NCBI GenBank assembly: GCA_947630285.1
Contig: CANRHD010000006.1
Location: 23,813-87,812 of the forward strand
DNA: 64,000 nucleotides
Source of the DNA: an uncultured Clostridia bacterium
GTDB taxonomy: Bacteria > Bacillota > Clostridia > Oscillospirales > Acutalibacteraceae
Reading direction: 5' to 3'
Shown here: positions 1 to 64,000 of the stretch, one piece after another
How the letters are laid out: the number at the start of each line of letters is the position of its first letter
How positions within the stretch are numbered: position 1 is the first letter of the stretch
Translations under genes and position numbers: made by a program
Notes under the pieces: generated by a model
Databases searched by the model: none
Told to the model about the DNA's origin: nothing
What the model saw: the letters and a program-made list of their open reading frames with translations, nothing else

Positions 1-45
1 CCATGCAAATAAAAACAATATTTTTTCCCGTTCGGAGTTGAATTT

Positions 46-1530
46 ATGGAAAAGTATTTAATCAATCCAAATCAAAAAATCAGCAAAATCAACAAGGATA
101 TTTACGGCCATTTTTCGGAGCATCTCGGCCGCTGTATCTATGACGGTATTTTTGTGGGCGAGGACTCAAAAATCCCGAATGTAAACGGAATGAGATGCGA
201 TGTTGTAGACGCCTTAAAGCAAATGGGGCTTCCCGTTCTGCGCTGGCCGGGCGGCTGCTTTGCCGACGAGTACCATTGGAAAGACGGCATAGGCCCGAAG
301 CAGAGCAGAAAAAAGATGATAAACACCCATTGGGGCGGAGTTGTGGAGGACAATTCCTTCGGCACTCACGAATATTTTGAGCTTTGCCGTCAGCTCGGCT
401 GTGACACTTACATAAACGGCAATGTCGGTTCCGGCTCTGTGCGTGAAATGAGCGAGTGGGTCGAATATATGACCTTTGACGGCGTTTCGCCTATGGCGGA
501 GCTTCGTGCAAAGAACGGCAGTAAAGAGCCGTGGAGCGTAAAATATTTCGGCGTGGGCAACGAGAGCTGGGGTTGCGGCGGCGAAATGGATCCCGAATAC
601 TACGGCTGTCTTTTTAAAAGATACAATACCTATGTCAGGAACTATGACGGCGGCAAGCCTATTTTACGAATAGCCTGCGGTCCGAATGTTGACGATTACC
701 ACTGGACAAAGCAGGTTATGGACAAGGTTAAAAACAAAGCCGACGGCATATCGCTCCACTACTACACAATTCCCACGGGTAATTGGACTCACAAGGGTTC
801 CGCCACGGATTTTGACTTAAACGAATATAACTCTACCGTCTGCAAGGCTTACAGAATGGAGGAGCTTGTATCAAACCACCTTAAAATGATGGACAGCGTA
901 AAGCCCGACCACCGTGTTAAGCTGATTGTGGACGAATGGGGCACCTGGTACGATGTAGAGCCCGGAACAAATCCCGGCTTCCTCTACCAGCAAAACACCA
1001 TGCGTGACGCCATTGTTGCCGGCCTTACGCTCAACATTTTCAACAAGCACGCCGACAGAATAATGATGGCAAACATAGCGCAGACGGTAAATGTATTGCA
1101 GGCGGTAATACTCACCGAGGGCGAGAAAATGGTTCTCACCCCCACCTACCATGTGTTCAAAATGTATAAGGAGCATCAGGAAAACACGCTTATAGGCTCA
1201 TTCATAACCACCAAGGAGCTTTACTCCGAAAACGACAATAAAAAATACCCTCAGCTTGTAGAATCGGCTTCCGTTGACGGCAACGGCGTTATCTGCTCTA
1301 CAATTACGAACACATCCGCCGACGAGAGTGCGGAAATATGCTGTCAGGTTGCGGATTTCAACGCAGGCGAAATTAAGGCGGAAATTTTAAGCGGTGAAAT
1401 ACACGCAAAAAATGACTTTGAAAACGGCAACAGCGTTACCGTCAGGGAGTTTACGGATTTCACCAAAACCGCCGACGGCTTCAGGGCGCTGATACCTGCG
1501 TGCAGCGTCGTTAAATTCCTGATAAAATAA
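46..1530 (+). CDS. abfA: alpha-L-arabinofuranosidase, glycoside hydrolase family 51
   Basis: 494-aa ORF with GH51 signature blocks '[17 protein letters not shown]', '[14 protein letters not shown]' and '[12 protein letters not shown]'. Confidence 0.9.
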
Positions 1531-1533
1531 GCT

Positions 1534-1788
1534 ATGGAAAATTGTAAACGATGCCTTTTGCGTGAGAGTGCGGAAAAAGATGTTTATGAGGACATCAGGT
1601 TAAGAATTGACAGGCTATCAGAAAGCGAAAAATCCGACGATGAGCTGTACGGTATGCGCCTTGGGCTGTGCAGGGAATGCCAGCACCTCATATCGGGCGT
1701 TTGTATGAAGTGCGGCTGTTATGTGGAGCTCAGGGCGGCTTTTAAAAGACAACGCTGTCCCCTGCCCTCGTCCGATAAGAAATGGTAA
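1534..1788 (+). CDS. small Cys-rich hypothetical protein
   Basis: 84-aa ORF starting 4 nt after the abfA stop. Has CxxC pairs ('CKRC', 'CREC', 'CMKCGC'). No family recognised. Confidence 0.5.
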   Translation: MENCKRCLLRESAEKDVYEDIRLRIDRLSESEKSDDELYGMRLGLCRECQHLISGVCMKCGCYVELRAAFKRQRCPLPSSDKKW

Positions 1789-2321
1789 TGAACGGAAGTG
1801 ACTTTAAGGTGTTATACAATGAAGATTTAAACGGGCTGTCAAGGGAACAGCTTCTCGATTTGCTTTTGTCGGATTCCAAAAATCTGATTGCCATGGACGG
1901 CGTCTGGTTCCAGGCCATAGAAAAGGAAATGGGTATGGACAGCGCAATGCATTACGATGAGGAAGCGTGGAAGCTTTACACCCGTTCGGAGGCAAGACGG
2001 CTCAAAAAATTTTTGGGGCTTTCGGAGCACCCCGGCCTTGAGGGGCTTGCAAGGGCTCTGCCGCTTAGAATGGTCAGCCGTGCCAGCCCCAGCGAAACGC
2101 TGTTTAAGGACGGCAAGCTCATTCACAGAATACTTGTCTGCCGTGTTCAGGAAGCGAGAATAAGAAAAAATATGCCGCTTCACCCATGCAAAAGCGCCGC
2201 AATTTTTGAGTACGGCGGCTTTGCCGAGGCTATAGACGACAGAATTAAATGCCGGCCGATAAGCTGTTATCCCGATGTCACGGACAAAAACTGCTCTTGC
2301 AGTTGGGAATTTTACATATGA
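1782..2321 (+). CDS. hypothetical protein, Cys-containing, family not recognised
   Basis: 179-aa ORF overlapping the previous stop (ATGGTAATGA). The start may be the second ATG at 1788. Followed by a hairpin terminator. Confidence 0.5.
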   Translation: MVMNGSDFKVLYNEDLNGLSREQLLDLLLSDSKNLIAMDGVWFQAIEKEMGMDSAMHYDEEAWKLYTRSEARRLKKFLGLSEHPGLEGLARALPLRMVSRASPSETLFKDGKLIHRILVCRVQEARIRKNMPLHPCKSAAIFEYGGFAEAIDDRIKCRPISCYPDVTDKNCSCSWEFYI

Positions 2322-2387
2322 CAATATCCCATATATCGGAATATAAAGATAGCTAAAATATCTTTATATCAATATCGGAGCATAATT

Positions 2388-2422
2388 AAACCGCACCTGC
2401 GCTTTGCCGGTGCGGTTTTTGC
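2388..2422. terminator. bidirectional intrinsic terminator
   Basis: AAACCGCACC / GGTGCGGTTT stem followed by a T-run. Lies between convergent genes. Confidence 0.65.
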
Positions 2423-2454
2423 GTTAAGCTCGCCTTAAGGCGTGTTTTCGGCTC

Positions 2455-3063
2455 TTAAGACTTTTCTGCCCTGTAATTTTCTCCCCAGGCTTTCATAGCG
2501 TCAAGAACGGGCTTTAGAGATTTGCCAAGCTCCGACAGCGCATACTCCACCCTCGGCGGAACTTCGGGGGTAAGGCGAGGGGAACCGAACCCACACCGGT
2601 TTTCAACGGCGGATTTACGCCCATGCTGTGTCATCGCCCTTGACAATACGACAGTATTGTCTTCGGACGCTTCCTTGCCTGAACGCAAATCCGCTCGGTG
2701 AAAACTGCCTTGCACTTAACGCAGAGCTATTTTTCGTGTGATTTTGCGTGCGGACGAGGAAGCCTTGCTGACGCAAGGCAACGAGGAGAAGCGTAAAAGC
2801 GCCGGAAAGAGTCTGCGTGAAGCGGCGTGTGTTCGGCTCCCCTCGCCTTAAACTGTACGGGTAATCAGCCCGTCCGCTTCCATTGAGCGCAGGCTGTCAG
2901 TAAGCACCTTTTGACTGATGCCCTCCAGATTTTTTTGAAGCTCATTGAAACGCCACGGACGCTCGAGCAGGTTTCGTATAATTAAAAGCTTCCATTTGTT
3001 CCCGATAAGCTGTACGGTAGCCGCAACGGGACATTCGGGAATGAGCTCGGCTTTTGTTTTCAT
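2455..3063 (-). pseudogene. HxlR-family winged-helix regulator split by a 280-bp insertion
   Basis: The N-terminal half (2851..3063, 'CPVAATVQLIGNKWKLLIIRNL...GLITRTV') stops at a TAA supplied by the insert end. The C-terminal half ('[29 protein letters not shown]') resumes at about 2571 and runs to 2455. Confidence 0.85.
2571..2850. mobile_element. MITE-like non-autonomous element with ~29-bp imperfect terminal inverted repeats
   Basis: Left end is TAAGGCGAGGGGAACCGAACCCACACCGG. The reverse complement of the right end is TAAGGCGAGGGGAGCCGAACACACGCCGC (25/29 identical). It has no ORF, carries internal GC hairpins and interrupts a recognisable gene. Confidence 0.8.
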
Positions 3064-3262
3064 AAAGCACCTCCGTTACATCGTAAAAGAATGTTACATT
3101 CATATTATAATGTATTGGCTTATACAAGTCAATTTCGCTATACTTTAAAGACCTATTCATATAATTACGGTTACAAAAAAGTGCGTACTTGTAATTTAAA
3201 AAATTTTAATTATAATTTAAAATAACAACAAAAATTTACTGCAACAGAAAAGAGATAATGGT

Positions 3263-4045
3263 ATGACCCAGGAAAAACGCCGTATTTTTCTGATTAAAAC
3301 GCTTCTTGACGAGCAAACACGGTATCGGGATATTTCAATCCCCTGCGGCGAAGCAGAGCAGAAAACGCTGCTGCGCTCTTTAATGAATATCCGTCCTCCG
3401 CTACCCGTCGGCGAGAATTTTCTTGCGGTGCAGGACGCATATTTGCAGGAGGAAACAGCCCGTAAAGGCGTTACGGATATAGCAAAATTAACACCCGTTT
3501 CGCCGGGCATTTATCTTTGGCAGGGGGATATTACCACGCTCAAATGCGGCGCTGTTGTAAACGCCGCAAATTCCGGTCTGACCGGCTGTTATGTTCCCTG
3601 CCACGGCTGTATCGACAATGCCATTCACACCTTTGCCGGCGTTCGGCTTCGGCTTGCCTGCGCCGAAATTATGAAAAGGCAGGGGCATGAAGAACCGACC
3701 GGACAGGCAAAAATCACACCGGCATTTAATCTGCCCTGCGATTATGTTCTGCACACGGTCGGCCCGATAATACACGGCGGAGTTACCGAGAAGGACCGAG
3801 AACTGCTCGCCTCCTGCTACCGTTCGTGCTTGGAGCTGGCGCAGGAGAATAAAATCGGGAGCGTTGCCTTTTGCTGTATTTCCACGGGGGAATTTCATTT
3901 CCCGAACGAAGAGGCGGCAAAGATCGCAGTAAAAACGGTAAAGCAGTACCGTGGTGATACGGAGGTGATTTTTAATGTTTTCAAACATGAGGATTATAAA
4001 ATCTACAGAGAATTACTCGGACAGCCTATCCCGTCTGAAGCGTGA
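3263..4045 (+). CDS. macro-domain protein (protein-ADP-ribose / O-acetyl-ADP-ribose hydrolase type)
   Basis: 'GDITTLKCGAVVNAANSGLTG...IDNAIHTFAG...HTVGPII...AFCCISTGEFHFP' is a typical macrodomain core, preceded by an ~80-aa N-terminal extension. Confidence 0.8.
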   Translation: MTQEKRRIFLIKTLLDEQTRYRDISIPCGEAEQKTLLRSLMNIRPPLPVGENFLAVQDAYLQEETARKGVTDIAKLTPVSPGIYLWQGDITTLKCGAVVNAANSGLTGCYVPCHGCIDNAIHTFAGVRLRLACAEIMKRQGHEEPTGQAKITPAFNLPCDYVLHTVGPIIHGGVTEKDRELLASCYRSCLELAQENKIGSVAFCCISTGEFHFPNEEAAKIAVKTVKQYRGDTEVIFNVFKHEDYKIYRELLGQPIPSEA

Positions 4046-4847
4046 GCTTGCACAGGCGCAATGTGTAATAATAGGCGCAGGGGCAGGGCTTTCGACAGCC
4101 GCCGGATTTACTTATTCGGGCAGGCGTTTTGAAGATAATTTCGGCGACTTTATAAAAAAGTACAATATAGGCGATATGTATTCGGGCGGATTTTACCCTT
4201 TCCCTACGCAGGAGGAATTTTGGGCGTGGTGGAGCAGGCATATTTGGCTTAACCGCTATGTTGACGCCCCCAAACGGGTGTACGAAAAGTTGCTTGAAAT
4301 TGTAAAAGACAAGGATTATTTTGTTATCACAACAAATGTTGACCACTGCTTTCAAAAGTCCGGGTTTGAAAAGGAACGCCTTTTTTACACCCAAGGCGAT
4401 TACGGGCTTTTTCAATGCAGTGTTCCCTGCTGTGCCGAAACCTTTGACAACAGAGATTTAATTGCGCAAATGGTTGAACGGCAGAAAAATATGCGTATTC
4501 CCTCCGAGCTTTTGCCCGTCTGTCCCCATTGCGGAAAGCCGCTTACATTAAATCTGCGTTCTGACGGCAAATTTGTCGAGGACGAGGGCTGGCACAGAGC
4601 CGCTAAACGCTACGAAAATTTCATAAAAGCGGCTCAGGGGAAAAATATACTGTTTTTGGAGCTTGGCGTAGGCTATAACACCCCGATTATCATTAAATAT
4701 CCGTTTTGGGAAATGACGGCGAAAAACCCCGATGCGGTTTATGCCTGCATAAATTACGGCGAGGCGGTATGCCCCGAAGAAATAAAGCGCAGAGCCGTTT
4801 TGATAAACTGCGATATAGACAGGGTCTTGACGGATTTATTGCAATAA
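3975..4847 (+). CDS. Sir2-family protein, macrodomain-linked (SirTM-like) type
   Basis: 'VIIGAGAGLSTAAGF' NAD loop, 'TTNVDHCF' and the zinc ribbon 'CSVPCC...CPHCG'. GGAGG RBS lies 9 nt before the ATG at 3975. Overlaps the macro gene by 71 nt out of frame. Confidence 0.7.
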   Translation: MFSNMRIIKSTENYSDSLSRLKRELAQAQCVIIGAGAGLSTAAGFTYSGRRFEDNFGDFIKKYNIGDMYSGGFYPFPTQEEFWAWWSRHIWLNRYVDAPKRVYEKLLEIVKDKDYFVITTNVDHCFQKSGFEKERLFYTQGDYGLFQCSVPCCAETFDNRDLIAQMVERQKNMRIPSELLPVCPHCGKPLTLNLRSDGKFVEDEGWHRAAKRYENFIKAAQGKNILFLELGVGYNTPIIIKYPFWEMTAKNPDAVYACINYGEAVCPEEIKRRAVLINCDIDRVLTDLLQ

Positions 4848-5008
4848 TAAGCCTCTTGTTATCCTGTGCCGTTCTGAAAGCGTCAAGCGCCATAAATGAA
4901 GTGCGGCGGCATTTGAAAAAACTCCCATTAAGAAAATTCTTACATAAAAAAATAAAAAGTGCTATAATTAAACTGTAAAATTTATTGTAAGAAACGGAGT
5001 GAGCGAAA

Positions 5009-5509
5009 ATGTATAAAATAGGTGACCGTATAATTTACGGAGCAATGGGAGTGTGCGATATTAAAGCAATAGGTCCGCTTGACATTAAGGGCGCTGACCG
5101 TTCGGTTGATTACTATACCCTGTCCCCCGTTTATCAGGAGGGTAAAATTTTTGCGCCGGTCAACACCGATACCTATATTCGTCCGATTTTAACAAAACAG
5201 GAGGCGCTTGAGCTTATCGGCAAAATTCCCGAAATCGAAGAGGGAGTTTTTGAGGACAACAATCCCCGTCTGCTCAACGAGCATTACAAAATTTATCTCA
5301 AAAGCGGCGACTGTGTGGATTTGCTTCGCCTTATTCGTGAGATTTACTGCAAAAGCCAAAGGGCAAAGAAAAACGGGCGGCACCTCGGTCAGGTTGACGA
5401 GCAAAATATGAAACGAGCGCAGGAGCTTCTGCACAACGAGCTTGCATGCGCATTGGAAATCAAGCCAAACGAGGTAAGCGATTTTATAACAAAAACGCTT
5501 GAGGGCTGA
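5009..5509 (+). CDS. CarD/CdnL-family RNA-polymerase-binding regulator
   Basis: 166 aa. The N-terminal 'YKIGDRIIYGAMGVCDIKAI' is a Tudor-like CarD_CdnL_TRCF domain. Confidence 0.75.
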   Translation: MYKIGDRIIYGAMGVCDIKAIGPLDIKGADRSVDYYTLSPVYQEGKIFAPVNTDTYIRPILTKQEALELIGKIPEIEEGVFEDNNPRLLNEHYKIYLKSGDCVDLLRLIREIYCKSQRAKKNGRHLGQVDEQNMKRAQELLHNELACALEIKPNEVSDFITKTLEG

Positions 5510-5594
5510 TTTTGCACAAATTAATAAATTCGGGTTTTAATTTCTTTTATAAAGCCCGCCTTTTACCGTAAAAAATTTTTTAATATTAAATTTT

Positions 5595-5643
5595 AAACGC
5601 CCTGCGTTCAATCGGTTTAAAATCGAGCGTCGGGCGTTTTTAT
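5595..5643 (+). terminator. intrinsic terminator
   Basis: AAACGCCC...GGGCGTTTTTATT hairpin plus T-run downstream of the CarD-like gene. Confidence 0.55.
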
Positions 5644-5742
5644 TACACCCCGAAAAGCCCGAAACAGCGTTGTTTATAAGCTGTGTAAAGCAATCTGACT
5701 TTACACTTGATACGGCGCAAAAATCCGTACACGGAAATTTGA

Positions 5743-5885
5743 TTTATAAAGGCGGTCGGTATTTTTATGCCCGAAAATTAATAATCAGGCCAATTTTTTC
5801 GACATTTAGGCAATATTGGCTTGTCATTTTATTTTTATTATGTTATTCTAATATCGGTAAATATTTTAAAGGGGCGGTGTTTATG
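5743..5885 (+). repeat. promoter/leader module copy A (paralogous to 8294..8436)
   Basis: About 143 bp aligns by eye at roughly 80% with 8294..8436. Shared strings are 'tttataaagg', 'tatgcccgaaa', 'caattttttc.acatttaggcaatat', 'ggcttgtc' and 'gg.ggtgtttATG'. Confidence 0.8.
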
Positions 5886-6053
5886 TATCTGATGATTAAA
5901 TTGAATAATATTTATCTTCCCTTTTTAGTTATTATCTTTATTGTAATGTGCGGAATAACCATAAAAAAATTTATTGTTTCCGATAAAAATAAATATCGGG
6001 CGCTGTTTGCTGCAATCGTATTATTAATAAATTTAATAATCGATATATTATAG
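5883..6053 (+). CDS. possible 56-aa hydrophobic peptide
   Basis: The ATG sits exactly where the protease ATG sits in module copy B. The product is two predicted TM helices. Very AT-rich, so it may not be real. Confidence 0.3.
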   Translation: MYLMIKLNNIYLPFLVIIFIVMCGITIKKFIVSDKNKYRALFAAIVLLINLIIDIL

Positions 6054-6066
6054 TCATTATCAGGAT

Positions 6067-6165
6067 AAAGGAGCGGTGTTAATATCGGTGGTTTTGGCGC
6101 TGTGCTTGCCTGCAACATAAATTTGTGCAGTAAAAATCCGTGCACGGAAATTTGTTTTATGAAGC
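6067..6165 (+). repeat. deletion 'ghost' of the protease cassette: RBS plus signal-peptide codons fused to the cassette tail
   Basis: 6067..6104 matches 8420..8468 but lacks 12 bp that include the ATG. 6105..6165 matches the region after the lipoprotein gene (12474..12535, 'cctgcaacataaattt...aaaaatccgtg'). Confidence 0.75.
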
Positions 6166-6176
6166 TAAAATTTGTT
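6148..6176 (+). promoter_or_regulatory. direct repeat AAATTTGTT x2 (start-to-start 20 nt), candidate LytTR-type operator
   Basis: Two exact 9-mers upstream of the response-regulator promoter. Assignment to the LytTR regulator is inference only. Confidence 0.25.
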
Positions 6177-6216
6177 GCAATAAAAAATATTGATTTTTTT
6201 CTAAAAGAGGAAAAAC

Positions 6217-6245
6217 TTGAAAAATAACAAAAGGCAATGTATAAT
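6217..6245 (+). promoter_or_regulatory. sigma-A type promoter of the two-component operon
   Basis: TTGAAA, 17-nt spacer, TATAAT, about 40 nt upstream of the ATG at 6285. Confidence 0.6.
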
Positions 6246-6284
6246 TTTTGTATTGTACATTGCTTTTTCTTTTGGAGTGTTGTT

Positions 6285-7004
6285 ATGAAGGTTGCTGTTT
6301 GTGATGATGAAAAAGATTACAGAGAACTGATTTTACAGTATATAAAATTCTATTTTACGGAACATTCTGTGGATTTAGAAACATTTGAGTTCAAAAGCGG
6401 TGAAGAATTGCTTTCCTCGGAGCATACATTTGACATAGTGTTTCTTGATATTGAAATGGAAGCGTTAAATGGCATTCAGACGACAAGAGAAATAAATAAG
6501 AAAAGCAGAAAAACTCTTATCTTTATTGTTACGGCATATCAAAAATATCTTGACGATGCTATGGATCTTAATATTTTCAGATATATTGATAAACCGATAA
6601 AAGCGCAAAGAATATATAATGGACTGGAAAAAGCTATTGATTTTATAAATAATAATGAAATAACATTTAAAGCCAGAGATGACGGAATTGTCACGCTATG
6701 CAAAAATGATATTGTTTTTGTCGAAGTGGCAAGAAAAAAAGTATATGTCAACACCTTTGAAAAGCAGTATATTGCAAGAGAAAATATGAATTATTTTAAG
6801 GATAACCTCACAGCCTCATATTTTGCTATACCCCACTCGAGCTATGTGGTTAATTTTAATTATATCAAGAACTTCCAAAGGGATAAAATCACTATGAAAA
6901 CGGGGCAGATAATTTCAATCGCACCGAGGAAACAGACTGAAATCAAAAAGAAATTTATGCGGTTTATAGGAGACGGCTATGGAGGCTTATCAGATAATAT
7001 TTAA
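6285..7004 (+). CDS. LytTR-family response regulator
   Basis: Receiver domain ('VAVCDDEKDY...FLDIEM') plus a C-terminal LytTR DNA-binding domain ('IVFVEVARKKVYVNT...IPHSSYVVNFNYI'). GGAG RBS before the ATG at 6285; the ORF-track start at 6237 is less likely. Confidence 0.9.
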   Translation: MKVAVCDDEKDYRELILQYIKFYFTEHSVDLETFEFKSGEELLSSEHTFDIVFLDIEMEALNGIQTTREINKKSRKTLIFIVTAYQKYLDDAMDLNIFRYIDKPIKAQRIYNGLEKAIDFINNNEITFKARDDGIVTLCKNDIVFVEVARKKVYVNTFEKQYIARENMNYFKDNLTASYFAIPHSSYVVNFNYIKNFQRDKITMKTGQIISIAPRKQTEIKKKFMRFIGDGYGGLSDNI

Positions 7005-8277
7005 TATTTTACTGTATTTTTCGGAAGGGTTAATACTGTTTTATTATGCCGATTCATTCTTTGAAAGGAAATATTCGGCGCTTAAAACGGTATTGTGCGT
7101 TTCCGCTTTTCATATAGCTTTGTTCGGAATATATTATTTAGACAATACGATTTTAAACCTTGCGGCGCTGTTTGCGGCGTACTGTTTGGTTTTTTCGTTG
7201 CTTTACAAATGTAAAATTTTATCTTCGATTTTCAACTCGACGCTTCTTTTGGCGGTTATGTGGATATGCGAGTGGGCGGTGCTTTTCATAACGACGCTGT
7301 TTAATGATAATGACTTTAACGCTTATCAATACTCCCCCGCCGTTAGAATTTTTGATACAACGCTTAGTAAATTGGCATATTATTTAGTCTGCTTAATTTT
7401 AATTCGCCTGTTTTCAAAACAAATTAAAAACAAGCAAAACAAGGCCGTATATTGGCAATTAATGATTATGCCCGTATCGTCTCTTGCGGCAATATTTGCT
7501 TTCAGGTATATCACATCGGAAGCGACGCTTACAAATAAAGCAAATATTATCTGCTCGATTGTTTCACTGCTTCTTTTGTTTGCAAATATAGTTGTTTTTT
7601 TGGTTTACGAGCATGCCATTAACACGGCGGCAGAGCTTTATGAGCTAAGAGCAATAAGACAAAAGCAGGAGACGGAAAAGCAATACCTTGATATTTTGGA
7701 GCAAAACAATAAGGATTTAAAAATATTTACCCATGACATAAAAAATCATTTGGAGCAGATAGGCAATATTGCCGAAAACGACGAGGTAACAAAATATATT
7801 TCGGGTTTATACGGTACAATAAATCAATACGGCAACACGGTAATTAGCGGAAACAAAACGCTTGATATAATCCTGAGCAAATACAATACTCTGTGCGCCA
7901 ATAAGTCAATTTCAATTACCGTCAAGGTTAAAGAGGCTAATTTATCGGATATTGACAACTCGGATTTATCTACCATATTAAACAATGCGCTTGACAATGC
8001 GGTTGAGGCCGCCGAGAAAAGCGCAAAGAGGCAAATCTCTGTTGACATATATTCACGCCGGGGATTTGAAGTTGTTAAAATCCAAAACAGTTGCGATACC
8101 GCTCCGAAAACATCTAACCAAAAGCTTTTAACCGCCAAACAAAATAAAGACCTGCACGGGCTCGGCTATGAAAGCATAGTAAAAACGGTCAAGCGGTATC
8201 AGGGCATACCCGACTGGGTTTACGATGAGGAAAATAAAATTTTTGAATTGACTGTAGCGATACCCATAAATAGATAA
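6979..8277 (+). CDS. AgrC/ComD-like membrane histidine kinase (GHKL, SpoOB-type ATPase domain)
   Basis: About 6 N-terminal TM helices, H-box 'FTHDIKNHL', N-box 'LNNALDNAVEA' and G-box 'HGLGYESI'. Overlaps the regulator gene by 26 nt. Confidence 0.85.
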   Translation: MEAYQIIFNILLYFSEGLILFYYADSFFERKYSALKTVLCVSAFHIALFGIYYLDNTILNLAALFAAYCLVFSLLYKCKILSSIFNSTLLLAVMWICEWAVLFITTLFNDNDFNAYQYSPAVRIFDTTLSKLAYYLVCLILIRLFSKQIKNKQNKAVYWQLMIMPVSSLAAIFAFRYITSEATLTNKANIICSIVSLLLLFANIVVFLVYEHAINTAAELYELRAIRQKQETEKQYLDILEQNNKDLKIFTHDIKNHLEQIGNIAENDEVTKYISGLYGTINQYGNTVISGNKTLDIILSKYNTLCANKSISITVKVKEANLSDIDNSDLSTILNNALDNAVEAAEKSAKRQISVDIYSRRGFEVVKIQNSCDTAPKTSNQKLLTAKQNKDLHGLGYESIVKTVKRYQGIPDWVYDEENKIFELTVAIPINR

Positions 8278-8293
8278 TTAATATACCGATTGC

Positions 8294-8436
8294 TTTATAA
8301 AGGCAATCGGTATATTTATGCCCGAAAGTTAATAATTAGGTCAATTTTTTCAACATTTAGGCAATATGGCTTGTCTTTTTATTTTCCTTATGTACTATAA
8401 ATATCGGTATAAAATTTAAAAGGAGTGGTGTTTATG
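8294..8436 (+). repeat. promoter/leader module copy B (paralogous to 5743..5885)
   Basis: See copy A. Preceded by the perfect 11-bp inverted repeat ATACCGATTGC / GCAATCGGTAT at 8283..8313. Confidence 0.8.
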
Positions 8437-11400
8437 AAAAAAATAATATCGGTGGTTTTGGCGCTGTGTTTAACGGCGACGATATTTCCGTTTACTGTAT
8501 TTTCTCAAAACATCACTCCCGAAATATCGCTTGAGGAGTTTACAAAACAACTAAATCGGCTTCAGGAGGAATATGACGGAAATTTTGCTTCGGAAATCAT
8601 TATTGAAGATGATAAGGAGTTTTGCCATATTGACGGTGAGGAATATCCCGTTGCCGATGATTTGGAAACAACAGCCGAAGTTACCGAAAACGATATTGAA
8701 ATTCCGTATTCCTTAATAGAACAGTATGTTGAAATTCCCGAAATTTCAACATATTCAGAAGCGCAAAACGACAACGGCGCAACCGTTGACAAAGAAGCTG
8801 CCGAAGCTCTCGGTTTTGAGGTAGATATTGACGAGAATAAAGCTGTGCTTACACAGCCTTATCAGACCAAAAGGCTGATAGTAAAATCCAAGTATAATAT
8901 AGACCGTCTTGACAGCGTAGCCGTAGTTGAGGGTTACGATGATTTGCATATAGTTCAGTTTGACAGCCGTGAAAGCGCAAAGCAGGCGGAAGAATACTAC
9001 AACAGTCAAATGCTTGTTGAATTTGCCGAGCCCGATTTGGTTATGTCAACAATGGAATATGAGGACAGCGAAACGGAAAGCGCACCTACATACGGCATAA
9101 ACGACTATGGTTATCATCTGTCTTGGGGCAGTGAATTTATCGGCGTTGACGACTATGTAGATTATATCGGCGACAGGAATAACCTGCCTGAAATAGTAGT
9201 TGGCATAATAGACTCGGGAATTGACTACAATCACGATTTTCTTAAAGACAGAGTTATTCACACCGACTATAATGTAAGCTCATCGGGAGCGGAAAATGAT
9301 GAAAATGACGATAATGGGCACGGAACTCATGTTGCGGGTATTGTTGCGGACAACACCTTGGGAAATGTTAAAATAAAAGCCTTTAAAGCTATGAATGATG
9401 AGGGAATCGGCGATCTTTCAAGCATTATTACCACATTTGAATATGCTGTAGCTGACGGTGTGCAGATAATCAATATGAGCCTTGGCGCTAAGGGCGAAAG
9501 CAAAGCGTTTGAAAAATCAATTAACGAAGCTACAAAAGCAGGCGTAATAGTGTGTGTTTCGGCAGGAAATAACGGCCGCGACGCTTCCCAAAACTGTCCG
9601 GCAAACATTGAAAGCTGTATAACGGTAGGTGCTTATGATAAAGGTCCTGTTTCAAATTCAGTTGCAGTACCGTATTGGACTAGCTATGGACCGTTAGTCG
9701 ATATTTTTGCGCCCGGAGTTTCAATTTACAGTACATATCTTGACAACGGATATGAAACCCTAAGCGGAACATCAATGGCATGTCCTTTTGCAGTTGCGGC
9801 TTCAGCGCTTCTTTTGTCAAAAGACATTAGCTTAAATACTGATGGGATATGCGATTTACTGCAAGAAAACGGAAAAAATTTTTATTGGCTTTCCATCACA
9901 AATTACTCATTATACATCGCTACAATAACAGAATACAATCAATTCAGGACAGAGAAGCCCATGTTCAGTATGGAAAGCGGCAGGTATTCCGACAGCGTAA
10001 CGGTGGAGCTTTCCTGCCCCGAGGAAAATGCCGAGATATATTATACCCTCGACGGCTCAAGAGCCTCAAGGGCGAACGGAATTCTTTACACAGAGCCTAT
10101 TGTAATTGACAAGGTAACAAGGGTTCACGCCGCCGCCTATGTCGGAGATAAGCTGAAAAGTCTTCAGGCAATAGCCGATTATTATATAACCATGACTGAC
10201 TCGGATGGGAATTTTGAAATAGATACAGACGGGTTGATTACTAAATATAACGGGACAAATCAGTATTTGACAATTCCCGATACAATCAACGGCATTACGG
10301 TAACGGGTATAGGCAGGCAAGCTTTTAAAGACCAAGATATGATTATGATGAAGTTCCCCGACACTCTGACATATGTAGCAGATTGGGGACTTTATGGGCA
10401 GAACACCTTAAAATCGGTATATTGCAATAATCTTAAAAGAGCCGGAGAAAGGGCGTTTTACGGTTGCCGTGCTCTTGAAGAAATAGATTTAACTCAACTT
10501 GAAGAAGTAGGCGTATACAGCTTTGGAAACTGTACTTCAATTAGGGAGCTTCGCAACGAAAAATTAACAAAGCTTGAAAAGGGCTCATTCAGTAATTTAA
10601 GAAATGCCGTAAGCATTGATTTACCTAATGTAACAGCTATTGGTAATGCGGGTTTAGGGAACTTAAATGCTGTGGAATATGTTAATTTGCCAAGCCTTGA
10701 AACGATGGGCAGCAATGTATTTTTAGCCGCTTTTCTCATTGAATCTCTCGACCTTCCCAATTTAACAACTTTAACCGGGGGACATTGCTTTGGCAGTACA
10801 CACAATCTGAAAGAACTTAATGTGCCGAAATTAAGAGGAGCGATTTATCAAAACACATTTTGGGATTCTGCGCTTGAATATATTGATCTTCCGAATATTA
10901 CAGATTTATATGAAGGCGCATTTGACTGCAGCAATGCTAAAGTTATCAAATTGTCAAGCGCCGCAACTATTGACGAGCAGGCTTTTGACGGATGTAAGTA
11001 TTTAGAGAAATTATACATTCCGTCAATAACCCAGTTGCCAAATAGAGCTCTTACCGAAACAAGGTCAATCAAAATGCTTTTTGCACCGAGTTTAATAAAC
11101 GCAGTATCAATGCCCGAGTGCGACGGTACAACAATATATCTGTCTGATGCTTGTACCAATCTGCCTGCTATACAAAGATATTCCTATAACATCGTAGCGC
11201 CGTCGGGCTCATATGCAGAGCAATGGGCAAGTGAAAACGGGCATAATTTCATTCCAAGCGACAGCAGAAATGAAAGCATAAAAAATCCCTCTAATGTAGC
11301 GGATTTGGGCAGGTCGATTTGCGTCTCTGCCGCAGGACTGCGTTTCGGCTTTAACTGGGATAATCTTGAGGAAATCGAAAGCCTTGCTGACAATATCGAA

Positions 11401-11724
11401 TACGGCTTCGTTTACAGCATTAGCGGTACGGAAGATTTAAGCGTTGACAAGACAGACAACATAAATGTAAGAAAAACGGAAGCAATAAACCGTGTCGACC
11501 ACGGCGGTACAACCTCGTTTAATCTTGTTTTTGCAAATGTTCCGAAAGAATTTTGGGACAGCAAGCTTACCGCAAGGGCTTATGTAAATATTGACGGAAT
11601 GTATTTCTATTCCAATGTATCAACAGGAAGCTTTACCGAAGTAGCAAACCTTGTTTTGGCTGACGATACGGTTGATGAGACTACAAAACAAGCCATAAGA
11701 AAATTGTTAGGCGGAGAGGTGTAA
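8434..11724 (+). CDS. secreted subtilisin-like (S8) serine protease with BspA-type leucine-rich repeats and a C-terminal domain
   Basis: Signal peptide 'MKKIISVVLALCLTATIF'. Catalytic D 'GIIDSGID', H 'HGTHVAG', N 'SAGNNG' and S 'SGTSMACP'. LRR-like repeats lie around aa 620-900. AGGAG RBS is 8 nt before the ATG at 8434. Confidence 0.9.
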   Translation: MKKIISVVLALCLTATIFPFTVFSQNITPEISLEEFTKQLNRLQEEYDGNFASEIIIEDDKEFCHIDGEEYPVADDLETTAEVTENDIEIPYSLIEQYVEIPEISTYSEAQNDNGATVDKEAAEALGFEVDIDENKAVLTQPYQTKRLIVKSKYNIDRLDSVAVVEGYDDLHIVQFDSRESAKQAEEYYNSQMLVEFAEPDLVMSTMEYEDSETESAPTYGINDYGYHLSWGSEFIGVDDYVDYIGDRNNLPEIVVGIIDSGIDYNHDFLKDRVIHTDYNVSSSGAENDENDDNGHGTHVAGIVADNTLGNVKIKAFKAMNDEGIGDLSSIITTFEYAVADGVQIINMSLGAKGESKAFEKSINEATKAGVIVCVSAGNNGRDASQNCPANIESCITVGAYDKGPVSNSVAVPYWTSYGPLVDIFAPGVSIYSTYLDNGYETLSGTSMACPFAVAASALLLSKDISLNTDGICDLLQENGKNFYWLSITNYSLYIATITEYNQFRTEKPMFSMESGRYSDSVTVELSCPEENAEIYYTLDGSRASRANGILYTEPIVIDKVTRVHAAAYVGDKLKSLQAIADYYITMTDSDGNFEIDTDGLITKYNGTNQYLTIPDTINGITVTGIGRQAFKDQDMIMMKFPDTLTYVADWGLYGQNTLKSVYCNNLKRAGERAFYGCRALEEIDLTQLEEVGVYSFGNCTSIRELRNEKLTKLEKGSFSNLRNAVSIDLPNVTAIGNAGLGNLNAVEYVNLPSLETMGSNVFLAAFLIESLDLPNLTTLTGGHCFGSTHNLKELNVPKLRGAIYQNTFWDSALEYIDLPNITDLYEGAFDCSNAKVIKLSSAATIDEQAFDGCKYLEKLYIPSITQLPNRALTETRSIKMLFAPSLINAVSMPECDGTTIYLSDACTNLPAIQRYSYNIVAPSGSYAEQWASENGHNFIPSDSRNESIKNPSNVADLGRSICVSAAGLRFGFNWDNLEEIESLADNIEYGFVYSISGTEDLSVDKTDNINVRKTEAINRVDHGGTTSFNLVFANVPKEFWDSKLTARAYVNIDGMYFYSNVSTGSFTEVANLVLADDTVDETTKQAIRKLLGGEV

Positions 11725-11728
11725 AGAG

Positions 11729-11848
11729 ATGAAAAAGGAATATATTAAGCCCGATTTTGAAATTTTAATTTTTGAAACAGACGATATTATCACAATAAGC
11801 GATCTCGGACCGGGTGATAATGTGGTAGAGCCGTGGTTCATCGTATGA
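11729..11848 (+). CDS. unannotated 39-aa peptide MKKEYIKPDFEILIFETDDIITISDLGPGDNVVEPWFIV
   Basis: Below the ORF-track cutoff. GGAGAGG RBS lies about 9 nt upstream and the start is 5 nt after the protease stop. Its TGA overlaps the lipoprotein ATG (ATGA). Confidence 0.5.
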   Translation: MKKEYIKPDFEILIFETDDIITISDLGPGDNVVEPWFIV

Positions 11849-12441
11849 AAAACAGGATTATTTTTGCATCTCTGATGTTGGTTTTAGCGTCGGTTATGCT
11901 TGTATCGTGTAAACAGGACAAAAAAACGGACGGGAACGCAACCGTTGCCGTGACCGACAGCAGCGGCATAACTCATTACTATGAACTTGTTACCGATAAA
12001 GGCGGAAATGCCGTTACGGAAGATAAAAATCAGGCTGTGTTTGCCGAAATTGTAACCGACAAAAGCGGTTCATACATAACGAACGGTCATACGACCGTAC
12101 TGCTGATTGAAAATGAGGTCAATCAAGACCGTATATCAAACTCAACGAAAAAAAATCCGTCTTATACAGAAAAAAGCGGCAATATTGCAGAGGCCGATAA
12201 TACAGTTAATTTTGAATTATCGGGATTAAATCCCGTTACAGAAGAAAATACAACAGCGACTGCAAAACCCGACACGACTAAGACTGCCCCGGCAAGTACA
12301 AAGCCTGTTGCGACTAAGACTTTCCCGGCAAGTACAAAGCCTGACGACGCCAAGACTTCTGCGGTGAGTGCGACATCTGCAATAAAGTCAACCAATCCGC
12401 CTGCCACCGACAGCAACGGCTGGGTTACTAAATGGTATTAA
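11845..12441 (+). CDS. lipoprotein with a Thr/Pro/Ala-rich repeat tail
   Basis: 'MKNRIIFASLMLVLASVMLVSC' is a signal peptide plus lipobox. C-terminal repeats 'TKTAPASTKPVATKTFPASTKPDD'. Confidence 0.7.
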   Translation: MKNRIIFASLMLVLASVMLVSCKQDKKTDGNATVAVTDSSGITHYYELVTDKGGNAVTEDKNQAVFAEIVTDKSGSYITNGHTTVLLIENEVNQDRISNSTKKNPSYTEKSGNIAEADNTVNFELSGLNPVTEENTTATAKPDTTKTAPASTKPVATKTFPASTKPDDAKTSAVSATSAIKSTNPPATDSNGWVTKWY

Positions 12442-12612
12442 CTGTGAAAGGACAGCAAAACAGCGTTCTGTTTTCCTGCAACATAAATTTATACCGCAAA
12501 AATCCGTGATGACCGGAATTAATTTTTATAAATCGGGAAATTACATTAAAGCATTGAAAATAAATAATTTATGTGTTATAAATTATTTAAACAACTATGT
12601 AGGAGAATGTTT

Positions 12613-13248
12613 GTGAAAAAAATCAGTTTTAAGAAACCGGTCATAATATTTATCGGCATATTTTCCGTTTTATTGCTGATTTTCTGCGCCTGCGGACAAA
12701 GCGGCGACGAGCAGATAAAAATTAACGGAGAAATTTATGAGGACGCAAACGGCGATTGGACGCCTTTCGGCGAGTCGGAAAAGAGCGGTAAATATTATCT
12801 TTACAAAAACAGCTTAGGTACGGTATTTGCCGAAGCCGGTCGTGACGGAGTTTTGGGCAGCGTTTTTTATCATAATAAAAATGATGCTTATCCCGATATT
12901 TCAATGTCCGGGCAAATTGACAAAATCGTACTTGACACGGGCGATAAGCAAGAAACCTTGCGAGATGATATTAAGGATATTTTATTAAGCGAAATGCTCA
13001 ACGCCGATAACACAAATCCCGAGACCGTTTCGGCGGAGCTTGCGGCGTCCGAGGTTTATGTTAATGTCTATTACAAGGATTATCCGGCATTTCAAAACGA
13101 AATGGCAATCTGCCGCTCACAAGACGGAAAGCTCGGATTAATTTATTGCAGCACGCAAAAAAATACCGAAAAATTCGGCGAGGGAAATATGTTCGTCTTT
13201 ACCGACAAACAGTTGGTTTCATATTTGGAAGAATTAAATCTTTTCTAA
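12613..13248 (+). CDS. hypothetical lipoprotein
   Basis: 'KKISFKKPVIIFIGIFSVLLLIFCAC' is a signal peptide plus lipobox. The GTG at 12613 is 7 nt after AGGAG; the ATG at 12607 is an alternative start. Confidence 0.6.
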   Translation: MKKISFKKPVIIFIGIFSVLLLIFCACGQSGDEQIKINGEIYEDANGDWTPFGESEKSGKYYLYKNSLGTVFAEAGRDGVLGSVFYHNKNDAYPDISMSGQIDKIVLDTGDKQETLRDDIKDILLSEMLNADNTNPETVSAELAASEVYVNVYYKDYPAFQNEMAICRSQDGKLGLIYCSTQKNTEKFGEGNMFVFTDKQLVSYLEELNLF

Positions 13249-13330
13249 GATTAAATTAAAATATTATAATTAAATATTTTCCGCTTAAAATTTACTTGTT
13301 ACTTTTAACTTGTATTCGATTTTATAATGA

Positions 13331-13852
13331 AAAAGACAGCAAACTTTTTAGTCTGCTGTCTTTCTTTGGTGGAGACGGTCGGGATCGAAGCTTCGCTTCG
13401 CTTGCTTCGTTCGCTTGGCTTTGCCAAGCCTTTCGCATTTTTATGTCCGCCTCGCTCTGCCTGTCGGCAAACCGCTCGGCATGGACTAATTCGCTTCGCT
13501 TACTTCGTTCGGTTGCTTCGCAACCCTTTCGCATTTTTATGTCCGCCTCGCTCTGCCTGTCGGCAAACCGCTCGGCATGGACTGTTCGGTTCGCTCCCGA
13601 CATTATACTTTGCAAAATAAAGAAAAGACAGCAAACTTTTAGTCTGCTGTCTTTTCTTTGGTGGAGACGGTCGGGATCGAAGCTTCGCTTCGCTTGCTTC
13701 GTTCGGTTGCTTCGCAACCCTTTCGCATTTTATGTCCGCCTCGCTCTGCCTGTCGGCAAACCGCTCGGCATGGACTGTTCGGTTCGCTCCCGACATTATA
13801 CTTTGCAAAATAAGCAAAAGACAGCAAACTTTTTAGTCTGCTGTCTTTTCTT
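13331..13852 (-). repeat. two tandem tRNA-Ala-derived chimeric units (about 13367..13598 and 13659..13791), each with its own copy of the tRNA terminator hairpin
   Basis: Each unit repeats four parts of the tRNA-Ala locus. These are the upstream 'TTGCAAAG.TAT' string, a 5' acceptor-like GGGAGCG, the exact last 23 nt of tRNA-Ala (TTCGATCCCGACCGTCTCCACCA) and the terminator hairpin. The D and anticodon arms are replaced by 100-200 nt of repeat sequence. Confidence 0.8.
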
Positions 13853-13928
<76 letters not shown>

Positions 13929-14276
13929 ATATCTTTGCAAGCCTTGATTTTACTAAGGTTTTGGCTTGTTTTTTACATTCAATTTAAAATTACTTTCGGG
14001 GTAGTTTACCTGTTCGCTTGCGCTCCAAAGCTTAAGCTACGCCACAAGCGCAAAGATATAATATCACAAAGTAAATAAAAACTCAACTGTTTTTTCAAAA
14101 ATATAAAAATTTTTTCTCTTGGTCTAAAAATTGCTTTTATCATAAGATTTTAATAATTACGCCGCAGTAAAGGCAGAGAAAAAATCGGTAAGCTTTTGAT
14201 AAATTACATAAGCGTTAAAAACGGCGTTAGCGCAACTTCTTAAAGAGCGGAAAATATCGGGTAAAAGCTCGGAATA

Positions 14277-15008
14277 TTACTTTATCATATCCCGATACTG
14301 CGAGGGCGTCATACCGTAAACCTTTTTGAACGCCGTGGCGAGATGCGACGGGGAAGAAAAGGCGAGGCTTCGGCATATCTCGGCGCCGCTTTTATCACGG
14401 GCAAGCATATCCTTTGCGGTTTCAAGCTTTTTTCTGAGAATGTAGGAGCCTAAATTCTCGTCCATTTCCTCTTTAAAAATGTGCGACAAATAATCGGGGG
14501 AAATTCCGCAAATTTCCGCAAGCATTGAAACGCCGAGCTTCTTATCTATATTTTCATTTATAAAGCGTATGCACTTTCTCACATGGGGAGACTGCGAGGG
14601 CTGTAATTTACTTTTTTTCACCATATTTGTAAGGCTTACTGTTTCCCGTGCGAGCAAATTTAATATTTCATCGGCGCAGTTCATACCGTCGGCAAGCATA
14701 ATGACCCTGTCGGAAAAATCATACGCCGTTTTTTCGTTCAATCCGCCCTGAATTGCATATCTTGTGGCAAGAGTGACGGCGCTCACCGCCAAATATTTGT
14801 ACTGCATCAGGCTGTCGTTTGACATTTTACCCGTAACTATGTAGTCGCTGATATTTTCCAATTCCTTTACAAGCCTGTCTATATCCCCCTGTGAAACGCA
14901 GGTGAAAATCTTAAGCTCGGTATTATATCTCGTTCTTCTCTCGCCGTCTGTTTGAAAATCGTCCCGGCTGTCCATTGTTTTTACTGTTATGAGCTTTTCC
15001 GTTTTCAT
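14277..15008 (-). CDS. AraC-family transcriptional regulator
   Basis: C-terminal double HTH ('LAEICGISPDYLSHIFKEE...FSSPSHLATAFKKVYGMTPSQYR'). Confidence 0.85.
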   Translation of the reverse strand: MKTEKLITVKTMDSRDDFQTDGERRTRYNTELKIFTCVSQGDIDRLVKELENISDYIVTGKMSNDSLMQYKYLAVSAVTLATRYAIQGGLNEKTAYDFSDRVIMLADGMNCADEILNLLARETVSLTNMVKKSKLQPSQSPHVRKCIRFINENIDKKLGVSMLAEICGISPDYLSHIFKEEMDENLGSYILRKKLETAKDMLARDKSGAEICRSLAFSSPSHLATAFKKVYGMTPSQYRDMIK

Positions 15009-15203
15009 GGCCGCATTTTTTCTTTCATAATTAAACTCCGTAAATTCTCTTTATCTGCTCACAGTAAACTTTTAGACCGCAAAATCGGACAAACCGCCAA
15101 ATTGGCTCATTGTTCCTATGAGCGGTGTGTTTTCAAATACTGTTTTGCCGACTCCCGTCCCCGATTTTTATTATAATACACTTACCCTGCGTTTTCAATA
15201 AAA

Positions 15204-17660
15204 TCAAATTGATTTCAATAATTTGGGAAGTCTTATCAGCACGCCGCCTATGCGCCAAAATATTTTATTAAAGCCCAAAAAGGTTGACTCGTCGTCGTTT
15301 AATATCTGAATAAGACCCTCCGCCATTTTCGGCGAAAAGACGCCCATACTCATATTCACAAAATTGCGTATCGGGATCTGCGTTGCCATTGCGGCAAGCA
15401 TAGCGCCGTCCCCGTTCTCCTCAGAGCCCATTTTTGACATTATAAATTTTATAAACTTTGCCGCTTTTCCGCCCCATTTTGTATGCTTTGCGTCATTAAT
15501 ACAGCAGTAAATATCAATCTTTTTATTGCGGTCGATTTTGTTTTCGGGGAGCTTTTTCCCGTATATTGCCTCAAACTGTCCGCCGTTCATATTTTTTATA
15601 TCCGCACTGTAATACGCAGGCGAGGTCTTTGAGTAATCGGGTATTTCACAGCTGTCGGCCGAAGTTATGCTAAGCGTCTTTGACAGCCTTATATCTCTGC
15701 TCGAAGCGCCTACCAGAATGTCAAACTCCCCTGTTTCAACCGTCCAACTGTTACTGTTTACATTAAAAAATGCAAACGCTCTTTTTGAAAGCTCGATTAC
15801 CGCTTCCTTTTCTTCTCCGGGCTTTAAGAACACCTTTTTAAACGCCCTTAACTCCTTATCGGGTCTGAATATGGTCGATTGCTTATCCGAAACATATATC
15901 TGTGCGATTTCCGCACCCTCTCTGCCGCCCGTATTTTTTATCTTAAACGAAAGTGTCAGGCTGTCGGTATCCTTAATTTCATAAGACGACAGTTTAAGAT
16001 CGCTGTACTCGAATTTTGTATATGAAAGCCCATGGCCGAACGGGAAAAGCACATCTTTTTTCGCCTTATCGTAATAACGGTAGCCTATATACACCGATTC
16101 CCTATGCTCGCTTGTAACGGGTCCGCCCGGATAGTTGCCGTAGGTCGGGTTATCCTCAAAGCTTAACGGATAGGTTTCCGTTATTTTCCCGGAGGGGTTG
16201 ACCTTTCCCGTAAGTATATTTACCGCCGCCGCTGCGCCTGCCTGACTGCCGAGCCCCGAATTTAAAACCGCCTTAACCTCGTTTATCCACGGCATATGTA
16301 TCACGCTTCCGCCTGCAAGCACAACAACGGTATTGGGATTTGCCTTTGCAACCCGAGATATAAGATAATTTTGGCACGAGGGCATTTCAATATTTTTTCT
16401 GTCATATCCCTCTGCCTCAAAGCCCTCGGTAAGTCCTGCGAACACTATGGCAGTATCCGCTTCTTCTGCACTTTTTACCGCCTGCGATACAAGCTCATTG
16501 TCTATTTTGTCTGTGCCGGTGTCATATCCCCGTGAATATGTAAAGCTTACGCCGAGCTTTTCAAACTCATCTGCGGCGTTGTCAAGCATTGTGGGATTTA
16601 TCACCGATGTCCCTGCGCCCTGAAAACGGGGCGATTTTGCCATTTCGCCTATAAGGGCAATTTTCTTTCCCTCTTTGACGGGCAAAATGCTGTCTTCATT
16701 TTTTAAAAGCACCATCGAACCCTCTGCTATTTTTTGAGCAAGCCTGTGATGCGATTTTATATCATAGCTGTGGGGCTTATTCAAAGCAGGCTTCGCCCTT
16801 AGTATTAGCTCCACTACATTATCGACGGCTCTGTCGAGTATGCTTTCATCTAATTCTCCGCTTTTAACGGCCTGAATTATTTTCTTTTTGTTAAGCGTGC
16901 CCGAAGACGGCATCTCAAGATCCGTGCCGCATTTAAGCCCCGGTATTCTGTCCACCGATGAGCCCCAGTCGGTGACGATAAGTCCGTCAAAGCCCCATTC
17001 GCCCCTGAGCACGGTTTCCTGAAGCCATTTGTTCTGGGAGGAATACACGCCGTTAATCCTGTTGTAAGAGTTCATAACCGTCCACGGCTTTGCCTCCCTG
17101 ACGCAGATTTCAAACGGCGTCAGATAAATTTCCCTCAACGCCCTTTCGTCCGTTATTTCGTCAATCACCATTCTGAACGCCTCCTGCGAATTGCAGGCAA
17201 AATGCTTTAATGAAGCGCCCACGCCCTTTGACTGTATGCCCTTTACAAGTGCGGCGGCGCACTTTCCGGAAAGCAGGGGGTCTTCGCTGAAATATTCAAA
17301 ATTTCTGCCGCACACGGGCGAACGCTTTACATTGGTACCGGGGCCGAGTATAACGGACACATTTTCCTTTAAGCACTCCTCGGCGATAGCCTCGCCCTCG
17401 GAAAAGAGCAAATCCTCGTCCCAGCTGCATGAGGCGGTAACGGCAGGCGGGAAGCAGGTTGACGGTACGGAATTGCCCAAGCCTATACCGTCGGGTCTTT
17501 TTTCCGTATTCTGCTTACGCAGGCCGTTGGGTCCGTCGGTAAGCATAATTTTCGGCAGTCCGAGCTTCGGCTCGGATTTCAAATACCAATAATTCGCTCC
17601 CGAAACAAACTCCGCTTTTTGCTTTAAGCTCATCTTGCCGACAATATCCCAATGTTTCAT
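15204..17660 (-). CDS. glycoside hydrolase family 3 beta-glucosidase/xylosidase-type enzyme
   Basis: 818 aa with 'LTDGPNGLR', 'GLIVTDWGS' (nucleophile Asp region) and a C-terminal GH3 plus fibronectin-like domain. Confidence 0.9.
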   Translation of the reverse strand: MKHWDIVGKMSLKQKAEFVSGANYWYLKSEPKLGLPKIMLTDGPNGLRKQNTEKRPDGIGLGNSVPSTCFPPAVTASCSWDEDLLFSEGEAIAEECLKENVSVILGPGTNVKRSPVCGRNFEYFSEDPLLSGKCAAALVKGIQSKGVGASLKHFACNSQEAFRMVIDEITDERALREIYLTPFEICVREAKPWTVMNSYNRINGVYSSQNKWLQETVLRGEWGFDGLIVTDWGSSVDRIPGLKCGTDLEMPSSGTLNKKKIIQAVKSGELDESILDRAVDNVVELILRAKPALNKPHSYDIKSHHRLAQKIAEGSMVLLKNEDSILPVKEGKKIALIGEMAKSPRFQGAGTSVINPTMLDNAADEFEKLGVSFTYSRGYDTGTDKIDNELVSQAVKSAEEADTAIVFAGLTEGFEAEGYDRKNIEMPSCQNYLISRVAKANPNTVVVLAGGSVIHMPWINEVKAVLNSGLGSQAGAAAAVNILTGKVNPSGKITETYPLSFEDNPTYGNYPGGPVTSEHRESVYIGYRYYDKAKKDVLFPFGHGLSYTKFEYSDLKLSSYEIKDTDSLTLSFKIKNTGGREGAEIAQIYVSDKQSTIFRPDKELRAFKKVFLKPGEEKEAVIELSKRAFAFFNVNSNSWTVETGEFDILVGASSRDIRLSKTLSITSADSCEIPDYSKTSPAYYSADIKNMNGGQFEAIYGKKLPENKIDRNKKIDIYCCINDAKHTKWGGKAAKFIKFIMSKMGSEENGDGAMLAAMATQIPIRNFVNMSMGVFSPKMAEGLIQILNDDESTFLGFNKIFWRIGGVLIRLPKLLKSI

Positions 17661-17848
17661 AAATACTGCGCCCCTTTAAAAATTAATATTTTGTTTAATT
17701 CCAATTTGAGTATAATATTTGCTTTTTCCCATTTCAACACCCGGAGGAATTTAAGCTCTGATTTATAAAAATATCAAAGAAATATAATAAAAAAGCTCCG
17801 TATATCTTCCGATTGAAACCAAAGGGAAAATAAAGGGGCAAAAAAATA

Positions 17849-17868
17849 AAGCAGGCACAGGCCTGCTT
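17849..17868 (-). terminator. intrinsic terminator of tRNA-Thr
   Basis: AAGCAGGC/GCCTGCTT hairpin followed on the minus strand by TTTATTTTTTT. Confidence 0.7.
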
Positions 17869-17944
17869 TGGAGCTTGTAACAGGACTTGAACCTGCGACC
17901 TGCTCATTACGAATGAGCTGCTCTACCAACTGAGCTATACAAGC
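17869..17944 (-). tRNA. tRNA-Thr (anticodon CGT)
   Basis: GCTTGTATAGCTCAGTTGGTAGAGCAGCTCATTCGTAATGAGCAGGTCGCAGGTTCAAGTCCTGTTACAAGCTCCA. Folds as a cloverleaf with an encoded CCA. Confidence 0.92.
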
Positions 17945-18119
17945 TTATATTAAATTCGCTCTATTATTATATAAAAACGCAGGCAGTTTTGCAAGCCTAT
18001 TTTTAAAATTTTTTCCGTATTATTAATATTATTTTTAAAGGAATAAAACGGAAGGCTTTTATCAAAAACAAAAGCCGCTGTTCGAGCGGCCTTTGCTCTG
18101 CTTAATTTAATCGGCGTTT

Positions 18120-18680
18120 TTATGAAATTACTGGCAAAATGTGAGCGTAAATCGACGGGAGAACGAAAGAGAATGCAACCGAGGTCACAAAGGTTACTCC
18201 CCATTTTTCAAGGTACGCTCCGCAGTAGAGAACGGCAAAAATCGGCGAAGCTATTATCTTTACAAAGAGATTTGTATTTTCGCCGTACAGCAAGCCCTTT
18301 AATGTGATTGCGTCCTCAACCGAGGGAAAAAGGTTTGTCAAAAACGAAACGCCGAGCCACAAGAAGATAAAGTTTACAATGTTCACATAGCCGGACTTTG
18401 TGAAAAATTCGCCCAGATAATAAACATTCATCGAACCTGCGCTCAAAAAAATCATTCCGATTATTAAGCTGAACAGGAACGGGAAAAAGCACACGCCGAA
18501 GCTTGCGCCCCTCCTCTTGATTATTTCGTGGTCCACATGGCCGCACATTTCGTTTGCCGGAATATACCTGCCGTCCTCGATAAGCACCTCATAAAGCCTA
18601 CAGCAAACATGCTCAAAAAAAGCCTTTACATAAGTTCCGATTACCGTAAAGTATTTAATTATAACATACAATACCGTCAT
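18120..18680 (-). CDS. integral membrane protein, function unknown
   Basis: 186 aa with 4-5 hydrophobic helices. Its start overlaps the stop of the upstream gene by 4 nt. Confidence 0.55.
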   Translation of the reverse strand: MTVLYVIIKYFTVIGTYVKAFFEHVCCRLYEVLIEDGRYIPANEMCGHVDHEIIKRRGASFGVCFFPFLFSLIIGMIFLSAGSMNVYYLGEFFTKSGYVNIVNFIFLWLGVSFLTNLFPSVEDAITLKGLLYGENTNLFVKIIASPIFAVLYCGAYLEKWGVTFVTSVAFSFVLPSIYAHILPVIS

Positions 18681-20158
18681 ACTACATCAAAATCTCCCTT
18701 CGTAAAGATTTGCTCCAGGCTTGTTTTGCCGTCCTTATAATCCAAAATTTCCTTGCTTATATCCATATTGCTTTGCTTGAACAGCTCCGCTACCTCGTTG
18801 TAAGTATCGGTATTGTCCGTAGCCGCACTGCAAATGAGCAACAAATTGGCGGTAAGCGGAATTGCGGATTGCTCGTATGCTTCCTCGGCCGCCTTGTATG
18901 CGGCGTCAAGCTCACCTTTAAGGAGATAACATATTGATTTTTGACGCAAAAACTCATATGCGTAAGTATCTTCTTTATCAATGAATTTATTGCAGATTTC
19001 TATTGATTTATCGTAATCGCCTTTAATGCGCAGAGATGTTGCCTCTATCACATCGGCGCTCGAATCATCGGCGTTGACCGCCCTTATCTGCCTGCACAGG
19101 TCGGAAACGCTCCTGTTCGCTTTATTGTAAAGGTCGCCGAGCACCGAGCCGTAAATCCAAGTCATTTCGGGGTACTCGTCCCTGATTTTTTCAAGGAAAG
19201 AAATTTGTGTTTCAATATCCTTTTCGCAAACTACGGCTATATAAAATTCATAGTATAGAATCATGGGCTTGTTGTAGTTTTGAACCTTGATATTGTAGGG
19301 CGAGGTTGTGGAGATCTCCTCCCCCGTCTCCCCGTCGTAGACAGGCATTTCCTTTGCCGGAGCGTCTATAAGAGCCTCAATTTCCTCAATTATTTTATCG
19401 TAGGGTAAATCCTTTACATCTTCGGTATCATATTTATAAAAAATGTCCGTGATAGCCGACTGGGTATTTTGCATTTCAAGCGCTTCAAGCTTTGTTTTGT
19501 AAACGGATTTCAGATGCGGAAGCTTTAACTCCCACTTTTTAAATACATCTTCGTCCAAATCCTTGCTTAAAAATTCGCCCGATTTATAGGCGCAGTCAAA
19601 CGCCCGCTTATATACAAGCTCGCCGTTTACGCCCTCGTCCTTCATCTTTTCTATAGCTATATCGTATGCGGAAGAAGCCGTGTAAAGCCTGTTTTCCCCG
19701 ACATACTTATCGGCCTCCTCGGCGGCGGTATATATGCCTATATTATTTGAAAAAACATAACAGCAATAAAGGCTGAAAACTATCGCAATAAGCGGTACGA
19801 TAATGTTGATAAGCTCAAAGGGATAATGCCTTAAAGCCTTTTCACACTCATAGCAGTAGGGAGAGTCGGGATTTTTCTTGGTTCCCTTTCTGTTTTCGCC
19901 GCAGCACTCACAAAGCTCCTCCTCGGGGATTTCCTCGTCGTCCTCCTCCTGAGAAACAGCCTGAACATCTTCAAGGTCCTGGATAAGCTCTGCGTCGGCA
20001 GGGCTTTCCTCTGCGCCGTCCGCTTCGCTTTGGGCGCTTAACTCCTCCTCTTTTGCCTTGTCAAGCTCCTCCTGAAAGACCCTGGCAAGCTCCTCAAGCT
20101 CTTTTTTGAGCTGTTCGTCCTCGGCGCCGTTTACTTTGTTCTCTTTATTTTCGTCCAA
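18677..20158 (-). CDS. hypothetical protein: acidic N-terminus, C4 zinc ribbon, one TM helix, helical-repeat C-terminus
   Basis: 'CECCGENRKG...CYECEKAL' followed by the TM helix 'LINIIVPLIAIVFSLYCCYVF'. The C-terminus looks TPR-like. Confidence 0.55.
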   Translation of the reverse strand: MDENKENKVNGAEDEQLKKELEELARVFQEELDKAKEEELSAQSEADGAEESPADAELIQDLEDVQAVSQEEDDEEIPEEELCECCGENRKGTKKNPDSPYCYECEKALRHYPFELINIIVPLIAIVFSLYCCYVFSNNIGIYTAAEEADKYVGENRLYTASSAYDIAIEKMKDEGVNGELVYKRAFDCAYKSGEFLSKDLDEDVFKKWELKLPHLKSVYKTKLEALEMQNTQSAITDIFYKYDTEDVKDLPYDKIIEEIEALIDAPAKEMPVYDGETGEEISTTSPYNIKVQNYNKPMILYYEFYIAVVCEKDIETQISFLEKIRDEYPEMTWIYGSVLGDLYNKANRSVSDLCRQIRAVNADDSSADVIEATSLRIKGDYDKSIEICNKFIDKEDTYAYEFLRQKSICYLLKGELDAAYKAAEEAYEQSAIPLTANLLLICSAATDNTDTYNEVAELFKQSNMDISKEILDYKDGKTSLEQIFTKGDFDVV

Positions 20159-20247
20159 GGGTGATACCTCCCCTATTTCTTGTATTTATATTATTATATT
20201 ATCACCTATCGGCATTAATTTCAAACTATGTGCGGTTTCGTTACAAT

Positions 20248-20892
20248 TTATTTACAATTTATTTCATCGAAAAACTCGTCTAAAAATTCGTGCATAAAGC
20301 TGTCCCGTTTTTCCGCCATTTTCTTAGCGGCGTCGGTATTCATCATATCCTTTAGCAAAAACAGTTTTTCATAAAAATGATTAACCGTGGTGGAATTTTC
20401 ATTATTAATGTATTGCTCGCCGTTCATATTGAGAACAGGCTGAATTTTCGGATCGTACATTTTTCTGTTCCTGCTTGCGCCGTAGCAAAAAGCCCTTGCT
20501 ATTCCGACAGCGCCCATTGCGTCAAGCCTGTCTGCGTCCTGCACGCACCTGCCCTCGACCGTTTTCGGCACAATGCAGTCAGTACCCCTGAATGAAATTT
20601 CGGAAATTATGCCGAGTATTTTTTCCGTTTCGCCGATGCTTACATTGTGTGAGAGCAGAAATTGCCTTGCGTTATCCGAATTTTTGTATGTGTCGGGAGA
20701 CAGCTTTCTATCGTCAACATCGTGCAAAACGGCGCACAAGGCTGTTAAATTAATATCCGCATTTTCCGCCTCGGCTAACTTAACTGCGGTTTTATAAACC
20801 CTGAAACTATGGTAATAATCGTGCCCGTCGGCGGAGTTTTCAAAATGTTTTTTTACAAATTCAAGCGCATCGTCTAAAATTCCACAGTCCAT
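20248..20892 (-). CDS. HD-domain phosphohydrolase
   Basis: 'HDYYHSFRVY...LHDVDDRK' HD motif. Confidence 0.8.
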   Translation of the reverse strand: MDCGILDDALEFVKKHFENSADGHDYYHSFRVYKTAVKLAEAENADINLTALCAVLHDVDDRKLSPDTYKNSDNARQFLLSHNVSIGETEKILGIISEISFRGTDCIVPKTVEGRCVQDADRLDAMGAVGIARAFCYGASRNRKMYDPKIQPVLNMNGEQYINNENSTTVNHFYEKLFLLKDMMNTDAAKKMAEKRDSFMHEFLDEFFDEINCK

Positions 20893-20925
20893 ACCGTCAC
20901 CCGAAAATCCGTATATTTTTCTCCA

Positions 20926-21714
20926 TTACAGCTCCTCGCTCAAGGCGCTCAACGACTTTGCAACGAACGAAGCTTTAATTTCGCTTTTTTCGTAAGTCTC
21001 AATATCGGTAACGCCCGTTAAAACAAGCACGGAGCAAACGCCGTTATTCATACCTATGGCAATATCGGTTTCAAGCCTGTCGCCGATAAAGCACAGCTCG
21101 TCCTTTGTGCAGTTAAGCTTTTTTTCAAGGTATTTAACCGTTGTGGACATAGGCTTGCCCATAACCTCGGGATCTCTGCCCGTAGACGCCTTGAAAACCG
21201 CCATTAAAGAGCCGGTATCCGGCATAAAGCCGTCGGAGGTCGGGCAGTTAAAATCCGGATGTGTTGCGATATAACGCTTGCCCTTTGCCAAAAAGGAACA
21301 CGCCCTGTTGATTTTATCGTAAGTCAGCGTGGTGTCGAAGCCGAGCACAACTATATCGGGATTTTGGCTGTCCAATTTTATACCGGCGTTTATAAAATCG
21401 TTTGTGAGCCTTTCGTTGCCCAAAAGATAAACGCTTTGGCCTTTACAGTTTTCTTTGAGAAAATCTATTGTGACATGGGAAGAAATAACTATCTGACCGT
21501 CTTGGACATCGCACCCCATATTGTGAAGCTTTGCCTTGCAAACCTCAACATTGTTTGAAGAATTGTTTGTAAAAAAGCAGTAGTCCTTACCGCATTCTCT
21601 CACCCTCTTTAAGAAGTCAAGAGAGCCGTCGATTATATTTCCGTCAAGATAAAATGTGCCGTCCATATCAATGATAAAATATTTGATTTTTTCAAACAGC
21701 TTGTTTTTAACCAT
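20926..21714 (-). CDS. HAD-IIA family sugar-phosphate phosphatase (NagD-like)
   Basis: 'FIIDMDGTFYLDGN' motif I and 'GDRLETDIAIG' motif IV. Confidence 0.8.
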   Translation of the reverse strand: MVKNKLFEKIKYFIIDMDGTFYLDGNIIDGSLDFLKRVRECGKDYCFFTNNSSNNVEVCKAKLHNMGCDVQDGQIVISSHVTIDFLKENCKGQSVYLLGNERLTNDFINAGIKLDSQNPDIVVLGFDTTLTYDKINRACSFLAKGKRYIATHPDFNCPTSDGFMPDTGSLMAVFKASTGRDPEVMGKPMSTTVKYLEKKLNCTKDELCFIGDRLETDIAIGMNNGVCSVLVLTGVTDIETYEKSEIKASFVAKSLSALSEEL

Positions 21715-21831
21715 ATGTTTTCCCCCAAAATAAATTACCTATGTAATTTTACATTTTTAACAGGCCAAAGTCAATAAATTTACGGTAGATTTTACCCAGA
21801 TGATATGGTAGAATAATCAATAAGGAGTGAG

Positions 21832-22593
21832 ATGATGAAAAAATTTATTTCGTGGAATGTAAACGGAATACGAGCCGTTATGAATAAGGATTTTCTTGAG
21901 AGCTTCAACGCCCTTGACGCCGACGCTTTCTGCCTGCAGGAAACCAAGGTTCAGCAGGGTCAGATTGACTTTGCGCCGGAGGGTTATCACTGTTATTGGA
22001 ATTACGCAGAAAAAAAGGGCTATTCGGGCACGGCCATTTTCACAAAGGACGAGCCTGTTTCCGTTACCTACGGCATAAACCAGGCGTTTTATGACAACGA
22101 GGGCAGGGTTATAACGCTTGAATTTGAAAACTATTACCTTGTCAACTGCTACACTCCAAACTCGCAGGACGGGCTTCGCAGGCTTGAATACAGAATGTCA
22201 TGGGAGGATCTTTTCAGGAAATATATACTTTCGCTTGACAGAAAAAAGCCCGTAATCTTCTGCGGAGACCTTAATGTGGCGCACAATGAAATAGACCTCA
22301 AGAACCCAAAGACGAACAGAATGAACCCCGGCTTTACCGACGAGGAACGGGAAAAGATGACAACGCTTCTCGGCTGTGGGTTTATAGATACATTCAGATT
22401 TTTTTACCCCGATACCGAGCAGGCGTATTCCTGGTGGAGCTACCGTATGAAAGCGAGAGAGAGGAACGCAGGGTGGAGAATTGACTATTTTATCGTCTCC
22501 GAAAGGCTCAACGAAAAGCTAAAAGGCGCTTCGATACATTCCGAAATTTACGGCTCCGACCACTGTCCCGTTGAGCTTCTCATTGAAATATGA
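21832..22593 (+). CDS. xth: exodeoxyribonuclease III
   Basis: 'SWNVNGIRA', 'CLQETK', 'GDLNVAHNEIDL' and 'GSDHCPV' ExoIII/AP-endonuclease motifs. Confidence 0.92.
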   Translation: MMKKFISWNVNGIRAVMNKDFLESFNALDADAFCLQETKVQQGQIDFAPEGYHCYWNYAEKKGYSGTAIFTKDEPVSVTYGINQAFYDNEGRVITLEFENYYLVNCYTPNSQDGLRRLEYRMSWEDLFRKYILSLDRKKPVIFCGDLNVAHNEIDLKNPKTNRMNPGFTDEEREKMTTLLGCGFIDTFRFFYPDTEQAYSWWSYRMKARERNAGWRIDYFIVSERLNEKLKGASIHSEIYGSDHCPVELLIEI

Positions 22594-22622
22594 GGGTTAT
22601 ATAATTTTTTGCAAAAACCGAA

Positions 22623-22659
22623 GCCGGCGTTCTTTTTGAGAACGCCGGCCCTTTATTTT
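22623..22659. terminator. bidirectional intrinsic terminator
   Basis: GCCGGCGTTCT/AGAACGCCGGC hairpin with T-runs on both strands, between convergent xth and hydA. Confidence 0.75.
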
Positions 22660-22673
22660 GCCCTATTATTTTA

Positions 22674-24416
22674 TCAATTATATTTTTTCCTTGCAACATA
22701 TGAGGTGTGAAGAATCTCATGCGCCTTATGACTGCCGGGCTTTTCAAGATATGTGTCGTAAAGCTCTTTGATTGCGGAGTTTTCGTGAGACATTCTCTTT
22801 TTGTTTTCCTTGTCGGCTTTGTAAAGCACTTCGGCCCTTCTTGCCTTAAGGTCGATAAAATTGTGAACAACCGCATGCTGTATAGGCTGACCGCCGCCGT
22901 TAATACAGCCGCCGGGGCAACCCATTATCTCAACGAAAAGATAATTGCTCTCGCCGCTCTTAATCTTATCCATAATGACCTTGGCGTTCTTTGTACCGCT
23001 TGCAACCGCAACCTTAACATCAAGGTTGCCTACCTTGTAATCGGCCTCCTTGATATTATCCATACCTCTTACCGCCTCAAAATCGGGGTTGGGAGCGTCC
23101 TTGCCCGTTATCATCTTAACGGCTGTACGAAGCGCCGCCTCCATAACGCCGCCCGTTGTGCCGAAGATTGTAGCCGCACCCGTTGACTCGCCGAAAGGAT
23201 TGTCAAACTCTTCATCGGGAAGATGATTAAAGTAAATGCCTGCGCTCTCAATCATTCTTGCAAGCTCACGGGTCGTAAGGGCAATATCCACATCGGGATA
23301 ACCCGAAGCGGCCTGATTGGGCCTTTTTGTCTCAAATTTCTTTGCGGTACAGGGCATAATTCCGACAACTACCATATCCTTGGGGTCGATACCCATCTTC
23401 TCGGCGTAATATGTTTTCATTGTTGCGCCGAACATCTGCTGGGGTGATTTGCAGGTTGAAAGATGCGGAATAAGCTCCGGATAATAATGCTCGCAGTACT
23501 TGATCCAGCCGGGCGAACAGGAGGTTATCATAGGAAGAACTCCGCCGTTCTTAACCCTTTCTACAAGCTCGTTTGCCTCTTCCATAATGGTGAGGTCGGC
23601 GGCAAAATCCGTATCGAATACCTTATCGAAGCCGAGTCTGCGCAGAGCCGCAACCATTTTGCCCTCAACATTTGTGCCTATGTGCATACCGAACGCTTCG
23701 CCGAGAGTTGCACGGATAGAAGGCGCAGTATTGACGATAACAAACTTTTTGGGGTCGTTGATAGCGGCAAGCACCTTGTCGGTGTCGTCCTTTTCAACGA
23801 TAGCGCCTGTAGGACAGTTTACGATACACTGACCGCAGGAGATGCAGGAAACATCTGCGAGGTCCTTATCGAACGCAGAGGAAACATGAGTGTCAAAGCC
23901 TCTGGCGTTTGCGCCGATTACGCTTATGCCCTGATTGTCGCAGGCCGCAATACAGCGGCGGCAAAGTATGCACTTGTTGTTGTCCCTTATCATATGTGCG
24001 GCCGAGTCGTCAAATTCGTAATGAATTACCTCGCCCTGATAATAGTCGGGTTTGTCTACGCCGAATTCCTTGCAGAGCTTCTGAAGCTCACAGTTGCCGC
24101 TCCTTACACAGGCAAGGCAGTTCTTGTCGTGTGTTGAAAGGATAAGCTCAAGGGTCGTTTTGCGTGAATGACGCACTCTTTCGGAGTTCGTATAAATCTC
24201 CATTCCCTCGTTTACGGGGAATACGCAGGCAGAAACGAGGCTTCTTGCGCCCACTACCTCTACCATACAGATACGGCAAGCGCCGATTTCGTTAATATCC
24301 TTTAAATAGCAAAGCGTCGGAATTTCAATCCCGGCATATCTTGCCGCCTCAAGAATTGAAATACCTGCCGGCACGCTTAAGGGCATGCCGTTAATTTTAA
24401 TATTTACATTACCCAT
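22674..24416 (-). CDS. hydA: [FeFe]-hydrogenase catalytic subunit (HydA/HndD type)
   Basis: N-terminal 2Fe-2S and 4Fe-4S domains. H-cluster motifs 'TSCSPGW', 'MPCTAKKFE' and 'EIMGCPGGCINGGG'. AAGGAG RBS before the ATG at 24416. Confidence 0.93.
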   Translation of the reverse strand: MGNVNIKINGMPLSVPAGISILEAARYAGIEIPTLCYLKDINEIGACRICMVEVVGARSLVSACVFPVNEGMEIYTNSERVRHSRKTTLELILSTHDKNCLACVRSGNCELQKLCKEFGVDKPDYYQGEVIHYEFDDSAAHMIRDNNKCILCRRCIAACDNQGISVIGANARGFDTHVSSAFDKDLADVSCISCGQCIVNCPTGAIVEKDDTDKVLAAINDPKKFVIVNTAPSIRATLGEAFGMHIGTNVEGKMVAALRRLGFDKVFDTDFAADLTIMEEANELVERVKNGGVLPMITSCSPGWIKYCEHYYPELIPHLSTCKSPQQMFGATMKTYYAEKMGIDPKDMVVVGIMPCTAKKFETKRPNQAASGYPDVDIALTTRELARMIESAGIYFNHLPDEEFDNPFGESTGAATIFGTTGGVMEAALRTAVKMITGKDAPNPDFEAVRGMDNIKEADYKVGNLDVKVAVASGTKNAKVIMDKIKSGESNYLFVEIMGCPGGCINGGGQPIQHAVVHNFIDLKARRAEVLYKADKENKKRMSHENSAIKELYDTYLEKPGSHKAHEILHTSYVARKKYN

Positions 24417-24429
24417 AGTGGCACACTCC

Positions 24430-26250
24430 TTATTCTTTAACAACAGCTTTAAACTTACAGGTTGAGATACATGCTCCGCACTTTATGCACTTAGAAGCGT
24501 CAATGGCGTAAGCCGGCTTTTTCTTGCCTGGCGCAACATAATCGGTAACGCTGATTGCCTCCGCCGGACACTGCCTGGCGCACATACCGCAGCCGAAGCA
24601 GGAGTCCTTAACTATCTTGTAAGTGAGAAGGTCTTTACATACGCCTGCAACGCATTTCTTATCGACAACATGCGATATGTACTCTTCCCTGAAGAATTTA
24701 AGTGTTGCAAGGACGGGGTTGGGAGCGGTCTGACCCAAACCGCAAAGCGAATTGTCCTTAATGTAATAGCAAAGCTCTTCAAGCTTATCTATGTCCTCAA
24801 GCGTTCCCTTGCCCGATGTGATTTTGTCAAGGATTTCAAGCAGTCTCCTTGTACCCACACGGCAGGGAGTACATTTACCGCAGGATTCGTCAACCGTGAA
24901 GTTCAAAAAGAACTTGGCTATATCGACCATACAGTTGTCCTCGTCCATTACGATAAGTCCGCCCGAACCCATCATACAGCCTATAGCGGTAAGGTTGTCG
25001 TAGTCAATGGGAGTATCCATAAGAGACGCCGGAATACAGCCGCCGGAGGGTCCGCCCGTCTGTGCGGCCTTGAATTTCTTTCCGCCCTGGATACCTCCGC
25101 CGATGTCCTCGATAACCTCACGGAGGGTTGTTCCCATGGGAACCTCGATAAGGCCCGTATTTTTAATTTTACCGCCGAGTGCGAATACCTTGGTGCCCTT
25201 TGATTTTTCGGTACCCATTGAAGCAAACCAATCGGCGCCCTTTAAAATAATCTGCGGAACATTTGCAAATGTTTCAACATTGTTTTCCGTTGTGGGCTTT
25301 CCGAAAAGTCCCTTAACTGCCGGATAAGGCGGTCTGGGTCTGGGCTCGCCCCTATTGCCCTCGATCGAGGTCATAAGAGCCGTTTCCTCGCCGCATACAA
25401 ATGCGCCTGCGCCGAGCCTTACATGAAGGTCAAAGTCAAAGCCGGAATTGAAAATGTTTTTGCCCAAAAGTCCGTATTCCCTTGCCTGCTTGATAGCGAT
25501 TTTCAAACGCTCAACGGCTATGGGGTACTCGGCACGGACATATACATAGCCCTCGGTAGCTCCCGTTGCATAGCCGCATATTGCCATGGCCTCAACTATA
25601 CAGTGGGGATCGCCCTCAAGAACCGAACGGTCCATAAATGCGCCGGGGTCGCCCTCGTCGGCGTTGCAGACAACATATTTCTGATCCGCCTTATTTGCCG
25701 CCGTGAAGCTCCACTTTTTGCCTGTGGGGAATCCGCCGCCGCCTCGGCCTCTCAGACCCGAATCCGAAATAACCTTGACAACCTCTTCGGGCGTCATCTC
25801 CGTGAGAGCCTTACCAAGAGCCGCATAGCCGTCCATGGCTATATACTCGTCAATGTTTTCGGGGTTTATAACGCCGCAGTTGCGAAGCGCAACCCTCTTC
25901 TGTGTTTTGTAGAAGGTGGTATCGTTAAGGGAAACATTCGTAATTTCTTCCTTAACGCTATCATCGACATCGGAATAAACGAGTCTTTCAACAACACGGC
26001 CTTTGAGAAGATGCTCTGAAACTATCTCGGCAACATCGTCCTTTTGTACCCTGCTGTAGAATGTACCGTCGGGATAGACGATAACAACGGGACCCAAGGC
26101 GCAAAGGCCGAAACAGCCGGTTCTTACTATCTTGACTTCCTCTGAAAGACCGTTCTCTTTGATACGGTTTTCAAATTCTTCGATAAGAACCTTACTGCCT
26201 GATGATGTACAGCCTGTACCGCCGCATATCAGAACCTGGGAACGAATCAT
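24430..26250 (-). CDS. hydB: NuoF-like flavoprotein subunit of bifurcating hydrogenase (HydB/HndC)
   Basis: 'GLRGRGGGGFPTGKKW' FMN/NADH site, an N-terminal thioredoxin-like 2Fe-2S domain and C-terminal 2x[4Fe-4S]. GGAGG RBS before the ATG at 26250. Confidence 0.92.
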   Translation of the reverse strand: MIRSQVLICGGTGCTSSGSKVLIEEFENRIKENGLSEEVKIVRTGCFGLCALGPVVIVYPDGTFYSRVQKDDVAEIVSEHLLKGRVVERLVYSDVDDSVKEEITNVSLNDTTFYKTQKRVALRNCGVINPENIDEYIAMDGYAALGKALTEMTPEEVVKVISDSGLRGRGGGGFPTGKKWSFTAANKADQKYVVCNADEGDPGAFMDRSVLEGDPHCIVEAMAICGYATGATEGYVYVRAEYPIAVERLKIAIKQAREYGLLGKNIFNSGFDFDLHVRLGAGAFVCGEETALMTSIEGNRGEPRPRPPYPAVKGLFGKPTTENNVETFANVPQIILKGADWFASMGTEKSKGTKVFALGGKIKNTGLIEVPMGTTLREVIEDIGGGIQGGKKFKAAQTGGPSGGCIPASLMDTPIDYDNLTAIGCMMGSGGLIVMDEDNCMVDIAKFFLNFTVDESCGKCTPCRVGTRRLLEILDKITSGKGTLEDIDKLEELCYYIKDNSLCGLGQTAPNPVLATLKFFREEYISHVVDKKCVAGVCKDLLTYKIVKDSCFGCGMCARQCPAEAISVTDYVAPGKKKPAYAIDASKCIKCGACISTCKFKAVVKE

Positions 26251-26298
26251 ATTTTTTACCTCCAATTTATATGCAATCGAATAATTAACTATTTAAAA

Positions 26299-26664
26299 TC
26301 AGGAGTTGGAAATTGTATATTCCGCAACTACATTGCCGCCCTTGAGATGCTTTTCAACAACCTCCTTGGCTTTTTCGGCAGTCATTTTGACATAGGTTAC
26401 CTTTTCCTTACCCGCCTCAAATACTTCAACAACGGGTTCGTACTGGCAGATGCCGATACAGCCTGTCTGCGTAACCATAACCTTTCCCGAAAGTCCCTCT
26501 TTGTCAACTTCCTCAACAAAGGCGTTGAGAACAGGTCTTGCGCCGGCCGCGATACCGCAGGTTGCCATACCTACAACAACCCTGATATCCTCACTGCCCT
26601 CACGCATAACAACCTTATTCTGCATTTTTTCCTTGATTGCTGCAAGCTCAGCTAATGACTTCAT
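26299..26664 (-). CDS. thioredoxin-like [2Fe-2S] ferredoxin (HndB-like)
   Basis: 121 aa with 'ATCGIAAGA...TGCIGICQYEP'. Confidence 0.75.
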   Translation of the reverse strand: MKSLAELAAIKEKMQNKVVMREGSEDIRVVVGMATCGIAAGARPVLNAFVEEVDKEGLSGKVMVTQTGCIGICQYEPVVEVFEAGKEKVTYVKMTAEKAKEVVEKHLKGGNVVAEYTISNS

Positions 26665-26720
26665 TTTTATCTTTTCCTTTCATATAATATAAACTTTTAA
26701 TATTATTTTCAAGAGAAAAA

Positions 26721-27272
26721 TCATGCCATTTCGGCATATGCTTCCTCAAGATAACCCTTTATCCAGATGATAACCTCCGTATTGTCAAGAGGCACATCAC
26801 CCAAAACCGCTTTAAGCTCGTCTGTATCAAGACTTACCTCGCCCCGGGGGCAGGTGTGGACAAACACCCAATGTATATCGGGACTGCCCTGAATAAGCGT
26901 TACAAGCGTTGAAACTATGTCGCCCAAAGGCGTAAAATCTATGCTGTTTTTATTAAATACCGCCCGAGTTACCGTGCCGTGAGCATCGGGATATTCGCTT
27001 TTGTGCTTTGATTTAATGGAAAAGCTTCCGCCCGTCTGCTCCGCAGCAAGCTTCAGAAACGGTATTCCCATTCCCACCTTGCGTGTGGTTCTTGTAGTGC
27101 TGAAAGGGTCGGTCACGGTTTTGAGGAAATCCTCCTTCATTCCGCAGCCGTTGTCCGAAATACTCATTTCAAAGCTTTCGTCCGTTTCGGCAAGCGTTAT
27201 TTTTACCGTATCCGCCTCCGCCTTAACGGAATTCATAGCTATATCGAGTATATTAAGCGACAGTTCCTTCAT
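26721..27272 (-). CDS. GHKL-type ATPase domain protein
   Basis: 'LNILDIAMNSV...ISDNGCGM...GMGIPFL' HATPase_c motifs. No H-box. Confidence 0.7.
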   Translation of the reverse strand: MKELSLNILDIAMNSVKAEADTVKITLAETDESFEMSISDNGCGMKEDFLKTVTDPFSTTRTTRKVGMGIPFLKLAAEQTGGSFSIKSKHKSEYPDAHGTVTRAVFNKNSIDFTPLGDIVSTLVTLIQGSPDIHWVFVHTCPRGEVSLDTDELKAVLGDVPLDNTEVIIWIKGYLEEAYAEMA

Positions 27273-27273
27273 A

Positions 27274-28005
27274 CTAATTCACCAATAATTCAAACAGCCG
27301 TTTCCGTACCAAATCACTGCTGTACGGTTCATCGTCTATAATAAAGTATTCTTTCTTTTCTTTTATATTCCATAAATAATGGGCGTCCGAGGACACTATT
27401 ATTTTTTTGCCGGAAACCTCGGGGTATTTCTTTGAATACTCCTGAATATTTCCGCTGTCGTGAAACTCTGCGGCCGTAAAGCCGCTGTCGGGCGGAAAAT
27501 CACCGAGAGTGGCGATAATTCCGTTTGCCTCCCTGTCAATATGGGCAGGGTAGCAAAATCCCCCGTACCTTTTGACAAGCCCGGGCGCCTGTTCGACCGT
27601 AATGTCGGTTGCGTTTGGCAAAAAGAAATCATCGGTACCGACAAGCTCGTCGTTTTCGTCAAGTATAAGCTGATTGCCGAAAATATCCGTTCTGTTCGGA
27701 TATTTAATTCTGTGCAAATCCACCGTATTGTCAAATTCCATTGCGGCCTCAAGCTCCGGAAAAAGGCATACTATATGAATGTCCTCCGCCGTGGTAAGCT
27801 CCATTCCGGCAATGGGAATTATTCCGTTTTTCTTCGCCGCCTTAAAAAATGCCGGGCAGTTTTTTGAAGTGTTATGGTCGGTAAGGGCCATTATATTAAG
27901 ACCGTTGAGCACCCCCATACCTGCGATATTGTTCGGGGTCATATCGTCGTCGCCGCAGGGTGAAAGACAGGAGTGCATATGCAAATCATAATAATACTTA
28001 TTCAT
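27274..28005 (-). CDS. PHP-domain phosphoesterase
   Basis: 'YYDLHMHSCLSPCGDDDMT...ALTDHN' PHP metal-binding motifs. Confidence 0.8.
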   Translation of the reverse strand: MNKYYYDLHMHSCLSPCGDDDMTPNNIAGMGVLNGLNIMALTDHNTSKNCPAFFKAAKKNGIIPIAGMELTTAEDIHIVCLFPELEAAMEFDNTVDLHRIKYPNRTDIFGNQLILDENDELVGTDDFFLPNATDITVEQAPGLVKRYGGFCYPAHIDREANGIIATLGDFPPDSGFTAAEFHDSGNIQEYSKKYPEVSGKKIIVSSDAHYLWNIKEKKEYFIIDDEPYSSDLVRKRLFELLVN

Positions 28006-28364
28006 ATCAGTTCATGCACGGCAACAGCCGTTTCATATGTTCTTTTGTCCGACAGCAAAATGTTTACTCCCTTTTCAAGGGCAACTTTTATAATTTCGCT
28101 GTCAACGGTTACGCCCTCTGCAAGTATTATACAGGAAACATCGGTTAAGGTTGCCACGGCGATTATATTGATATTTGACATAATGGTTATCCAGACGCTG
28201 TCCTCCTGCGCCCTGCCCATTACCCAGCTTAACAAATCGCCGATATAACAGCCGTCTATCTCCCGTTCGGGCCGAGGCATTGAAACAGCCTTAAAACCGC
28301 ATTTTTCAACAAGCTCATTTACCGTCATCTGTCTCCCCCGTTTTACCTGCGTTTTCAAGAACAC
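28002..28364 (-). CDS. DRTGG-domain protein
   Basis: 120 aa with 'GDLLSWVM...IIAVATL'. A paralogue lies at 30026..30385. Confidence 0.6.
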   Translation of the reverse strand: MFLKTQVKRGRQMTVNELVEKCGFKAVSMPRPEREIDGCYIGDLLSWVMGRAQEDSVWITIMSNINIIAVATLTDVSCIILAEGVTVDSEIIKVALEKGVNILLSDKRTYETAVAVHELI

Positions 28365-29583
28365 AGCATTTTGTAATTTCCGCCGTTCCCCTGACTATAT
28401 CCTCCGCAAAAGCACGGCAGTTCGGCGAACCGCAGGCGCCGCAGTCGATACCGGGCAGAGTGTCCCTTATCTTCTGAATTTCGGACATCATACGCATGGA
28501 CTCGCTGAAATTTTCGCTGAGCCTTGAAATAGGTCTGTATTTCGGAAGCTCGTTTGAGCAGAAATTATCGGGTATATAGTGCATATCGGCAGGAAGCCTG
28601 TTAAGAGATACGGGCAGATACCTTCTTACCGACTGCAAACGGGTTCTTGCTATATACGGGTTTTCTATCGTCATAACGCCGCCTACACAGCCGCCCGGAC
28701 AGGCGTTGAGTTCGACAAATTCAAGCTGAGGAATATTGCCGTTCTCAATGGCGTCAAGAACCTTGTTTATGTTTTCAATTCCGTCGGCGGCAAGATATTT
28801 ATCGTTGAGTATTGCGGAGGCCTCTCCTCCGCTGGAAGCCCAGCCTATGCCGATCATACCTGCGTTTGACGAAACCTTTGGCGAGGTTCCCCTTTTCATT
28901 ACGCCCATAAGCATAAAGTAAATATCCTTGAGCGAAACGACAACATCAATTTTGCTCTTATAATCTCCGAAGCCGTTTCTGATATAGCTTACCTTGGCGG
29001 CGCACGGCGAAATGAAGAAAATTCCTATATCGCCGTCGGCAAATTCGGGGTGCTCCTCCTTCGCCTTTTTCCTTGCAAGCATTGCCGCAATTTCAATGGG
29101 CGGCAAAATGGGCATTATGTTATCCCTCAAATACGGGTATCTCAGCGAAATGAGCCTTACCACCGCAGGACACGCCGAGCTTATTACCGGCTTTTTTATG
29201 CCCTCGGTTTTAAGATAAAGCCTTGTATATTCGGTTACAAGCTCCGCCGCACTTGCAACCTCAAAAACATCGTCAAAGCCTATGTCAAGCAGTCCCTGCA
29301 AAACCATATCGACATCTTCGAGGCCGTCAAACTGGCCGAAAAGAGCCGGAGCCGGAAGCGCTATCTTCCATTTATAGTGCTGATAATGCTCAAACTTACT
29401 GCTCATCGCCCTTTTGGCGTTGTTGGGACAAACCCTTATACATTCGCCACAGTCTATACAGCGCTCTTCGTTAATGACGGCATGGCCGTTTCTAATTCTT
29501 ATGGCTTCTGTGGGGCAATGTCGTATGCAGGTGGTACAGCCTGTGCATTTGCTGACATCAAGCTCAACAGAATGTGCATACAT
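28315..29583 (-). CDS. HydS-like sensory [FeFe]-hydrogenase-domain Fe-S protein
   Basis: 2x[4Fe-4S] N-terminus. Degenerate H-cluster motifs 'SSACPAVV', 'ISPCAAK' and 'LNACPGGCVGG'. C-terminal Cys4 'CGACGSPNC'. Confidence 0.75.
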   Translation of the reverse strand: MYAHSVELDVSKCTGCTTCIRHCPTEAIRIRNGHAVINEERCIDCGECIRVCPNNAKRAMSSKFEHYQHYKWKIALPAPALFGQFDGLEDVDMVLQGLLDIGFDDVFEVASAAELVTEYTRLYLKTEGIKKPVISSACPAVVRLISLRYPYLRDNIMPILPPIEIAAMLARKKAKEEHPEFADGDIGIFFISPCAAKVSYIRNGFGDYKSKIDVVVSLKDIYFMLMGVMKRGTSPKVSSNAGMIGIGWASSGGEASAILNDKYLAADGIENINKVLDAIENGNIPQLEFVELNACPGGCVGGVMTIENPYIARTRLQSVRRYLPVSLNRLPADMHYIPDNFCSNELPKYRPISRLSENFSESMRMMSEIQKIRDTLPGIDCGACGSPNCRAFAEDIVRGTAEITKCCVLENAGKTGETDDGK

Positions 29584-29604
29584 ATTAATTCCCCCTAAAA
29601 GTTT

Positions 29605-30033
29605 TTATCGGTTGAGATATACGGTCATTTTTATCGTGGTACCCACGCCGACGGTGGAGTCAATAGTCATTTCGTCCATATATCTTTTCATATTCGGAAG
29701 CCCCATTCCAGCACCGAAGCCGAGCGAACGCACGCTGTCGGGGGCTGTTGAATATCCCTCCTGCATGGCAAGCTCAATATCGGCAATTCCGGGACCGTGG
29801 TCTGCGAGAATAATCTCTATCTTATCCTCGCTGACAATAACATCGGCCTTGCCTCCGCCGGCATGAATTACCATATTGATTTCGCCCTCATACATGGCTA
29901 TTGAAACCTGCCTGATAATCTCCGGCGCAATACCGAGGCGTCTTAAATTCTTTTTTACCTGAACCGACGCCTGACCTGCGGAGGTAAAATCCTCGCCGTC
30001 AACATCGTAATGAAAAGTCAAAGATTCACTCAT
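29605..30033 (-). CDS. RsbW/SpoIIAB-like Ser/Thr kinase (GHKL)
   Basis: 142 aa with 'HAGGG...DHGPGI...GFGAGMGLPNM'. Confidence 0.7.
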   Translation of the reverse strand: MSESLTFHYDVDGEDFTSAGQASVQVKKNLRRLGIAPEIIRQVSIAMYEGEINMVIHAGGGKADVIVSEDKIEIILADHGPGIADIELAMQEGYSTAPDSVRSLGFGAGMGLPNMKRYMDEMTIDSTVGVGTTIKMTVYLNR

Positions 30034-30385
30034 GCTTCACCGTGCCGTTTCCGACAAGGCCGTTTACATATAACTTTCCGCAAGCTTCGTAAAGGCGCAT
30101 GTCTGTAGTGAGAACCGCCATGCCGTGATCTCTGGCAAGGTCAATCATTTCCTGTGTGGGCTGTTTTGACCTGACAAAAACAATGCAAACCATATCCATC
30201 ATCTCGGCAGTTCTGATAACCTGTGAATTTACAAGCCCCGTAAGCAGGACGGCCTGGTCCTTGACATAAGCGAGCACATCGCTCATCATATCGCTTCCGC
30301 AGGCTGAAAACACATCGTCGTCGAGCATATCTTCACCGCAAACAATTTTTGCATCAAGTAAATCTCTGATAGTGCTGATTTTCAT
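30026..30385 (-). CDS. DRTGG-domain protein
   Basis: 119 aa with 'GSDMMSDVLAY...VLLTGL'. Confidence 0.6.
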   Translation of the reverse strand: MKISTIRDLLDAKIVCGEDMLDDDVFSACGSDMMSDVLAYVKDQAVLLTGLVNSQVIRTAEMMDMVCIVFVRSKQPTQEMIDLARDHGMAVLTTDMRLYEACGKLYVNGLVGNGTVKHE

Positions 30386-30430
30386 AGCGATAAAACCCTT
30401 TCGTTTTTCCGAAAAATCATTGAGCTTAAA

Positions 30431-30925
30431 TCAATTATATTTAGCGAGTATATCGGGAATTTCATCGGGGACAAGCCTGCCGTAAACATCGTCGTTTACA
30501 GTCATAACGGGAGCAAGTCCGCAAGCGCCTATACAGCGGCACTCCTCAATAGAGAATTTGCCGTCCATGGTACATTCGCCGGCTCCGATTTCAAGGCTCT
30601 CCTCAACCTTGTCGAGAATTTGCTGTGAGCCCTTGACATAGCAGGCTGTACCGAGGCAAACCGAGACATTGTACTTTCCCTTGGGCGAAAGGGCAAACTG
30701 AGCGTAGAATGTGGATACGCCGTAAACCTTTTCAAGCGGAACGCCCATACCCTCCGCTATCATAATCTGAACCTCTATGGGAAGATAACCGTAAATACCC
30801 TGAGCCTCCTGCATAACATGCATAAGCATACTTTTGTCGCCCTTGCACTCTGCAATTACCGCCTTGAGATTTGCTTCCTGTTCGGTAGTTCCTCTAAAAG
30901 GAAGATTGCTGATTTTTTTAAGCAT
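30431..30925 (-). CDS. hydC: NuoE-like [2Fe-2S] subunit of bifurcating hydrogenase (HydC/HndA)
   Basis: 'VCLGTACYVKG...CRCIGACGLAP' NuoE 2Fe-2S motif. Confidence 0.88.
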   Translation of the reverse strand: MLKKISNLPFRGTTEQEANLKAVIAECKGDKSMLMHVMQEAQGIYGYLPIEVQIMIAEGMGVPLEKVYGVSTFYAQFALSPKGKYNVSVCLGTACYVKGSQQILDKVEESLEIGAGECTMDGKFSIEECRCIGACGLAPVMTVNDDVYGRLVPDEIPDILAKYN

Positions 30926-30990
30926 TTATATATTTCCTCCTTAAATAATTTACAACTTGTAATTTACCGCAGGCCATAACCTGCTCATTT

Positions 30991-31026
30991 TATATGTTTA
31001 TACAACATATATACAGGATTATATCA
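30991..31026 (-). promoter_or_regulatory. extended -10 promoter (TGATATAAT) followed by the perfect palindrome TATATGTT-N5-AACATATA
   Basis: Read on the minus strand upstream of hydC. The palindrome (30991..31011) lies just downstream of the -10 (31018..31026). Confidence 0.4.
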
Positions 31027-31144
31027 CCTAAACAAATAAAAATCCATATTTTTTTGAAGATTTGCAACAATTTTCGTTATTTTTTTCACAAAATACGAAA
31101 ATTTCAAAAAAACTGTGAAAAAGCATATGCAAAAAGCATAAAAA

Positions 31145-32443
31145 CTACAGTAAAATTTCCGCAATTTTCTTAATATCGGGTTCTATGTTTTCCGCATTGA
31201 CGGCGGAAACGGAAAACGCTATGCCGAGCTTCCCGTCCTTTTCCTCTACGGGTATTATTCTTATAGGCTCCAGCCGGTTTTTAAGCCTTTCGACAAGCTC
31301 GTTTAATGTTGTGCCGCTTTTTATCGTACAGCGCACATAAAGAGGAGTCGCCGTCCTTTCGATTTCCGCCCTGTCCCCGAAACAGCTTATAACTGCGTCC
31401 GTAAGAAGCTTTGACTTTTGCGTATAAAGCTTCCTCGCCTTTTTTATCTGTGAGGAGAGCCTGCCGTCATATATATAGTTTTTAAGCGCTATCTGGTCGG
31501 GTATAGAAACGGTCTGATTGTATAAATCCCCTATCAGGGCGTATTTTTGCGTGAGCGCAGGCGGCAAAATCATATAGCTTATGCGAAGCGACGGGAGCAA
31601 AAGCTTTGAAAAAGTGCCGAGGTAGACAACATTTTCGCTGTCAAGGCTTTGCAGAGACGGCGTCGGGCGGTTAAGGTCCCTGAATTCGCTGTCGTAATCG
31701 TCCTCAATAATCAGCTTGCCGTTTTTTCGGGCGTATTGAACAAGGCTGTGGCGGCGGTTTATGGAGATAATATCGCCCCTCTTTGCCGCATGCGAGGGTG
31801 AAATATAAAGTATGGAGGCGCCGCCGGCGTCGTCGGTGATTTTATATCCCCTGTCTTTAAATACCGCTATGCCCTGCCTGTATGCGGTATCGTTAAAGTA
31901 TATGCTCTTTTCTCTGCCGTCTGTCAGGGCGCACAGAATATTTAAAAGGGTCTGAACGCCTGCGCCTATTACTATGTTAGATTCGTCGCAAACGCAGTTT
32001 CTGGTGGAGCTTGTGTAATTTGCAATCTGCTCCCTGAGTTCCCTTTCGCCCTGCGGAATACCGTAATCCTTGAGCCTGTCGGCATGCTTGAGCGCATTTT
32101 TCACATACCTTGTCCACAGGCTCAGGTCGAACACCGTTGAGTCTACGCCCGTGGAGGCATAATCGGATACAAAGCCTGCGCTTTCCTCCCTTTTGACCGC
32201 CTTGCTTTCCTCCCTCTGCCTGCCCGTGTATGACACATAGTATCCGCTTTGGCTTTTCGGCAAAAGATAACCGTCGTCGCACAAATTAATATACGCCTGC
32301 TCGACCGTGGTTTTGCTTACCTGCCGGATTTGCGCACAGCGCCTTATTGACGGAAGCTTTGCACCCTGCGGAAGCTTGCCCGTTTCTATAAGCTCTTTGT
32401 AAAAAAAATAAATTTTTTCATAAAGGAAACCGTCGCTTTTCAT
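31145..32443 (-). CDS. MocR/GntR-family PLP-dependent regulator (PdxR-like)
   Basis: N-terminal wHTH ('LPSIRRCAQIRQVSKTTVEQAY') plus an aminotransferase-fold domain. Divergent from pdxK. Confidence 0.8.
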   Translation of the reverse strand: MKSDGFLYEKIYFFYKELIETGKLPQGAKLPSIRRCAQIRQVSKTTVEQAYINLCDDGYLLPKSQSGYYVSYTGRQREESKAVKREESAGFVSDYASTGVDSTVFDLSLWTRYVKNALKHADRLKDYGIPQGERELREQIANYTSSTRNCVCDESNIVIGAGVQTLLNILCALTDGREKSIYFNDTAYRQGIAVFKDRGYKITDDAGGASILYISPSHAAKRGDIISINRRHSLVQYARKNGKLIIEDDYDSEFRDLNRPTPSLQSLDSENVVYLGTFSKLLLPSLRISYMILPPALTQKYALIGDLYNQTVSIPDQIALKNYIYDGRLSSQIKKARKLYTQKSKLLTDAVISCFGDRAEIERTATPLYVRCTIKSGTTLNELVERLKNRLEPIRIIPVEEKDGKLGIAFSVSAVNAENIEPDIKKIAEILL

Positions 32444-32551
32444 AACTGACCTCTGTTTTTTTATTAAAACTGTCTATTTATTTAGTGACAGTTCGGTAGT
32501 ATTATATATCAAGACAAAAGCTTTTGCAATAGTAAATATTGGGGTGATGCA

Positions 32552-33397
32552 ATGAAAAGGATAGCCGTAATCAATGATTTATCGGGCTTCGGGCGATGTT
32601 CGCTTACGGCGGCTTTGCCGATTATTTCCGCTCTCGGTGCGGAATGTTGTCCCCTGCCTACGGCCGTACTGTCAAACCAAACGGGGTACAATTCCTATTT
32701 CTGCGTTGACCTGACCGACTCTCTTGAGGCTTACATAAGGGAATGGAAAAAGCTCGGTTACAAATTTGACGCAATTTTAACGGGCTTTATCACCTCGGCG
32801 AAACAGGCACAAATCATTTCAAATTTTATTGACGAATTTAAAACGGACAAAACAAAGCTTATCGTTGACCCCGTGATGGCGGACGACGGAAAAATTTACG
32901 GTTCCTACTCTCGGGAGCTTTGCGAATGCACGGCGCAAATAGCGAAGAGGGCCGATATAATTACGCCCAATCTGTCGGAGCTTTGCATACTTGCCGGCAC
33001 CGGGTACGAAGAAATCGTCGGGCATAAGGACGGCGACGGATATATAGAGCTTATTTCCGATATTGCCGCCGGGCTTTTGAGCGAAAATTTAAAAGCCGTT
33101 ACGGTTACGGGAGTTATTTACCGTGGGCATATTTATAATATTATTGTTGAAAAGGAAAAAGTATGTACGGTAAAATCCGAAATATACAGCGGAAGCTTTT
33201 CGGGTACGGGCGATATTTTTTCAAGCATAATAGCCGCCGAAGCCGCAAACGGCAGGGAGCTTGTTCATTCGGTTGAGCTTGCGGCAAAATTCCTTGAAAT
33301 GTCGATTAAAAGCTCCTATTCCGAAAAGACCGACAGGAACGACGGAGTTAATTTTCAAAAATTTTTGGAGGCGCTTACAAATGAACAGTTCAAATAA
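32552..33397 (+). CDS. pdxK: pyridoxal/pyridoxamine kinase
   Basis: 'IAVINDLSGFGRCSLTAALPIISALG', 'DPVMADDGKIY' and 'GTGDIFSS' ribokinase-fold PdxK motifs. Confidence 0.85.
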   Translation: MKRIAVINDLSGFGRCSLTAALPIISALGAECCPLPTAVLSNQTGYNSYFCVDLTDSLEAYIREWKKLGYKFDAILTGFITSAKQAQIISNFIDEFKTDKTKLIVDPVMADDGKIYGSYSRELCECTAQIAKRADIITPNLSELCILAGTGYEEIVGHKDGDGYIELISDIAAGLLSENLKAVTVTGVIYRGHIYNIIVEKEKVCTVKSEIYSGSFSGTGDIFSSIIAAEAANGRELVHSVELAAKFLEMSIKSSYSEKTDRNDGVNFQKFLEALTNEQFK

Positions 33398-33926
33398 GAC
33401 GAGAAAAATATATTTGTTAATCTCCACAGCCCTGTGCTGTGCGATTATCACGGTAATGACCGCCGTGGTAAAAATCAATTTGCCGGTAAATCAGGAATAT
33501 ATGCACCTCGGCGACAGTATGGTTTACCTGTCCGCCTGTATTCTGCCCATGCCCTATTCCCTTATCGCCGCCGCAGTCGGCGCAGGGCTTGCCGATATAT
33601 TTACCGGAGCGGCAATATGGGCGCCGTTTACGGCTGTTATAAAAATCCTGAACGCCCTGCCCTTTTCGCTGATGTACAGCCTCAATATCGTAAAAGACCA
33701 AAACAGGCTTTTAAACAAGGCCGTTGCGCCAATGCCGATACTTTCGGGCATTATTACGATTGTCGGCTACTGCATTTCCGGCGGAATACTTTTTTCCTTT
33801 GCCTATTCCGTTACGGTCATACCCTCAAGCATTATACAGGCCGTCGGCAACGCTATAGTATATTATATTGCGGCCGCCGCGCTTGATAAAATAGAATTTA
33901 AAAAAAGAATTTTCAGTAAAATCTAA
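33381..33926 (+). CDS. membrane protein, probable ECF-transporter S component (vitamin B6-related by context)
   Basis: 181 aa with about 5 TM helices. The ATG at 33381 overlaps the pdxK end by 17 nt. Confidence 0.5.
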   Translation: MNSSNKTRKIYLLISTALCCAIITVMTAVVKINLPVNQEYMHLGDSMVYLSACILPMPYSLIAAAVGAGLADIFTGAAIWAPFTAVIKILNALPFSLMYSLNIVKDQNRLLNKAVAPMPILSGIITIVGYCISGGILFSFAYSVTVIPSSIIQAVGNAIVYYIAAAALDKIEFKKRIFSKI

Positions 33927-33936
33927 GGAGAAGTAT

Positions 33937-34548
33937 ATGGCAAGTATAGTTTACACTTATGAAAATCATGTGTATCTCAACATCACAAACGCCTGTCCGT
34001 GCAAATGCGAATTCTGCATAAGAAACAACGGCGACGCAATAGGCGACGCAAGCACCCTTTGGTTTGAGGGACACAGTCCGTCGTTTGACGAAATCAAGGG
34101 CGAAATTGACGCCTTTGACTTTTCGGACTGCTCGGGGGAAATTGTTTTTTGCGGCTACGGCGAACCCACCTGCGCCTATGATAACCTTATCAAAACCGCA
34201 AAATATCTTAAAGAAAAGCTCCCCGGCTGTAAGCTTCGGCTCAACACAAACGGCCTTTCGGATTTAATAAACAAAAAGCCCACCGCACAGGAAATTTGCG
34301 GCGTTATCGACAGCCTGTCAATCTCTCTCAACGCCCCGACAGGCGAAAAGTATGAGGCTCTGTGCCACCCGTCCTTTAAGGAAAAGACCTATCCGGCTAT
34401 TTTAAAATTCGCAAAGGAATGTAAAGACCTGAACGCAAATGTCAAATTTACCGTTGTAGATGTTATCCCGAAAGAGGATATAGAGGAATGTAAAAAAATA
34501 TCCGAAAGCATGGGAATACCGCTTCGTGTAAGGACATATGAAGCGTAA
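33937..34548 (+). CDS. small radical SAM protein
   Basis: 'NACPCKCEFCIRN' CX3CX2C cluster. Confidence 0.7.
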   Translation: MASIVYTYENHVYLNITNACPCKCEFCIRNNGDAIGDASTLWFEGHSPSFDEIKGEIDAFDFSDCSGEIVFCGYGEPTCAYDNLIKTAKYLKEKLPGCKLRLNTNGLSDLINKKPTAQEICGVIDSLSISLNAPTGEKYEALCHPSFKEKTYPAILKFAKECKDLNANVKFTVVDVIPKEDIEECKKISESMGIPLRVRTYEA

Positions 34549-34701
34549 TTTACGATTTGCAATTAAGATTACAGAGCGGCGCAACCGTCGGTTGACAATT
34601 TTCCAACCGCCGTTTGGTGGAACGCAACCGCAAAAAACGCTATGATTTTCTCAGCGGTCGGAGAATAAGACCGCCGACAAATTCATGCGGAGGAAAGAAA
34701 A

Positions 34702-35685
34702 ATGATCTTAGCGGACAAAATAGCGAATTTAAGAAAAAAGAACGGCTGGTCGCAGGAGGAGCTTGCGGAGAAAATGCAGGTATCCCGACAGGCGGTCTCC
34801 AAATGGGAGGGTGCGCAGACCGTGCCGGATTTGGAGAAAATTTTAGCGCTCAGCCGTCTGTTCGGCGTCACGACGGATTATCTGTTAAAGGACGAGCTTG
34901 AGGACGAAGAATTTACGGACGATACTGACCGTGCGCCTGTAAAACGGGTTTCTCTCGCCCTTGCAAACGAATTTTTGGAGTGGAGAAAAAAGGCGGCAAA
35001 ACGCATTGCCGCAGGCGCTTTTCTGTGTGTCATCGCCGTAATTCCGCTGTTGCTTTTGGCGGCGGCAACGACAGTGCCGGAATACTCCGTTTCCGAAAAT
35101 TTTGCCGCCGGCGCAGGGCTTGCCGTGTTATTTTTGTTTGTCGCCGCCGCCGTTGCGATTTTCGTCTCCTGCGGACTAAAAAACACCCCGTTCGAGTTTA
35201 TCGGCACAGAGCCGTTTGAAACGGAGTACGGAGTGGACGGCATGGTAAAGGAAAAGCAAAAAGCTTATCGGCCGGCTTATGTAAAAAGCAATATCATCGC
35301 CGCCTGTCTGTGCGTTCTCTCGCCCATTCCGCTTTTTATAGGTTTAGTTACTCAAAAAGAGTTTTTCGTGGTGGTTATGTTGACCGTTACCCTGCTCTTG
35401 GCCGGGCTTGGAGCCTCCCTTTTTGTCCTTTCAGGTGTTCGCCGTGCGAGTATGCAGAAGCTTCTTAAAGAGGGCGAATATGCCCTGCGAGATCAGAAAA
35501 AGCTCCGCATCAAAAAAACCGTATCCACGGTCTACTGGCTGAGCGCCACCGCCGTATATCTCGGCTGGAGCTTTTTGACGGACGATTGGGATATTACATG
35601 GGCTGTCTGGCCCGTCGCAGGCGTTTTGTTCAGCGCAGTTATGTGCCTTTGCAATCTGTTCATAAACCGTGATACCGAACGGTAA
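34702..35685 (+). CDS. XRE-family HTH regulator fused to a multi-TM domain
   Basis: 'LRKKNGWSQEELAEKMQVSRQAVSKWE' followed by about 6 TM helices. Confidence 0.75.
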   Translation: MILADKIANLRKKNGWSQEELAEKMQVSRQAVSKWEGAQTVPDLEKILALSRLFGVTTDYLLKDELEDEEFTDDTDRAPVKRVSLALANEFLEWRKKAAKRIAAGAFLCVIAVIPLLLLAAATTVPEYSVSENFAAGAGLAVLFLFVAAAVAIFVSCGLKNTPFEFIGTEPFETEYGVDGMVKEKQKAYRPAYVKSNIIAACLCVLSPIPLFIGLVTQKEFFVVVMLTVTLLLAGLGASLFVLSGVRRASMQKLLKEGEYALRDQKKLRIKKTVSTVYWLSATAVYLGWSFLTDDWDITWAVWPVAGVLFSAVMCLCNLFINRDTER

Positions 35686-35789
35686 ATAGGGGCTCAACCT
35701 CCGGTAGAAATGCCGAAAATCAACTGTCGGTTCGTGTTTTTCCGCTCCCGTTTCGGTTATACTGTAGCCATGAAAGGAGGCGGCCCGAT

Positions 35790-36404
35790 ATGGATCAAAT
35801 CAAAGTCGGCAAATTCATAGCCTTGTGCAGAAAAGAACAGGGCATGACCCAGTCCGCCCTTGCCGAAAAGCTCGGTATCAGCGACCGTGCGGTTTCAAAA
35901 TGGGAGACGGGAAAATCCATGCCCGATTCGGGAATTATGCTGGAGTTATGCGATTATTTGAAAATAAATGTCAACGAACTCCTGTCGGGCGAAAAAATCA
36001 TGGCAAAATCTTATGACAAACGGGCGGAGGAAAATCTTTTGGCAATGAAGCGTGAGCTCGAAGAAAAGAACCGGCAGATGCTGAGGACGGAATACCTGAT
36101 TACCTTTCCGGCGGTTCTTGCCGGGCTTGTTTTGGTGTTTGTGGCTTGCTATGTTTCAATGCCGATGTGGCTTCGTATTGCGCTTCTCGCATTTGCTCTT
36201 GTGATGATTTTTGCGGTAGCTTTTATCGCCGTCGGCATTGAGCAGAAGGCCGGATATTATGAATGCCGAAACTGCGGCCACCGGTATGTGCCGACCTATT
36301 GGCAGGTAAATCTTGCGCCGCATTTTGGCAGAACAAGATATATGAAATGCCCGAAATGCGGCAAGCGAACCCGGCAGAGAAAAGTACTTACAAGGAAAGA
36401 TTAA
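35790..36404 (+). CDS. XRE-family HTH regulator with 2 TM helices and a C-terminal zinc ribbon
   Basis: 'LCRKEQGMTQSALAEKLGISDRAVSKWE' and 'CRNCGH...CPKCG'. Confidence 0.75.
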   Translation: MDQIKVGKFIALCRKEQGMTQSALAEKLGISDRAVSKWETGKSMPDSGIMLELCDYLKINVNELLSGEKIMAKSYDKRAEENLLAMKRELEEKNRQMLRTEYLITFPAVLAGLVLVFVACYVSMPMWLRIALLAFALVMIFAVAFIAVGIEQKAGYYECRNCGHRYVPTYWQVNLAPHFGRTRYMKCPKCGKRTRQRKVLTRKD

Positions 36405-36486
36405 AAATATTCCCCTGACGGGTAAATTGCCTTTAAAAAGGCGACAGAAAATTTTAATTTTTTAAACAGTTTTCAGGCAAGCTTAA

Positions 36487-36512
36487 CGCCGCAGACCGAA
36501 CGGTCTGCGGCG
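36487..36512. terminator. bidirectional hairpin terminator
   Basis: CGCCGCAGACCG/CGGTCTGCGGCG perfect stem between convergent genes. Confidence 0.6.
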
Positions 36513-36517
36513 CTTGT

Positions 36518-37438
36518 TTATTCCTGTATTGAATTTAAGTCGTAAGGCGTTTTTTGATACACAAAATAATTGAGCCAGTTTTGGAACAACAGGCTTCCGG
36601 CGCCCCTCCAGGTAAGCCTCGGAACCTTTTTCGGGTCGTCGTCGGGGAAATAGTTATAGGGGATTTTTATATCAAGCCCCTTTCCCTTATCTCTGAAATA
36701 CTCCTTTGCAAGGGTGTCAAAATCATATTCGGAATGACCCGTGCAATAGAAATTTCTGCACGCCATATCGGAAATGAGATGCACGCCGGCCATTTCGGAA
36801 TAGGACAAAATCTGCAAATCCTTTACCTTTACTATATCCTCTTTTCTGGTTTCGGTATGCCTTGAATGAGGAACATAAAAGACATCGGAAAAGCCCCTTA
36901 ACAGCGGATGGTACAAATCAAGCGGACGGTGTTCAAAAATCCCGAACATCTTTTCGGGCAGAATGTGCTTTTTTATCCCGTATCTGTAGTAAAGCGCCGC
37001 CTGCGCCCCCCAACATATATTGTATGTAGAATAAACATTCGTCCTCGCCCAATCAAATATGGAGCAAAGCTCGTCCCAATAATCGACCTGCTCAAACTCA
37101 AGCATCTCCACGGGCGCTCCCGTAACTATAAGGCCGTCAAATTTTCTGTTCTTTACATCGTCAAAGGTCTTGTAGAACTTCAGCATATGCTCCTGCGAAA
37201 CATTCTTTGCAACATGGGAGGTTACCTGCAAAAGCTCAACATCTACCTGGAGCGGAGTGTTGCTCAAAAGCCTTAAAATCTGCGTTTCGGTTTCGATTTT
37301 AGTGGGCATTAAATTAAGTATGAGAATTTTAAGCGGACGAATGTCCTGCTTCATGGCCCGGGTTTCGGTCATAACGAAAATATTTTCAAGCTCAAGCGAG
37401 TGGTGGGCCGGCAACTGATTGTCAATTTTAATGGGCAT
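36518..37438 (-). CDS. metA: homoserine O-acyltransferase (MetA family)
   Basis: 'MPIKI...[19 protein letters not shown]...PLQV' MetA N-terminus, 306 aa. Confidence 0.9.
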
Positions 37439-37522
37439 TCGTTTACGCTCCTTTCATAAAATTCATATTATTTTATCACATTTGTTTTGAATATGCAAAT
37501 TGTAACGGTTAATTTTTACACT

Positions 37523-38620
37523 CTAAAGTATTTCCGCCAGAATTGTGTTTGAGAGCAAAAAGCCCTCTCTTGTGAGTCTCACTCTTTCGCCGTCGGTCAA
37601 TACAAGCCCTCTGTCCGCAAATTTAACGGCCTTTTCCCTCAGGCTTTTCGGTATTCCAAAGCCGAATTTAGACTTTACTTCCGTTTCCGTAAGACCGTTT
37701 GTCAGTCTCAGCTTCAGCATTGCATACTCCTCAAAGCTTCCGCCGTCGCCGTCGCAAATATATTCGGGCTTCCGCACAAAGCCGTGAGCGTCGTTTTTGC
37801 AATAGAACCTCCTTCCGTTTATAAACGAGTGGGCGGACGCACCGACGCCCAGATACGGCTCGCAGTTCCAGTATTTAAGGTTGTGGCGGCTCTCATAACC
37901 GTCACGGGCGAAATTTGATATTTCATACTGTTTAAGGCCTCGGTTTTCCAAATATTCGCAGGCAAACAGGTACATATCCGCAACCGTGTCGTCATCGGGC
38001 AAATCAAGGCGTTCCCTCATCTTGTAAAAGGGCGTGTTCTCTTCGATTTTAAGCATATAACAGCTTATGTGAAAAACGCCCTGTGAAACGCAGAAGCCGA
38101 GAGTTTTTTCAAGGCTTTCAAGTGTGCTTCCGGGAATACCGAGCATTACATCAAGAGAAATATTTTCTATTCCGCTTTTTTGGGCGTACTCAATCGCCCT
38201 CTTCACCTCTTCGCAGTCCGCCCGTCTGCCGAGCCTTCTGCGCTCCCCGTCGTTCGCCGACTGAAGTCCGAGCGAAATTCTGTTTACTCCGCAGGCGGAA
38301 ATTTGCTCAAAAAATTCCCTTGTAACGCCGTGCGGATTACATTCGAGCGTAATTTCGCCCTCCCCCTCCATAAAGCGGTTTTTTGCGGCGCTTACGAGCA
38401 GGGATATTTGCGAAAAATCAAGTAGCGACGGGGTTCCGCCGCCTATGTAAAGCGTATCGGCTTTACAGTTGATTTCGCCCGATTTTTTTATAATTTCCGC
38501 CCTCATTGCGTCAACATATTGCCCAATAAACGCCCTGTCGCTTCTAAAGGAGTAAAAATCGCAGTACGGACATTTTGAAGCGCAAAACGGTATATGAAGA
38601 TAAAGACCGATGTTTTCCAT
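37523..38620 (-). CDS. hemW: radical SAM heme chaperone HemW
   Basis: 'LYLHIPFCASKCPYCDF'. Conserved lepA-hemW synteny. Confidence 0.88.
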   Translation of the reverse strand: MENIGLYLHIPFCASKCPYCDFYSFRSDRAFIGQYVDAMRAEIIKKSGEINCKADTLYIGGGTPSLLDFSQISLLVSAAKNRFMEGEGEITLECNPHGVTREFFEQISACGVNRISLGLQSANDGERRRLGRRADCEEVKRAIEYAQKSGIENISLDVMLGIPGSTLESLEKTLGFCVSQGVFHISCYMLKIEENTPFYKMRERLDLPDDDTVADMYLFACEYLENRGLKQYEISNFARDGYESRHNLKYWNCEPYLGVGASAHSFINGRRFYCKNDAHGFVRKPEYICDGDGGSFEEYAMLKLRLTNGLTETEVKSKFGFGIPKSLREKAVKFADRGLVLTDGERVRLTREGFLLSNTILAEIL

Positions 38621-38621
38621 A

Positions 38622-39110
38622 TCACACCTTGATAAAGCATACCTTTCGGCCGGTGCTTTCTATGTATCTGACTGCGTCGCCAAAGCTCAAATATACGGTT
38701 GCGGTGTTGTCGTTGGGGTGGAAGCCGAGGCGATTGCATTTTTTCAAATCCTCGTCAAAATACACCTCGACCTCGCCGGAGCTGTCGTTTATAACGCCGA
38801 GTGCGGAAACAGAGCCCTTTTTCACATCAAGGTATTTTAAAAGCCTTTCGTCCGAGGCAAAGCTGAGCCTTGAAGAGTCTATTTCGCCCCGTATTTTAAC
38901 CAAATCCGCCTGCTTATCGCCGCAGAGCACTACGAGCATATGCCTTTTTCCCTTGTAATCTCTCAAAAACAGATTTTTGCAGATTTCATTGTTCGCATTA
39001 AGCCCCAGCCTGTCCAAATCCTCCATGGTAAAAGCCGCGGTATGTTTTACAATTTCATAGCTTATATTAAGCTCGTCAAGTCTTTTTAAAATATTCTCCG
39101 AATTATTCAT
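38622..39110 (-). CDS. YbaK/ProX-type aminoacyl-tRNA editing domain protein
   Basis: 162 aa with '[17 protein letters not shown]' YbaK-fold motifs. Confidence 0.65.
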
Positions 39111-40908
39111 CTAATTTAAGCACCGCCATAAATGCGTCCTGCGGCACTTCTACGGTACCGAACTTACGCATTCTCTTTTTGCCCTCTTTTTGCTTTTCAA
39201 GCAGTTTCTTTTTTCTTGTAATGTCGCCGCCGTAGCATTTTGCAAGGACATCTTTTCTCATGGCCTTGACGGTTTCCCTGGCTATAACCTTACTGCCGAC
39301 GGCTATCTGAACGGGGATCTCAAACATCTGTCTCGGGATATTATCCTTCAGCTTTTCGGCTATCTTCCTCGCCCTTGTGTATGCCTTATCTGAGTGGATT
39401 ATAAAAGAAAGCGCATCTATAATATCGCCGTTGAGAAGAACATCGAGCTTAACAAGCTGTGATTTTTGATAGCCCTTCATCTCATAGTCAAACGAGGCGT
39501 ATCCCCTTGTTCTTGATTTTAAAACATCGAAAAAGTCATAAATAATTTCATTTAGCGGAAGCACATATTTTAAATCCACACGGTCTGCGTCAAGGTAGGT
39601 CATACCCTCATATGCTCCCCGTCTGTCCTGGCACAGATCCATAATTGCGCCCACATATTCCGGCGGAGCGTATATATGCGCCTCGACAACGGGCTCTTCC
39701 GAATATTCGATAGAGGCAGGGTCGGGATAATGGCTCGGGTTGTCGATTTCAACCACGGATTTATCCGTAAGATGTATTTTATAAACAACGCTGGGTACGG
39801 TTGTTACCAGGTCGAGATTGTATTCCCTTTCAAGCCTCTCCTGTATAATTTCAAGATGCAGAAGCCCCAAAAATCCGCATCGAAAGCCGAAGCCGAGCGC
39901 ACCGGAGGTTTCGGGTTCAAACGAAAGCGAGGCGTCGTTGAGCTGTAATTTTTCAAGTGCGTCCCTCAGATTTTCATAGTCCGCCCCGTCGGCAGGATAA
40001 ATTCCGCAGAAAACCATGGGGTTTATCTTTTTGTAGCCGGGAAGCGCCTGTGAGGCAGGGTTCTGCGCCGTGGTGACGGTATCGCCCACCCTTGCGTCGG
40101 AAACGGTTTTAATGGAGGCCGTGATATAGCCTACCTCGCCCGACGAAAGCTGTTTTGACGGCTCTAACGAGGTTGCCCTCATATAGCCCGTTTCAACTAC
40201 CGTAAACTCTGCGCCCGTTGCCATCATTCTCATGGTGTCGCCGGGTTTTATTTTGCCGTCCATAACCCTTACATAGACTATTACGCCCCTGTAGCTGTCG
40301 TAAACGGAGTCAAAAATCAACGCCCTCAAAGGTTCTGCGTCACGGTCGTCGGGAGGTGGAACAAGCTTAACTATCTCCTCAAGCACGGCGCCGACATTCT
40401 CGCCCGTTTTTGCGGAAACTCTCGGCGAGTCAAGGCAGGGTATGCCTATGACATCTTCAACCTCATGCGCCACCCTTTCGGGGTCGGCGGCAGGCAAATC
40501 TATCTTATTGATTACCGGCACTATTTCAAGGTTGTGGTCGAGCGCCAAATATGTATTGGCAAGGGTCTGCGCCTCAACGCCCTGGGACGCATCGACAATA
40601 AGCACTGCTCCCTCGCATGCGGCAAGGGAACGGGAAACCTCGTAATTAAAATCCACATGGCCGGGGGTGTCGATAAGATTAAGCACATATTCCCTGCCGT
40701 CATTCGCCTTGTAATCGAGCTTTACGGCGTGCGCCTTAATCGTTATGCCCCTTTCACGCTCAAGCTCCATATTGTCAAGAAGCTGCTCCTCCATATCCCG
40801 TTTTGCTACGGAATTTGTAAGCTCAAGCAGTCTGTCCGCAAGCGTGGATTTTCCGTGATCGATATGGGCAATTATCGAAAAATTCCTGATATTGTCTTTC
40901 TTTGCCAT
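39103..40908 (-). CDS. lepA: elongation factor 4
   Basis: '[20 protein letters not shown]', 'DTPGHVDF', 601 aa. Confidence 0.97.
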
Positions 40909-40931
40909 AATGTACCTCTTAAAAAGTTAAT

Positions 40932-41831
40932 TTACCCGTTATTTTTTCTCTGAAACCCTCTGCCGAGTATATCGTCCGCATCGGTTACCACCATAAAGGA
41001 GTTTTGATCCTCCTGCTTTATAAGCTTTGAAAAACGGGGAACCTCGCTCGCCCTGACGGCGCAGAAGAGAATTTGCTTTTCCTTTTTTGTATATCCGCCG
41101 TAGGCGTCGATAACCGTTACTCCCCTGTCGAGGGAATATAGGATTTTTTGAGAGAGCTTTTCGCCCTTATCCGTCACTATGAAAAGGGTTTTGGAATGTG
41201 AAAAGCCCGAGCCCACCAAGTCAATCGCCTGGGTGCTGATAAAAATTGCAACTATCGCATACAGCATACTTTCAACGCTCTCATAAACAAAGGAGGAGAG
41301 TATGACTATTATGATGTCGATTATCATTATCACCCTGCCCATTGACAAATGGGGGAATTTAATGCGCAAAAGCTTTGCGATAATATCGCTACCGCCCGTT
41401 GTTGCCGAGTGCTGAAAAATAAGCCCCAGCCCTGCGCCCAAAAGCACTCCGCCGAAAACGGCGCTCAAAAGCCTGTCGCCGGAATAGCCCTTTAAAAACG
41501 GAGCGGAAACATCTATAAAAACGGAGGTTTCAAATGTTGCGATTATCGTATTAAAAATAAACTTAAAGCCGAATTTGTAAAACGAAATTATAAACAAGGG
41601 AACATTCAATACAAAAACGGTAAAGCCTATCGGTATTGAAAAAAGATAGTTGAGCACCGTGGCGATACCGGAAAAACCGCCGACCGTAATATTGTTGGGA
41701 GCGGTAAAAATATTTATTGCGGCGGCGAAGAGCATACTGCCTGCCGTCCACCAAAAAAGCTGTATAAAAAAATTTTTTATATCGGCTTTACTCTTGTAAA
41801 CTGTCAAAATACGGCACCTCTGAGTTCTCAA
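40932..41831 (-). CDS. YitT-family membrane protein (DUF2179 C-terminus)
   Basis: Five to six TM helices plus 'GVTVIDAYGGYTK'. The start codon is uncertain because the ORF overlaps mrnC by 44 nt. Confidence 0.7.
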   Translation of the reverse strand: MRTQRCRILTVYKSKADIKNFFIQLFWWTAGSMLFAAAINIFTAPNNITVGGFSGIATVLNYLFSIPIGFTVFVLNVPLFIISFYKFGFKFIFNTIIATFETSVFIDVSAPFLKGYSGDRLLSAVFGGVLLGAGLGLIFQHSATTGGSDIIAKLLRIKFPHLSMGRVIMIIDIIIVILSSFVYESVESMLYAIVAIFISTQAIDLVGSGFSHSKTLFIVTDKGEKLSQKILYSLDRGVTVIDAYGGYTKKEKQILFCAVRASEVPRFSKLIKQEDQNSFMVVTDADDILGRGFQRKNNG

Positions 41832-42198
41832 TTATAAAGTTGAAAAGCTCTTTGAGCCGCGCGTCGTTCTTTTCAAGATAAAGATAGCCGAAAAGCGCCT
41901 CAAGCCCGGTCGCATAACGGTAATCCGCCTCGGACTGATTTTTGGGCGTGTGCTTCGGGTGGGCGTTTCTGCCCCGTTTGAATACCTCAAGCTCCGTTTC
42001 ATTAAGCAAGGGTATTATTTTCTTTATCGCCCTGCTTTGAGCGCCTGCGTTGACTGCGCCGGCAGAGAGCTTATGTAGCTTTGCCGTATGCATATCGCTG
42101 TTTGACAAAAGATACTCCCTGACCATAAGCGAAAACACGGCGTCACCCAAAAACGCAAGCGAAAGCGAGCTGTAGGCGTTAATAATATTATTATCCAT
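41788..42198 (-). CDS. mrnC: mini-ribonuclease III
   Basis: 'LSLAFLGDAVFSLMVREYL' RNase III-like signature, 136 aa. Confidence 0.85.
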   Translation of the reverse strand: MDNNIINAYSSLSLAFLGDAVFSLMVREYLLSNSDMHTAKLHKLSAGAVNAGAQSRAIKKIIPLLNETELEVFKRGRNAHPKHTPKNQSEADYRYATGLEALFGYLYLEKNDARLKELFNFIIENSEVPYFDSLQE

Positions 42199-42215
42199 AA
42201 ACAGTCCTTTATTAA

Positions 42216-43487
42216 TTACGGTATATAATCAAATTCAAGGTCGTAAATCGAGACGGTGTCGCCCTCGTGTATGCCCTGCTTGATAAGCTCGTCAATAATT
42301 CCGCTTGTCTGCAAAACATTCTGAAAATATTGCAGGCTCTCGTAGTCGTCGGGGTCGGTTTTAAGCAGTATTTTATTGAGCCATTGAGCCTCTACTATAT
42401 AAACCCCGTCCTCAACGATAACCTTAAAGCCGTCGTTTTTCTTTTGCTGTATAACCTCAAGGGGTATCTCCTGCGCCTCATACTTTTTTACGGGAGGAAG
42501 CGAAGCGAGCTTTTTTGCAACCGCATTTATCAACTGCTTTGTATTGTGCTTAATCGGGGCGCAAATTTCGTAATATTCATACCCCTTGCCCTCAATATAC
42601 TCCCTGAAGCGTTCAAGCTGACCGTCGTCGGCAAGGTCGATCTTATTTCCGGCGACTATCTGCGGACATTTTGCAAGCTCGGGATTGAACTTTACAAGCT
42701 CGCCGTTGATTTTTTCAAAGTCATCGATAGGGTCCCTGCCCTCACTGCCGGCAACATCAACAATGTGAACCAACATTCTGCACCTTTCAACATGGCGCAA
42801 AAATTCGTGGCCCAGACCGTCGCCGTCCGCCGCACCCTCGATAAGACCCGGAATATCCGCCATAACGAAGCTGTTTTCGGGGCCCATTGTAACAACGCCG
42901 AGAACAGGCGTAACGGTTGTAAAATGATAATTTCCTATTATGGGCTTGGCCTCGCTGACAACGGAGAGGAAAGAGGACTTGCCCACATTGGGGAAGCCCA
43001 AAAGCCCGACATCGGCAATCAGCTTTAATTCAAGCGTTACTTCCCATTCCTCGCCGGGTGCGCCGGATTTTGCAAACTTCGGGGTCTGGCGTGTGGAGGT
43101 GGCAAAATGGCTGTTGCCCCAGCCGCCCTTGCCGCCCTTTGCGGCTATAAACGGCTCGTCCGAGGACATATCCACCATAATTACGCCGCTGACAGCCTCC
43201 CTGATAACCGTACCCCTCGGGACTTTAATAACAAGGTCGGGGGCTTTTTTACCGTTACAGCGGCTTCCTCTGCCGTTCTCGCCGTTTTGAGCCTTATATT
43301 TTCTCTTATGCTTAAAATCGGACAAGGTTGAAAGGCTGTCGTCAACAAGGAAAACGATATTGCCTCCCCTGCCGCCGTCGCCGCCGTCGGGGCCGCCTGC
43401 CGCAACATACTTTTCACGGTGGAAAGCAACCGCCCCGTCGCCGCCGTTGCCCGCCTTTATCAAAATTTTCGCCTTATCAACAAACAT
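42216..43487 (-). CDS. obg: GTPase Obg
   Basis: 'MFVDKAKILIKAGNGGDGAVAFHREKY', 'GFPNVGKSS' and a C-terminal OCT domain. Confidence 0.96.
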   Translation of the reverse strand: MFVDKAKILIKAGNGGDGAVAFHREKYVAAGGPDGGDGGRGGNIVFLVDDSLSTLSDFKHKRKYKAQNGENGRGSRCNGKKAPDLVIKVPRGTVIREAVSGVIMVDMSSDEPFIAAKGGKGGWGNSHFATSTRQTPKFAKSGAPGEEWEVTLELKLIADVGLLGFPNVGKSSFLSVVSEAKPIIGNYHFTTVTPVLGVVTMGPENSFVMADIPGLIEGAADGDGLGHEFLRHVERCRMLVHIVDVAGSEGRDPIDDFEKINGELVKFNPELAKCPQIVAGNKIDLADDGQLERFREYIEGKGYEYYEICAPIKHNTKQLINAVAKKLASLPPVKKYEAQEIPLEVIQQKKNDGFKVIVEDGVYIVEAQWLNKILLKTDPDDYESLQYFQNVLQTSGIIDELIKQGIHEGDTVSIYDLEFDYIP

Positions 43488-43670
43488 AACTCCGTTCCCT
43501 TATGCACAAAAATAAATTTCAAAAACTAATCGAATAATTATAACAAATTTTTTATAATTTATAAATAGTATTTGCATAAAAAATAAAGTTTTTTTAATTT
43601 CGGGAAATATTTATAATTTTTCAACCTGTCGATAAACTGTTTTGCAATAGCAAAATGTTCAAAAGTTTTT

Positions 43671-43842
43671 GTCCGTCTTTTTTCAAAAAGACGGTGGGGT
43701 CGAGGGGCAAAGCCCTCGGCGCAGTCCGCAGACTGCGAAACACCTGTGCTTTAAAGAGCGCAGGAGGGGCGCAAAACAGTCCGGTGAACTGTTTTGCGGT
43801 GGTGAACCCTCGCCGGGGGTTCACCATAATTTTATTTTTTTT
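43671..43842 (+). ncRNA. possible structured small RNA or repeat element ending in an intrinsic terminator
   Basis: Six consecutive hairpins. The last (GGTGAACCC/GGGTTCACC, 43801..43825) is followed by TTTTATTTTTTTT. No plausible ORF and no family recognised. Confidence 0.3.
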
Positions 43843-43952
43843 GCATATTGACAAGTGACACATACTTTTTCTGCACGCTGAATTTTTTTCGGTATTTTTT
43901 GAGTTAAGTCCTTTTTTCGGTACTTTATTTAAAAAATTTCCGAACATTTGTA

Positions 43953-43980
43953 TTGACAAAATTAAAAATCCTGCTATAAT
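43953..43980 (+). promoter_or_regulatory. sigma-A type promoter
   Basis: TTGACA, 16-nt spacer, TATAAT. Confidence 0.55.
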
Positions 43981-44052
43981 GAGGGTGTAATGAATAAGAA
44001 CGAATGTTCGGAGACAAAGCGAACGGAAACGAATGAAAACGGAGGTAACAAA

Positions 44053-44301
44053 ATGTTGGCAATATTATTAAAGACATCGGCGGAATTTATACTCTGTGCG
44101 CTTCTCATATACGGTTTTATCCATGAAAAGCAGGTAATTAAATTTGAACAGCGCCTGAAAAGGATAATAGTTGCAAATTATCGCAGATACAGGAATAAAA
44201 AGAATTTGCACGGCGTACAGCACGGCAAAAAATTGAGGCTTATCAACGGCAGAAAAAATATCCGAGGCGGCGCTTACCGCAACGGCTTTGATGTTGCGTA
44301 A
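44053..44301 (+). CDS. small membrane protein, basic C-terminus
   Basis: GGAGG RBS before the ATG at 44053. 'MLAILLKTSAEFILCALLIYGFI' TM helix. The longer ORF from 43990 starts too close to the promoter. Confidence 0.45.
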   Translation: MLAILLKTSAEFILCALLIYGFIHEKQVIKFEQRLKRIIVANYRRYRNKKNLHGVQHGKKLRLINGRKNIRGGAYRNGFDVA

Positions 44302-44683
44302 CGGTTTTTATCAAGCTTTCTCTTTTCTTTTCATAGATTTTTCACACACGGCAGACAGGGGCAGATTTTTTCTGCTCCTGTTTGCTTTTTAAGGACATAT
44401 ATCACAGTATAAAATCTACAAATACCGATTTGTGAAAAGTGCATAAAATTAATAATACTAAATAAAATATTATTATACCAAAAATTCTGCATTAAATCAA
44501 TAGAAATTACAAAATTATACATAAAATTTTCAAAACTGTCATACTGTTAAAATTTTATTATGTTTAAAACTTTTAGCTTTTTGGTAATTTTGCACAAACA
44601 TTACCAAAAAAGCCTATGTTTGTTTGACTTTGTTATACCAAAGTGGTAAAATATAGGTACAATTTGAATATGGAGGTAATATT

Positions 44684-45301
44684 ATGAAAATGAAAATCAA
44701 ATTGTCAAAGCTGACAGCGTTGATTTTGACATTAGTTATGTTTGTCAGCTTAATTCCGCTTAATGTGTTTGCCGAAGAACATCAAACAGGCTGTGAGCCG
44801 GATGATCCCGAACTTATTCAACAGTTATTGGCCATTTCCGAAAATTGTTTAAACTTATATGGTGATTTAGATAAAAGCGGCGTTGTTACAATCACAGACG
44901 CAAAGCTTGCATTGAAAGATATTGTGAATGATGTATATGATGTCGATGCTGATGTAAACAAAGACGGCCGTGTTTCTATACTTGACGCAAGACAAATTCT
45001 TCGTGTTATAGTAAAGCTTGATACATTCAAAGTAAAAGCAGAGCTTAAAGTCGGCGAAGTATATGAAACCGGTACAGCTTATGATAAAGAGCCTTGTAAA
45101 TGGACATGTACCGTATCTCCCGAAGACGGACTTACTGTAACAAAGACAATTACAAATCCTGCAACCTCTTCTCTGCCTGATATATATAAGTTAGGCTTCA
45201 CAGCAACAGTACCCGGCGAATATGAAGCTGTATTAAAATATGAAAACAGCACCACACATGAAGTGTTTAGAGAAGTAACATATAATTTTGTTGTTAAATA
45301 A
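44684..45301 (+). CDS. secreted dockerin-bearing protein with a ~100-aa beta-rich C-terminal domain (possible chagasin/I42-like inhibitor)
   Basis: Signal peptide. Type I dockerin duplicated loops 'GDLDKSGVVTITDAKLAL' and 'DVNKDGRVSILDARQIL'. C-terminal 'LKVGEVYETGTAYDKEPCKW...TATVPGEYEAVLKYEN'. Confidence 0.7.
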   Translation: MKMKIKLSKLTALILTLVMFVSLIPLNVFAEEHQTGCEPDDPELIQQLLAISENCLNLYGDLDKSGVVTITDAKLALKDIVNDVYDVDADVNKDGRVSILDARQILRVIVKLDTFKVKAELKVGEVYETGTAYDKEPCKWTCTVSPEDGLTVTKTITNPATSSLPDIYKLGFTATVPGEYEAVLKYENSTTHEVFREVTYNFVVK

Positions 45302-45303
45302 AA

Positions 45304-46410
45304 ATGAAAGAAGCAATTTACGAAATGAATAAAAAATTATTTAAAATTATCTCTGTTGTTTTATCAGTTACTTTATTATTTAGTATTATTTCATTTAATG
45401 CAGTAGCAATTGATACTAATACAACAGAATCTGAAGAATCTGAAACATCGCCATACCCCTTAGGGTGTCTTCCGGAATTGCCTGATGAAATTGAATTCCC
45501 CTCTTTTGGTAATGCTGGTGCACCCAATACAACAAAAACATCAGTTGATTTAACTTCTAAATTCCCAACCCCTGGGGAACAAGACGGATCAAGTTGTGTC
45601 GCATGGGCTATTTCCTATTTAGTTTCTGGAGAAGAATATATTAAACGAGGTTGGTCAAAGACAGAAAAATCTCATATGTTTAGCCCATATTTTATATATA
45701 ATTCACTTAACAAAGATGAAGATAAAGGGCTAAGGCTTTCAGAAGCTATGCAATTCTTAGGAAATTCAGGTATTTGTACGCTTAATTATTTTTCATGTAA
45801 AAGCGGCGACTATAAAACGGATCCTACAGGAATAGCAAAAGCTAACGCAGAATTATATAAACCTTTTAATGTATATTCTGTTAAAGGCGTTCAGGAAATG
45901 AAGAACGCAATTGCATCAAATCATGGTGTTGTTATTAGAGTTCGAGCTTACCCTGATTTGTATAATATCAGCTCCTCAAATCCTATATACGATAACACTT
46001 TAGGATTTGCACCCGGTAATCATGCAATTTGTCTTATTGGTTATGATGACAGTAAAAGTGCCTTTAAGTTTATAAACTCTTGGGGTACCGATTGGGGATT
46101 AGGCGGTTATGGCTGGATATCTTATAGATTAATAGACTCATCGCTGGCTAATATAATTGCACTAAAGGGCTATTGTATAAATTTACCTGAAAATGATGAT
46201 TATATTCTCGGCGATGTAAACGGTGACGGAAAAATAAGTATTGTAGACTCTAAATATGTTTTGCAATATGAAGCTCAAAGCAGAACTTTAACAGACAGAC
46301 AGTTTGCACTTGCAGATGTTAACGGCGACGCAAAGGTTTCAATCGCTGATTCAAAGAGCATTTTGAACTATATAGCCGGAAATATAACAAAGATGCCGTT
46401 ATATAATTAA
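45304..46410 (+). CDS. papain-like (C1) cysteine peptidase with a C-terminal dockerin
   Basis: Cys 'GSSCVAWAISY', His 'GNHAICLIGYDD' and Asn 'NSWGTDWGLGGYGWISY'. Dockerin 'GDVNGDGKISIVDSKYVL...ADVNGDAKVSIADSKSIL'. The signal peptide suggests the true start may be the ATG at 45325. Confidence 0.88.
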   Translation: MKEAIYEMNKKLFKIISVVLSVTLLFSIISFNAVAIDTNTTESEESETSPYPLGCLPELPDEIEFPSFGNAGAPNTTKTSVDLTSKFPTPGEQDGSSCVAWAISYLVSGEEYIKRGWSKTEKSHMFSPYFIYNSLNKDEDKGLRLSEAMQFLGNSGICTLNYFSCKSGDYKTDPTGIAKANAELYKPFNVYSVKGVQEMKNAIASNHGVVIRVRAYPDLYNISSSNPIYDNTLGFAPGNHAICLIGYDDSKSAFKFINSWGTDWGLGGYGWISYRLIDSSLANIIALKGYCINLPENDDYILGDVNGDGKISIVDSKYVLQYEAQSRTLTDRQFALADVNGDAKVSIADSKSILNYIAGNITKMPLYN

Positions 46411-46440
46411 TATCTATAATTTAATATTGGAGGTAATATT

Positions 46441-47058
46441 ATGAATATGAAAAACAAAACATTAAGACTTACAGCGTTGTTTCTTACATTAGTTATGTTT
46501 GTCAGCCTGTTTACTTTTAATGTAATGGCAGAAGATATTAGCTCTAAATATCCAACAGGCGCTCTGCCGGAAGATCCAAACAGCATATTCGATTTTAGAA
46601 TTATGGGTTGTTTAAACACATATGGAGATTTTGATGAAGACAATATCATTTCAATCTCGGACGCAAAGTCAATATTGAAAAGTGTTGTGCATAATGATCA
46701 AAATCCCGATAAAGATTTAAACAACGACGGCCGTGTTTCTATACTTGACGCAAGACAAATTCTTCGTGTTGTAGTAAAGCTTGATACATTCCGAATAAAA
46801 GCAGAGCTTAAAGTCGGCGAAGTATATGAAACCGGTACAGCTTATGATAAAGAGCCTTGTAAATGGACCTGTAATATATCCCCTAAAGTCGGACTCATAG
46901 GAATAAAGAAATATTCTTATCCTTCAACTCCTCCTCTTTATGAGTATAACTTCACAGCAACAGTACCCGGCGAATATGAAGCTGTATTAAAATATGAAAA
47001 CAGCACCACACACGAAGTGCTTAGGGAAATAACATATAATTTTACCGTTACCGAATAA
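46441..47058 (+). CDS. paralogue of 44684..45301 (dockerin plus the same C-terminal domain)
   Basis: Same length (205 aa) and near-identical nucleotide tracts (46726..46868 vs 44963..45105; 46951..47045 vs 45192..45290). Confidence 0.7.
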   Translation: MNMKNKTLRLTALFLTLVMFVSLFTFNVMAEDISSKYPTGALPEDPNSIFDFRIMGCLNTYGDFDEDNIISISDAKSILKSVVHNDQNPDKDLNNDGRVSILDARQILRVVVKLDTFRIKAELKVGEVYETGTAYDKEPCKWTCNISPKVGLIGIKKYSYPSTPPLYEYNFTATVPGEYEAVLKYENSTTHEVLREITYNFTVTE

Positions 47059-47095
47059 TTATTTACGGTAATTAACAAAGCAAAAAGCAAAAGAG

Positions 47096-47127
47096 AAACC
47101 GTCGGTTCGCCGGCGGTTTTATTTTTT
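47096..47127 (+). terminator. intrinsic terminator
   Basis: AAACCGTCGG/CCGGCGGTTT hairpin plus TTTTATTTTTT. Confidence 0.75.
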
Positions 47128-47239
47128 CGCAGTTCGGGACTGCACCTCGGTTTAAATGAAAACATTTTACTTTTTTAGGTTGTAATATAAAACGAAAAAT
47201 GATAAAATATTTTATATCTAAGTTCAAGGGGAAATTAAA

Positions 47240-48733
47240 ATGATATACGAAAGCATAAAAAAACTTGTTTGCTACGGCCTTGAAAAGGGTCTTATTAAAG
47301 AGTGCGACCGTGTTTATGTCACAAACAGAATACTTGAGGTTTTGGCGCTCAATGAATACGACGAGCCGCAGGAGAATTTCAGCAATGTGGATCTCGAAAG
47401 TACTCTGTGCGAATTGCTTGACTTTGCGGCGGAGAACGGCGTGCTTGAAAACAACAGCGTTGTTTACCGTGATTTGCTCGATACAAAGCTTATGGCATGC
47501 CTTATGCCCATGCCGCACGAAGTAATTGAAAAATTCAACTCCCTTTATAAAATCAGCCCCGAAAGCGCTACGGATTATTTCTATAACCTGAGCTGTGACA
47601 GCGATTACATTAGAAGATACAGGATAAAAAAGGATATGCGCTGGAGCGTTGAAAGCAAATACGGCGAGATTGATATTTCGATTAACCTTTCAAAGCCCGA
47701 AAAAGACCCCAAGGCCATTGCGGCGGCAAAGCTTCAAAAGCAGTCGGGCTATCCCAAATGTATGCTCTGCAAAGAGTGCGAGGGCTACAGCGGTACGGTC
47801 AATTTCCCCGCAAGGCAAAACCACAGGGTCATACCTGTTACCATAAACGGCTCTCAATGGGGTTTTCAGTACTCCCCCTATGTCTATTACAATGAGCATT
47901 GTATAGTCTTTAACGGCGAGCATACGCCTATGAAAATTGAAAAAGCTACCTTTAAAAAGCTTTTTGATTTTATAAAGCTGTTTCCCCACTATTTTCTCGG
48001 CTCAAATGCGGACTTGCCCATAGTCGGCGGTTCTATACTTTCCCATGACCACTATCAGGGCGGTCATTACACCTTCGCCATGGCAAAAGCGCCCATTGAA
48101 AGGCATTTTACCGTTAAAGGCTACGAGGATATAGAGGCAGGTATAGTAAAATGGCCGCTTTCGGTTATCAGACTGCGTTCTAAGGACTGCGACGGGATAA
48201 TCGAGCTCGCCGATGTTATACTCAATAAATGGAGGGGCTATACCGACGAGGAGGCCTGTATTTTCGCCTATACCGAGAACGAGCCGCACAACACAATTAC
48301 GCCCATTGCGAGAAAGGTCGGCGACACCTACGAGCTTGACCTTGCTCTGCGTAACAATCTCACAACAGAGCAGTACCCCCTCGGCGTTTACCATCCGCAC
48401 GAGGTTTACCACCATATCAAGAAAGAAAATATCGGCCTTATTGAGGTTATGGGTCTTGCCGTACTGCCTTCAAGGCTTAAGCATGAGCTTGCGAAGCTTG
48501 GCGAATACATTGTGGAAAACAAGGATATCCGTGCCGACGAAGAGCTTGAAAAGCATGCGGACTGGGTTGACGGCTTTAAGGGAAATTACGAAAACATAAC
48601 AAGCGAAAATGTTGACGGTATACTAAAAGCCGAGGTCGGCAAGGTCTTTGTCGGCGTGCTTGAGGACGCCGGAGTGTATAAATGCACCGACGAAGGCAGA
48701 AAAGCGTTTATGAAATTTATCAACACTTTATAA
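47240..48733 (+). CDS. galT: UDP-glucose--hexose-1-phosphate uridylyltransferase (type 2 GalT)
   Basis: 497 aa, the Gram-positive long GalT form. 'GGSILSHDHYQGG' active-site motif. Confidence 0.9.
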   Translation: MIYESIKKLVCYGLEKGLIKECDRVYVTNRILEVLALNEYDEPQENFSNVDLESTLCELLDFAAENGVLENNSVVYRDLLDTKLMACLMPMPHEVIEKFNSLYKISPESATDYFYNLSCDSDYIRRYRIKKDMRWSVESKYGEIDISINLSKPEKDPKAIAAAKLQKQSGYPKCMLCKECEGYSGTVNFPARQNHRVIPVTINGSQWGFQYSPYVYYNEHCIVFNGEHTPMKIEKATFKKLFDFIKLFPHYFLGSNADLPIVGGSILSHDHYQGGHYTFAMAKAPIERHFTVKGYEDIEAGIVKWPLSVIRLRSKDCDGIIELADVILNKWRGYTDEEACIFAYTENEPHNTITPIARKVGDTYELDLALRNNLTTEQYPLGVYHPHEVYHHIKKENIGLIEVMGLAVLPSRLKHELAKLGEYIVENKDIRADEELEKHADWVDGFKGNYENITSENVDGILKAEVGKVFVGVLEDAGVYKCTDEGRKAFMKFINTL

Positions 48734-48765
48734 TCCAAAAAATAAAACTTCGCTATGCTTTTAGA

Positions 48766-48821
48766 TGAACTGACCCCAAAAAGTTAGACATTATATCACA
48801 TTGTTTAACTTTTTGGGGTCA
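48766..48821. repeat. back-to-back IS3-family-like terminal repeats (solo IR pair / mini-IS remnant)
   Basis: TGAACTGACCCCAAAAAGTTAGACA, 11 nt, then TGTTTAACTTTTTGGGGTCA. It begins with the same TGAACTG and ends with the same GACA as the IS3 end at 63774. Confidence 0.45.
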
Positions 48822-49039
48822 ATTTGCGAATGTGAGTTTATAATGTAATAATTTTTTGAAATCTTGGCAATCGGGTTGAAAAAACGAAGATTTTGCGGTA
48901 TTATATAAAATGGTTAATTATGACATTTGTAATATTGATAAAAACACATCAAATGTCTTTATCTGCACAAGTCGTTAAATGCTTGCTGAAACTATATTTT
49001 ATTGAATTTATTGAATAACTATAATCGGAGGAACAAACC

Positions 49040-50548
49040 GTGGCTGAAAAGAACAACGCCAACATCGGCTTTGAAAAACAAATTTGGGACGCAGCCTGCG
49101 TTCTTTGGGGACATATCCCGGCGGCAGAGTACAGAAAGGTTATCGTAGGGCTGATTTTCCTGCGTTACATATCCGGCGCCTTTGAAAAGCAATACAATAA
49201 GCTGAAAGCAGACGGCGACGGCTTTGAGAATGACAGGGACGCTTATCTTCAGGACAACATATTTTTCGTTCCCGAAAAAGCCCGTTGGAGTAAAATCGCT
49301 TCTTGTGCCCATACGAGGGAAATCGGTACTGTGATTGACGATGCAATGCGTGCGATTGAAGCCGAGAACAAGAGCTTAAAAAATGTGTTGCCAATGAACT
49401 ATGCAAGCCCCGACCTTGACGATCGTGTTTTAGGCGATGTGGTTGACCTTTTTACCAATATGGATATTGGCGGCGCAGAAGAAAGCAAGGATTTGCTCGG
49501 CAGAACCTATGAATACTGTATCAAGCAATTTGCGGCCTACGAGGGCGTAAAGGGCGGAGAATTTTATACGCCGTCAAGTATTGTCAATACGATTGTCGCC
49601 ATATTAAAACCGTTTGGAGGCTGCCGTGTTTACGATCCGTGCTGCGGTTCGGGCGGTATGTTTGTGCAGTCTGCCAAATTCATTAAAGATCATGCCGGCA
49701 ACAGATCCGATGACATATCAATTTACGGGCAGGAGAGCAACGCCGACACATGGAAAATGGCGAAGATGAATATGGCGATCCATGGTATTGAGCCCGATTT
49801 CGGACCATATCATGCGGACACCTTTTTCAACGACCTGCACCCCACCCTGAAAGCCGATTTCATTATGGCAAATCCGCCCTTCAATCTCTCTAACTGGGGC
49901 GGCGACAAGCTGAAAGACGACAAACGCTGGGCTTTCGGTACGCCGCCTGTCGGAAATGCCAACTATGCGTGGATTCAGCATATGATCCACCACCTCGCAC
50001 CAAACGGTAAAATCGGATTGGTACTTGCAAACGGCGCTCTTTCCTCACAGACGGGCGGCGAGGGCGAGATACGCAAAAATATCATTCAGGCCGACCTTGT
50101 GGAGGGCATAGTCGCTCTGCCTACGCAGTTATTTTACAGCGTGACCATTCCCGTTACCCTTTGGTTTATCTCGAAGAACAAGAAGCAGAAAGGCAAGACG
50201 CTCTTTATTGACGCCCGGAAAATGGGCCATATGGTTGACCGCAAGCACAGGGATTTTACCGATGAGGACATACAAAAACTTGCGGACACCTTTGAGCAGT
50301 TCCAAAACGGAACACTTGAAGATGTCAAAGGCTTCTGTGCCGTCGCCGACCTTGCCCAAATCGAAAAACAGGACTTCATTCTGACGCCGGGCAGATATGT
50401 CGGCATTGAGGAACAGGAGGATGACGGCGAGCCGTTCGGGGAAAAGATGACCCGTTTGACCGCCGAACTGTCCGAGATGTTCGCAAAGTCCCACGAATTG
50501 GAGGACGAAATACGAAAGAAACTGGGGGCGATTGGGTATGAAGTGTAA
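49040..50548 (+). CDS. hsdM: Type I restriction-modification methyltransferase subunit
   Basis: HsdM N-terminal domain ('LIFLRYIS'), SAM motif 'VYDPCCGSGGM' and catalytic 'ANPPFN'. GTG start after a GGAGG RBS. Confidence 0.93.
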   Translation: MAEKNNANIGFEKQIWDAACVLWGHIPAAEYRKVIVGLIFLRYISGAFEKQYNKLKADGDGFENDRDAYLQDNIFFVPEKARWSKIASCAHTREIGTVIDDAMRAIEAENKSLKNVLPMNYASPDLDDRVLGDVVDLFTNMDIGGAEESKDLLGRTYEYCIKQFAAYEGVKGGEFYTPSSIVNTIVAILKPFGGCRVYDPCCGSGGMFVQSAKFIKDHAGNRSDDISIYGQESNADTWKMAKMNMAIHGIEPDFGPYHADTFFNDLHPTLKADFIMANPPFNLSNWGGDKLKDDKRWAFGTPPVGNANYAWIQHMIHHLAPNGKIGLVLANGALSSQTGGEGEIRKNIIQADLVEGIVALPTQLFYSVTIPVTLWFISKNKKQKGKTLFIDARKMGHMVDRKHRDFTDEDIQKLADTFEQFQNGTLEDVKGFCAVADLAQIEKQDFILTPGRYVGIEEQEDDGEPFGEKMTRLTAELSEMFAKSHELEDEIRKKLGAIGYEV

Positions 50549-50936
50549 GATAGATACCAAAAATTTTGCTAAAAAAATTGGCTTTGAAAAAATTAATGAA
50601 TTTCCAGAACATTTTACGCCTACATTTGTTTTAGCAGTTGTTAACGGGCATAGCATAACAGTATCAGAAATGCTAAAACAAATTGAGTATGCAATTAGAT
50701 TTATTAAAGCAAATTTTGATGTTGATCAAAAGAAGTACAGCGAAACCCTTAAATTTCTTAAATTATGTGAGCTTAGATTTCAAAATCATTCATCAAGCAA
50801 ACCGAAAAAAAATATGTTGCATTTTGCGGTTGAAGTTTTTCACGAGATACAGGATATGCACGCCAAGGACGAGAAGACAAAAAAAGAAAATGAAAATATA
50901 TCTCTTTATTTGAATATATTAATTGATATGTTTTAA
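50532..50936 (+). CDS. orphan hypothetical protein embedded in the R-M locus
   Basis: 134-aa AT-rich ORF overlapping the hsdM end by 17 nt. No motif recognised. Confidence 0.4.
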   Translation: MGMKCKIDTKNFAKKIGFEKINEFPEHFTPTFVLAVVNGHSITVSEMLKQIEYAIRFIKANFDVDQKKYSETLKFLKLCELRFQNHSSSKPKKNMLHFAVEVFHEIQDMHAKDEKTKKENENISLYLNILIDMF

Positions 50937-50970
50937 ATGTAATATATTATCGTGTATATTATATTGATAC

Positions 50971-51255
50971 TTGAACGAAATTCCTGTCCCGTTTGTGCCG
51001 TTGAAAGTGCTGTACAACAGAATGACGATAGGCGGCATTGAAACTCGCCTGCGAGAAATGGGAAAACGCTTGGGCGTGTCAAAGGTGCGCCCACATAAAT
51101 TCAGACGAACCCTCGCCACTATGGCGATAGATAAGGGAATGCCAATCGAACAGCTTCAACAGCTCTTGGGGCATAAAAGAATAGATACAACCTTGCAGTA
51201 CGCAATGGTCAAACAGAGCAATGTAAAGCTTGCTCATAGGAAATATATCGGGTAG
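50971..51255 (+). pseudogene. C-terminal fragment of a tyrosine recombinase
   Basis: Only the last ~90 aa remain, with box II 'HKFRRTLAT...LLGHKRIDTTLQY'. The N-terminal core-binding and Arg-I regions are absent and there is no ATG start. Confidence 0.8.
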
Positions 51256-51269
51256 AAAGGAACACATTT

Positions 51270-52439
51270 ATGGCTGAGTGGAATTATTGCACAATAGGAG
51301 ATATATGCGATACAATCTCGGACACCTATAAAGGTGATGATAGCAAAGTTATTCTTGTGAACACCTCTGATGTATTAGACGGTAAAATTCTAAATCATCA
51401 GGAAGTAAAAAACGAGAACTTAAAAGGTCAATTCAAAAAGACTTTCCAATTTAATGATATTCTTTACTCGGAAATTCGACCGGCAAATAAAAGATTTGCC
51501 TTTGTTGACATTAACGATACGCATAAGTACATTGCGTCAACCAAGCTAATGGTCTTACGAGCAAGGAAAAACAAGGTAATTCCCAAGTTCCTATTTGCTA
51601 TATTAAAGTCTCCAAGCGTAATATCAGAACTTCAACACTTAGCCGAAACAAGGTCGGGAACATTTCCACAAATCACATTTGGAAGTGAGTTGGCTCCAAT
51701 GCCAGTAATGCTGCCTGATTTTGAAACACAAGAAAGAATTGTGGGTATTTTGAGGGCTATCGAAGAAAAGATGGAGGAAAATGAACAGATAAACAATAAT
51801 TTAGAGCAGCAAGCCAAAGCCTTGTTTAAGTCTTGGTTTGTTGACTTTGAGCCCTTTTCCGATGACGGAACAACGCCTGTGGATTGGCGAGTAGGTACTG
51901 TTGGAGAAATCATAGAACTCCACGACTCGAAACGTATTCCGTTATCGGGCGCTCAACGAGCGAAAATGGAAAAAACCTATCCGTATTACGGTGCTACCTC
52001 GCTGATGGACTATGTTGACAATTATCTTTTTGACGGCATTTACCTTCTTCTCGGTGAGGACGGAACCGTTATTGACGATAAAGGCTTTCCTATACTCCAA
52101 TATATAGACGGGAAGTTTTGGGTGAATAATCACGCCCACATTTTAACCGGCAAGCTTGGCTTTTCAGTTGAAGAACTGTATTTGTTTTTCAGCTTAACTA
52201 ACATTAAGTCAATCGTTACCGGCGCTGTTCAACAAAAAGTCAGTCAAGGCAATCTCAAAAGCATACCCACTGTTATTCCACCAAAAGAAGTGTTGAAGGA
52301 CTTTGATGAGTTAATTCAGCCCATATTTTCCGAAATTCGCACATTGAGAGCCGAGAATATACGGTTGGCAACCTTGCGTGATAGTCTTTTGCCTCGTCTT
52401 ATGTCCGGCGAGCTTGATGTCTCGAAAATTGACCTTTAA
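51270..52439 (+). CDS. hsdS: Type I R-M specificity subunit
   Basis: 389 aa with two target-recognition domains. These are separated by the central coiled-coil 'QERIVGILRAIEEKMEENEQINNNLEQQAKALFKSWF' and followed by the terminal conserved 'LATLRDSLLPRLMSGEL'. Confidence 0.9.
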   Translation: MAEWNYCTIGDICDTISDTYKGDDSKVILVNTSDVLDGKILNHQEVKNENLKGQFKKTFQFNDILYSEIRPANKRFAFVDINDTHKYIASTKLMVLRARKNKVIPKFLFAILKSPSVISELQHLAETRSGTFPQITFGSELAPMPVMLPDFETQERIVGILRAIEEKMEENEQINNNLEQQAKALFKSWFVDFEPFSDDGTTPVDWRVGTVGEIIELHDSKRIPLSGAQRAKMEKTYPYYGATSLMDYVDNYLFDGIYLLLGEDGTVIDDKGFPILQYIDGKFWVNNHAHILTGKLGFSVEELYLFFSLTNIKSIVTGAVQQKVSQGNLKSIPTVIPPKEVLKDFDELIQPIFSEIRTLRAENIRLATLRDSLLPRLMSGELDVSKIDL

Positions 52440-52473
52440 GCCGATAAATTATATATAGAGGGTGCTCTATTTC

Positions 52474-52836
52474 ATGGATTTCAAATACTTAGACAATGAA
52501 TCAGAACAAAAATTAAAAGAATTTTTAAGTTGCAATAATATTACTTATAATAAATTCAATGACCGAGTGATAGAAAATTTAATCAATTTAGGCTATTTAA
52601 AGGGTGAAGATATTTCTCCTATATCGGAATCACATACATGCTATGTTGTAATAGATATTACGCAAAAAGGTAAGTCTTATTTTGAAATGAAGAAAAGATA
52701 TGAAAAAGAGCAAAAAAGAATAACACACAAAGATTGGTGGATTGCTATAATAAGTGCTTTAATCGGCGCTTTAATCGGTCTAATACCTACTATTGCGCAT
52801 TGGATTGAAACGATATTTCAAAAAAATAATGATTAG
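52474..52836 (+). CDS. orphan small protein with a C-terminal TM anchor, embedded between hsdS and hsdR
   Basis: About 120 aa. Soluble N-domain followed by 'WWIAIISALIGALIGLIPTIAHWI'. Confidence 0.45.
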   Translation: MDFKYLDNESEQKLKEFLSCNNITYNKFNDRVIENLINLGYLKGEDISPISESHTCYVVIDITQKGKSYFEMKKRYEKEQKRITHKDWWIAIISALIGALIGLIPTIAHWIETIFQKNND

Positions 52837-52942
52837 TCATATATTGAATTATAAGCCGCCGCTAAATTATTGTTTAGCATAGACCGTCTACGGCAACGGT
52901 AAAACCATTTCAAATAGATAAGTCTCAAAAGGAGCAAATGAT

Positions 52943-55900
52943 ATGTCGGAATATTTCACCGAAGCAAATTACGAAAATTCTATAATCGAGCTGTTCAAAA
53001 ACAAATTGGGGTATGAATACATATACGCCCCCGATTTAGAGAGGGATTTTTACAGTCCGCTTTATGACGAGGTCTTGGCGGACTCTTTGCGGCGAATCAA
53101 CAAAGGACTGCCGAACGAAGCCCTGAACGACGCCCTGTTTAGGCTCAAAAATATTGAGAACGGCTCGCTTGTGCAGAAGAATGCCGTATTTACGGATTAT
53201 CTTCAAAACGGCATTCCCGTGCAATACTTTGCAGACGGCGAAGAACGCTCCTCTCTCGCCTATTTGGTCGATTACAAAAATCCCGACAATAACTCCTTTA
53301 TCATATCGAACCAATGGACTTTTATTGAGAACAGCAATAAACGAGCCGACATTGTCCTGTTTTTGAACGGGCTTCCCGTAGTGCTTATGGAGTTGAAATC
53401 TCCGTCCCGTGAGGGAACCGACGCTTCCGAAGCATATAGACAGCTTCGTAACTATATGCAGGAAATTCCGTCGATGTTCGTTTATAACGCCATCTGTGTG
53501 ATGAGCGATCTAATCACCTCGAAAGCAGGAACGATTACTTCAAGCGAAGATCGTTTTATGGAATGGAAAACCAAAGACGGCAGCTATGAAAACACGAAGT
53601 ACGCACAGTTTGACACTTTCTTTGAGGGTATGTTCCAAAAAGAAAGACTGCTTGATATAATCAAAAACTTCATATGCTTCTCGAACGAGGGAACGCAAAA
53701 AGCTAAAATTCTTGCCGGTTATCATCAGTATTTTGCCGTAAACAAGGCGGTTGCTTCTACAAAAAAGGCCACCGTAACAGACGGCAAGGGCGGAGTATTT
53801 TGGCATACACAGGGCAGCGGAAAGTCGCTGTCTATGGTGTTCTACGCCCACCGTTTGCAGGAAGCACTCGACAGCCCGACCATTGTGGTGCTGACCGACC
53901 GCAACGATTTGGACAATCAGCTTTTCGGACAGTTTGCAAAGTGCAAAGAATTCCTGCGCCAAGAGCCAATGCACGCCGAAAGCAGAGAACACCTGAAAAA
54001 CCTGCTTGCCGGCAGACAGGTAAACGGTATCATCTTTACCACCATGCAGAAATTCGAGGAACCCTCTGAGCCGCTGTCCGACCGCAGAAACATTATCGTA
54101 ATGGCGGACGAAGCGCACCGTGGGCAGTACGGGCTTGCCGAAAGCGTCGATGAGCAAACCGGCCATATGAAATACGGAATTGCACGCATTATCCGCAATA
54201 CCCTGCCAAACGCTACTTATATCGGATTTACAGGAACTCCGATTTCTTCCAAGGACCGCAGCACCCGTGAGGTGTTCGGTGACTACATTGATATTTACGA
54301 TATGACGCAGTCGGTAGAGGACGGAGCGACAAGACCTGTTTACTATGAGAGCCGTGTTATAAAGTTAAAGCTTGACGAACAGACGCTTAAGCTTATTGAT
54401 ACAGAATACGACATTATGGCGAACAATGCCGATCCCGAAGTGATTGAAAAAAGCAAGCGTGAGCTCGGACAGATGGAGGCCGTACTCGGAAACGACAATA
54501 CGATAAACTCCCTCGTCTGCGATATTCTCGACCACTACGAGAACAACCGTGAACACTTGCTGACCGGCAAAGCGATGATCGTTGCGTATTCAAGGCCTAT
54601 CGCAATGAAGATCTACAAGCGCATTTTGGAACTGCGCCCCACATGGACGGAAAAGGTGGGAGTGGTAATGACTTCCGGCAACAGCGACCCCGAAGAATGG
54701 CGGCAAATCATCGGCAACAAGCAACATAAAGACGAATTGGCAAAGAAGTTTAAAGATAATGACAGCCCGATGAAAATCGCCATAGTTGTGGATATGTGGC
54801 TGACCGGTTTTGATGTGCCGTCCCTTGCCACTATGTATGTGTACAAACCGATGGCAGGGCATAATCTGATGCAGGCTATCGCACGAGTCAACCGTGTTTA
54901 CGGGGATAAAGAGGGCGGCCTTATCGTAGATTATGTCGGAATTATCACGGCGCTGAAGCAGGCGATGAATGACTACACAAGCCGAGACAAGAAAAACTAC
55001 GGAGATACCGATATTACGAAGGCCGCCTATCCGAAGTTCCTTGAAAAGCTTTCTGTCTGCCGTGACTTGTTCTACGGATTCGATTACAGCGCCTTTTTGA
55101 CCGGCGCCGATTTTGAAAGATCCAAAACAATCAGCGGAGCAGTAAACTTTATCCTCGGCAGAGAAAAAAGCAAAGATAAAGACAGTTTTGTGAAAGAAGC
55201 TTTAATGCTTCATCAGGCGCTCTCCCTCTGCTCCTCTCTTGCGAACGAGGAGGAACGGTTTGAAGCGGCATTTTTTGAGGTAGTGCGTGTGCCTGTTCTG
55301 CGGTTGACAAATACCGGCATAGGCAAAAAGATTTCGCTACCGGAAATGAATGCAAGAATTAATGAACTGCTTAAACAAAGTATCAAGAGCGACGGCGTTA
55401 TCAATTTATTTAATGACATCAAATCGCCGTTTTCGCTGTTCAACTCAGAGTTTCTTAATGAAGTCGCCAATATGAAAGAGAAAAACCTCGCGGTAGAGCT
55501 GCTCAAAAAGCTGATTGCCGAACAGATTTCTGTCTATCGCAGGACGAATGCAGTCAGGTCCGAGAAATTCAGCGAGATTATGCAGCGTTCTCTTAATGCG
55601 TATCTCAACGGTATGCTCACCAACGAGGAAGTCATCGAAGAAATGCTGAAACTTGCAAAGCAAATTGCAGCAGCGCAAAAAGAGGGTGAGCAGTTGGGTC
55701 TTTCTGCCGATGAGCTGGCATTCTACGACGCTCTGACAAAACCGCAGGCAATAAAAGATTTCTATAACAATGAGGAACTGATTGCCATTACCAAAGAGCT
55801 TGCGGATACTCTGCGAAAGAACAAAACGATCGACTGGCAGAAGCGTGAGTCCGCAAGGGCAAAAATGCGCATGCTTATCAAGAAATTGCTTAAGAAGCAC

Positions 55901-55987
55901 AAGTATCCGCCTGAGGGTATGGAGGACGCAGTACAGACCGTTATGACACAGTGCGAGCTGTGGACGGATAATGTAATGGAAGTTTGA
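52943..55987 (+). CDS. hsdR: Type I restriction enzyme endonuclease/translocase subunit
   Basis: 1014 aa. N-terminal nuclease region 'ADIVLFLNGLPVVLMELK', helicase motif I 'HTQGSGKS' and motif II 'VMADEAHRGQ'. Confidence 0.93.
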   Translation: MSEYFTEANYENSIIELFKNKLGYEYIYAPDLERDFYSPLYDEVLADSLRRINKGLPNEALNDALFRLKNIENGSLVQKNAVFTDYLQNGIPVQYFADGEERSSLAYLVDYKNPDNNSFIISNQWTFIENSNKRADIVLFLNGLPVVLMELKSPSREGTDASEAYRQLRNYMQEIPSMFVYNAICVMSDLITSKAGTITSSEDRFMEWKTKDGSYENTKYAQFDTFFEGMFQKERLLDIIKNFICFSNEGTQKAKILAGYHQYFAVNKAVASTKKATVTDGKGGVFWHTQGSGKSLSMVFYAHRLQEALDSPTIVVLTDRNDLDNQLFGQFAKCKEFLRQEPMHAESREHLKNLLAGRQVNGIIFTTMQKFEEPSEPLSDRRNIIVMADEAHRGQYGLAESVDEQTGHMKYGIARIIRNTLPNATYIGFTGTPISSKDRSTREVFGDYIDIYDMTQSVEDGATRPVYYESRVIKLKLDEQTLKLIDTEYDIMANNADPEVIEKSKRELGQMEAVLGNDNTINSLVCDILDHYENNREHLLTGKAMIVAYSRPIAMKIYKRILELRPTWTEKVGVVMTSGNSDPEEWRQIIGNKQHKDELAKKFKDNDSPMKIAIVVDMWLTGFDVPSLATMYVYKPMAGHNLMQAIARVNRVYGDKEGGLIVDYVGIITALKQAMNDYTSRDKKNYGDTDITKAAYPKFLEKLSVCRDLFYGFDYSAFLTGADFERSKTISGAVNFILGREKSKDKDSFVKEALMLHQALSLCSSLANEEERFEAAFFEVVRVPVLRLTNTGIGKKISLPEMNARINELLKQSIKSDGVINLFNDIKSPFSLFNSEFLNEVANMKEKNLAVELLKKLIAEQISVYRRTNAVRSEKFSEIMQRSLNAYLNGMLTNEEVIEEMLKLAKQIAAAQKEGEQLGLSADELAFYDALTKPQAIKDFYNNEELIAITKELADTLRKNKTIDWQKRESARAKMRMLIKKLLKKHKYPPEGMEDAVQTVMTQCELWTDNVMEV

Positions 55988-56031
55988 ATTCCTTTCTGTG
56001 TTTCCTCTTCATTTGCCATATTAATCAAAAA

Positions 56032-56063
56032 AGTCTGTAGTTGTTGAAACTACAGGCTTTTTA
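56032..56063. terminator. bidirectional intrinsic terminator
   Basis: AGTCTGTAGTT/AACTACAGGCT hairpin plus TTTTT, between convergent hsdR and 56066..57145. Confidence 0.7.
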
Positions 56064-56065
56064 AT

Positions 56066-57145
56066 TTATTGTGACGGTGTCAGTCCGCTTTCTTTTATAT
56101 ACGCCATTATTCTTGCGGTTTCTTCTTCGCCGTATTTTCTTGCTGCAACCTCAAGTGGCTGATCCTCATATTCATCAAATCCATATTTCAAAGCGCTTTT
56201 ATAATTCTTTTTATTATTCACAAGTTCCCTCAACTCCTTAAAATATGAGGTATTTAAAGCCGGGTCTTCCCAGTCAAGAGAATTTGCAAGATAATTAATA
56301 TACGAATGGTGTACTTCGTGACATATTGTGTTTATCACCTCTTCAACAGATGACTTTGCCAAATGTTCAACACTAATCGAAATTTGATTGGATTCATCAT
56401 CATAGCTGCCTAATGTTGCAAAGCCAATCATACCGGCCTTTATAGGTATGGCCGGAGTACCGAGAACACCGGCTTCAAAATCAACAAGCTTTTGCATAAC
56501 AGTTATTTTTTCTTGAACCGATAACCGATTCCATGTATTTTCTTGCAGATAACCCCATAGCTCCGTATTCTGCGTATAAAAATTCTCCGTCTCATCATCT
56601 GCTTGCTCTGATGCTTTATTCTCAGAGAACAGCTGATTATAAATTTTATCCGTAGCTTTATATATAGGGGACTTAAATCCATACATAAAAATTGAGATTA
56701 AACAAGGAATAGCGCACACAACGGCTATGCTGAGAACCGAACCTCTTCTAAATGCAAATTGGTATCTTCGATGTTGCTTTTTTGAAAACTTATGCTTTCG
56801 TTCGGATTTTCTTAAAGCACAAAAAAGTGCAGTTTCACAGCCCAACAAAATTAACATAATCAAGACGGACAAAACGAAATGCCACTGTGCGAATACGAGC
56901 ATAAACACAATTTCGACGGGAACTATGTTGAACAACAATTCTGTTATTGTACCGTTACAGGTCCCGTACCTTAAAGGAGAACAGCATAGCCATACCACCG
57001 TAACCATAATAATCAAAATTAGCGAGGACCATGTTCCCATATAAAGACCGATTTTCGGAATACAGAATGCAAACGGTTTGGCAAAACTATAGAATATCAT
57101 TATAAGGGGTATGATGATAGACGACTTGTAGATGATTCGTTTCAT
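56066..57145 (-). CDS. 5-TM membrane protein with a C-terminal HExxH (zincin-like) domain
   Basis: AGGAGG RBS before the ATG at 57145 ('MKRIIYKSS'). Five hydrophobic helices, then a soluble domain containing 'ICHEVHHSY'. Confidence 0.6.
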   Translation of the reverse strand: MKRIIYKSSIIIPLIMIFYSFAKPFAFCIPKIGLYMGTWSSLILIIMVTVVWLCCSPLRYGTCNGTITELLFNIVPVEIVFMLVFAQWHFVLSVLIMLILLGCETALFCALRKSERKHKFSKKQHRRYQFAFRRGSVLSIAVVCAIPCLISIFMYGFKSPIYKATDKIYNQLFSENKASEQADDETENFYTQNTELWGYLQENTWNRLSVQEKITVMQKLVDFEAGVLGTPAIPIKAGMIGFATLGSYDDESNQISISVEHLAKSSVEEVINTICHEVHHSYINYLANSLDWEDPALNTSYFKELRELVNNKKNYKSALKYGFDEYEDQPLEVAARKYGEEETARIMAYIKESGLTPSQ

Positions 57146-57223
57146 GCTGTTCCTCCTGATTTTCATATAAGCAATATATAGAATTTTGATTAAAAATGCT
57201 ATAAACCGACAGAAAACACATAT

Positions 57224-57793
57224 CTAACCGAGAATTCCGTCAATGATTCCATATTTCAAGGCTTCATCTGTATCCATCCAGAAATCGCGGTCGCAGTCGC
57301 GAGATATGGTTTGTATATTCTGACCGGTGTTTTCTGAAAGAATTCTGTGAAGCTTATTCTTGACTTTCGTTATGTGCTCAGCGGCAAGCTGAATATCTGA
57401 CGCTTGTCCTTGAGCTCCTCCAAACGGTTGATGAATCATAATTTCGCTCAAAGGGGTAGCGAACCGACTGCCTTTAGTGCCGCAGGACAGGATAAAAGCG
57501 CCCATGCTTGCAGCCATACCGGTACATATTGTGGATACATTACATTTGCAACGGTTAATGGCGTCAACAATTGCGAAACCAGCGCTTACGCAACCCCCGG
57601 GGCTGTTTATGTATATTTTGATGTCATCTGATCCATTGTTATCAAGATATTCTATCTGTGAGATAGTCTCCATAGCAACGGTATCGTTAATTTCGGAAAA
57701 AAGATATATTTTTCTGCTTTTTGTGAAATCATACGACAGAAGGTCTAAACCTTCTTTTCCTGATTTTGAAACGCTGATAACAGACGGTACCAT
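57224..57793 (-). CDS. stand-alone ClpP-family serine protease (accessory copy)
   Basis: 189 aa. 'INSPGGCVSAG', Ser 'GMAASMGAFIL', His 'IMIHQP' and 'DTDEALKYGIIDGI'. No tig/clpX neighbours. Confidence 0.8.
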   Translation of the reverse strand: MVPSVISVSKSGKEGLDLLSYDFTKSRKIYLFSEINDTVAMETISQIEYLDNNGSDDIKIYINSPGGCVSAGFAIVDAINRCKCNVSTICTGMAASMGAFILSCGTKGSRFATPLSEIMIHQPFGGAQGQASDIQLAAEHITKVKNKLHRILSENTGQNIQTISRDCDRDFWMDTDEALKYGIIDGILG

Positions 57794-59443
57794 TTAATTA
57801 TCCTCCTCATCTTCAAGTATGTCAAAAAGTTCATTAAATTTTTCCTCGAGCTCCTTGCGAATATCCTCATCCAATATTTCCTCCGAAGCCTTGTCTGACT
57901 TTTTTCTTTGGCTTTTTTTACGGGCAGCTTCTGTTTTTGACTTCAATTTACTTTGCGGACAAAATGGCTTGTTTGCTTTGCCTATTGAAACATCGCTCAT
58001 CAGATCGACGAAAGAATAAAAACATACCGGTGGGTGTGTCATATCCGGCAACTCGGCTTCTTCATAAGTACAGAAAGTCTCATACTTTTCAATGGAGGGT
58101 AGCGATGTGCAGTATCGTATGTCTGACGAAAGGTTCAAATAAATTGCTTCTTTTGAATACCAGTCTTTTCGCAGAGTCATAAGCTCCGGAACAGATATCA
58201 AAGGTTCCTCATGTCCGGACATCGTTATTTCCGTTGTTCCGCAGCGCCGGCTTATTTCTTCCAGCAATTCAAGTTCCGTAGAGCCCAGAAAAAGTGTTGT
58301 TGTGCAGTTTGTCATCATATTCTTATAATTAGGATAGCGTTTTTTTAAAAGATCAATAGATTGACAGCACAGATAGTATCTGATGTTTCTGCTTCTGTGT
58401 GTTGCAAGCGCTGTGGCTATATCAGGTATGGGAAACGAGCAAAACTCATCTAAGACAAAATTTACTCTGGTGCTGAGTTTTCCTCCCTTTGAATGGAAAG
58501 CTTTTTCAACTAATAAATTTTGAATTTGGGAAATAAGTGTTCCTATAATCGGATCGCATACTGTACTTGAATCATCGGTTATTACATAAATAGCCGTTTT
58601 TTCTTCCGAAAGTTCATCTAATTCAAATGTACTGTGACTAAGCATTCGGGCAAGATGATCGTTTTGAATAAATTTTTGAATAAAACTGGAACATGTGCTT
58701 AAAGTTGACATTAGCGTTTTTTCCGGCTCGGAGAGTACGGTTCGCAGATTCTGCATTGCCGCATTTGCAAGTTCCGACTCCTGATTAACATACTCGTTCA
58801 AATACCCTGCCGTGCGATTTGTGTAATAATCGGCCAGACTGATAAAATTAACGGCATCCGGATTGGGATATGATGAATACATAATAGGGAGTATTCCATT
58901 GTTTGCGGCCATAGCAGTGTTTGGCCAAAACACATCGACCTTGCTGTTTTCAAATTGCTCCTGTGCCAACGCTGCTACAAGATTACTGGACACAGATGTT
59001 GCTTTATCTATTTCTCCGGATCTATACAATTTTGTTGGATAAGATAACGGGTTATATCCTTCTCCGTTATAATCTCTGAAATTCAATACACGAATTTTAT
59101 ACCCCAAATGCTTCAAATAGTTTGCGGTTCGAGCGTACAATTCCCCTTTTGGATCGGTGATAAACATGTTTTCGCCGGCCTTAGCCAAGGTGCATATCAA
59201 CGGCATAAACACACATATACTCTTTTTAAATCCGCTGGCGCCATAAACAATACAATGCGAATCGGAAGCATCAACAAGAGCTTTTTTACCGTCAGATACG
59301 ATTGGAAGACCTCCTTTGCTGAGTGGGCTATCATCCAAGTAGTTTACAGAAACCAGATTTTCCCTTATGTTTTCGTCTGACGACCAATTAGTTTTAGGAT
59401 TTGGATGCGTGTACGCTCGATATATTGCTTCATAACTCTTCAT
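57794..59443 (-). CDS. soluble TraG/VirD4 (type IV coupling protein)-like ATPase
   Basis: 'ITDPKGELY', 'NFVLDEFCSFPIP...LATHRSRNIRYYLCCQSIDLLKKRY' (TraG-D_C-like) and the atypical P-loop 'GASGFKKS'. No N-terminal TM helices. Charged C-terminal tail. Confidence 0.7.
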   Translation of the reverse strand: MKSYEAIYRAYTHPNPKTNWSSDENIRENLVSVNYLDDSPLSKGGLPIVSDGKKALVDASDSHCIVYGASGFKKSICVFMPLICTLAKAGENMFITDPKGELYARTANYLKHLGYKIRVLNFRDYNGEGYNPLSYPTKLYRSGEIDKATSVSSNLVAALAQEQFENSKVDVFWPNTAMAANNGILPIMYSSYPNPDAVNFISLADYYTNRTAGYLNEYVNQESELANAAMQNLRTVLSEPEKTLMSTLSTCSSFIQKFIQNDHLARMLSHSTFELDELSEEKTAIYVITDDSSTVCDPIIGTLISQIQNLLVEKAFHSKGGKLSTRVNFVLDEFCSFPIPDIATALATHRSRNIRYYLCCQSIDLLKKRYPNYKNMMTNCTTTLFLGSTELELLEEISRRCGTTEITMSGHEEPLISVPELMTLRKDWYSKEAIYLNLSSDIRYCTSLPSIEKYETFCTYEEAELPDMTHPPVCFYSFVDLMSDVSIGKANKPFCPQSKLKSKTEAARKKSQRKKSDKASEEILDEDIRKELEEKFNELFDILEDEEDN

Positions 59444-60198
59444 AGTGTAATCTCCTCTTTGCTGATTCGCTGTATTTTTTCCATGTCTTTTTCTGAGATC
59501 AAGTCAAAACAGAAACCGTCCGGGTTTTTAAAATATTTTGCCATCATTTCAGGACGAACAGTTATATGCGTACCAAAAAATGATTTCAAATCATTCTCTA
59601 TAGCAATAACGGTTCTCTTTGTCTTTATTGCATTTTGGGGAATAAAACGGCGAAACAAATTTTCCGTTTGTGTGAGAAAATGAATGTCATGTTTTTCACG
59701 CAAATCTTCAAAGAAACACTTGTATAAATCACATTCGGCAAATGATGCCTTATCAAGTCTTTTAACTTTAAAATACCTTAGTAATACCTCTATTTCGTCT
59801 TCAGTCAATTTGTTTCCGGGCGAGATAAAAATATATTTCCAAATATCTGACATATCGCTCAAAAAAGGCAGGGTAATATCGGAAAATAACTCCTCTGTAA
59901 GGTGTCCTTTCCATTCAGTAATATCAATCACTATATATCCTCTGTATTCATCTTTAAACCGAATATTGCTTCTTGCCGTTTCCTGAAACCGTTTTAATTC
60001 GTGAAAACGATTCTGCTCATACGGAAGACAATACCTGAAAATAAATTTGAAATACAAGCACTCACCGTTAAAGCTGTCCGGTGAAATGCGAAAGGCCTCA
60101 GAACAAATTTGCTCAATTTGATCGTCCAAACTCTCCTCGTCATCTGATAAAAGAATAAAATTCTGTGGAAAAAATTTATTTTTGTAAAATATCGACAT
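59440..60198 (-). CDS. hypothetical protein, first gene of the operon
   Basis: AAAGGAG RBS 5 nt before the ATG at 60198 ('MSIFYKNKFF'). Its stop overlaps the next ATG (ATGA). The ORF-track extension to 60426 would contain the predicted promoter. Confidence 0.55.
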   Translation of the reverse strand: MSIFYKNKFFPQNFILLSDDEESLDDQIEQICSEAFRISPDSFNGECLYFKFIFRYCLPYEQNRFHELKRFQETARSNIRFKDEYRGYIVIDITEWKGHLTEELFSDITLPFLSDMSDIWKYIFISPGNKLTEDEIEVLLRYFKVKRLDKASFAECDLYKCFFEDLREKHDIHFLTQTENLFRRFIPQNAIKTKRTVIAIENDLKSFFGTHITVRPEMMAKYFKNPDGFCFDLISEKDMEKIQRISKEEITL

Positions 60199-60327
60199 AA
60201 TGACTCCTTTCAAAGCATTGTCAACTGATATGTTTCCGTTTTGTTTTATTATGTATAAGCTAAACGGTATCTGCAAAATTTTCTGGAATTTGTTTGTTGC
60301 ATAGACCGTCCTATATTTCTTGATTAA

Positions 60328-60357
60328 ATTATAGTACCTAATTAATCCAGCAAGCAA
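60328..60357 (-). promoter_or_regulatory. candidate promoter of the four-gene operon
   Basis: Minus strand reads TTGCTT, 18-nt spacer, TATAAT. Confidence 0.4.
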
Positions 60358-60579
60358 CTTACTGTTTTTCCAATAAGGTAACATAATCACCCATTTTTTG
60401 TAATCTATATCCAATATTACTAACAAAGAACTTTAGATTTTTTCGCATGGCATATTATAAAGCAGAAAATATTCCTTTTATAGTTTACGGCAAAAGCCAA
60501 TTAGGCATTATTTATTAGTATTGCAATCCAATAAATTATAAATCATAAAAAATATCCGTATTAATTTTTCCAATATATA

Positions 60580-60608
60580 TTGACGGAAGTTCCTATATTG
60601 AATATAAT
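60580..60608 (+). promoter_or_regulatory. candidate promoter of the 1036-aa gene
   Basis: TTGACG, 17-nt spacer, TATAAT, 50 nt upstream of the ATG at 60658. Confidence 0.5.
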
Positions 60609-60657
60609 TATAGTCAAGATTTGCATTAGTCTTTAATAGAGTATAGGAGTGATTTAT

Positions 60658-63600
60658 ATGACGGAAAATTATAGAATGATTAATACAAGTTATGGGGAAA
60701 AATCAAATATAGGAATAAGAAAAAATGTCTCATTAAGCTCAGTTTCGGAAAAGATATTGGTTCACGAAAATATTGCAAAGGCAAAAAGCGGAAAATATAA
60801 TTGCTTTGCTGTCTCTTACCTTTTTGATGACCTTTTTTGCGGAAATGAATACACAAAATTTTTTAGTAAGAAACCACTTATTAAATTAGATGATAGTCCC
60901 TGTGGACATAAAGGAATTCTTTCTTTCATTTTTCCTGACGAAATACTCAAAACAATTAAAGAAAAGGACGATAAACTTAAGCTAACCAAAGAAAAGAAGA
61001 ATACCGCCATTAAAGAAGATCACTATGCCCATTTCCTACAGCTTAAGTATAACGACAATATAATCACAAACTTTATATACGAGGTTTATGCGAAATTAGG
61101 TTGGAAAAAATTTATTAACTTAATACAATGTCACATTGCCGACCAATTAGCCGAAAAAAACTTATGTATTAACCAGGATTTGATTGAATACCTTTCTATC
61201 GTTGGCAATGAAACAATAGTTCCCTATGATACATCGCCTAAATCAAATGAAGAGTTTTTACATTTAATTGAAAAAGGTAAGAATGGCGATAATCAAGCGT
61301 TAATTTTAGTTATTTCCAATTTTTTTATTTCAAGCATTCTTGGACTTAGATCTTTGAATTTTCCCAGTGATACCGGTAAGGGCAAAAAGCCTTCGTTCAA
61401 GACCTATCTGCTCAGTTGTACAGGTATGGAGTGTATTTGGAAACCCGATTTGATCTCACCCCCTTATGAGCGTTTGTTTGATTCTCGAAGACTGTTTGAA
61501 AACGCAAACTACAGGAGTGCAATTAAAACTATTGAGGAGTGGCTTAATGAATACGAACAAGTAGCGTCAAACGAGGCTAAAGCTCTCGCATACCAGATTC
61601 TTGGCTTTTCTCTTTATAATTTAACTTCATCAGATGACAAGGAATTAAATAGCTGTCAATCAAAAGGAACACAATACCTTAAAAAATGTATTGACACAGG
61701 TAAAGCAGATCTGTCTGTTTATTACTCTTTGTATGATTATCTAAAAGAAAGTCTAATGGAAGAGGCTACTGAATATTTAAAAACAGCTTTTGCACATAAC
61801 TATGCAAAAGCTGTTATTGAGGTTGCATTCTTATATTTAAACGATGCGTGTATATTTGACGAGATCACCGAGGAATTGCTTCTTAAAAAAATCAATTACA
61901 TAATTGAAAATGAAAGAAAAAATGATATAGTTGATGTCGGAAAATGCCTTTATTTACGTGGACAGTTTGAAAAAAAATACGGCAATGAATCAAATGCTAA
62001 CCGTGACTTTGAATCGGCCGTAAAAAAAGGAAACGAAAGAGCAAGACAGGAAATCAGCCGTAAGAAGCGTAATGAAAGAAATTCTTTTCCTAAATTTATC
62101 AATAATAAAAATGCGCCGTGTTGTTATTCAAATACCTTTACCGACAACAACTACACTGTAGCTTCTACATTTCCAAGCGGAACTTGGTCAATGTACACGC
62201 CCGACAAAACGGATAAAGAAGGCGTAAATGAAATTTCAGGTATAGAAGAATTTATTGATTTGCAGTGCAAATCTGGATTTAATCATTCAAGATTTGTTTT
62301 CCTTTTTATGAGTCAAGATGAAGATAAGAATTTGAATGAGTGTTTGATTCTGCTGGATAAGTTATTTAACTTTGTTCTAAGCAAATCGGAAGAAGTAAGA
62401 TGGAAAATTATTGATTTGATTGACATTTTTGTAAGCGCAAAATACGAAACGGCATCTATGCTGATTGACGCAAATATCAGTGATATGGGAGATGACATCT
62501 ACTTTAAAGTGCACATCACTGATGCGAACAGAGATACCGTCCATAAACTTCTTTGTGATGTTCCGCTTTTCACGCCGGCATTGAGCGGATTAAAAAAAGA
62601 AAAGTTCACGAAAGTCGTTCTCTTCGGGGATTCGGAAATTAACTATAGCTTCATAAAGGAAAGTGTTGCGTGTGCCTATTTGGGAGAAAAGCATCCCATA
62701 GATATAACTTTGATGGGAGAGAATGCTGAAGTTCTTGAAAACAGATTCCGTCAGGAGTGCCCGGGCATATACAAAGATACTCCTCATATTTCTTGCATAA
62801 TGCCGCAATTCATAAGGTGTAATGTCAAGGAAGCGGACTTTCCGAATTTAATTTACGGTAAAATTCATGACCATATTCTTGATGAAAAAAAAGAACATTC
62901 TATCGATGCAGAAGCAGTTAATGCGCTGCTTGAAGCAAATTACTTTGTCGTAGATTACTCGGATGATCTTGAAAACATTAAATTTGCCTCTGAACTAAGG
63001 ACATGGCTGCTCAGAAGCAGAGGGACATTCGATCGTGCCCCATTTATAGCTGTAAAATGCTCTGATGAACAAAACTCATACCTTGCAAGACATTTAACTC
63101 TTTCAGGACAGGCAGCCGGCAGTTCATACTTCAATAAATATGACTTGTTTCCGATTGGTATCTCTGCACAGACTTATTCGTACAAAAACATTATCGAGAA
63201 TCCGGTATTGAATGAATTTGCTCTTCGCATACATAAGTCGTATTATGATGGCAACGAGAGAAAAGCAGAAAACGATTTTTACAGCTATTCCTACAATTCT
63301 GATTCCTCGCTTTCAACCGCAATTGGATTGTGTTACCGCTTCTTTTCTGCAGGTATAGCATTTAAGGAAAAAGATAGCTATTTGAACTTTAGGTTTTTCA
63401 ACACGCCAAATATCGGTTCCAAATTTGAGGAAGAATATCGGGAAAAGCTTGAGGATTTGGCCGCTTTGGAGCAATCAAGATGGAATGGGTTTATGTTGAG
63501 TCGGGGATGGGAATCAGCAAGCAAAAGCGAAGTACAGGCTTATAAAGAACAATCAACCGGTTTAGCACACAAACACATTCTTGCAAAAAAGCACCCGTTT

Positions 63601-63768
63601 ATCAGAGAATGGGACGCTCTTGATACTTCCAAATTATCTGATTTGTTAGGCATATTGAAATCGAAATTTAATTATGACCGTCAGCCGCAGGTTACAACCA
63701 AGAAAAGTATTGAGGATACATCAAAATTCTTTAGAACAAAATCTAAGGAAAAGGAAAAAATACATTAA
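60658..63768 (+). CDS. large (1036-aa) hypothetical protein: unknown N-domain, Sel1/TPR-like repeats, degenerate Rossmann-like modules, C-terminal RW...GW module
   Basis: AGGAG RBS 8 nt before the ATG at 60658. Sel1-like 'YAKAVIEVAFLYLN' and 'FESAVKKGNERARQEI'. 'KVVLFGDSEINY' and C-terminal 'LEQSRWNGFMLSRGWE...KKHPFIREWDAL'. Confidence 0.6.
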   Translation: MTENYRMINTSYGEKSNIGIRKNVSLSSVSEKILVHENIAKAKSGKYNCFAVSYLFDDLFCGNEYTKFFSKKPLIKLDDSPCGHKGILSFIFPDEILKTIKEKDDKLKLTKEKKNTAIKEDHYAHFLQLKYNDNIITNFIYEVYAKLGWKKFINLIQCHIADQLAEKNLCINQDLIEYLSIVGNETIVPYDTSPKSNEEFLHLIEKGKNGDNQALILVISNFFISSILGLRSLNFPSDTGKGKKPSFKTYLLSCTGMECIWKPDLISPPYERLFDSRRLFENANYRSAIKTIEEWLNEYEQVASNEAKALAYQILGFSLYNLTSSDDKELNSCQSKGTQYLKKCIDTGKADLSVYYSLYDYLKESLMEEATEYLKTAFAHNYAKAVIEVAFLYLNDACIFDEITEELLLKKINYIIENERKNDIVDVGKCLYLRGQFEKKYGNESNANRDFESAVKKGNERARQEISRKKRNERNSFPKFINNKNAPCCYSNTFTDNNYTVASTFPSGTWSMYTPDKTDKEGVNEISGIEEFIDLQCKSGFNHSRFVFLFMSQDEDKNLNECLILLDKLFNFVLSKSEEVRWKIIDLIDIFVSAKYETASMLIDANISDMGDDIYFKVHITDANRDTVHKLLCDVPLFTPALSGLKKEKFTKVVLFGDSEINYSFIKESVACAYLGEKHPIDITLMGENAEVLENRFRQECPGIYKDTPHISCIMPQFIRCNVKEADFPNLIYGKIHDHILDEKKEHSIDAEAVNALLEANYFVVDYSDDLENIKFASELRTWLLRSRGTFDRAPFIAVKCSDEQNSYLARHLTLSGQAAGSSYFNKYDLFPIGISAQTYSYKNIIENPVLNEFALRIHKSYYDGNERKAENDFYSYSYNSDSSLSTAIGLCYRFFSAGIAFKEKDSYLNFRFFNTPNIGSKFEEEYREKLEDLAALEQSRWNGFMLSRGWESASKSEVQAYKEQSTGLAHKHILAKKHPFIREWDALDTSKLSDLLGILKSKFNYDRQPQVTTKKSIEDTSKFFRTKSKEKEKIH

Positions 63769-63773
63769 TAAAT

Positions 63774-64000
63774 TGAACTGCTCCAAACTGTACGGACAGC
63801 ACAAAAGCCCCCTGTGGTAGGGAATATTAAGATTTAAGCAATGAACTGACTTCGCAATTCAAGTGGGGTCAGTTTTGTTTTGAATTGAATACGCTGATGG
63901 TTGTAAAAATAGATGTACTCATCAATGAGGAGGCAAGCCTCCTCATAGGTTTGGAGTTTAACTCGATAAATACACTCTGTTTTGAGAATAGAAAAGAAAT
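63774..64000 (-). mobile_element. IS3-family insertion sequence, truncated by the window edge
   Basis: The terminal repeat begins TGAACTGCTCC at 63774. It contains the 3' end of a transposase gene. Confidence 0.75.
63834..64000 (-). CDS. IS3-family transposase (OrfB/integrase), C-terminal 55 aa only
   Basis: The minus-strand translation ends '...KTECIYRVKLQTYEEACLLIDEYIYFYNHQRIQFKTKLTPLELRSQFIA*', which is the typical rve-integrase C-terminus. Confidence 0.8.
   Translation of the reverse strand, partial: FFSILKTECIYRVKLQTYEEACLLIDEYIYFYNHQRIQFKTKLTPLELRSQFIA

Follow-up and report, generated by a model that had tools for sequence, protein, structure and literature searches.

Behind the tRNA-Ala(GGC) gene of an uncultured Clostridia bacterium lie two tandem units that probably belong, as diverged members or close analogues, to the RtT-type repeats known from behind tRNA genes in Escherichia coli. 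They were found in a 64-kb stretch of DNA, called here the window, and each consists of three parts: an inverted copy of the T-arm of the neighbouring tRNA, a variable set of GC-rich hairpins, and a direct copy of the tRNA from its T-loop to the CCA end. The feature is a real, diverged variant of a known and unexplained class of elements, and not a new kind of tRNA mimic. What is new is the occurrence of the RtT design in Clostridia, its frequency in gut and environmental metagenomes, and its position behind tRNA-Ala, tRNA-Val and tRNA-Ser genes; no description of such units outside the Gammaproteobacteria was found in the literature.

All features of the locus lie on the minus strand. The tRNA-Ala(GGC) gene (13853–13928; called by ARAGORN, and by the Rfam tRNA model at 54.8 bits) is intact, with an A49:C65 mismatch in its T-stem. 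It is followed by an intrinsic terminator hairpin (13816–13849), recovered both by a terminator scan and as an inverted repeat; with an A-tract before it and a T-tract after it, this hairpin could terminate transcription in both directions. A 21-nt spacer containing TTGCAAAGTATAAT comes next (13795–13815, from the sequence). It holds a −10-like hexamer (TATAAT) with no usable −35, and the promoter scan returned no site in it. Unit 1 (13659–13794) is 136 nt long and has a single module. It consists, in order, of the inverted T-arm copy (13779–13794), hairpins H1 (13734–13775), H2 with its GAA triloop (13705–13719) and H3 (13678–13692), and the direct copy of tRNA positions 54–76 (13659–13681). 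It is supported by the minimum free energy (MFE) fold and by the covariance model R1, which scores it at 145.4 bits and was built from 11 aligned window-type units.

After unit 1 the same series is repeated, with a second copy of the terminator hairpin (13622–13654, from the repeat search) and a second spacer with TTGCAAAGTATAAT (13602–13621, from the sequence and within the 193-nt period). Unit 2 (13367–13601; R1 scores 115.6 bits over 13367–13506) reaches 235 nt, having the same ends as unit 1 and a doubled H1-H2 module. Its two modules, of ~96 nt each, occupy roughly 13490–13585 and 13392–13488 (Tandem Repeats Finder, period 96), and the second carries a variant H2, GCTTGGC-AAA-GCCAAGC. A third terminator hairpin (13331–13363, repeat search) closes the array and is followed by unique sequence, then by the end of a gene for a 225-aa protein.

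Tandem Repeats Finder gives 2.0 copies of a 193-nt period (97% matches, score 737) with an inner sub-repeat of ~96 nt. Just three copies of the 23-mer TTCGATCCCGACCGTCTCCACCA exist in the window, one belonging to the tRNA and the others closing the two units; the GC-rich insert supplies a 22-mer that likewise has three copies, where 0 are expected. The string TTGCAAAG followed by TAT precedes the tRNA (as TTGCAAAGATAT) and both units (as TTGCAAAGTATAAT). The initial annotation, made from the letters of the sequence, is confirmed in these points: two chimeric tandem units behind the tRNA, each ending in the tRNA 3′ end and the terminator (23-mer and hairpin are each present three times), the shared upstream string, the duplicated insert of the longer unit, and the hairpin variants GGTTGC/GCAACC and GCTTGGC/GCCAAGC, which both the repeat search and the sequence show to be real. 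Its unit lengths of ~133 and ~232 nt become 136 and 235 nt once the three preceding bases (GTC) are counted, as they are here.

The 5′ end of the units is where that description has to be corrected. In the window GTCGGGAGCGAACCGA agrees with the reverse-complemented T-arm of the tRNA in 15 of 16 positions, a score equalled by none of 2000 shuffles. The heptamer GGGAGCG, which the initial annotation took for a 5′ acceptor strand, is present, but it lies within this inverted copy. In the MFE fold this inverted copy forms a helix, P1, with the copied T-loop and 3′ T-stem at the other end of the unit; in the window P1 reads GUCGGGA/UCCCGAC and is followed by an 11-nt tail. P1 is predicted to close the bundle of hairpins in the window units and to leave ...CGTCTCCACCA single-stranded; the earlier remark that a T-stem cannot form in the units was correct. 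Fold z-scores are −2.4 and −4.3 on the minus strand, the latter for unit 2, and −0.97 on the plus strand.

Nearly all of 37 units folded share this plan, with a P1 of 7–14 bp, a junction of 3–5 hairpins and an unpaired 3′ tail of 11–14 nt ending in ...CUCCACCA, which identifies the P1 helix and the free CCA tail as the conserved core of the class. The hairpins are supported by compensatory changes. Of the 26 pairs that RNAalifold predicts when the 11 window-type sequences are aligned, 9 show compensatory changes. In the type-A alignment 94.9% of the cells pair, and 26 cells carry double changes, against 9.7 in shuffled alignments (0 of 500 reached the observed number) and 1–6 in slid controls. 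P1 is invariant, without independent covariation, in alignment A1, since the pattern used to collect the metagenome units fixed its core; at the outer positions, which the pattern left free, agreement of the units with their own T-arm (3.1 of 6) is only moderately above that with other T-arms (2.0 of 6).

The fold is also strand-specific. On the tRNA-sense strand 22 of 38 triloops are of the GNA type and none of the mirror type, while GNRA accounts for 14 of 37 tetraloops and its mirror type for one; the sense strand folds better in 26 of the 37 units (p = 0.004). G-U pairs are rare, about 1 in 40, and loops of the C-GNA-G kind are characteristic of hairpins that are stable in DNA. What folds could thus be single-stranded DNA instead of RNA, the data fitting both.

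Distant arrays were reached through a protein search in which a spurious plus-strand ORF over the window array matched equally spurious ORFs over analogous arrays. One of these loci, L099, has the order tRNA-Ala(GGC), terminator, unit, terminator, second unit; in L100 and L101 tRNA-Ala(GGC) and its terminator are followed by one unit and then by a different terminator. By eye these units are ~60% identical to those of the window, or less. Their 5′ ends are the reverse complements of their own tRNAs' T-arms, GGGATCGAACCG in L099 and GGGGATCGAACCC in L100. A metagenome scan with a pattern anchored on the two unit ends gave 36 matches, of which ~30 are genuine. The genuine units measure 113–141 nt and share their strand with a tRNA-Ala gene (anticodon GGC, CGC or TGC) that ends 49–61 nt before them; the window units likewise begin 61 nt past theirs. 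Successive CCA ends are 164–200 nt apart across the family (193–194 nt in the window), and the identity with the tRNA 3′ end covers 18–29 nt (23 nt in the window), starting anywhere from position 54 to 57.

The association is not limited to tRNA-Ala. A pattern-free check covering all 178 tRNAs in the retrieved loci brought up, unselected in the flanks, units that follow tRNA-Ser genes in L116 and L117. It also confirmed a unit behind tRNA-Val(CAC) in L118, which the pattern had caught only through its shared ...TCCACCA end. In L116 the interior of the Ser unit is ~85% identical, by eye, to that of the Ala unit of the same genome and its ends are Ser-specific; the unit sits between two tRNA-Ser genes of an operon. 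L117 repeats the picture, its Ala and Ser units sharing an interior and having tRNA-specific ends. Two-unit arrays occur in independent lineages (L099, L113, L137 and L127). A good intrinsic terminator separates tRNA and unit in the window and in most gut loci, and no promoter or −10 before the unit is conserved across lineages, TATAAT being found in the window lineage only, without a −35; transcription of the units, if it takes place, could be low.

Where had such an arrangement been seen before? Knowledge of RtT repeats in E. coli goes back to the late 1970s; the classic example is the set of 178-bp repeats distal to tyrT and tyrV, the source of rtT RNA (rttR), and the primary papers are those of Egan and Landy in 1978, Rossi and colleagues in 1981, and Bosl and Kersten in 1991, cited in PMC2965389 and PMC4986893. 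The layout of the window array matches that of the E. coli tyrT locus. The 178-bp repeats of tyrT give four matches to the Rfam RtT model (RF00391; 133–137 bits), whose consensus has a closing helix GgGaaGG/CCuuCcC and an unpaired tail ccaCCACCA. The first 22 nt of the E. coli unit match the reverse complement of the T-arm/acceptor region of tRNA-Tyr at 19 of 22 positions, and its last 19 nt are those of tRNA-Tyr. In the spacers of E. coli serV-argVYZQ there are shorter units, whose interior looks similar and whose ends are specific to tRNA-Arg.

E. coli tyrT and the window both have same-strand tandem units directly behind a tRNA gene, with a period of ~170–195 nt; each unit ends in the last 19–23 nt of the tRNA, CCA included; a 5′ inverted copy of the T-arm region forms the closing helix and leaves the CCA tail unpaired; and the interior is made of GC-rich hairpins with GNA-type loops. 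In E. coli as in L116 and L117, units behind different tRNAs of one genome have a common interior and tRNA-specific ends. The differences lie in the host (a gammaproteobacterium versus Clostridia), in the tRNA (Tyr versus Ala(GGC)), and in the intrinsic terminator between the tRNA and each unit of the window, unlike E. coli tyrT, where a Rho-dependent site lies inside the repeat. Contrary to E. coli RtT, the inner module may be duplicated in window units, and no tpr-like small ORF was identified in the window.

RF00391 finds no match on the window units even at E ≤ 10 (its gathering threshold, 45 bits, is not reached), and it also misses the units of 18 other loci as well as the E. coli serV-argVYZQ spacer units; Rfam 15 as a whole found nothing on the units. 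In the other direction, R1 recovers the E. coli units in the correct register, though with a weak score (14.9 bits, E = 0.002, one unit). Since RF00391 misses the units, common descent with E. coli RtT rests on the architecture and on this one weak model match. The function of rtT is still described as unknown (bioRxiv 10.1101/2024.07.17.603846), and the RNA has been regarded as a side product that arises when tRNA operons are processed, with a possible link to the stringent response (bioRxiv 10.1101/2024.07.17.603846; PMC2965389). In Actinobacillus, Northern blots have revealed RNAs of the RtT family adjoining tRNA genes (PMC4986893). If E. coli rtT is a guide, the window units may be transcribed by read-through from the tRNA promoter and released by the 3′-end processing that matures the tRNA, which would yield a stable structured RNA.

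Close relatives show how the array varies. A search with the neighbouring AraC protein led to six near-identical metagenome contigs; no exact copy of the flanking 225-aa protein is on record. One contig, L001, covers the whole locus, with one unit of two modules; L002 and L003 stop within the repeat. The comparison of copy number in relatives that the initial annotation proposed gives one unit in L001 against two in the window, and either copy number differs between strains or it was collapsed in assembly. In GTDB, a scan for the module 22-mer picked up the locus in two genomes from rabbit gut labelled "uncultured Clostridia bacterium" (L007 and L009), whose flanking genes are 92–95% identical to those of the window. 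L007 has one unit with one module. Per genome the module occurs at only one locus; matches in Pseudomonas and Methyloceanibacter fall inside coding DNA and are due to chance. A 22-mer from the module found no match in a scan of JGI metagenomes. Elsewhere L099 has two units and L126 one.

Copy number probably changes by unequal recombination, as the repeats themselves suggest. The tRNA and every unit share their terminal ~60 nt (the 23 nt plus the terminator), and unequal exchange between these repeats would add or remove whole ~193-nt units, while exchange between the ~96-nt modules would give one-module or two-module units. The initial annotation was right that tandem duplication is involved.

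Among the other explanations of the units, the one that survives best, and that is nonetheless unlikely, makes each unit a folded single-stranded-DNA recombination site or a tiny non-autonomous mobile element. P1 would then rebuild a duplex T-arm core, and a segment of ~190 nt (tRNA 3′ end, terminator, spacer and hairpins) would insert at the T-loops of tRNA genes. Integron attC sites and CTX phage attP(+) are known folded single-strand sites of this kind that rebuild a duplex core. Like them, the units have inverted half-sites ~100 nt apart that could refold to such a core (the layout being inverted site, ~100-nt spacer, direct site), and combine variable sequence with a conserved, strand-specific structure and with arrays. 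Several other observations would suit it: the last unit often stands before a terminator other than the one after the tRNA, as expected of an inserted segment; Ala and Ser units of one genome have the common interior and tRNA-specific ends described above; C-GNA-G triloops are in excess, G-U pairs nearly absent and UNCG loops missing; copy number varies between strains, and arrays occur. However, none of the loci shows a recombinase, HUH enzyme or reverse transcriptase linked to its units, and no recombinase was found among the called neighbours of the loci examined. Integron arrays come with an integrase and attI at their head, R/L boxes in the attC sites and ORF cassettes, and most unit loci lack ORF cassettes. 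The units are also not dispersed, as shown by the single module locus per genome in the GTDB scan, their relatives in E. coli and Actinobacillus are transcribed RNAs, and their tRNA identity begins at varying positions (54–57). Analogies with retroelements, IS200/IS605, IS91, casposons and bridge RNAs were set aside, no supporting gene or motif being present.

Somewhat less probable still is the alternative already raised by the initial annotation, in which the units are att scars left by elements that target the tRNA-Ala T-loop and are amplified by tandem duplication, the module being the element's arm beside the core. Tandem accretion of integrative elements at tRNA genes is well known from CIME/ICE accretion and from tycheposon arrays, and there as in the window the tRNA 3′ end forms a direct repeat. 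Two relatives give this alternative part of its due. In L009 the CCACCA of the unit is immediately followed by a 5.1-kb island with genes for a TIR-domain protein, a zinc-ribbon protein and tape-measure-like fragments; no integrase was seen in it, and it is closed by a nearly full-length pseudo-tRNA (a 59-nt-plus tRNA fragment) and a normal terminator. L016 has two islands, each ending in tRNA(18–48) followed by modules and the 23 nt, and one of them carries a Thoeris system (ThsA_Macro and ThsB_TIR domains). To judge from these defence-gene islands and their boundaries, the duplicated 23-nt end serves as a real integration site in the window's lineage, and would provide tRNA-Ala-targeting integrases with a second landing site; to that extent the scar alternative is partly supported. 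The anticodon arm of the tRNA-Ala also occurs in 73 IMG/VR viral contigs, several of them pseudo-tRNA ends of prophages, and partial tRNA genes commonly derive from integrated elements (PMC9897764).

As an origin for the units themselves, scars explain much less. Within the window the repeats bracket only ~110–210 nt of hairpins and no cargo, and across ~30 loci of unrelated lineages the unit stands without an island or a nearby integrase. Its hairpins are maintained through compensatory changes, its 5′ end follows the T-arm of the local tRNA in inverted orientation, it is found inside tRNA operons in E. coli and in L116, and its architecture is that of E. coli RtT. Mobile elements do not appear to carry it either: no unit was present in the 73 viral contigs, the prophage pseudo-tRNA ends lack the module, scans of IMG/VR with the 23-mer, the module and the end-anchored pattern gave no match, and neither did a plasmid BLAST with the window array and a human-gut unit. 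No tRNA or unit was found near distant homologues of the 225-aa gene (P0004, P0007) or near homologues of the island 107/130-aa ORF (P0013, P0021, P0028).

It is very improbable that the second window unit is an assembly artefact, a repeat wrongly expanded. The lone unit of L001 and the contig breaks within the repeat in L002 and L003 are what such an error might predict, but the two window units differ from each other (in the number of modules, one or two, in an A run of 4 or 5, and in the variant H2), and the two-unit arrays of L099, L113, L137 and L127 are independent.

The least tenable proposal, which can be dismissed, takes up the tmRNA analogy of the initial annotation and makes the unit a tmRNA-like or minihelix-like RNA charged by AlaRS through a G3:U70 acceptor stem, GGGAGCG/CGTCTCC. 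The two strands can indeed pair at 6 of 7 positions in the window, G3:U70 included, and the 3′ end ...CCACCA with U70 is one that such mimics have in common with the window units. But GGGAGCG is part of the inverted T-arm, and the energy-minimum fold places it in P1, where it pairs with the T-loop and 3′ T-stem; the acceptor 3′ strand has no partner at all in many family units; a search for an internal or 5′ partner, pseudoknots and an acceptor stem included, turned up nothing consistent across units. As P1 uses the inverted T-arm and no acceptor stem is formed, the unit cannot be charged by AlaRS and is not tmRNA-like. Units also stand behind tRNA-Ser genes and behind a tRNA-Val(CAC) with A3:U70, so the association is not with alanine identity. 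The acceptor stem, T-arm, D-loop analogue and tag reading frame of tmRNA are all absent from the window units. ARAGORN and Rfam call no tmRNA or tRNA in the units, and no cloverleaf (D, anticodon and T arms) is detected by ARAGORN or the Rfam tRNA model, the tRNA being represented in direct orientation by positions 54–76 only; the single Rfam tmRNA_permuted match in the window (16 bits) lies over the tRNA end. Two other readings of the module, as a class II tRNA D-arm (GCCGAGCGGT) and as a diverged antisense tRNA, were judged by eye, found without support and dropped.

If the window units are indeed RtT-type repeats, they might be joined with E. coli RtT and the ~30 units from metagenomes in a single ancient class, distributed over bacterial phyla, whose interior is common to the units of a genome and whose two ends (an inverted T-arm at the 5′ side, a direct copy at the 3′ side) are rebuilt from the local tRNA. 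This is a tentative and rather doubtful extension. Were it true, it would imply either a dedicated copying or recombination mechanism spreading units between tRNA loci, or a function as mimics. Such mimics, which could not be charged, would imitate the free ...NCCA end of uncharged tRNA and could tune the sensors of uncharged tRNA, namely the TGS domain of RelA/Rel or T-box leaders; an older report of an effect of rtT on the stringent response would agree with this. In practical terms, the current Rfam model is blind to these units, and a diverse, covarying alignment is now at hand for a family model. The units also matter for annotation. They add copies of tRNA 3′ ends, break short-read assemblies and act as secondary landing sites for islands, and can thus pass for att scars or pseudo-tRNAs.

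Two further features lie upstream of the tRNA. The probable tRNA promoter (14058–14086, from the promoter scan) consists of TTGAGT, a 17-nt spacer and TATTAT, with an upstream TG. Just after it comes a decayed copy of the first ~27 nt of the tRNA (GTGGCGTAGCTTAAGCTTTGGAGCGC; 14020–14045, from the sequence), separated from the tRNA by a 91-nt insert that ends in TTGCAAAGATAT (13929–14019). Neither the decayed copy nor the insert is present in L007, where the tRNA directly follows the promoter, and the promoter itself is conserved in L001, L007 and L009.

In the tRNA-Ala gene at 13853-13928 (minus strand), which precedes the two repeat units, the basal pair of the T-stem is mismatched (A49:C65), and the Rfam score of the gene is reduced to 54.8 bits as a result. 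The near-identical metagenome contig L001 and two related rabbit-gut Clostridia genomes, L007 and L009, have this sequence conserved. Separating this gene from its probable promoter (at 13929-14045, minus strand) are a decayed copy of the first ~27 nt of the tRNA and a 91-nt insert, both absent from L007. This insert begins with AAGCGAACAGG and terminates in TTGCAAAGATAT, its start and end being similar to the unit start and to the spacer upstream of the units.

Within related strains, the unit/tRNA-Ala site holds small islands (L009, 795-5917; L016, 5640-10642) carrying defence genes, namely those for a TIR-domain protein and Thoeris ThsA/ThsB, and no integrase is visible. Each island is terminated by a pseudo-tRNA, with a CCCG-loop-CGGG hairpin in place of the D-arm. 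Pseudo-tRNA-Ala of the same kind is present at the prophage ends in three IMG/VR viral contigs (L029, L080, and L081), where it follows the pattern GGGGGTGC..ACCCGA....TCGGGAGAGCGC... and where the hairpin replacing the D-arm shows compensatory variation; one of these copies is called a 79-nt tRNA-Ala by ARAGORN.

In L107 (1774-2020), three positions in the tRNA-derived 3′ end of the unit do not match the neighbouring tRNA-Ala; it is similar to the unit of L129, as if either unit or tRNA had been exchanged. At L100, the sequence immediately 3′ of the unit's terminator holds two matches to Gut-1 RNA (RF01706; 4919-5099), one on each strand. The spacers separating the arg tRNA genes of E. coli serV-argVYZQ (L139, 1361-1560 and 1775-1974) contain short RtT-like units whose ends are tRNA-Arg-specific, and which are missed by the RtT model of Rfam when its gathering score is applied. 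A 36-nt tandem repeat (2.7 copies, window 12263-12359) falls within a Thr/Pro/Lys-rich stretch of a 202-aa ORF (11833-12441).

What the first reader, a model, noticed from the sequence alone, without database searches (positions are those of the whole stretch)
56066..60357. Four-gene operon next to Type I R-M: candidate undescribed defence or conflict system
**Seen in the sequence**
- Four minus-strand genes are packed for co-translation. The stop of gene 1 overlaps the start of gene 2 (ATGA at 59440-59443). The gene 2 stop is followed directly by the gene 3 ATG (TAAATG at 57791-57796). Gene 4 follows after 78 nt with a strong AGGAGG RBS.
- The four products are an unknown 252-aa protein, a TraG/VirD4-like ATPase, a ClpP-like protease and a 5-TM HExxH protein.
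- The block is visibly more AT-rich than the flanking housekeeping genes.
- It has its own promoter-like TTGCTT-18-TATAAT and a shared terminator with hsdR.
- It sits between a complete Type I R-M system and an IS3 element, which is a classic defence-island context.

**Established knowledge**
- TraG/VirD4 ATPases normally belong to conjugation machinery and carry N-terminal TM helices. This one has none.
- No relaxase, VirB4 or pilus gene is in the window.
- ClpP normally sits next to tig/clpX or within phage head modules. Neither is present here.

**Inference**
- A nucleic-acid-sensing or translocating ATPase coupled to a self-compartmentalising protease and a membrane metalloprotease-like effector could form an abortive-infection-type module.
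- I do not recognise this gene combination as any named defence system.
Basis: partly seen in the sequence, partly recalled or inferred. Interest (0 to 1): 0.86.

Follow-up and report, generated by a model that had tools for sequence, protein, structure and literature searches.

The report
Coupling-protein ATPase plus ClpP candidate defence module
A compact operon pairs a membrane-less relative of a conjugation "coupling" ATPase with its own ClpP protease and an inactive AAA+-like partner; the set recurs across gut Clostridia outside conjugative elements and prophages, which makes it a credible but untested and unnamed immune or conflict module.

Summary
The four minus-strand genes exist as described. 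They are g1 (252 aa), g2 (549 aa, soluble VirD4/TraG-like ATPase), g3 (189 aa ClpP with an intact Ser-His-Asp triad) and g4 (359 aa, five TM helices plus HEVHH). They are tightly coupled, more AT-rich than most of the window, and lie between a Type I R-M system and a large unknown gene followed by an IS3 fragment.

Comparative data refine the unit:
- g1-g2 is a conserved pair, found in 71 of 85 non-redundant loci.
- ClpP follows it throughout one clade (25 loci), and the three genes co-diverge (r about 0.93).
- Other clades carry a Card1-like nuclease, a helical/TPR protein or a C-terminal extension of g2 in place of ClpP.
- g4 is accessory. Few triads have it, but most g4 homologues sit near a T4CP-like ATPase plus ClpP.

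No recurrent relaxase or phage morphogenesis family and no VirB4 lie near the triads. Neighbours include type III CRISPR, R-M, E1/JAB and kinase/PP2C genes. PADLOC and literature searches find no named system. g1 is predicted to be a degenerate AAA+ fold.

Verdict: a real conserved module and a plausible new defence or conflict system. Function and mechanism are untested.

The parts
59440..60198 (-). g1: 252-aa partner protein with a predicted degenerate AAA+-like fold (clamp-loader delta/RFC-like) and no Walker A motif
   Evidence: ORF; start and RBS. Homologues are 250-259 aa. AF2 mean pLDDT is 86. Foldseek against PDB hits RFC, clamp-loader and ClpA/ClpC AAA+ modules at E about 5e-6, probability 1.0, TM 0.33-0.36. 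A g1 homologue lies directly upstream of g2 in 71 of 85 loci.
57794..59443 (-). g2: 549-aa soluble VirD4/TraG/TrwB-like (FtsK-HerA class) ATPase. Walker A is GASGFKKS at residues 68-75; Walker B is VLDEF at 330-334; the C-terminal tail is acidic.
   Evidence: Pfam hits. NCBIfam conju_CD1115 scores 228 bits, below the 250 cut-off. No TM segment. Invariant Walker residues. The best plasmid T4CPs are at most 28% identical.
57224..57793 (-). g3: 189-aa ClpP paralogue with catalytic Ser96, His121 and Asp170
   Evidence: Pfam PF00574 at 1.5e-65. It scores below the TIGR00493 equivalog cut-off (216 vs 308.6). The triad is conserved in 26/26, 26/26 and 24/26 sequences. It aligns full length with solved cellular ClpPs at 4e-58 and is 44% identical to E. 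coli ClpP.
56066..57145 (-). g4: 359-aa membrane protein with five TM helices and a C-terminal zincin-like HExxH domain (H276, E277, H280). It is an accessory component.
   Evidence: AF2 mean pLDDT is 88.5. Foldseek gives only local hits to minigluzincins, SPRTN, HtpX and IrrE at probability 0.8-0.97 but E > 0.1. Pfam SprT-like scores 22.4, below the 25.6 cut-off. In the g4-seeded scan, 7 of 9 informative loci carry a T4CP-like ATPase plus ClpP, as do three further g4 contexts.
56028..56062 (.). Bidirectional terminator-like hairpin shared by the convergent g4 and hsdR
   Evidence: 15-pair stem flanked by T runs on both strands.
60328..60357 (-). Promoter-like TTGCTT-18-TATAAT upstream of g1 (weak consensus match, not statistically supported)
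   Evidence: Read directly. It is not listed by the scan, which found 23 sites against 17.5 +/- 4.6 expected.
60649..63768 (+). Divergent 1039-aa unannotated protein ('big'). It is a recurrent neighbour and possibly an accessory or independent conflict gene.
   Evidence: Homologues lie beside T4CP-like/ClpP modules in L009, L093 and L117. The family has 367 representatives with a conserved C-terminal half, residues about 545-1030. Pfam gives only a weak DUF2225/TPR-like hit. No PDB sequence match.

Best explanation
The locus encodes a self-contained, horizontally mobile proteolytic conflict module.

Components:
- The core is g1 (an inactive AAA+-like adaptor or regulator) plus g2. g2 is a soluble ring ATPase derived from a type IV coupling protein, the class that normally recognises relaxase-DNA complexes and pumps them.
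- In this clade the pair is wired to a dedicated ClpP paralogue (g3) as the output.
- In sister clades the output is a Card1-like nuclease, a helical/TPR protein or a domain fused to g2.
- g4 is an optional membrane-anchored zinc-peptidase-like protein.

Proposed working:
1. g1-g2 senses or captures an invader-derived nucleoprotein or DNA.
2. ATP hydrolysis by g2 activates ClpP or feeds it substrate.
3. ClpP then destroys invader proteins or essential host proteins, the latter giving an abortive outcome.

Shown:
- the domain identities;
- intact catalytic motifs;
- operon coupling;
- co-inheritance of the three genes;
- swapping of the third gene between clades;
- no VirB4 and no recurrent relaxase or phage morphogenesis family near the triad;
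- frequent defence-gene neighbours.

Inferred:
- the immune role;
- physical coupling between g2 and ClpP;
- the trigger;
- the proteolytic targets.
For: Conservation of the unit:
- The g1-g2-ClpP triad appears in 25 non-redundant species-representative loci, plus L093 and metagenome loci, at 42-82% g2 identity.
- Median gaps are -1 nt for g1 to g2 and about 12 nt for g2 to ClpP.
- Pairwise distances of the three genes correlate at r = 0.93, with 0 of 999 Mantel permutations reaching that value.

Modularity:
- The g1-g2 pair occurs in 71 of 85 loci.
- Alternative third genes are a 286-aa helical protein (16 loci), a Card1-like endonuclease (5 loci, translationally coupled in L036 and L046), TPR proteins, or 670-1078-aa g2 fusions.

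Context:
- VirB4 was not detected in any of the 25 loci. No relaxase or phage morphogenesis family is among the listed recurrent neighbour families.
- Neighbours include Cas10/RAMP type III genes, E1-E2/JAB, DolB, PDC-M37B, Pkinase+PP2C, TIR and R-M genes.
- In the window the operon lies between a Type I R-M system and an IS3 fragment, and its GC content is low.
- Only 1 close locus was found among 2.9 million viral contigs. Plasmid matches are at most 28% identical, and those are true T4CPs beside relaxase and VirB4.

Enzymology:
- Walker A and B motifs are invariant.
- The ClpP triad is conserved.
- Positions that align with the E. coli ClpP hydrophobic docking pocket are replaced: Y60 to K/T, F82 to R/S/T/N/A, L114 to T/G. 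The pocket residue list is from memory. The replacements fit a non-canonical partner.
Against: - There is no experimental evidence and no match to any validated defence system.
- Many triad loci are flanked by housekeeping genes, and no formal defence-island enrichment statistic was computed.
- Several related loci carry a Clp/Hsp100-class AAA+ gene (PF07724) a few genes away. That gene, or host ClpX/ClpC, could be the real ClpP partner instead of g2.
- No IGF-like docking motif specific to the ClpP clade was found in g1 or g2.
- A helical/TPR protein as the third gene in 16 loci is not an obvious effector.
- The related ClpP-then-T4CP' variant lies near MobC/relaxase or a full-length T4CP in L115-L117. 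L113 and L108 carry a distant VirB4-like ATPase. A role in mobile-element biology is therefore possible.
Confidence: 0.5

Rival explanations
1. The module is cargo or an accessory function of integrative mobile elements and serves the element rather than the host. Possible roles are entry exclusion, processing or turnover of relaxase-DNA intermediates, establishment in a new host, or anti-defence proteolysis.
For: - g2 derives from coupling proteins and is closest to the NCBIfam CD1115 conjugal family.
- The sister variant (ClpP then T4CP' then g4) lies about 9 kb from MobC/relaxase in L115 and L116, and beside a 645-aa T4CP in L117.
- A distant VirB4-like 827-829-aa ATPase lies upstream in L113 and L108.
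- The modules recur in large same-strand arrays with OmpA, VWA and a second TrwB-like ATPase.
- The window copy is low in GC and lies near an IS3 fragment.
Against: - None of the 25 species-representative triad loci has VirB4, and no relaxase, TrbL/PrgI or NlpC/P60 family is among the recurrent neighbour families within +/-10 kb.
- Several triad loci are embedded in housekeeping genes.
- No close homologue is found on 72,556 plasmids.
- Defence systems themselves often ride on ICEs, so proximity to a relaxase does not discriminate between the two readings.
Confidence: 0.2
2. The module is an alternative housekeeping or stress proteolysis or repair system. One example would be removal of DNA-protein crosslinks or stalled nucleoprotein complexes by a DNA-tracking ATPase with ClpP and a SprT-like peptidase.
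For: - g3 is a full-length cellular-type ClpP.
- g4 shows weak SprT-like/SPRTN similarity.
- g1 resembles clamp-loader subunits.
- Some loci sit among housekeeping genes.
Against: - Distribution is sparse: 459 relatives of g2 among 185,579 species genomes, and only 25 of the 85 non-redundant loci examined carry the ClpP triad.
- The third gene is swapped between clades.
- GC content is atypical.
- Defence genes are frequent neighbours.
- g4 is absent from most triads, and its peptidase domain is predicted to lie outside the membrane, away from DNA (inference and the positive-inside rule).
Confidence: 0.15
3. The operon is a decayed remnant of an ICE or prophage (a truncated T4CP plus a prohead protease) with no current function.
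For: - g3 hits PHROG head-maturation protease families.
- g2 lacks the N-terminal membrane anchor of T4CPs.
Against: - All four ORFs are intact and their catalytic motifs are conserved.
- The triad persists with co-divergence down to about 42% identity.
- g3 matches cellular ClpPs over its full length, with no capsid or portal genes nearby.
- Only 1 close locus was found among the viral contigs.
Confidence: 0.03

Closest known systems
Type IV coupling proteins (VirD4/TraG/TrwB; NCBIfam 'VirD4-like conjugal transfer protein, CD1115 family')
   Same: g2 has the FtsK-HerA-class NTPase domain with the TrwB all-alpha/TraG-D_C region and intact Walker A and B motifs.
   Different: - g2 has no N-terminal TM anchor.
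- It scores below the family cut-off (228 vs 250 bits).
- It is at most 28% identical to plasmid T4CPs, which lie beside relaxase, TrbL, PrgI and VirB4.
- g2 is instead paired with g1 and ClpP, and no T4SS genes were detected.
Clp proteases (ClpXP, ClpAP, ClpCP)
   Same: g3 is a full-length ClpP with a Ser-His-Asp triad and is 44% identical to E. coli ClpP.
   Different: - The operon encodes no AAA+ unfoldase. The only active ATPase is RecA/FtsK-HerA class, and g1 is an AAA+-like fold without a P-loop.
- g3 scores below the clpP equivalog cut-off.
- Positions aligned to the E. coli docking pocket are altered (the residue list is from memory).
HerA/FtsK-class ATPase-effector defence systems (for example SIR2-HerA and DUF4297-HerA; recalled from the literature, not tested here)
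   Same: The logic is the same: a ring ATPase of the FtsK-HerA superfamily encoded next to an interchangeable effector, in defence-island-like contexts.
   Different: The ATPase branch differs (TraG/VirD4 rather than HerA). The effector is ClpP. There is an extra obligatory AAA+-like partner. No PADLOC model matches.
ATPase-plus-protease defence pairs (for example IetAS, the BREX BrxL Lon-like protein, and type III CRISPR CalpL; recalled, not tested)
   Same: Each couples an NTPase or sensor with a serine protease output, which is proposed here as the immune effector.
   Different: The protein families are unrelated, and no ClpP-based defence system was found in PADLOC or in the searched literature.
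ClpP-like phage prohead maturation proteases
   Same: g3 hits PHROG head-maturation protease families.
   Different: The match to cellular ClpP is much stronger and covers the full length. No capsid, portal or terminase genes are nearby. Only one close locus was found among the viral contigs.

Membership tests
Type IV coupling protein (VirD4/TraG/TrwB) | Homologous NTPase domain with Walker A/B motifs and the TraG-D_C/TrwB region | tested here: met
   PF02534 at 1.2e-36, PF12696 at 3.5e-19, PF10412 at 1.4e-8. Invariant G71/K74 and D332/E333.
Type IV coupling protein (VirD4/TraG/TrwB) | N-terminal transmembrane anchor | tested here: not met
   No 19-residue window of g2 exceeds hydropathy 1.33. 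The Pfam match starts at residue 36 of 549.
Type IV coupling protein (VirD4/TraG/TrwB) | Encoded with relaxase, VirB4 or T4SS genes | tested here: not met
   VirB4 was found in 0 of 25 triad loci by jackhmmer. No conjugation family is among the recurrent (top-25) Pfam neighbour families. True CD1115 T4CPs do have these neighbours.
NCBIfam NF045973 conju_CD1115 (equivalog) | Score at or above the curated cut-off | tested here: not met
   228 bits against a cut-off of 250.
ClpP (PF00574 / TIGR00493) | Pfam family score at or above the cut-off, and a Ser-His-Asp triad | tested here: met
   220.9 bits against 20.2. Ser96, His121 and Asp170 align with the E. coli triad and are conserved in the clade.
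ClpP (PF00574 / TIGR00493) | Orthologue of housekeeping clpP (equivalog cut-off; clpX/tig neighbourhood) | tested here: not met
   216.3 bits against 308.6. Neither the window ORFs near the operon nor the listed neighbour families include clpX or tig.
AAA+ ATPase (g1) | AAA+ alpha/beta plus lid fold | tested here: met
   Foldseek against PDB hits RFC, clamp loader, MgsA and ClpA/ClpC at probability 0.97-1.0 and E down to 4.6e-6. The global TM score is low (0.33-0.36).
AAA+ ATPase (g1) | Walker A P-loop (GxxxxGK[ST]) | tested here: not met
   No such motif occurs in g1 or in the 17-sequence alignment, and no Pfam hit was obtained.
Named anti-phage defence systems (PADLOC-DB v2.0.0) | HMM match of the components to a known or candidate system | tested here: not met
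   All four proteins and 'big' give 0 families at E <= 0.01. Later databases (current DefenseFinder or PADLOC) were not available.
Zincin metallopeptidase (SprT-like / M48 / minigluzincin) for g4 | HExxH motif conserved | tested here: met
   H276, E277 and H280 are invariant in 25 homologues and in the distant copies.
Zincin metallopeptidase (SprT-like / M48 / minigluzincin) for g4 | Family-level sequence or fold match | tested here: inconclusive
   SprT-like scores 22.4, below the 25.6 cut-off. Foldseek gives local hits to jannalysin, SPRTN, HtpX and IrrE at probability 0.8-0.97 but E of 0.2-2.
Prophage head-maturation protease module | Adjacent capsid, portal or scaffold genes | tested here: not met
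   No phage structural family is among the recurrent neighbour families. Only one close locus was found in IMG/VR.

The most novel reading that the evidence does not exclude
A coupling-protein-derived (FtsK-HerA class) ring ATPase, together with an inactive AAA+-like partner, is the dedicated motor or gate of a remodelled ClpP. That would be a Clp protease driven by a non-AAA+ machine. The assembly would work as immunity by capturing DNA-linked invader proteins, such as conjugative relaxases or phage terminal proteins, and degrading them, or by unleashing abortive proteolysis.
Probability: 0.2. Interest if true: 0.85.

Novelty: new variant of a known kind. Interest (0 to 1): 0.64.

Why it matters
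- It would add a defence or conflict family built by exapting a conjugation coupling protein. That gives a route to sensing incoming DNA-protein complexes.
- It would be the first defence system found here to use ClpP as its effector.
- It would be the first case I know of where a ClpP is partnered with a non-AAA+ motor. This is relevant to Clp protease biology and to ClpP-targeting antibiotics.
- The family is common in gut Clostridia, where few defence systems have been tested.
- It sits in larger arrays with ubiquitin-like (JAB-E1) and Cdc48/Clp-like AAA+ modules. This hints at a wider network of proteolysis-based immunity.

Tried and rejected
- PADLOC scans of the four proteins and 'big' gave nothing.
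- A weak mad8 (MADS) hit belongs to a neighbouring 442-aa TrwB-like ATPase in other loci, not to g2. It probably reflects generic P-loop similarity. The MADS preprint gave no useful annotation.
- Literature searches for VirD4 or TraG with ClpP and defence, for type III CRISPR accessory genes, and for FtsK-HerA conflict systems found no description. One search failed on term length.
- PDB sequence searches for g4, the g2 profile and 'big' found no hits.
- A search for an IGF-like ClpP-docking motif specific to the ClpP clade in g2 and g1 found nothing convincing.
- The 223-aa gene preceding ClpP in the sister variant was tested as a g1 homologue and was not detected with the g1 HMM.
- The window holds none of the other recurrent modules: OmpA, VWA, the second TrwB-like ATPase, JAB-E1 or AAA_2.
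- The fourth gene downstream of ClpP is variable (VWA, Cas10-like, amidase, MgtC), so there is no universal fourth component.
- The intergenic region 60199-60648 shows only AT-rich chance-level repeats.
- The prophage and ICE-remnant readings were rejected (see rivals).

Full report
**Observation**

The four minus-strand ORFs are present at the stated coordinates.
- g1's longest ORF starts at a TTG (60426). The ATG at 60198 has an AAGGAG RBS and yields 252 aa, matching homologues of 250-259 aa.
- The g1 stop overlaps the g2 start (ATGA, 59443-59440).
- The g2 stop abuts the g3 ATG (57796-57791).
- g4 most likely starts at 57145, preceded by AGGAGG and 78 nt after g3.
- A 15-pair hairpin at 56028-56062 separates the convergent g4 and hsdR.
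- The proposed TTGCTT-18-TATAAT is present at 60357-60328. It is a weak match, and promoter-like sites in the region are not above chance (23 against 17.5 +/- 4.6).
- The operon (GC 0.38) and the adjacent 1039-aa gene (0.345) are more AT-rich than the 12-44 kb bulk of the window (0.42-0.47).
- A complete hsdM/S/R set lies on one side.
- On the other side lies the 1039-aa gene, then the C-terminus of an IS3-like transposase at the window edge. The IS3 call was read by eye.

**Component identities**

g2 (549 aa)
- It is a VirD4/TraG/TrwB-type ATPase: PF02534 at 1.2e-36, PF12696 at 3.5e-19.
- Its closest NCBIfam is the CD1115 conjugal T4CP family, but below the cut-off (228 against 250 bits).
- It has no hydrophobic segment.
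- It has an invariant Walker A (GxSGxKKS, residues 68-75) and Walker B (LDEF).

g3
- It is a cellular-type ClpP: PF00574 at 1.5e-65, full-length matches to solved ClpPs at 4e-58, and 44% identity to E. coli ClpP.
- Ser96, His121 and Asp170 are conserved across the clade.
- It scores below the clpP equivalog cut-off, so it is a paralogue.

g1
- It has no Pfam, PHROG, NCBIfam or PADLOC hit.
- A confident AF2 model (pLDDT 86) matches AAA+ modules of clamp loaders/RFC, MgsA and ClpA/ClpC (E down to 4.6e-6, probability 1.0, low global TM of 0.33-0.36).
- It has no P-loop, so it is a degenerate AAA+-like protein.

g4
- It has five long N-terminal helices and a C-terminal domain with invariant H276, E277 and H280.
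- Only local, statistically weak fold matches to minimal zincins (jannalysin/selecase, SPRTN, HtpX, IrrE) were found.
- SprT-like scores below its cut-off.
- The strongly basic loop before the last TM helix implies, by the positive-inside rule, an extracytoplasmic peptidase domain. This is an inference and was not tested.

**Comparative genomics**

Scope. A profile of g2 relatives found 459 loci in 185,579 species-representative genomes, almost all Clostridia from gut or rumen. Eighty were retrieved, in addition to the contig look-ups.

Core pair and third gene. The census covers 85 non-redundant loci.
- A g1 homologue lies directly upstream of g2 in 71 loci.
- ClpP lies directly downstream in 25. 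These are all loci with g2 at 42% identity or more, plus L035.
- Gene junctions are tight: median -1 nt for g1 to g2 and about 12 nt for g2 to ClpP.
- Pairwise distances of the three genes co-vary: r about 0.93, with 0 of 999 Mantel permutations as high.
- In other clades the third position holds one of the following:
  - a 286-aa helical protein (16 loci);
  - a Card1-like endonuclease (5 loci);
  - TPR proteins;
  - a long C-terminal extension of g2 to 670-1078 aa.

g4
- It follows ClpP in only 3 of 25 triad loci from the species genomes. It is also present in the single close viral-contig locus, L093.
- L093 is only 46% identical in g2 but reproduces the whole window arrangement: big, g1, g2, ClpP, g4.
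- In the converse test, 7 of 9 informative g4-seeded metagenome loci carry a T4CP-like ATPase plus ClpP within 7 kb. So do three further g4 contexts.
- Some of these are a sister variant with the order ClpP then a roughly 420-aa T4CP-like ATPase (about 22% identical to g2).

g4 is therefore a genuine but optional component.

'big'
- It recurs in four module-bearing loci.
- It belongs to a larger family of 367 representatives with a conserved C-terminal half, so it may be independent.

**Context**

- Within +/-10 kb of the 25 triads, jackhmmer with two VirB4 queries found nothing.
- The two Pfam censuses (272 neighbour proteins) list no relaxase, T4SS or phage morphogenesis family. Only the 25 most frequent families are shown, so single occurrences could be missed.
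- Recurrent neighbours are:
  - type III CRISPR (Cas10, RAMPs);
  - E1-E2/JAB;
  - DolB;
  - PDC-M37B;
  - Pkinase plus PP2C;
  - TIR;
  - R-M genes;
  - OmpA/VWA;
  - a second TrwB-like ATPase;
  - ordinary housekeeping genes.
- Bona fide CD1115-family T4CPs on plasmids are at most 28% identical. They are 650-760 aa long and lie beside MobP3 relaxase, TrbL, PrgI and VirB4.
- The phage database holds only matches of at most 29% identity.
- Caveats:
  - The sister variant lies about 9 kb from MobC/relaxase in L115 and L116, and beside a 645-aa T4CP in L117.
  - A distant VirB4-like ATPase precedes the module in L113 and L108. It was detected by jackhmmer only and is Pfam-negative.
- The modules often form long same-strand arrays with a JAB-E1 fusion and a Clp/Hsp100-class AAA+ gene (PF07724).

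**Interpretation**

The data establish a conserved, co-inherited g1-g2-ClpP module with an optional membrane zincin.
- It derives from a coupling-protein ATPase that has lost its membrane anchor and its T4SS context.
- Three features fit a defence or conflict system best:
  - an interchangeable third gene (protease, nuclease or other);
  - sparse distribution with atypical GC content;
  - frequent defence neighbours.

I put this reading at about 0.5.

The most economical mechanism has three steps, all inferred.
1. g1-g2 senses or engages invader DNA or nucleoprotein.
2. ATP hydrolysis licenses ClpP proteolysis.
3. ClpP acts against invader proteins or host proteins.

System ClpPs carry substitutions at positions aligned to the E. 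coli hydrophobic docking pocket (Y60, F82, L114). The residue list is from memory. These changes hint at a non-canonical partner. No docking motif was identified. A Clp/Hsp100-class AAA+ gene in related loci, or host ClpX/ClpC, could be the real partner.

Rivals:
- mobile-element accessory function (0.2);
- alternative housekeeping or repair proteolysis (0.15);
- a decayed remnant (0.03, effectively excluded by conservation).

**Novelty**

No PADLOC v2 model and no paper in the searchable library describes this gene set. Newer defence databases could not be consulted.

I class it as a new variant of a known kind, namely ATPase-plus-effector conflict modules. There is a more radical possibility, with probability about 0.2, that it represents a ClpP protease driven by a non-AAA+, coupling-protein-derived motor.

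Noticed in passing
window 60649-63768 (+): A 1039-aa unannotated protein lies divergent from the operon. Its family has 367 representatives at 50% clustering. The C-terminal half (about 545-1030) is conserved and the N-terminus is variable, possibly TPR-like (weak DUF2225 hit). It recurs next to T4CP-like/ClpP modules in L009, L093 and L117. No PDB sequence match.
   Followed up: partly
window 50532-51255 (+), between hsdM and hsdS: A 134-aa ORF with no family hit is followed by a 94-aa ORF. The second looks like the C-terminal catalytic end of a tyrosine recombinase (...LGHKRIDTTLQY...). This suggests a decayed or phase-variable (shufflon-type) Type I R-M locus. Read by eye only.
   Followed up: no
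window 52462-52836 (+): A small 124-aa ORF with a C-terminal hydrophobic segment sits between hsdS and hsdR. It is conserved in the near-identical contigs (120 aa in L001). Its only family match is a weak NCBIfam LBF_2804 hit.
   Followed up: no
window about 63830-64000 (-): The C-terminal end of an IS3-family-like transposase (...YFYNHQRIQFKTKLTPLELR...) runs off the window edge.
   Followed up: no
window 44000-47500: A second low-GC stretch (0.33-0.36), with three plus-strand ORFs of 205, 368 and 205 aa, lies upstream of the R-M locus. It may belong to the same acquired island. Not annotated here.
   Followed up: no
L005 297-7969; L022, L023, L024, L027, L106 upstream of g1: A second conserved same-strand module often lies directly upstream of g1-g2-ClpP. 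It comprises an OmpA-like protein, a VWA protein, a 270-aa protein, a roughly 442-aa soluble TrwB-like ATPase (weak PADLOC mad8 hit, 3e-9), a roughly 300-aa protein and a roughly 135-aa protein. A variant carries an Endonuclease_NS_2 protein and a 381-aa protein. It may be another uncharacterised T4CP-derived system.
   Followed up: partly
L104, L105, L115, L116 (e.g. L115 7056-11059); L012 downstream of ClpP: A recurrent array comprises small proteins (possible Ubl/E2), a JAB-ThiF(E1) fusion (about 492 aa), a PF07724 Clp/Cdc48-class AAA+ protein (about 482 aa), g4, and in some loci an M50 peptidase. It looks like a ubiquitin-like conjugation module linked to the T4CP-like/ClpP genes.
   Followed up: partly
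L115 12440-15484 (-), L116 same: A 1014-aa protein with a eukaryotic-type RNA-dependent RNA polymerase domain (PF05183) is encoded next to the g4 homologue in a Clostridia MAG.
   Followed up: no
L012, L013, L015, L017 (e.g. L012 7298-9224): In Acutalibacteraceae and Faecousia loci, a 328-475-aa protein with weak CARF-nuclease (Csx1/CARF4-PD-DExK) similarity and a roughly 315-aa unknown protein lie directly upstream of g1 on the same strand. This hints at cyclic-oligonucleotide input in some variants.
   Followed up: no
L067 10001-13237; L058, L063: Long g2 homologues (670-1078 aa) carry one to three copies of a roughly 100-aa C-terminal repeat domain (motif ...YYD/GILEND/KxDGxFLF...), separated by highly acidic linkers. 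No Pfam match.
   Followed up: no

Follow-up and report, generated by a model that had tools for sequence, protein, structure and literature searches.

A 1036-residue Sel1-repeat protein with a distant RyR-like C-terminal domain, a candidate signal reader of TIR-associated islands in gut Clostridia

Background

The locus described here raises the question of what a very large protein without a named relative does between a divergent operon and an insertion sequence. The window, a stretch of 64,000 nucleotides from an uncultured Clostridia bacterium (contig CANRHD010000006.1 of assembly GCA_947630285.1), carries close to one end a gene for a predicted soluble protein of 1036 aa. A sequence-only reading had taken this protein chiefly for the sensor or regulator of the operon and alternatively for an independent single-gene system, and had noted a resemblance of its C terminus to RyR-type domains. 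Bacteria, plants and animals all use ADP-ribose nucleotides made by TIR domains as immune signals. To our knowledge few proteins are known to read them, and we know of no link between the RyR domain and TIR signals before 2026, when the domain was tied to them solely as a phage weapon that degrades the signals or soaks them up.

The gene and its boundaries

The features of the locus are collected in Table 1. An alternative start of the large gene exists at GTG 60649; counted from ATG 60658, the product has 1036 aa. The gene call is likewise 1036 aa in L019, a 99%-identical locus, and a full-length metagenomic protein (P0001) shares 99% identity with the product. Position 60580, given earlier as the start of this feature, is the −35 box of the near-consensus promoter. 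The divergent intergenic spacer spans 231–273 bp, according to whether TTG 60426 or, as called in L019, ATG 60384 (314 aa) is taken as the start of the upstream gene; the ~460 bp first put forward was too long. Between the stop codon, whose last base is 63768, and the IS end (TGAACTG...), which begins at 63774, the gap is 5 bp, where 6 bp had been counted. The region is low in GC and is flanked by the IS element and a restriction-modification (R-M) system, and this copy of the gene is chromosomal, adjoining galT.

Table 1. Features of the large gene, its divergent neighbours and the adjoining IS element (window coordinates)
Feature	Coordinates	Strand	Remarks
Divergent gene 4	56066..57166	-	5 predicted TM helices; C-terminal SprT-like zincin (HEVHH)
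Divergent gene 3, ClpP-family protease	57224..57793	-	189 aa; start abuts T4CP stop codon
Divergent gene 2, soluble VirD4/T4CP-like ATPase	57794..59443	-	549 aa; non-canonical Walker A GASGFKKS
Divergent gene 1	59440..60426	-	314–328 aa; relatives adjoin T4CP-long genes in other loci
Promoter-like site of large gene	60580..60608	+	TTGACG-17-TATAAT, 11/12 matches, a call by consensus match only; site count in the AT-rich spacer not above shuffle expectation
RBS and start codon	60644..60660	+	Sequence read; AGGAG 9 nt 5' of ATG 60658
Large gene ("BIG"), CDS	60658..63768	+	Intact, ATG to stop, 1036 aa
N-terminal domain, aa 1–294	60658..61539	+	Mostly helical, small beta-hairpin; AF2 pLDDT 80–94 over aa 50–290
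Sel1/TPR-type alpha-solenoid, aa 295–475	61540..62082	+	Family profile, Pfam, Foldseek
Linker and short beta segment, aa 476–544	62083..62289	+	Conserved C489, N492, P506, W510
Rossmann-type alpha/beta region, aa 545–835	62290..63162	+	Closest to tandem RCK/KTN (TrkA-N-like) domains
C-terminal helical domain, aa 836–1030	63163..63747	+	Second half a putative divergent RyR-type (PF02026-like) domain, by homology and residue conservation
Motif EQSRW, aa 938–942	63469..63483	+	Equivalent of RyR HxxW
Motif KKHPFIREW, aa 977–985	63586..63612	+	Equivalent of RyR K.HP.lvpY
End of IS3-family-like element	63774..64000	-	Transposase C terminus reads ...YNHQRIQFKTKLTPLELRSQFIA-stop

Domain architecture

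The domain order read by eye (N-domain, Sel1/TPR repeats, Rossmann-type alpha/beta region, C-terminal RyR-like segment) was upheld, as was the lack of a P-loop: neither a Walker A motif nor the GxGxxG dinucleotide-binding loop was found in a search through the whole protein. Pfam and PDB searches with the N-terminal domain (aa 1–294) returned zero matches, in agreement with the ~280-aa domain outside known families that had been described; it is kept in only part of the family, whose N-termini differ between members. The repeats, placed earlier at aa ~300–480, were confirmed by the family profile, which matched Sel1/TPR structures in the PDB down to E 3.5e-28, by Pfam Sel1, matched in 17 of 51 diverse members (best 2e-15), and by Foldseek, which likewise returned TPR/Sel1 for the solenoid; the window protein alone gave sub-threshold DUF2225/TPR_15 matches only.

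The alpha/beta region is modelled by AF2 with a pLDDT of 92 and a pTM of 0.93, and the two Rossmann-like modules of the sequence-only reading prove to be beta-strands within it (KVVLFG at 651–656 and YFVV at 762–765). Its conserved residues are N558, D604, D622, Y762, D770, R781 and Y828. The top Foldseek matches are all RCK domains (TrkA gating ring, MthK, BK and CASTOR) with probability 1.0, at an E of only 7e-3 and TM-scores of 0.32–0.38; TrkA was aligned in tandem over 409 columns (probability 1.0), and Pfam TrkA_N was matched in one of 51 members, at 0.0085. In RCK domains, oligomerisation is under the control of a ligand. A search across more than 40 loci found no K+ channel or transporter gene, and domain searches of the 1036-aa protein found no recognisable effector domain.

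The C-terminal RyR-like domain

The RyR domain is characterised by four helices around a central nucleotide pocket, built as a dimer or pseudo-dimer; the C-terminal domain of the window protein is all-helical in the model, at high confidence. Judged from its sequence, it appears to include a remote relative of the RyR domain (PF02026) that carries insertions, an assignment for which the single tests are weak to moderate and the profile-level support is moderate, not strong. The C-terminal 187 aa of the window protein gave no match to PF02026 even at E 10, and one of 31 relatives matched it, at 4.7e-5. When a family profile of the helical domain was compared with 177,635 PDB sequences, all five matches were RyR-domain chains (E 0.003–0.33), with a RyR1 repeat chimera the best of them (E 0.003). 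Alignment by hhalign with genuine RyR proteins encoded by neighbouring genes gave a P of 2.6e-4 over 76 columns and, in further comparisons, P values of 0.004–0.012, and the register was identical in every comparison. Relative to canonical RyR domains there are two insertions, of ~15 and ~18 residues; an internal tandem-repeat organisation was sought in the helical domain and was not demonstrable. The likeness noted in the sequence-only reading is supported as distant homology, by the PDB profile search, by hhalign and by the one relative that matches PF02026.

Predicted pocket residues

Two preprints of 2026 describe phage RyR domains that bind or cleave TIR-made cADPR isomers. The proteins, RyDEP and RyR-Tad, are phage PF02026 proteins that act as an anti-Thoeris glycosidase and sponges; they bind 2'/3'cADPR or cADPR, and the mapped ligand residues are H75, W78, H100 and D117 in RyDEP and H129/W132, H154 and D171 in RyR-Tad (PMC13232231; bioRxiv 10.64898/2026.06.04.730250). 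The dyad responsible for glycosidic cleavage by RyDEP is H75/D117 (PMC13232231). Against the RyR ligand motif (HxxW, GW, K.HP.xxx[Y/W]..L, D-R) the window protein reads QxxW, GW, KKHPFIREWDAL, T-K, keeping the Trp, the GW and the HP, with the first His and the Asp replaced. W942, the equivalent of the adenine-stacking Trp, is kept in 240 of 246 family members, and H979, the equivalent of the phosphate-binding His (RyDEP H100, RyR-Tad H154), in 243; E938 and R941 are invariant (246/246). Q939 stands at the histidine position of RyDEP H75 and RyR-Tad H129. The RyDEP dyad is accordingly absent from the window protein, which has Q939 and T1014, the equivalence of position 1014 to the RyDEP Asp resting on motif similarity through an indel-rich stretch. 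This replacement of His/Asp by Gln/Thr in the window clade suggests that a ligand should be bound, not hydrolysed.

Positions 939 and 1014 covary among the 246 members, with 60 H/D, 138 Q/T, 19 H/T and no Q/D combinations. Among 136 representatives, 96 (71%) carry His at 939 and 60 combine it with Asp. The invariant pocket-type residues, together with this covariation, argue for a conserved small-molecule site.

Distribution and gene neighbourhood

At 50% identity the family falls into at least 522 clusters, all from gut or rumen Clostridia and with no named member; a search of phage and viral contigs found none. Domain searches gave no match to a housekeeping family, and the gene contexts are defence or mobile-element islands, the opposite of the two outcomes that the sequence-only reading had named as refuting it. 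The component models of PADLOC-DB v2 matched neither the 1036-aa protein nor its four operon neighbours. Among partners encoded at homologous loci, clear matches were limited to TIR proteins, the Card1-like nuclease domain and a short T4CP (mad8), with weak matches (E about 0.002) for an OmpA-like protein (ZorB) and g255 (LmuB).

With identities falling to ~20–25%, homologues still have a Card1-type nuclease gene and TIR-gene arrays downstream, in convergent orientation. Among 26 distinct loci with sufficient flanking DNA, about 20 carry TIR genes no farther than 10 kb away; none was found within the DNA available at L009, L012, L020/21, L023, L024 and L033/34/39. In the window the TIR and Card1-type partners are masked by the IS insertion and by the edge of the window: the IS end occupies the place of the terminator and the convergent TIR genes of the IS-free allele, L019, in which two TIR genes follow directly downstream. 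At L027 the homologue forms a tight two-gene operon with a ThsB-like TIR gene. In 13 of 14 loci of the H/D branch the Card1-type nuclease gene is immediately downstream, and accessory genes related to NAD or ADPR (NUDIX, NADAR, Inositol_P and small RyR proteins) recur nearby. NLR-like fusions account for many of the neighbouring TIR proteins; in such fusions TIR is often a NAD-depleting effector, not a signal producer, which tells against signal reading. The predicted RyR-type pocket and the near-constant TIR neighbours together suggest a new TIR-based defence island in which this protein probably reads a TIR-made signal molecule.

Alternatively, the protein may be a regulator that quenches the signal, a sponge for TIR-made nucleotides (or, among H/D-type relatives, a hydrolase) that sets the threshold of the system or resets it, a reading that we consider doubtful. 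Within type III CRISPR the signal is quenched by ring nucleases, and on the virus side phage RyDEP and RyR-Tad have this role; where the biochemistry of RyR-domain proteins is known, they all act on cADPR isomers, as sponges or as glycosidases. In the family the commonest and most diverse state is moreover the canonical H/D one (60/136 representatives), and the small stand-alone RyR proteins of the same islands suggest host-side control of the signal. Those small proteins could, however, already do the buffering, for which 1036 aa, four domains and a Sel1 scaffold would be elaborate; the window clade lacks both dyad residues, and at L027 the TIR gene has this protein as its sole partner, a position that an effector or receptor would take.

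Upstream of homologues down to ~20–25% identity lies the divergent envelope/T4CP-like/ClpP set. Partnership with this operon, as first proposed, holds in so far as T4CP-like and ClpP genes occur within 10 kb of homologues family-wide, even at that identity; the TIR and Card1-type genes are the tighter partners. The stronger form of the proposal, built on the main idea of the sequence-only reading, is a TIR-independent sensor or regulator of the T4CP-like/ClpP/SprT operon whose RCK-like and RyR-like domains would read a general adenine nucleotide (ATP, ADP or NAD) and which would control the ATPase-protease module. The divergent arrangement around a common spacer in the window and in L019, the recurrence of T4CP-long and ClpP near homologues of the distant H/D branch (L025, L029, L031) and the binding of ATP or ADP by RCK domains and animal RyR Repeat12 speak for it. 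We nevertheless judge it unlikely: T4CP and ClpP are missing within 10 kb at L010, L023, L024, L027 and L033, most loci have 5–9 kb of other genes between them and the large gene, the TIR and Card1-like genes are closer and more constant, and the alpha/beta region lacks GxGxxG. A single-gene system is not supported, since the gene is almost never alone and has no recognisable effector domain.

MobL relaxase and T4CP genes adjoin some loci, and the conserved synteny could partly be an inherited mobile-element backbone. In its extreme form this would make the protein a structural or scaffold component of mobile-element cargo that binds no nucleotide, with a neighbourhood due to common descent of an ICE/IME backbone. 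Such a reading would fit the MobL, T4CP and primase genes near some loci, the low-GC setting between IS element and R-M system, and the modest TM-scores and weak RyR statistics. It is very unlikely in our view, as gene order is retained at 20–25% protein identity while the surrounding cargo varies, the pocket-type residues are invariant over 246 members with 939 and 1014 covarying, and the two-gene TIR operon of L027 lies outside any such backbone. The MobL-bearing elements, and the anti-Thoeris activity of the RyR domains characterised so far, would also accommodate an anti-defence factor by which a conjugative or mobilisable element neutralises the Thoeris signals of its recipient on entry. 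This appears extremely improbable for a protein so large, which is encoded among bona fide defence-type genes (TIR-STAND, Card1-type nuclease, R-M), is absent from viral contigs and in the window is chromosomal beside galT.

Proposed role

The reading that we tentatively favour, and regard as close to an even call, is that the protein reads the signal, or serves as an adaptor, within a TIR-based (Thoeris-like) conflict island of gut Clostridia. On this reading it would be a receptor or adaptor, without catalytic activity, for an ADPR-type signal, and the multi-gene system around it would be Thoeris-like. From the observed gene, fold assignments, conserved residues and conserved neighbourhood we infer a ligand, a direction of signalling and a set of partner contacts. 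Neighbouring TIR proteins with sensor modules (STAND/NB-ARC, LRR, TPR, beta-propeller or kinase) would be activated and would turn NAD+ into an ADP-ribose-derived nucleotide. This would be bound by the C-terminal module in the predicted RyR-type pocket, where W942 would stack on the adenine, H979 and K977 would hold the phosphates, and the family-specific invariant E938 and R941 are predicted also to contribute; the helical domain would be packed rigidly on the RCK-like alpha/beta region. Ligand binding would then alter the conformation or oligomeric state, and the Sel1 solenoid and N-domain may contact partner effectors encoded alongside, namely the Card1-type PD-(D/E)xK nuclease, the T4CP-like ATPase with its ClpP protease, and the envelope module.

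A bolder and somewhat unlikely version would have diversified arrays of TIR-NLR-like sensors converge, through an ADPR-derived messenger, on one RyR-type/RCK-type receptor that releases several effectors: the CARF-less Card1-type nuclease, the soluble T4CP-like ATPase coupled to ClpP, and a lipoprotein/4-TM envelope module. It would be a bacterial counterpart of the plant route from TIR-NLR through EDS1 to helper proteins, and would make the RyR Repeat12 fold an ancient host-side receptor of cADPR-type signals, not only a phage counter-measure. Should a RyR-type pocket in a host protein beside TIR genes prove true, the protein would be the first candidate host-side RyR-type receptor, and Thoeris-like systems would gain a new class of effector or receptor. 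This could explain how the CARF-less nuclease and the ClpP/T4CP-like module are controlled, and the natural switch of the pocket from H/D to Q/T would offer ready-made variants in which binding and catalysis can be separated. Human and animal gut microbiomes harbour the family in abundance, so that its role bears on phage-host dynamics there.

Comparison with known systems

Card1/Can2 CARF nucleases of type III CRISPR have a PD-(D/E)xK nuclease domain whose activation normally depends on a nucleotide second messenger. The constant downstream partner of the present family has the same nuclease domain; unlike Card1/Can2 it lacks CARF, having only ~700–860 aa of other sequence, so that nucleotide sensing may come in trans, possibly from the 1036-aa protein. 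Structurally the alpha/beta region is matched best by the RCK/KTN (TrkA-N) domains that regulate K+ channels and transporters (TrkA, MthK, BK/Slo), from which it differs in its TM-scores of 0.32–0.38, the lack of GxGxxG and of a nearby K+ channel or transporter gene, and its other conserved polar residues.

Known Thoeris effectors include the SIR2-SLOG protein ThsA and ThsC–ThsL, among them the TPR-containing ThsI, in a survey of 29 effector types (Yirmiya et al. 2025 preprint); its text does not mention RyR, RCK, Rossmann, ClpP, TraG or VirD4. As in Thoeris, a ThsB-like TIR gene adjoins the family, in one relative as a two-gene operon of TIR and partner, and a predicted ligand-binding module is combined with a TPR-type solenoid. 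Unlike Thoeris effectors, the window protein has no known sensor domain (SLOG, Macro or others) and no recognisable killing domain, and where Thoeris has a two-gene operon, many TIR paralogues are here part of a large multi-gene island.

The helical domain shares a distant sequence kinship with animal RyR Repeat12, an adenine-nucleotide-binding helical module that binds ATP or ADP (PMC13232231; bioRxiv 10.64898/2026.06.04.730250) and that, unlike the window protein, sits in a Ca2+ channel of ~5000 aa. Closest in kind are RyDEP and RyR-Tad, with which the family shares a helical C-terminal domain bearing [H/Q]xxW, GW and K.HP...[W/Y]..L (and D-R in most relatives), conservation of the adenine-stacking Trp and the phosphate-binding His, and a genomic link to TIR signalling. 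Those are phage-encoded anti-defence homodimers of ~100–180 aa, whereas the window protein combines four domains in 1036 aa, is of cellular or ICE origin and lies inside a defence-type island. Its RyR-like domain further differs in its two insertions, in an extra conserved N-terminal half (IHxxY...YNxDSS...YR) and, within the window clade, in having Q and T where the H and D ligand and catalytic residues stand.

The gene and its genomic setting

Up to about 48.7 kb the window is ordinary chromosome encoding Obg, LepA, HemN, GalT and dockerin proteins, the last of which suggest a host with a cellulosome, of the Ruminococcaceae type. Beyond this position lie a type I restriction-modification system, a low-GC block, the large gene and the end of an IS element, in that order. 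The low-GC ORF and the tyrosine-recombinase fragment between hsdM and hsdS may be the remnant of an hsdS shufflon. The low-GC block holds four genes divergent from the large gene, encoding an unknown protein of 314-328 aa, a soluble T4CP-like ATPase, ClpP and a 5-TM SprT-like zincin. The start of the ATPase gene overlaps the stop of the 314-328-aa gene upstream of it and its stop abuts the ClpP start; together with the missing transmembrane helix and the non-canonical Walker A, this arrangement suggests a translationally coupled soluble module of ATPase and ClpP, not a conjugation coupling protein.

The large gene is an intact ORF with two candidate starts; the ATG is preceded by AGGAG 9 nt to its 5' side and yields the 1036 aa reported in the sequence-only reading. 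The start given there, 60580, is the -35 box of a near-consensus promoter. The divergent spacer, previously put at ~460 bp, measures 231-273 bp, the larger figure using the divergent-gene start as called in L019 (a 99%-identical allele); likewise, the IS end (TGAACTG...) begins 5 bp past the stop codon, not 6 bp. L019 carries the same four genes without the IS and is identical to the window up to and including the stop codon of the large gene, after which it has a hairpin terminator and then convergent genes for TIR-Sel1/TPR (984 aa) and TIR-AAA/LRR (960 aa) proteins. By this comparison, the IS in the window has replaced or displaced exactly the terminator/TIR part. Because the IS end stands in place of the hairpin, the large gene in the window lacks a recognisable terminator. 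The window sequence of the gene is present in rabbit-gut metagenomes; no RNA runs containing it were found.

Coordinates of features in the window and in homologous loci (L numbers)
Locus	Position	Feature
Window	44684-46410	Two proteins with dockerin domains, one of them also with a papain-like peptidase domain
Window	49040-55987	Type I R-M system (hsdM, hsdS, hsdR); low-GC 134-aa ORF between hsdM and hsdS
Window	50971-51255	Tyrosine-recombinase C-terminal fragment, between hsdM and hsdS
Window	57224-60426 (-)	Genes for the 314-328-aa unknown, the T4CP-like ATPase and ClpP; the ATPase (549 aa) has no transmembrane helix and a non-canonical Walker A, GASGFKKS
Window	60580-60608	Promoter, TTGACG-17-TATAAT
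Window	60649 (GTG) or 60658 (ATG) to 63768 (+)	Large gene
Window	61291-61347	Conserved hydrophobic helix, aa 212-230
Window	63469-63483	EQSRW
Window	63586-63612	KKHPFIREW
Window	63769-64000	Stretch after the stop codon, with the IS end in place of the L019 terminator
L019	7736-7790	Perfect bidirectional hairpin terminator (GCAAACGGATCAAA...TTTGATCCGTTTGC-TTTTT) 3' of gene
L014	5059-8901	Conserved upstream operon (equivalents in L001, L017, L020, L028-L039)
L014; L004; L020	3167-4221; 3338-4377; 3547-4583	GH-E (HNH/EndoVII-type) toxin and Imm33 immunity genes
L017; L020; L028	13414-16407; 13149-16130; 12839-16042	Card1-like protein, nuclease domain C-terminal
L014; L005; L022; L007	21266-21553; 21301-21618; 6985-7269; 7140-7424	Small stand-alone RyR proteins
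L027	6684-12751	Two-gene operon, TIR protein and homologue
L024	5494-6762	NADAR-DarT1/SprT-like fusion (422 aa) and PHP-domain protein

Domain composition of the window protein

Searches of Pfam, NCBIfam and PADLOC with the single sequence (the whole protein and four sub-segments) returned nothing significant, PADLOC has no model for it, and the protein belongs to no curated family. It has no convincing membrane segment. Matches in the PDB needed deeper alignments (A2, A4) than the close-family profile A1, which gave none. The N-terminal ~290 aa are confidently helical in the structure model, and no relatives of this region were detected by sub-segment searches or, with meaningful score, by its profile against the PDB. 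Within it lies a strongly conserved hydrophobic helix (family consensus IIANFFIS..LGLR) with a borderline transmembrane-like score, which could either be buried in the domain core or associate with the membrane. The Sel1/TPR repeats noticed earlier by eye form a solenoid at aa ~295-475, identified by the family profile against Sel1/TPR structures (best 3.5e-28), by Pfam Sel1 in 17 of 51 diverse members and by Foldseek. The whole-protein model is mediocre (pLDDT 70) and its Foldseek matches come mostly from the TPR part, with SPINDLY and OGT on top; an assignment as TPR plus GT-B glycosyltransferase was rejected, as the C-terminal module modelled alone (pLDDT 92) resembles RCK domains and not GT41.

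Residues 500-1036 were modelled as one compact module (pLDDT 92.2, pTM 0.93, 76-sequence alignment). RCK/KTN domains consistently gave the best Foldseek matches to its alpha/beta region (aa ~545-835): the tandem gating ring of TrkA aligned over 409 columns (prob 1.0), and MthK, BK/Slo and CASTOR also matched at prob 1.0. The E-value of these matches is only 7e-3, TM-scores are 0.32-0.38 and the glycine-rich loop is absent, and "RCK-like" is used here as a description of the modelled fold, not as a claim of membership. The two Rossmann-like modules proposed from sequence correspond to real beta-strands of this region (KVVLFG, YFVV), and the protein indeed has no Walker A motif. A GxGxxG motif is likewise absent throughout, which together with the genomic context excludes a housekeeping RCK role in K+ uptake.

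The all-helical domain at aa 836-1030 carries the RyR-type signal. Its profile, searched against 177,635 PDB sequences at E<=10, gave five matches, every one an RyR-domain protein; the best was an RyR1 repeat chimera (E 0.003); 3NRT, 4N05 and 6UAG, bacterial entries labelled "putative ryanodine receptor", came in at about 0.1. PF02026 was matched by one family relative (4.7e-5) and was not reached by the window protein alone. Alignment by hhalign with genuine small RyR proteins of neighbouring loci gave P 2.6e-4 over 76 columns; other hhalign set-ups gave P 0.004-0.012, and the register was identical every time. These concordant, individually modest tests support the domain as a probable distant RyR homologue, as the sequence-only reading had guessed for the C terminus. 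In a test for an internal tandem RyR repeat, the first half aligned with the second half and with RyR through the first helix only.

Family distribution and predicted pocket residues

A word-indexed search found 49 full-length clusters (43-99% identity), none with a name or Pfam domain, and an exhaustive profile search, run over 1.84 billion representatives, recovered 522 (E<=1e-3). Conservation centres on a core formed by the C-terminal ~450 residues; N-termini vary, and no effector domain was recognisable in distant members with longer ones. Every organism label belongs to Clostridia of the gut or rumen (Ruminococcus albus, Lachnospiraceae, metagenome-assembled genomes), and members named by their sources are "hypothetical protein". 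Two scans covering 2.9 million viral contigs turned up no relatives, nor did a viral structure library match the protein.

Two phage RyR-domain proteins, each described in a 2026 preprint, provide reference pockets. In RyDEP, a glycosidase that opens 2'cADPR and 3'cADPR, catalysis relies on H75 and D117, W78 contacts the adenine and H100 the phosphates; homologues retaining these residues are mostly sponges with no catalytic activity (PMC13232231). RyR-Tad acts as a sponge, binding gcADPR and cADPR through H129/W132, K147/H154 and K170/D171 (bioRxiv 10.64898/2026.06.04.730250). When 246 family members were aligned to the helical-domain HMM with hmmalign, E938 and R941 were invariant, W942 was present in 240 and H979 in 243, and a family-specific upstream block (H859, Y862, Y879, N880, S883, S884, Y893) was >95% conserved. 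At position 939, which corresponds to the HxxW histidine, 100 members have H and 144 have Q. Position 1014 is the candidate aspartate of the D-R motif, an assignment made across an indel-rich stretch; here 61 members have D and 158 have T. The two positions covary (H/D 60, Q/T 138, H/T 19, Q/D 0). In a less redundant set of 136 representatives, H/D is commonest and most diverse (60, against 33 Q/T and 16 H/T) and H/T members lie nearer the Q/T clade, so that H/D looks ancestral, with D apparently lost first and H later.

The window protein is Q/T. By this alignment it would retain the adenine and phosphate contacts with no usable RyDEP-type dyad, which argues that its clade binds the predicted ligand without cleaving it. 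In a rival reading, the protein would instead act on the host side to buffer the signal or switch it off. Small RyR-domain proteins (PF02026; 5,213 clusters in the database) also occur alone in the same islands, where, unlike RyDEP and RyR-Tad, they have Thr in place of the phosphate-binding His in their "HP" motif (KKETPCLVPY).

Homologous loci

Seed HMMs were used to map >40 loci, across which a common layout recurs; scanning used the tighter subgroup alignment A8, A7 and A3 being too diverse. The divergent upstream set combines envelope and ATPase genes. It includes ClpP, a T4CP-like ATPase in short form, long form or both, and an SprT-like gene, along with small unknowns, a 4-TM protein and a lipoprotein carrying an OmpA peptidoglycan-binding domain; a GH-E toxin paired with Imm33 is often present as well. 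The short ATPase, which has a canonical Walker A and matches the PADLOC model "mad8", lies just downstream of the GH-E/Imm33 pair. As a whole, the conserved upstream operon resembles an envelope module: the OmpA domain of its lipoprotein (LAGC lipobox) is weakly similar to ZorB/MotB, the 4-TM protein has a coiled-coil tail, and three further products are soluble unknowns.

The convergent downstream set contains a ~1000-aa protein with a Card1-type PD-(D/E)xK nuclease domain and no CARF domain, together with between one and five TIR genes that carry fused STAND, LRR, TPR or kinase modules; NUDIX, inositol-phosphatase-like or small RyR genes are often present too. The Card1-like protein, whose ~700-860 N-terminal residues have no detected relatives, is the most constant downstream neighbour. 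Gene order is kept in the H/D branch recovered from metagenomes, at ~20-25% identity to the window protein, where the Card1-like gene immediately adjoins the homologue in 13 of 14 loci.

Two loci show other contexts. L027 is a minimal operon in which the gene for a 1082-aa protein, a ThsB-like TIR with a fused beta-propeller-like region, has its stop codon 2 nt before the ATG of a 949-aa homologue; the other island genes are absent and the flanks are unrelated (a C-type lectin and a zinc-ribbon protein). At L024, the NADAR-DarT1/SprT-like fusion, convergent to a 28%-identity homologue, is a further link to ADP-ribose chemistry. MobL relaxase, T4CP and primase genes adjoin some loci, and part of the family therefore rides on integrative mobilisable or conjugative elements. 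Less probably, the protein might be an ICE-borne anti-defence factor, or a scaffold whose synteny reflects the mobile-element backbone only.

Proposed function

The analysis establishes the gene, the statistics behind its fold and homology assignments, its conserved and covarying residues and its conserved neighbourhood; which ligand is bound, which way the signal runs and which proteins are touched are inferred. In the most economical reading, the window protein would receive a TIR-made ADPR-derived nucleotide in its RyR-type pocket, and the RCK-like region, Sel1 solenoid and N-domain would couple its receipt to partner effectors encoded alongside. Card1-type nucleases are normally switched by a nucleotide-binding CARF domain; the Card1-like nuclease of these loci, having none, is therefore an attractive client. 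The earlier proposal of a partner of the T4CP/ClpP operon gains partial support from deep co-occurrence of the genes, but is kept as a rival reading, in which the protein would regulate that module independently of TIR. That the signal receptor proposed here is a hub integrating many TIR sensors and driving several effectors seems to us rather unlikely.

No description of a ClpP/VirD4/TIR/SprT or Card1/TIR/ClpP gene combination was found in the literature, and RyR, RCK, Rossmann, ClpP, TraG and VirD4 do not appear in the text of a survey of 29 Thoeris effector types. The RyR fold was tied to TIR-type signals only months ago, so far only in phages. Among known systems, the window protein would be most like a Thoeris-type signal-binding partner.
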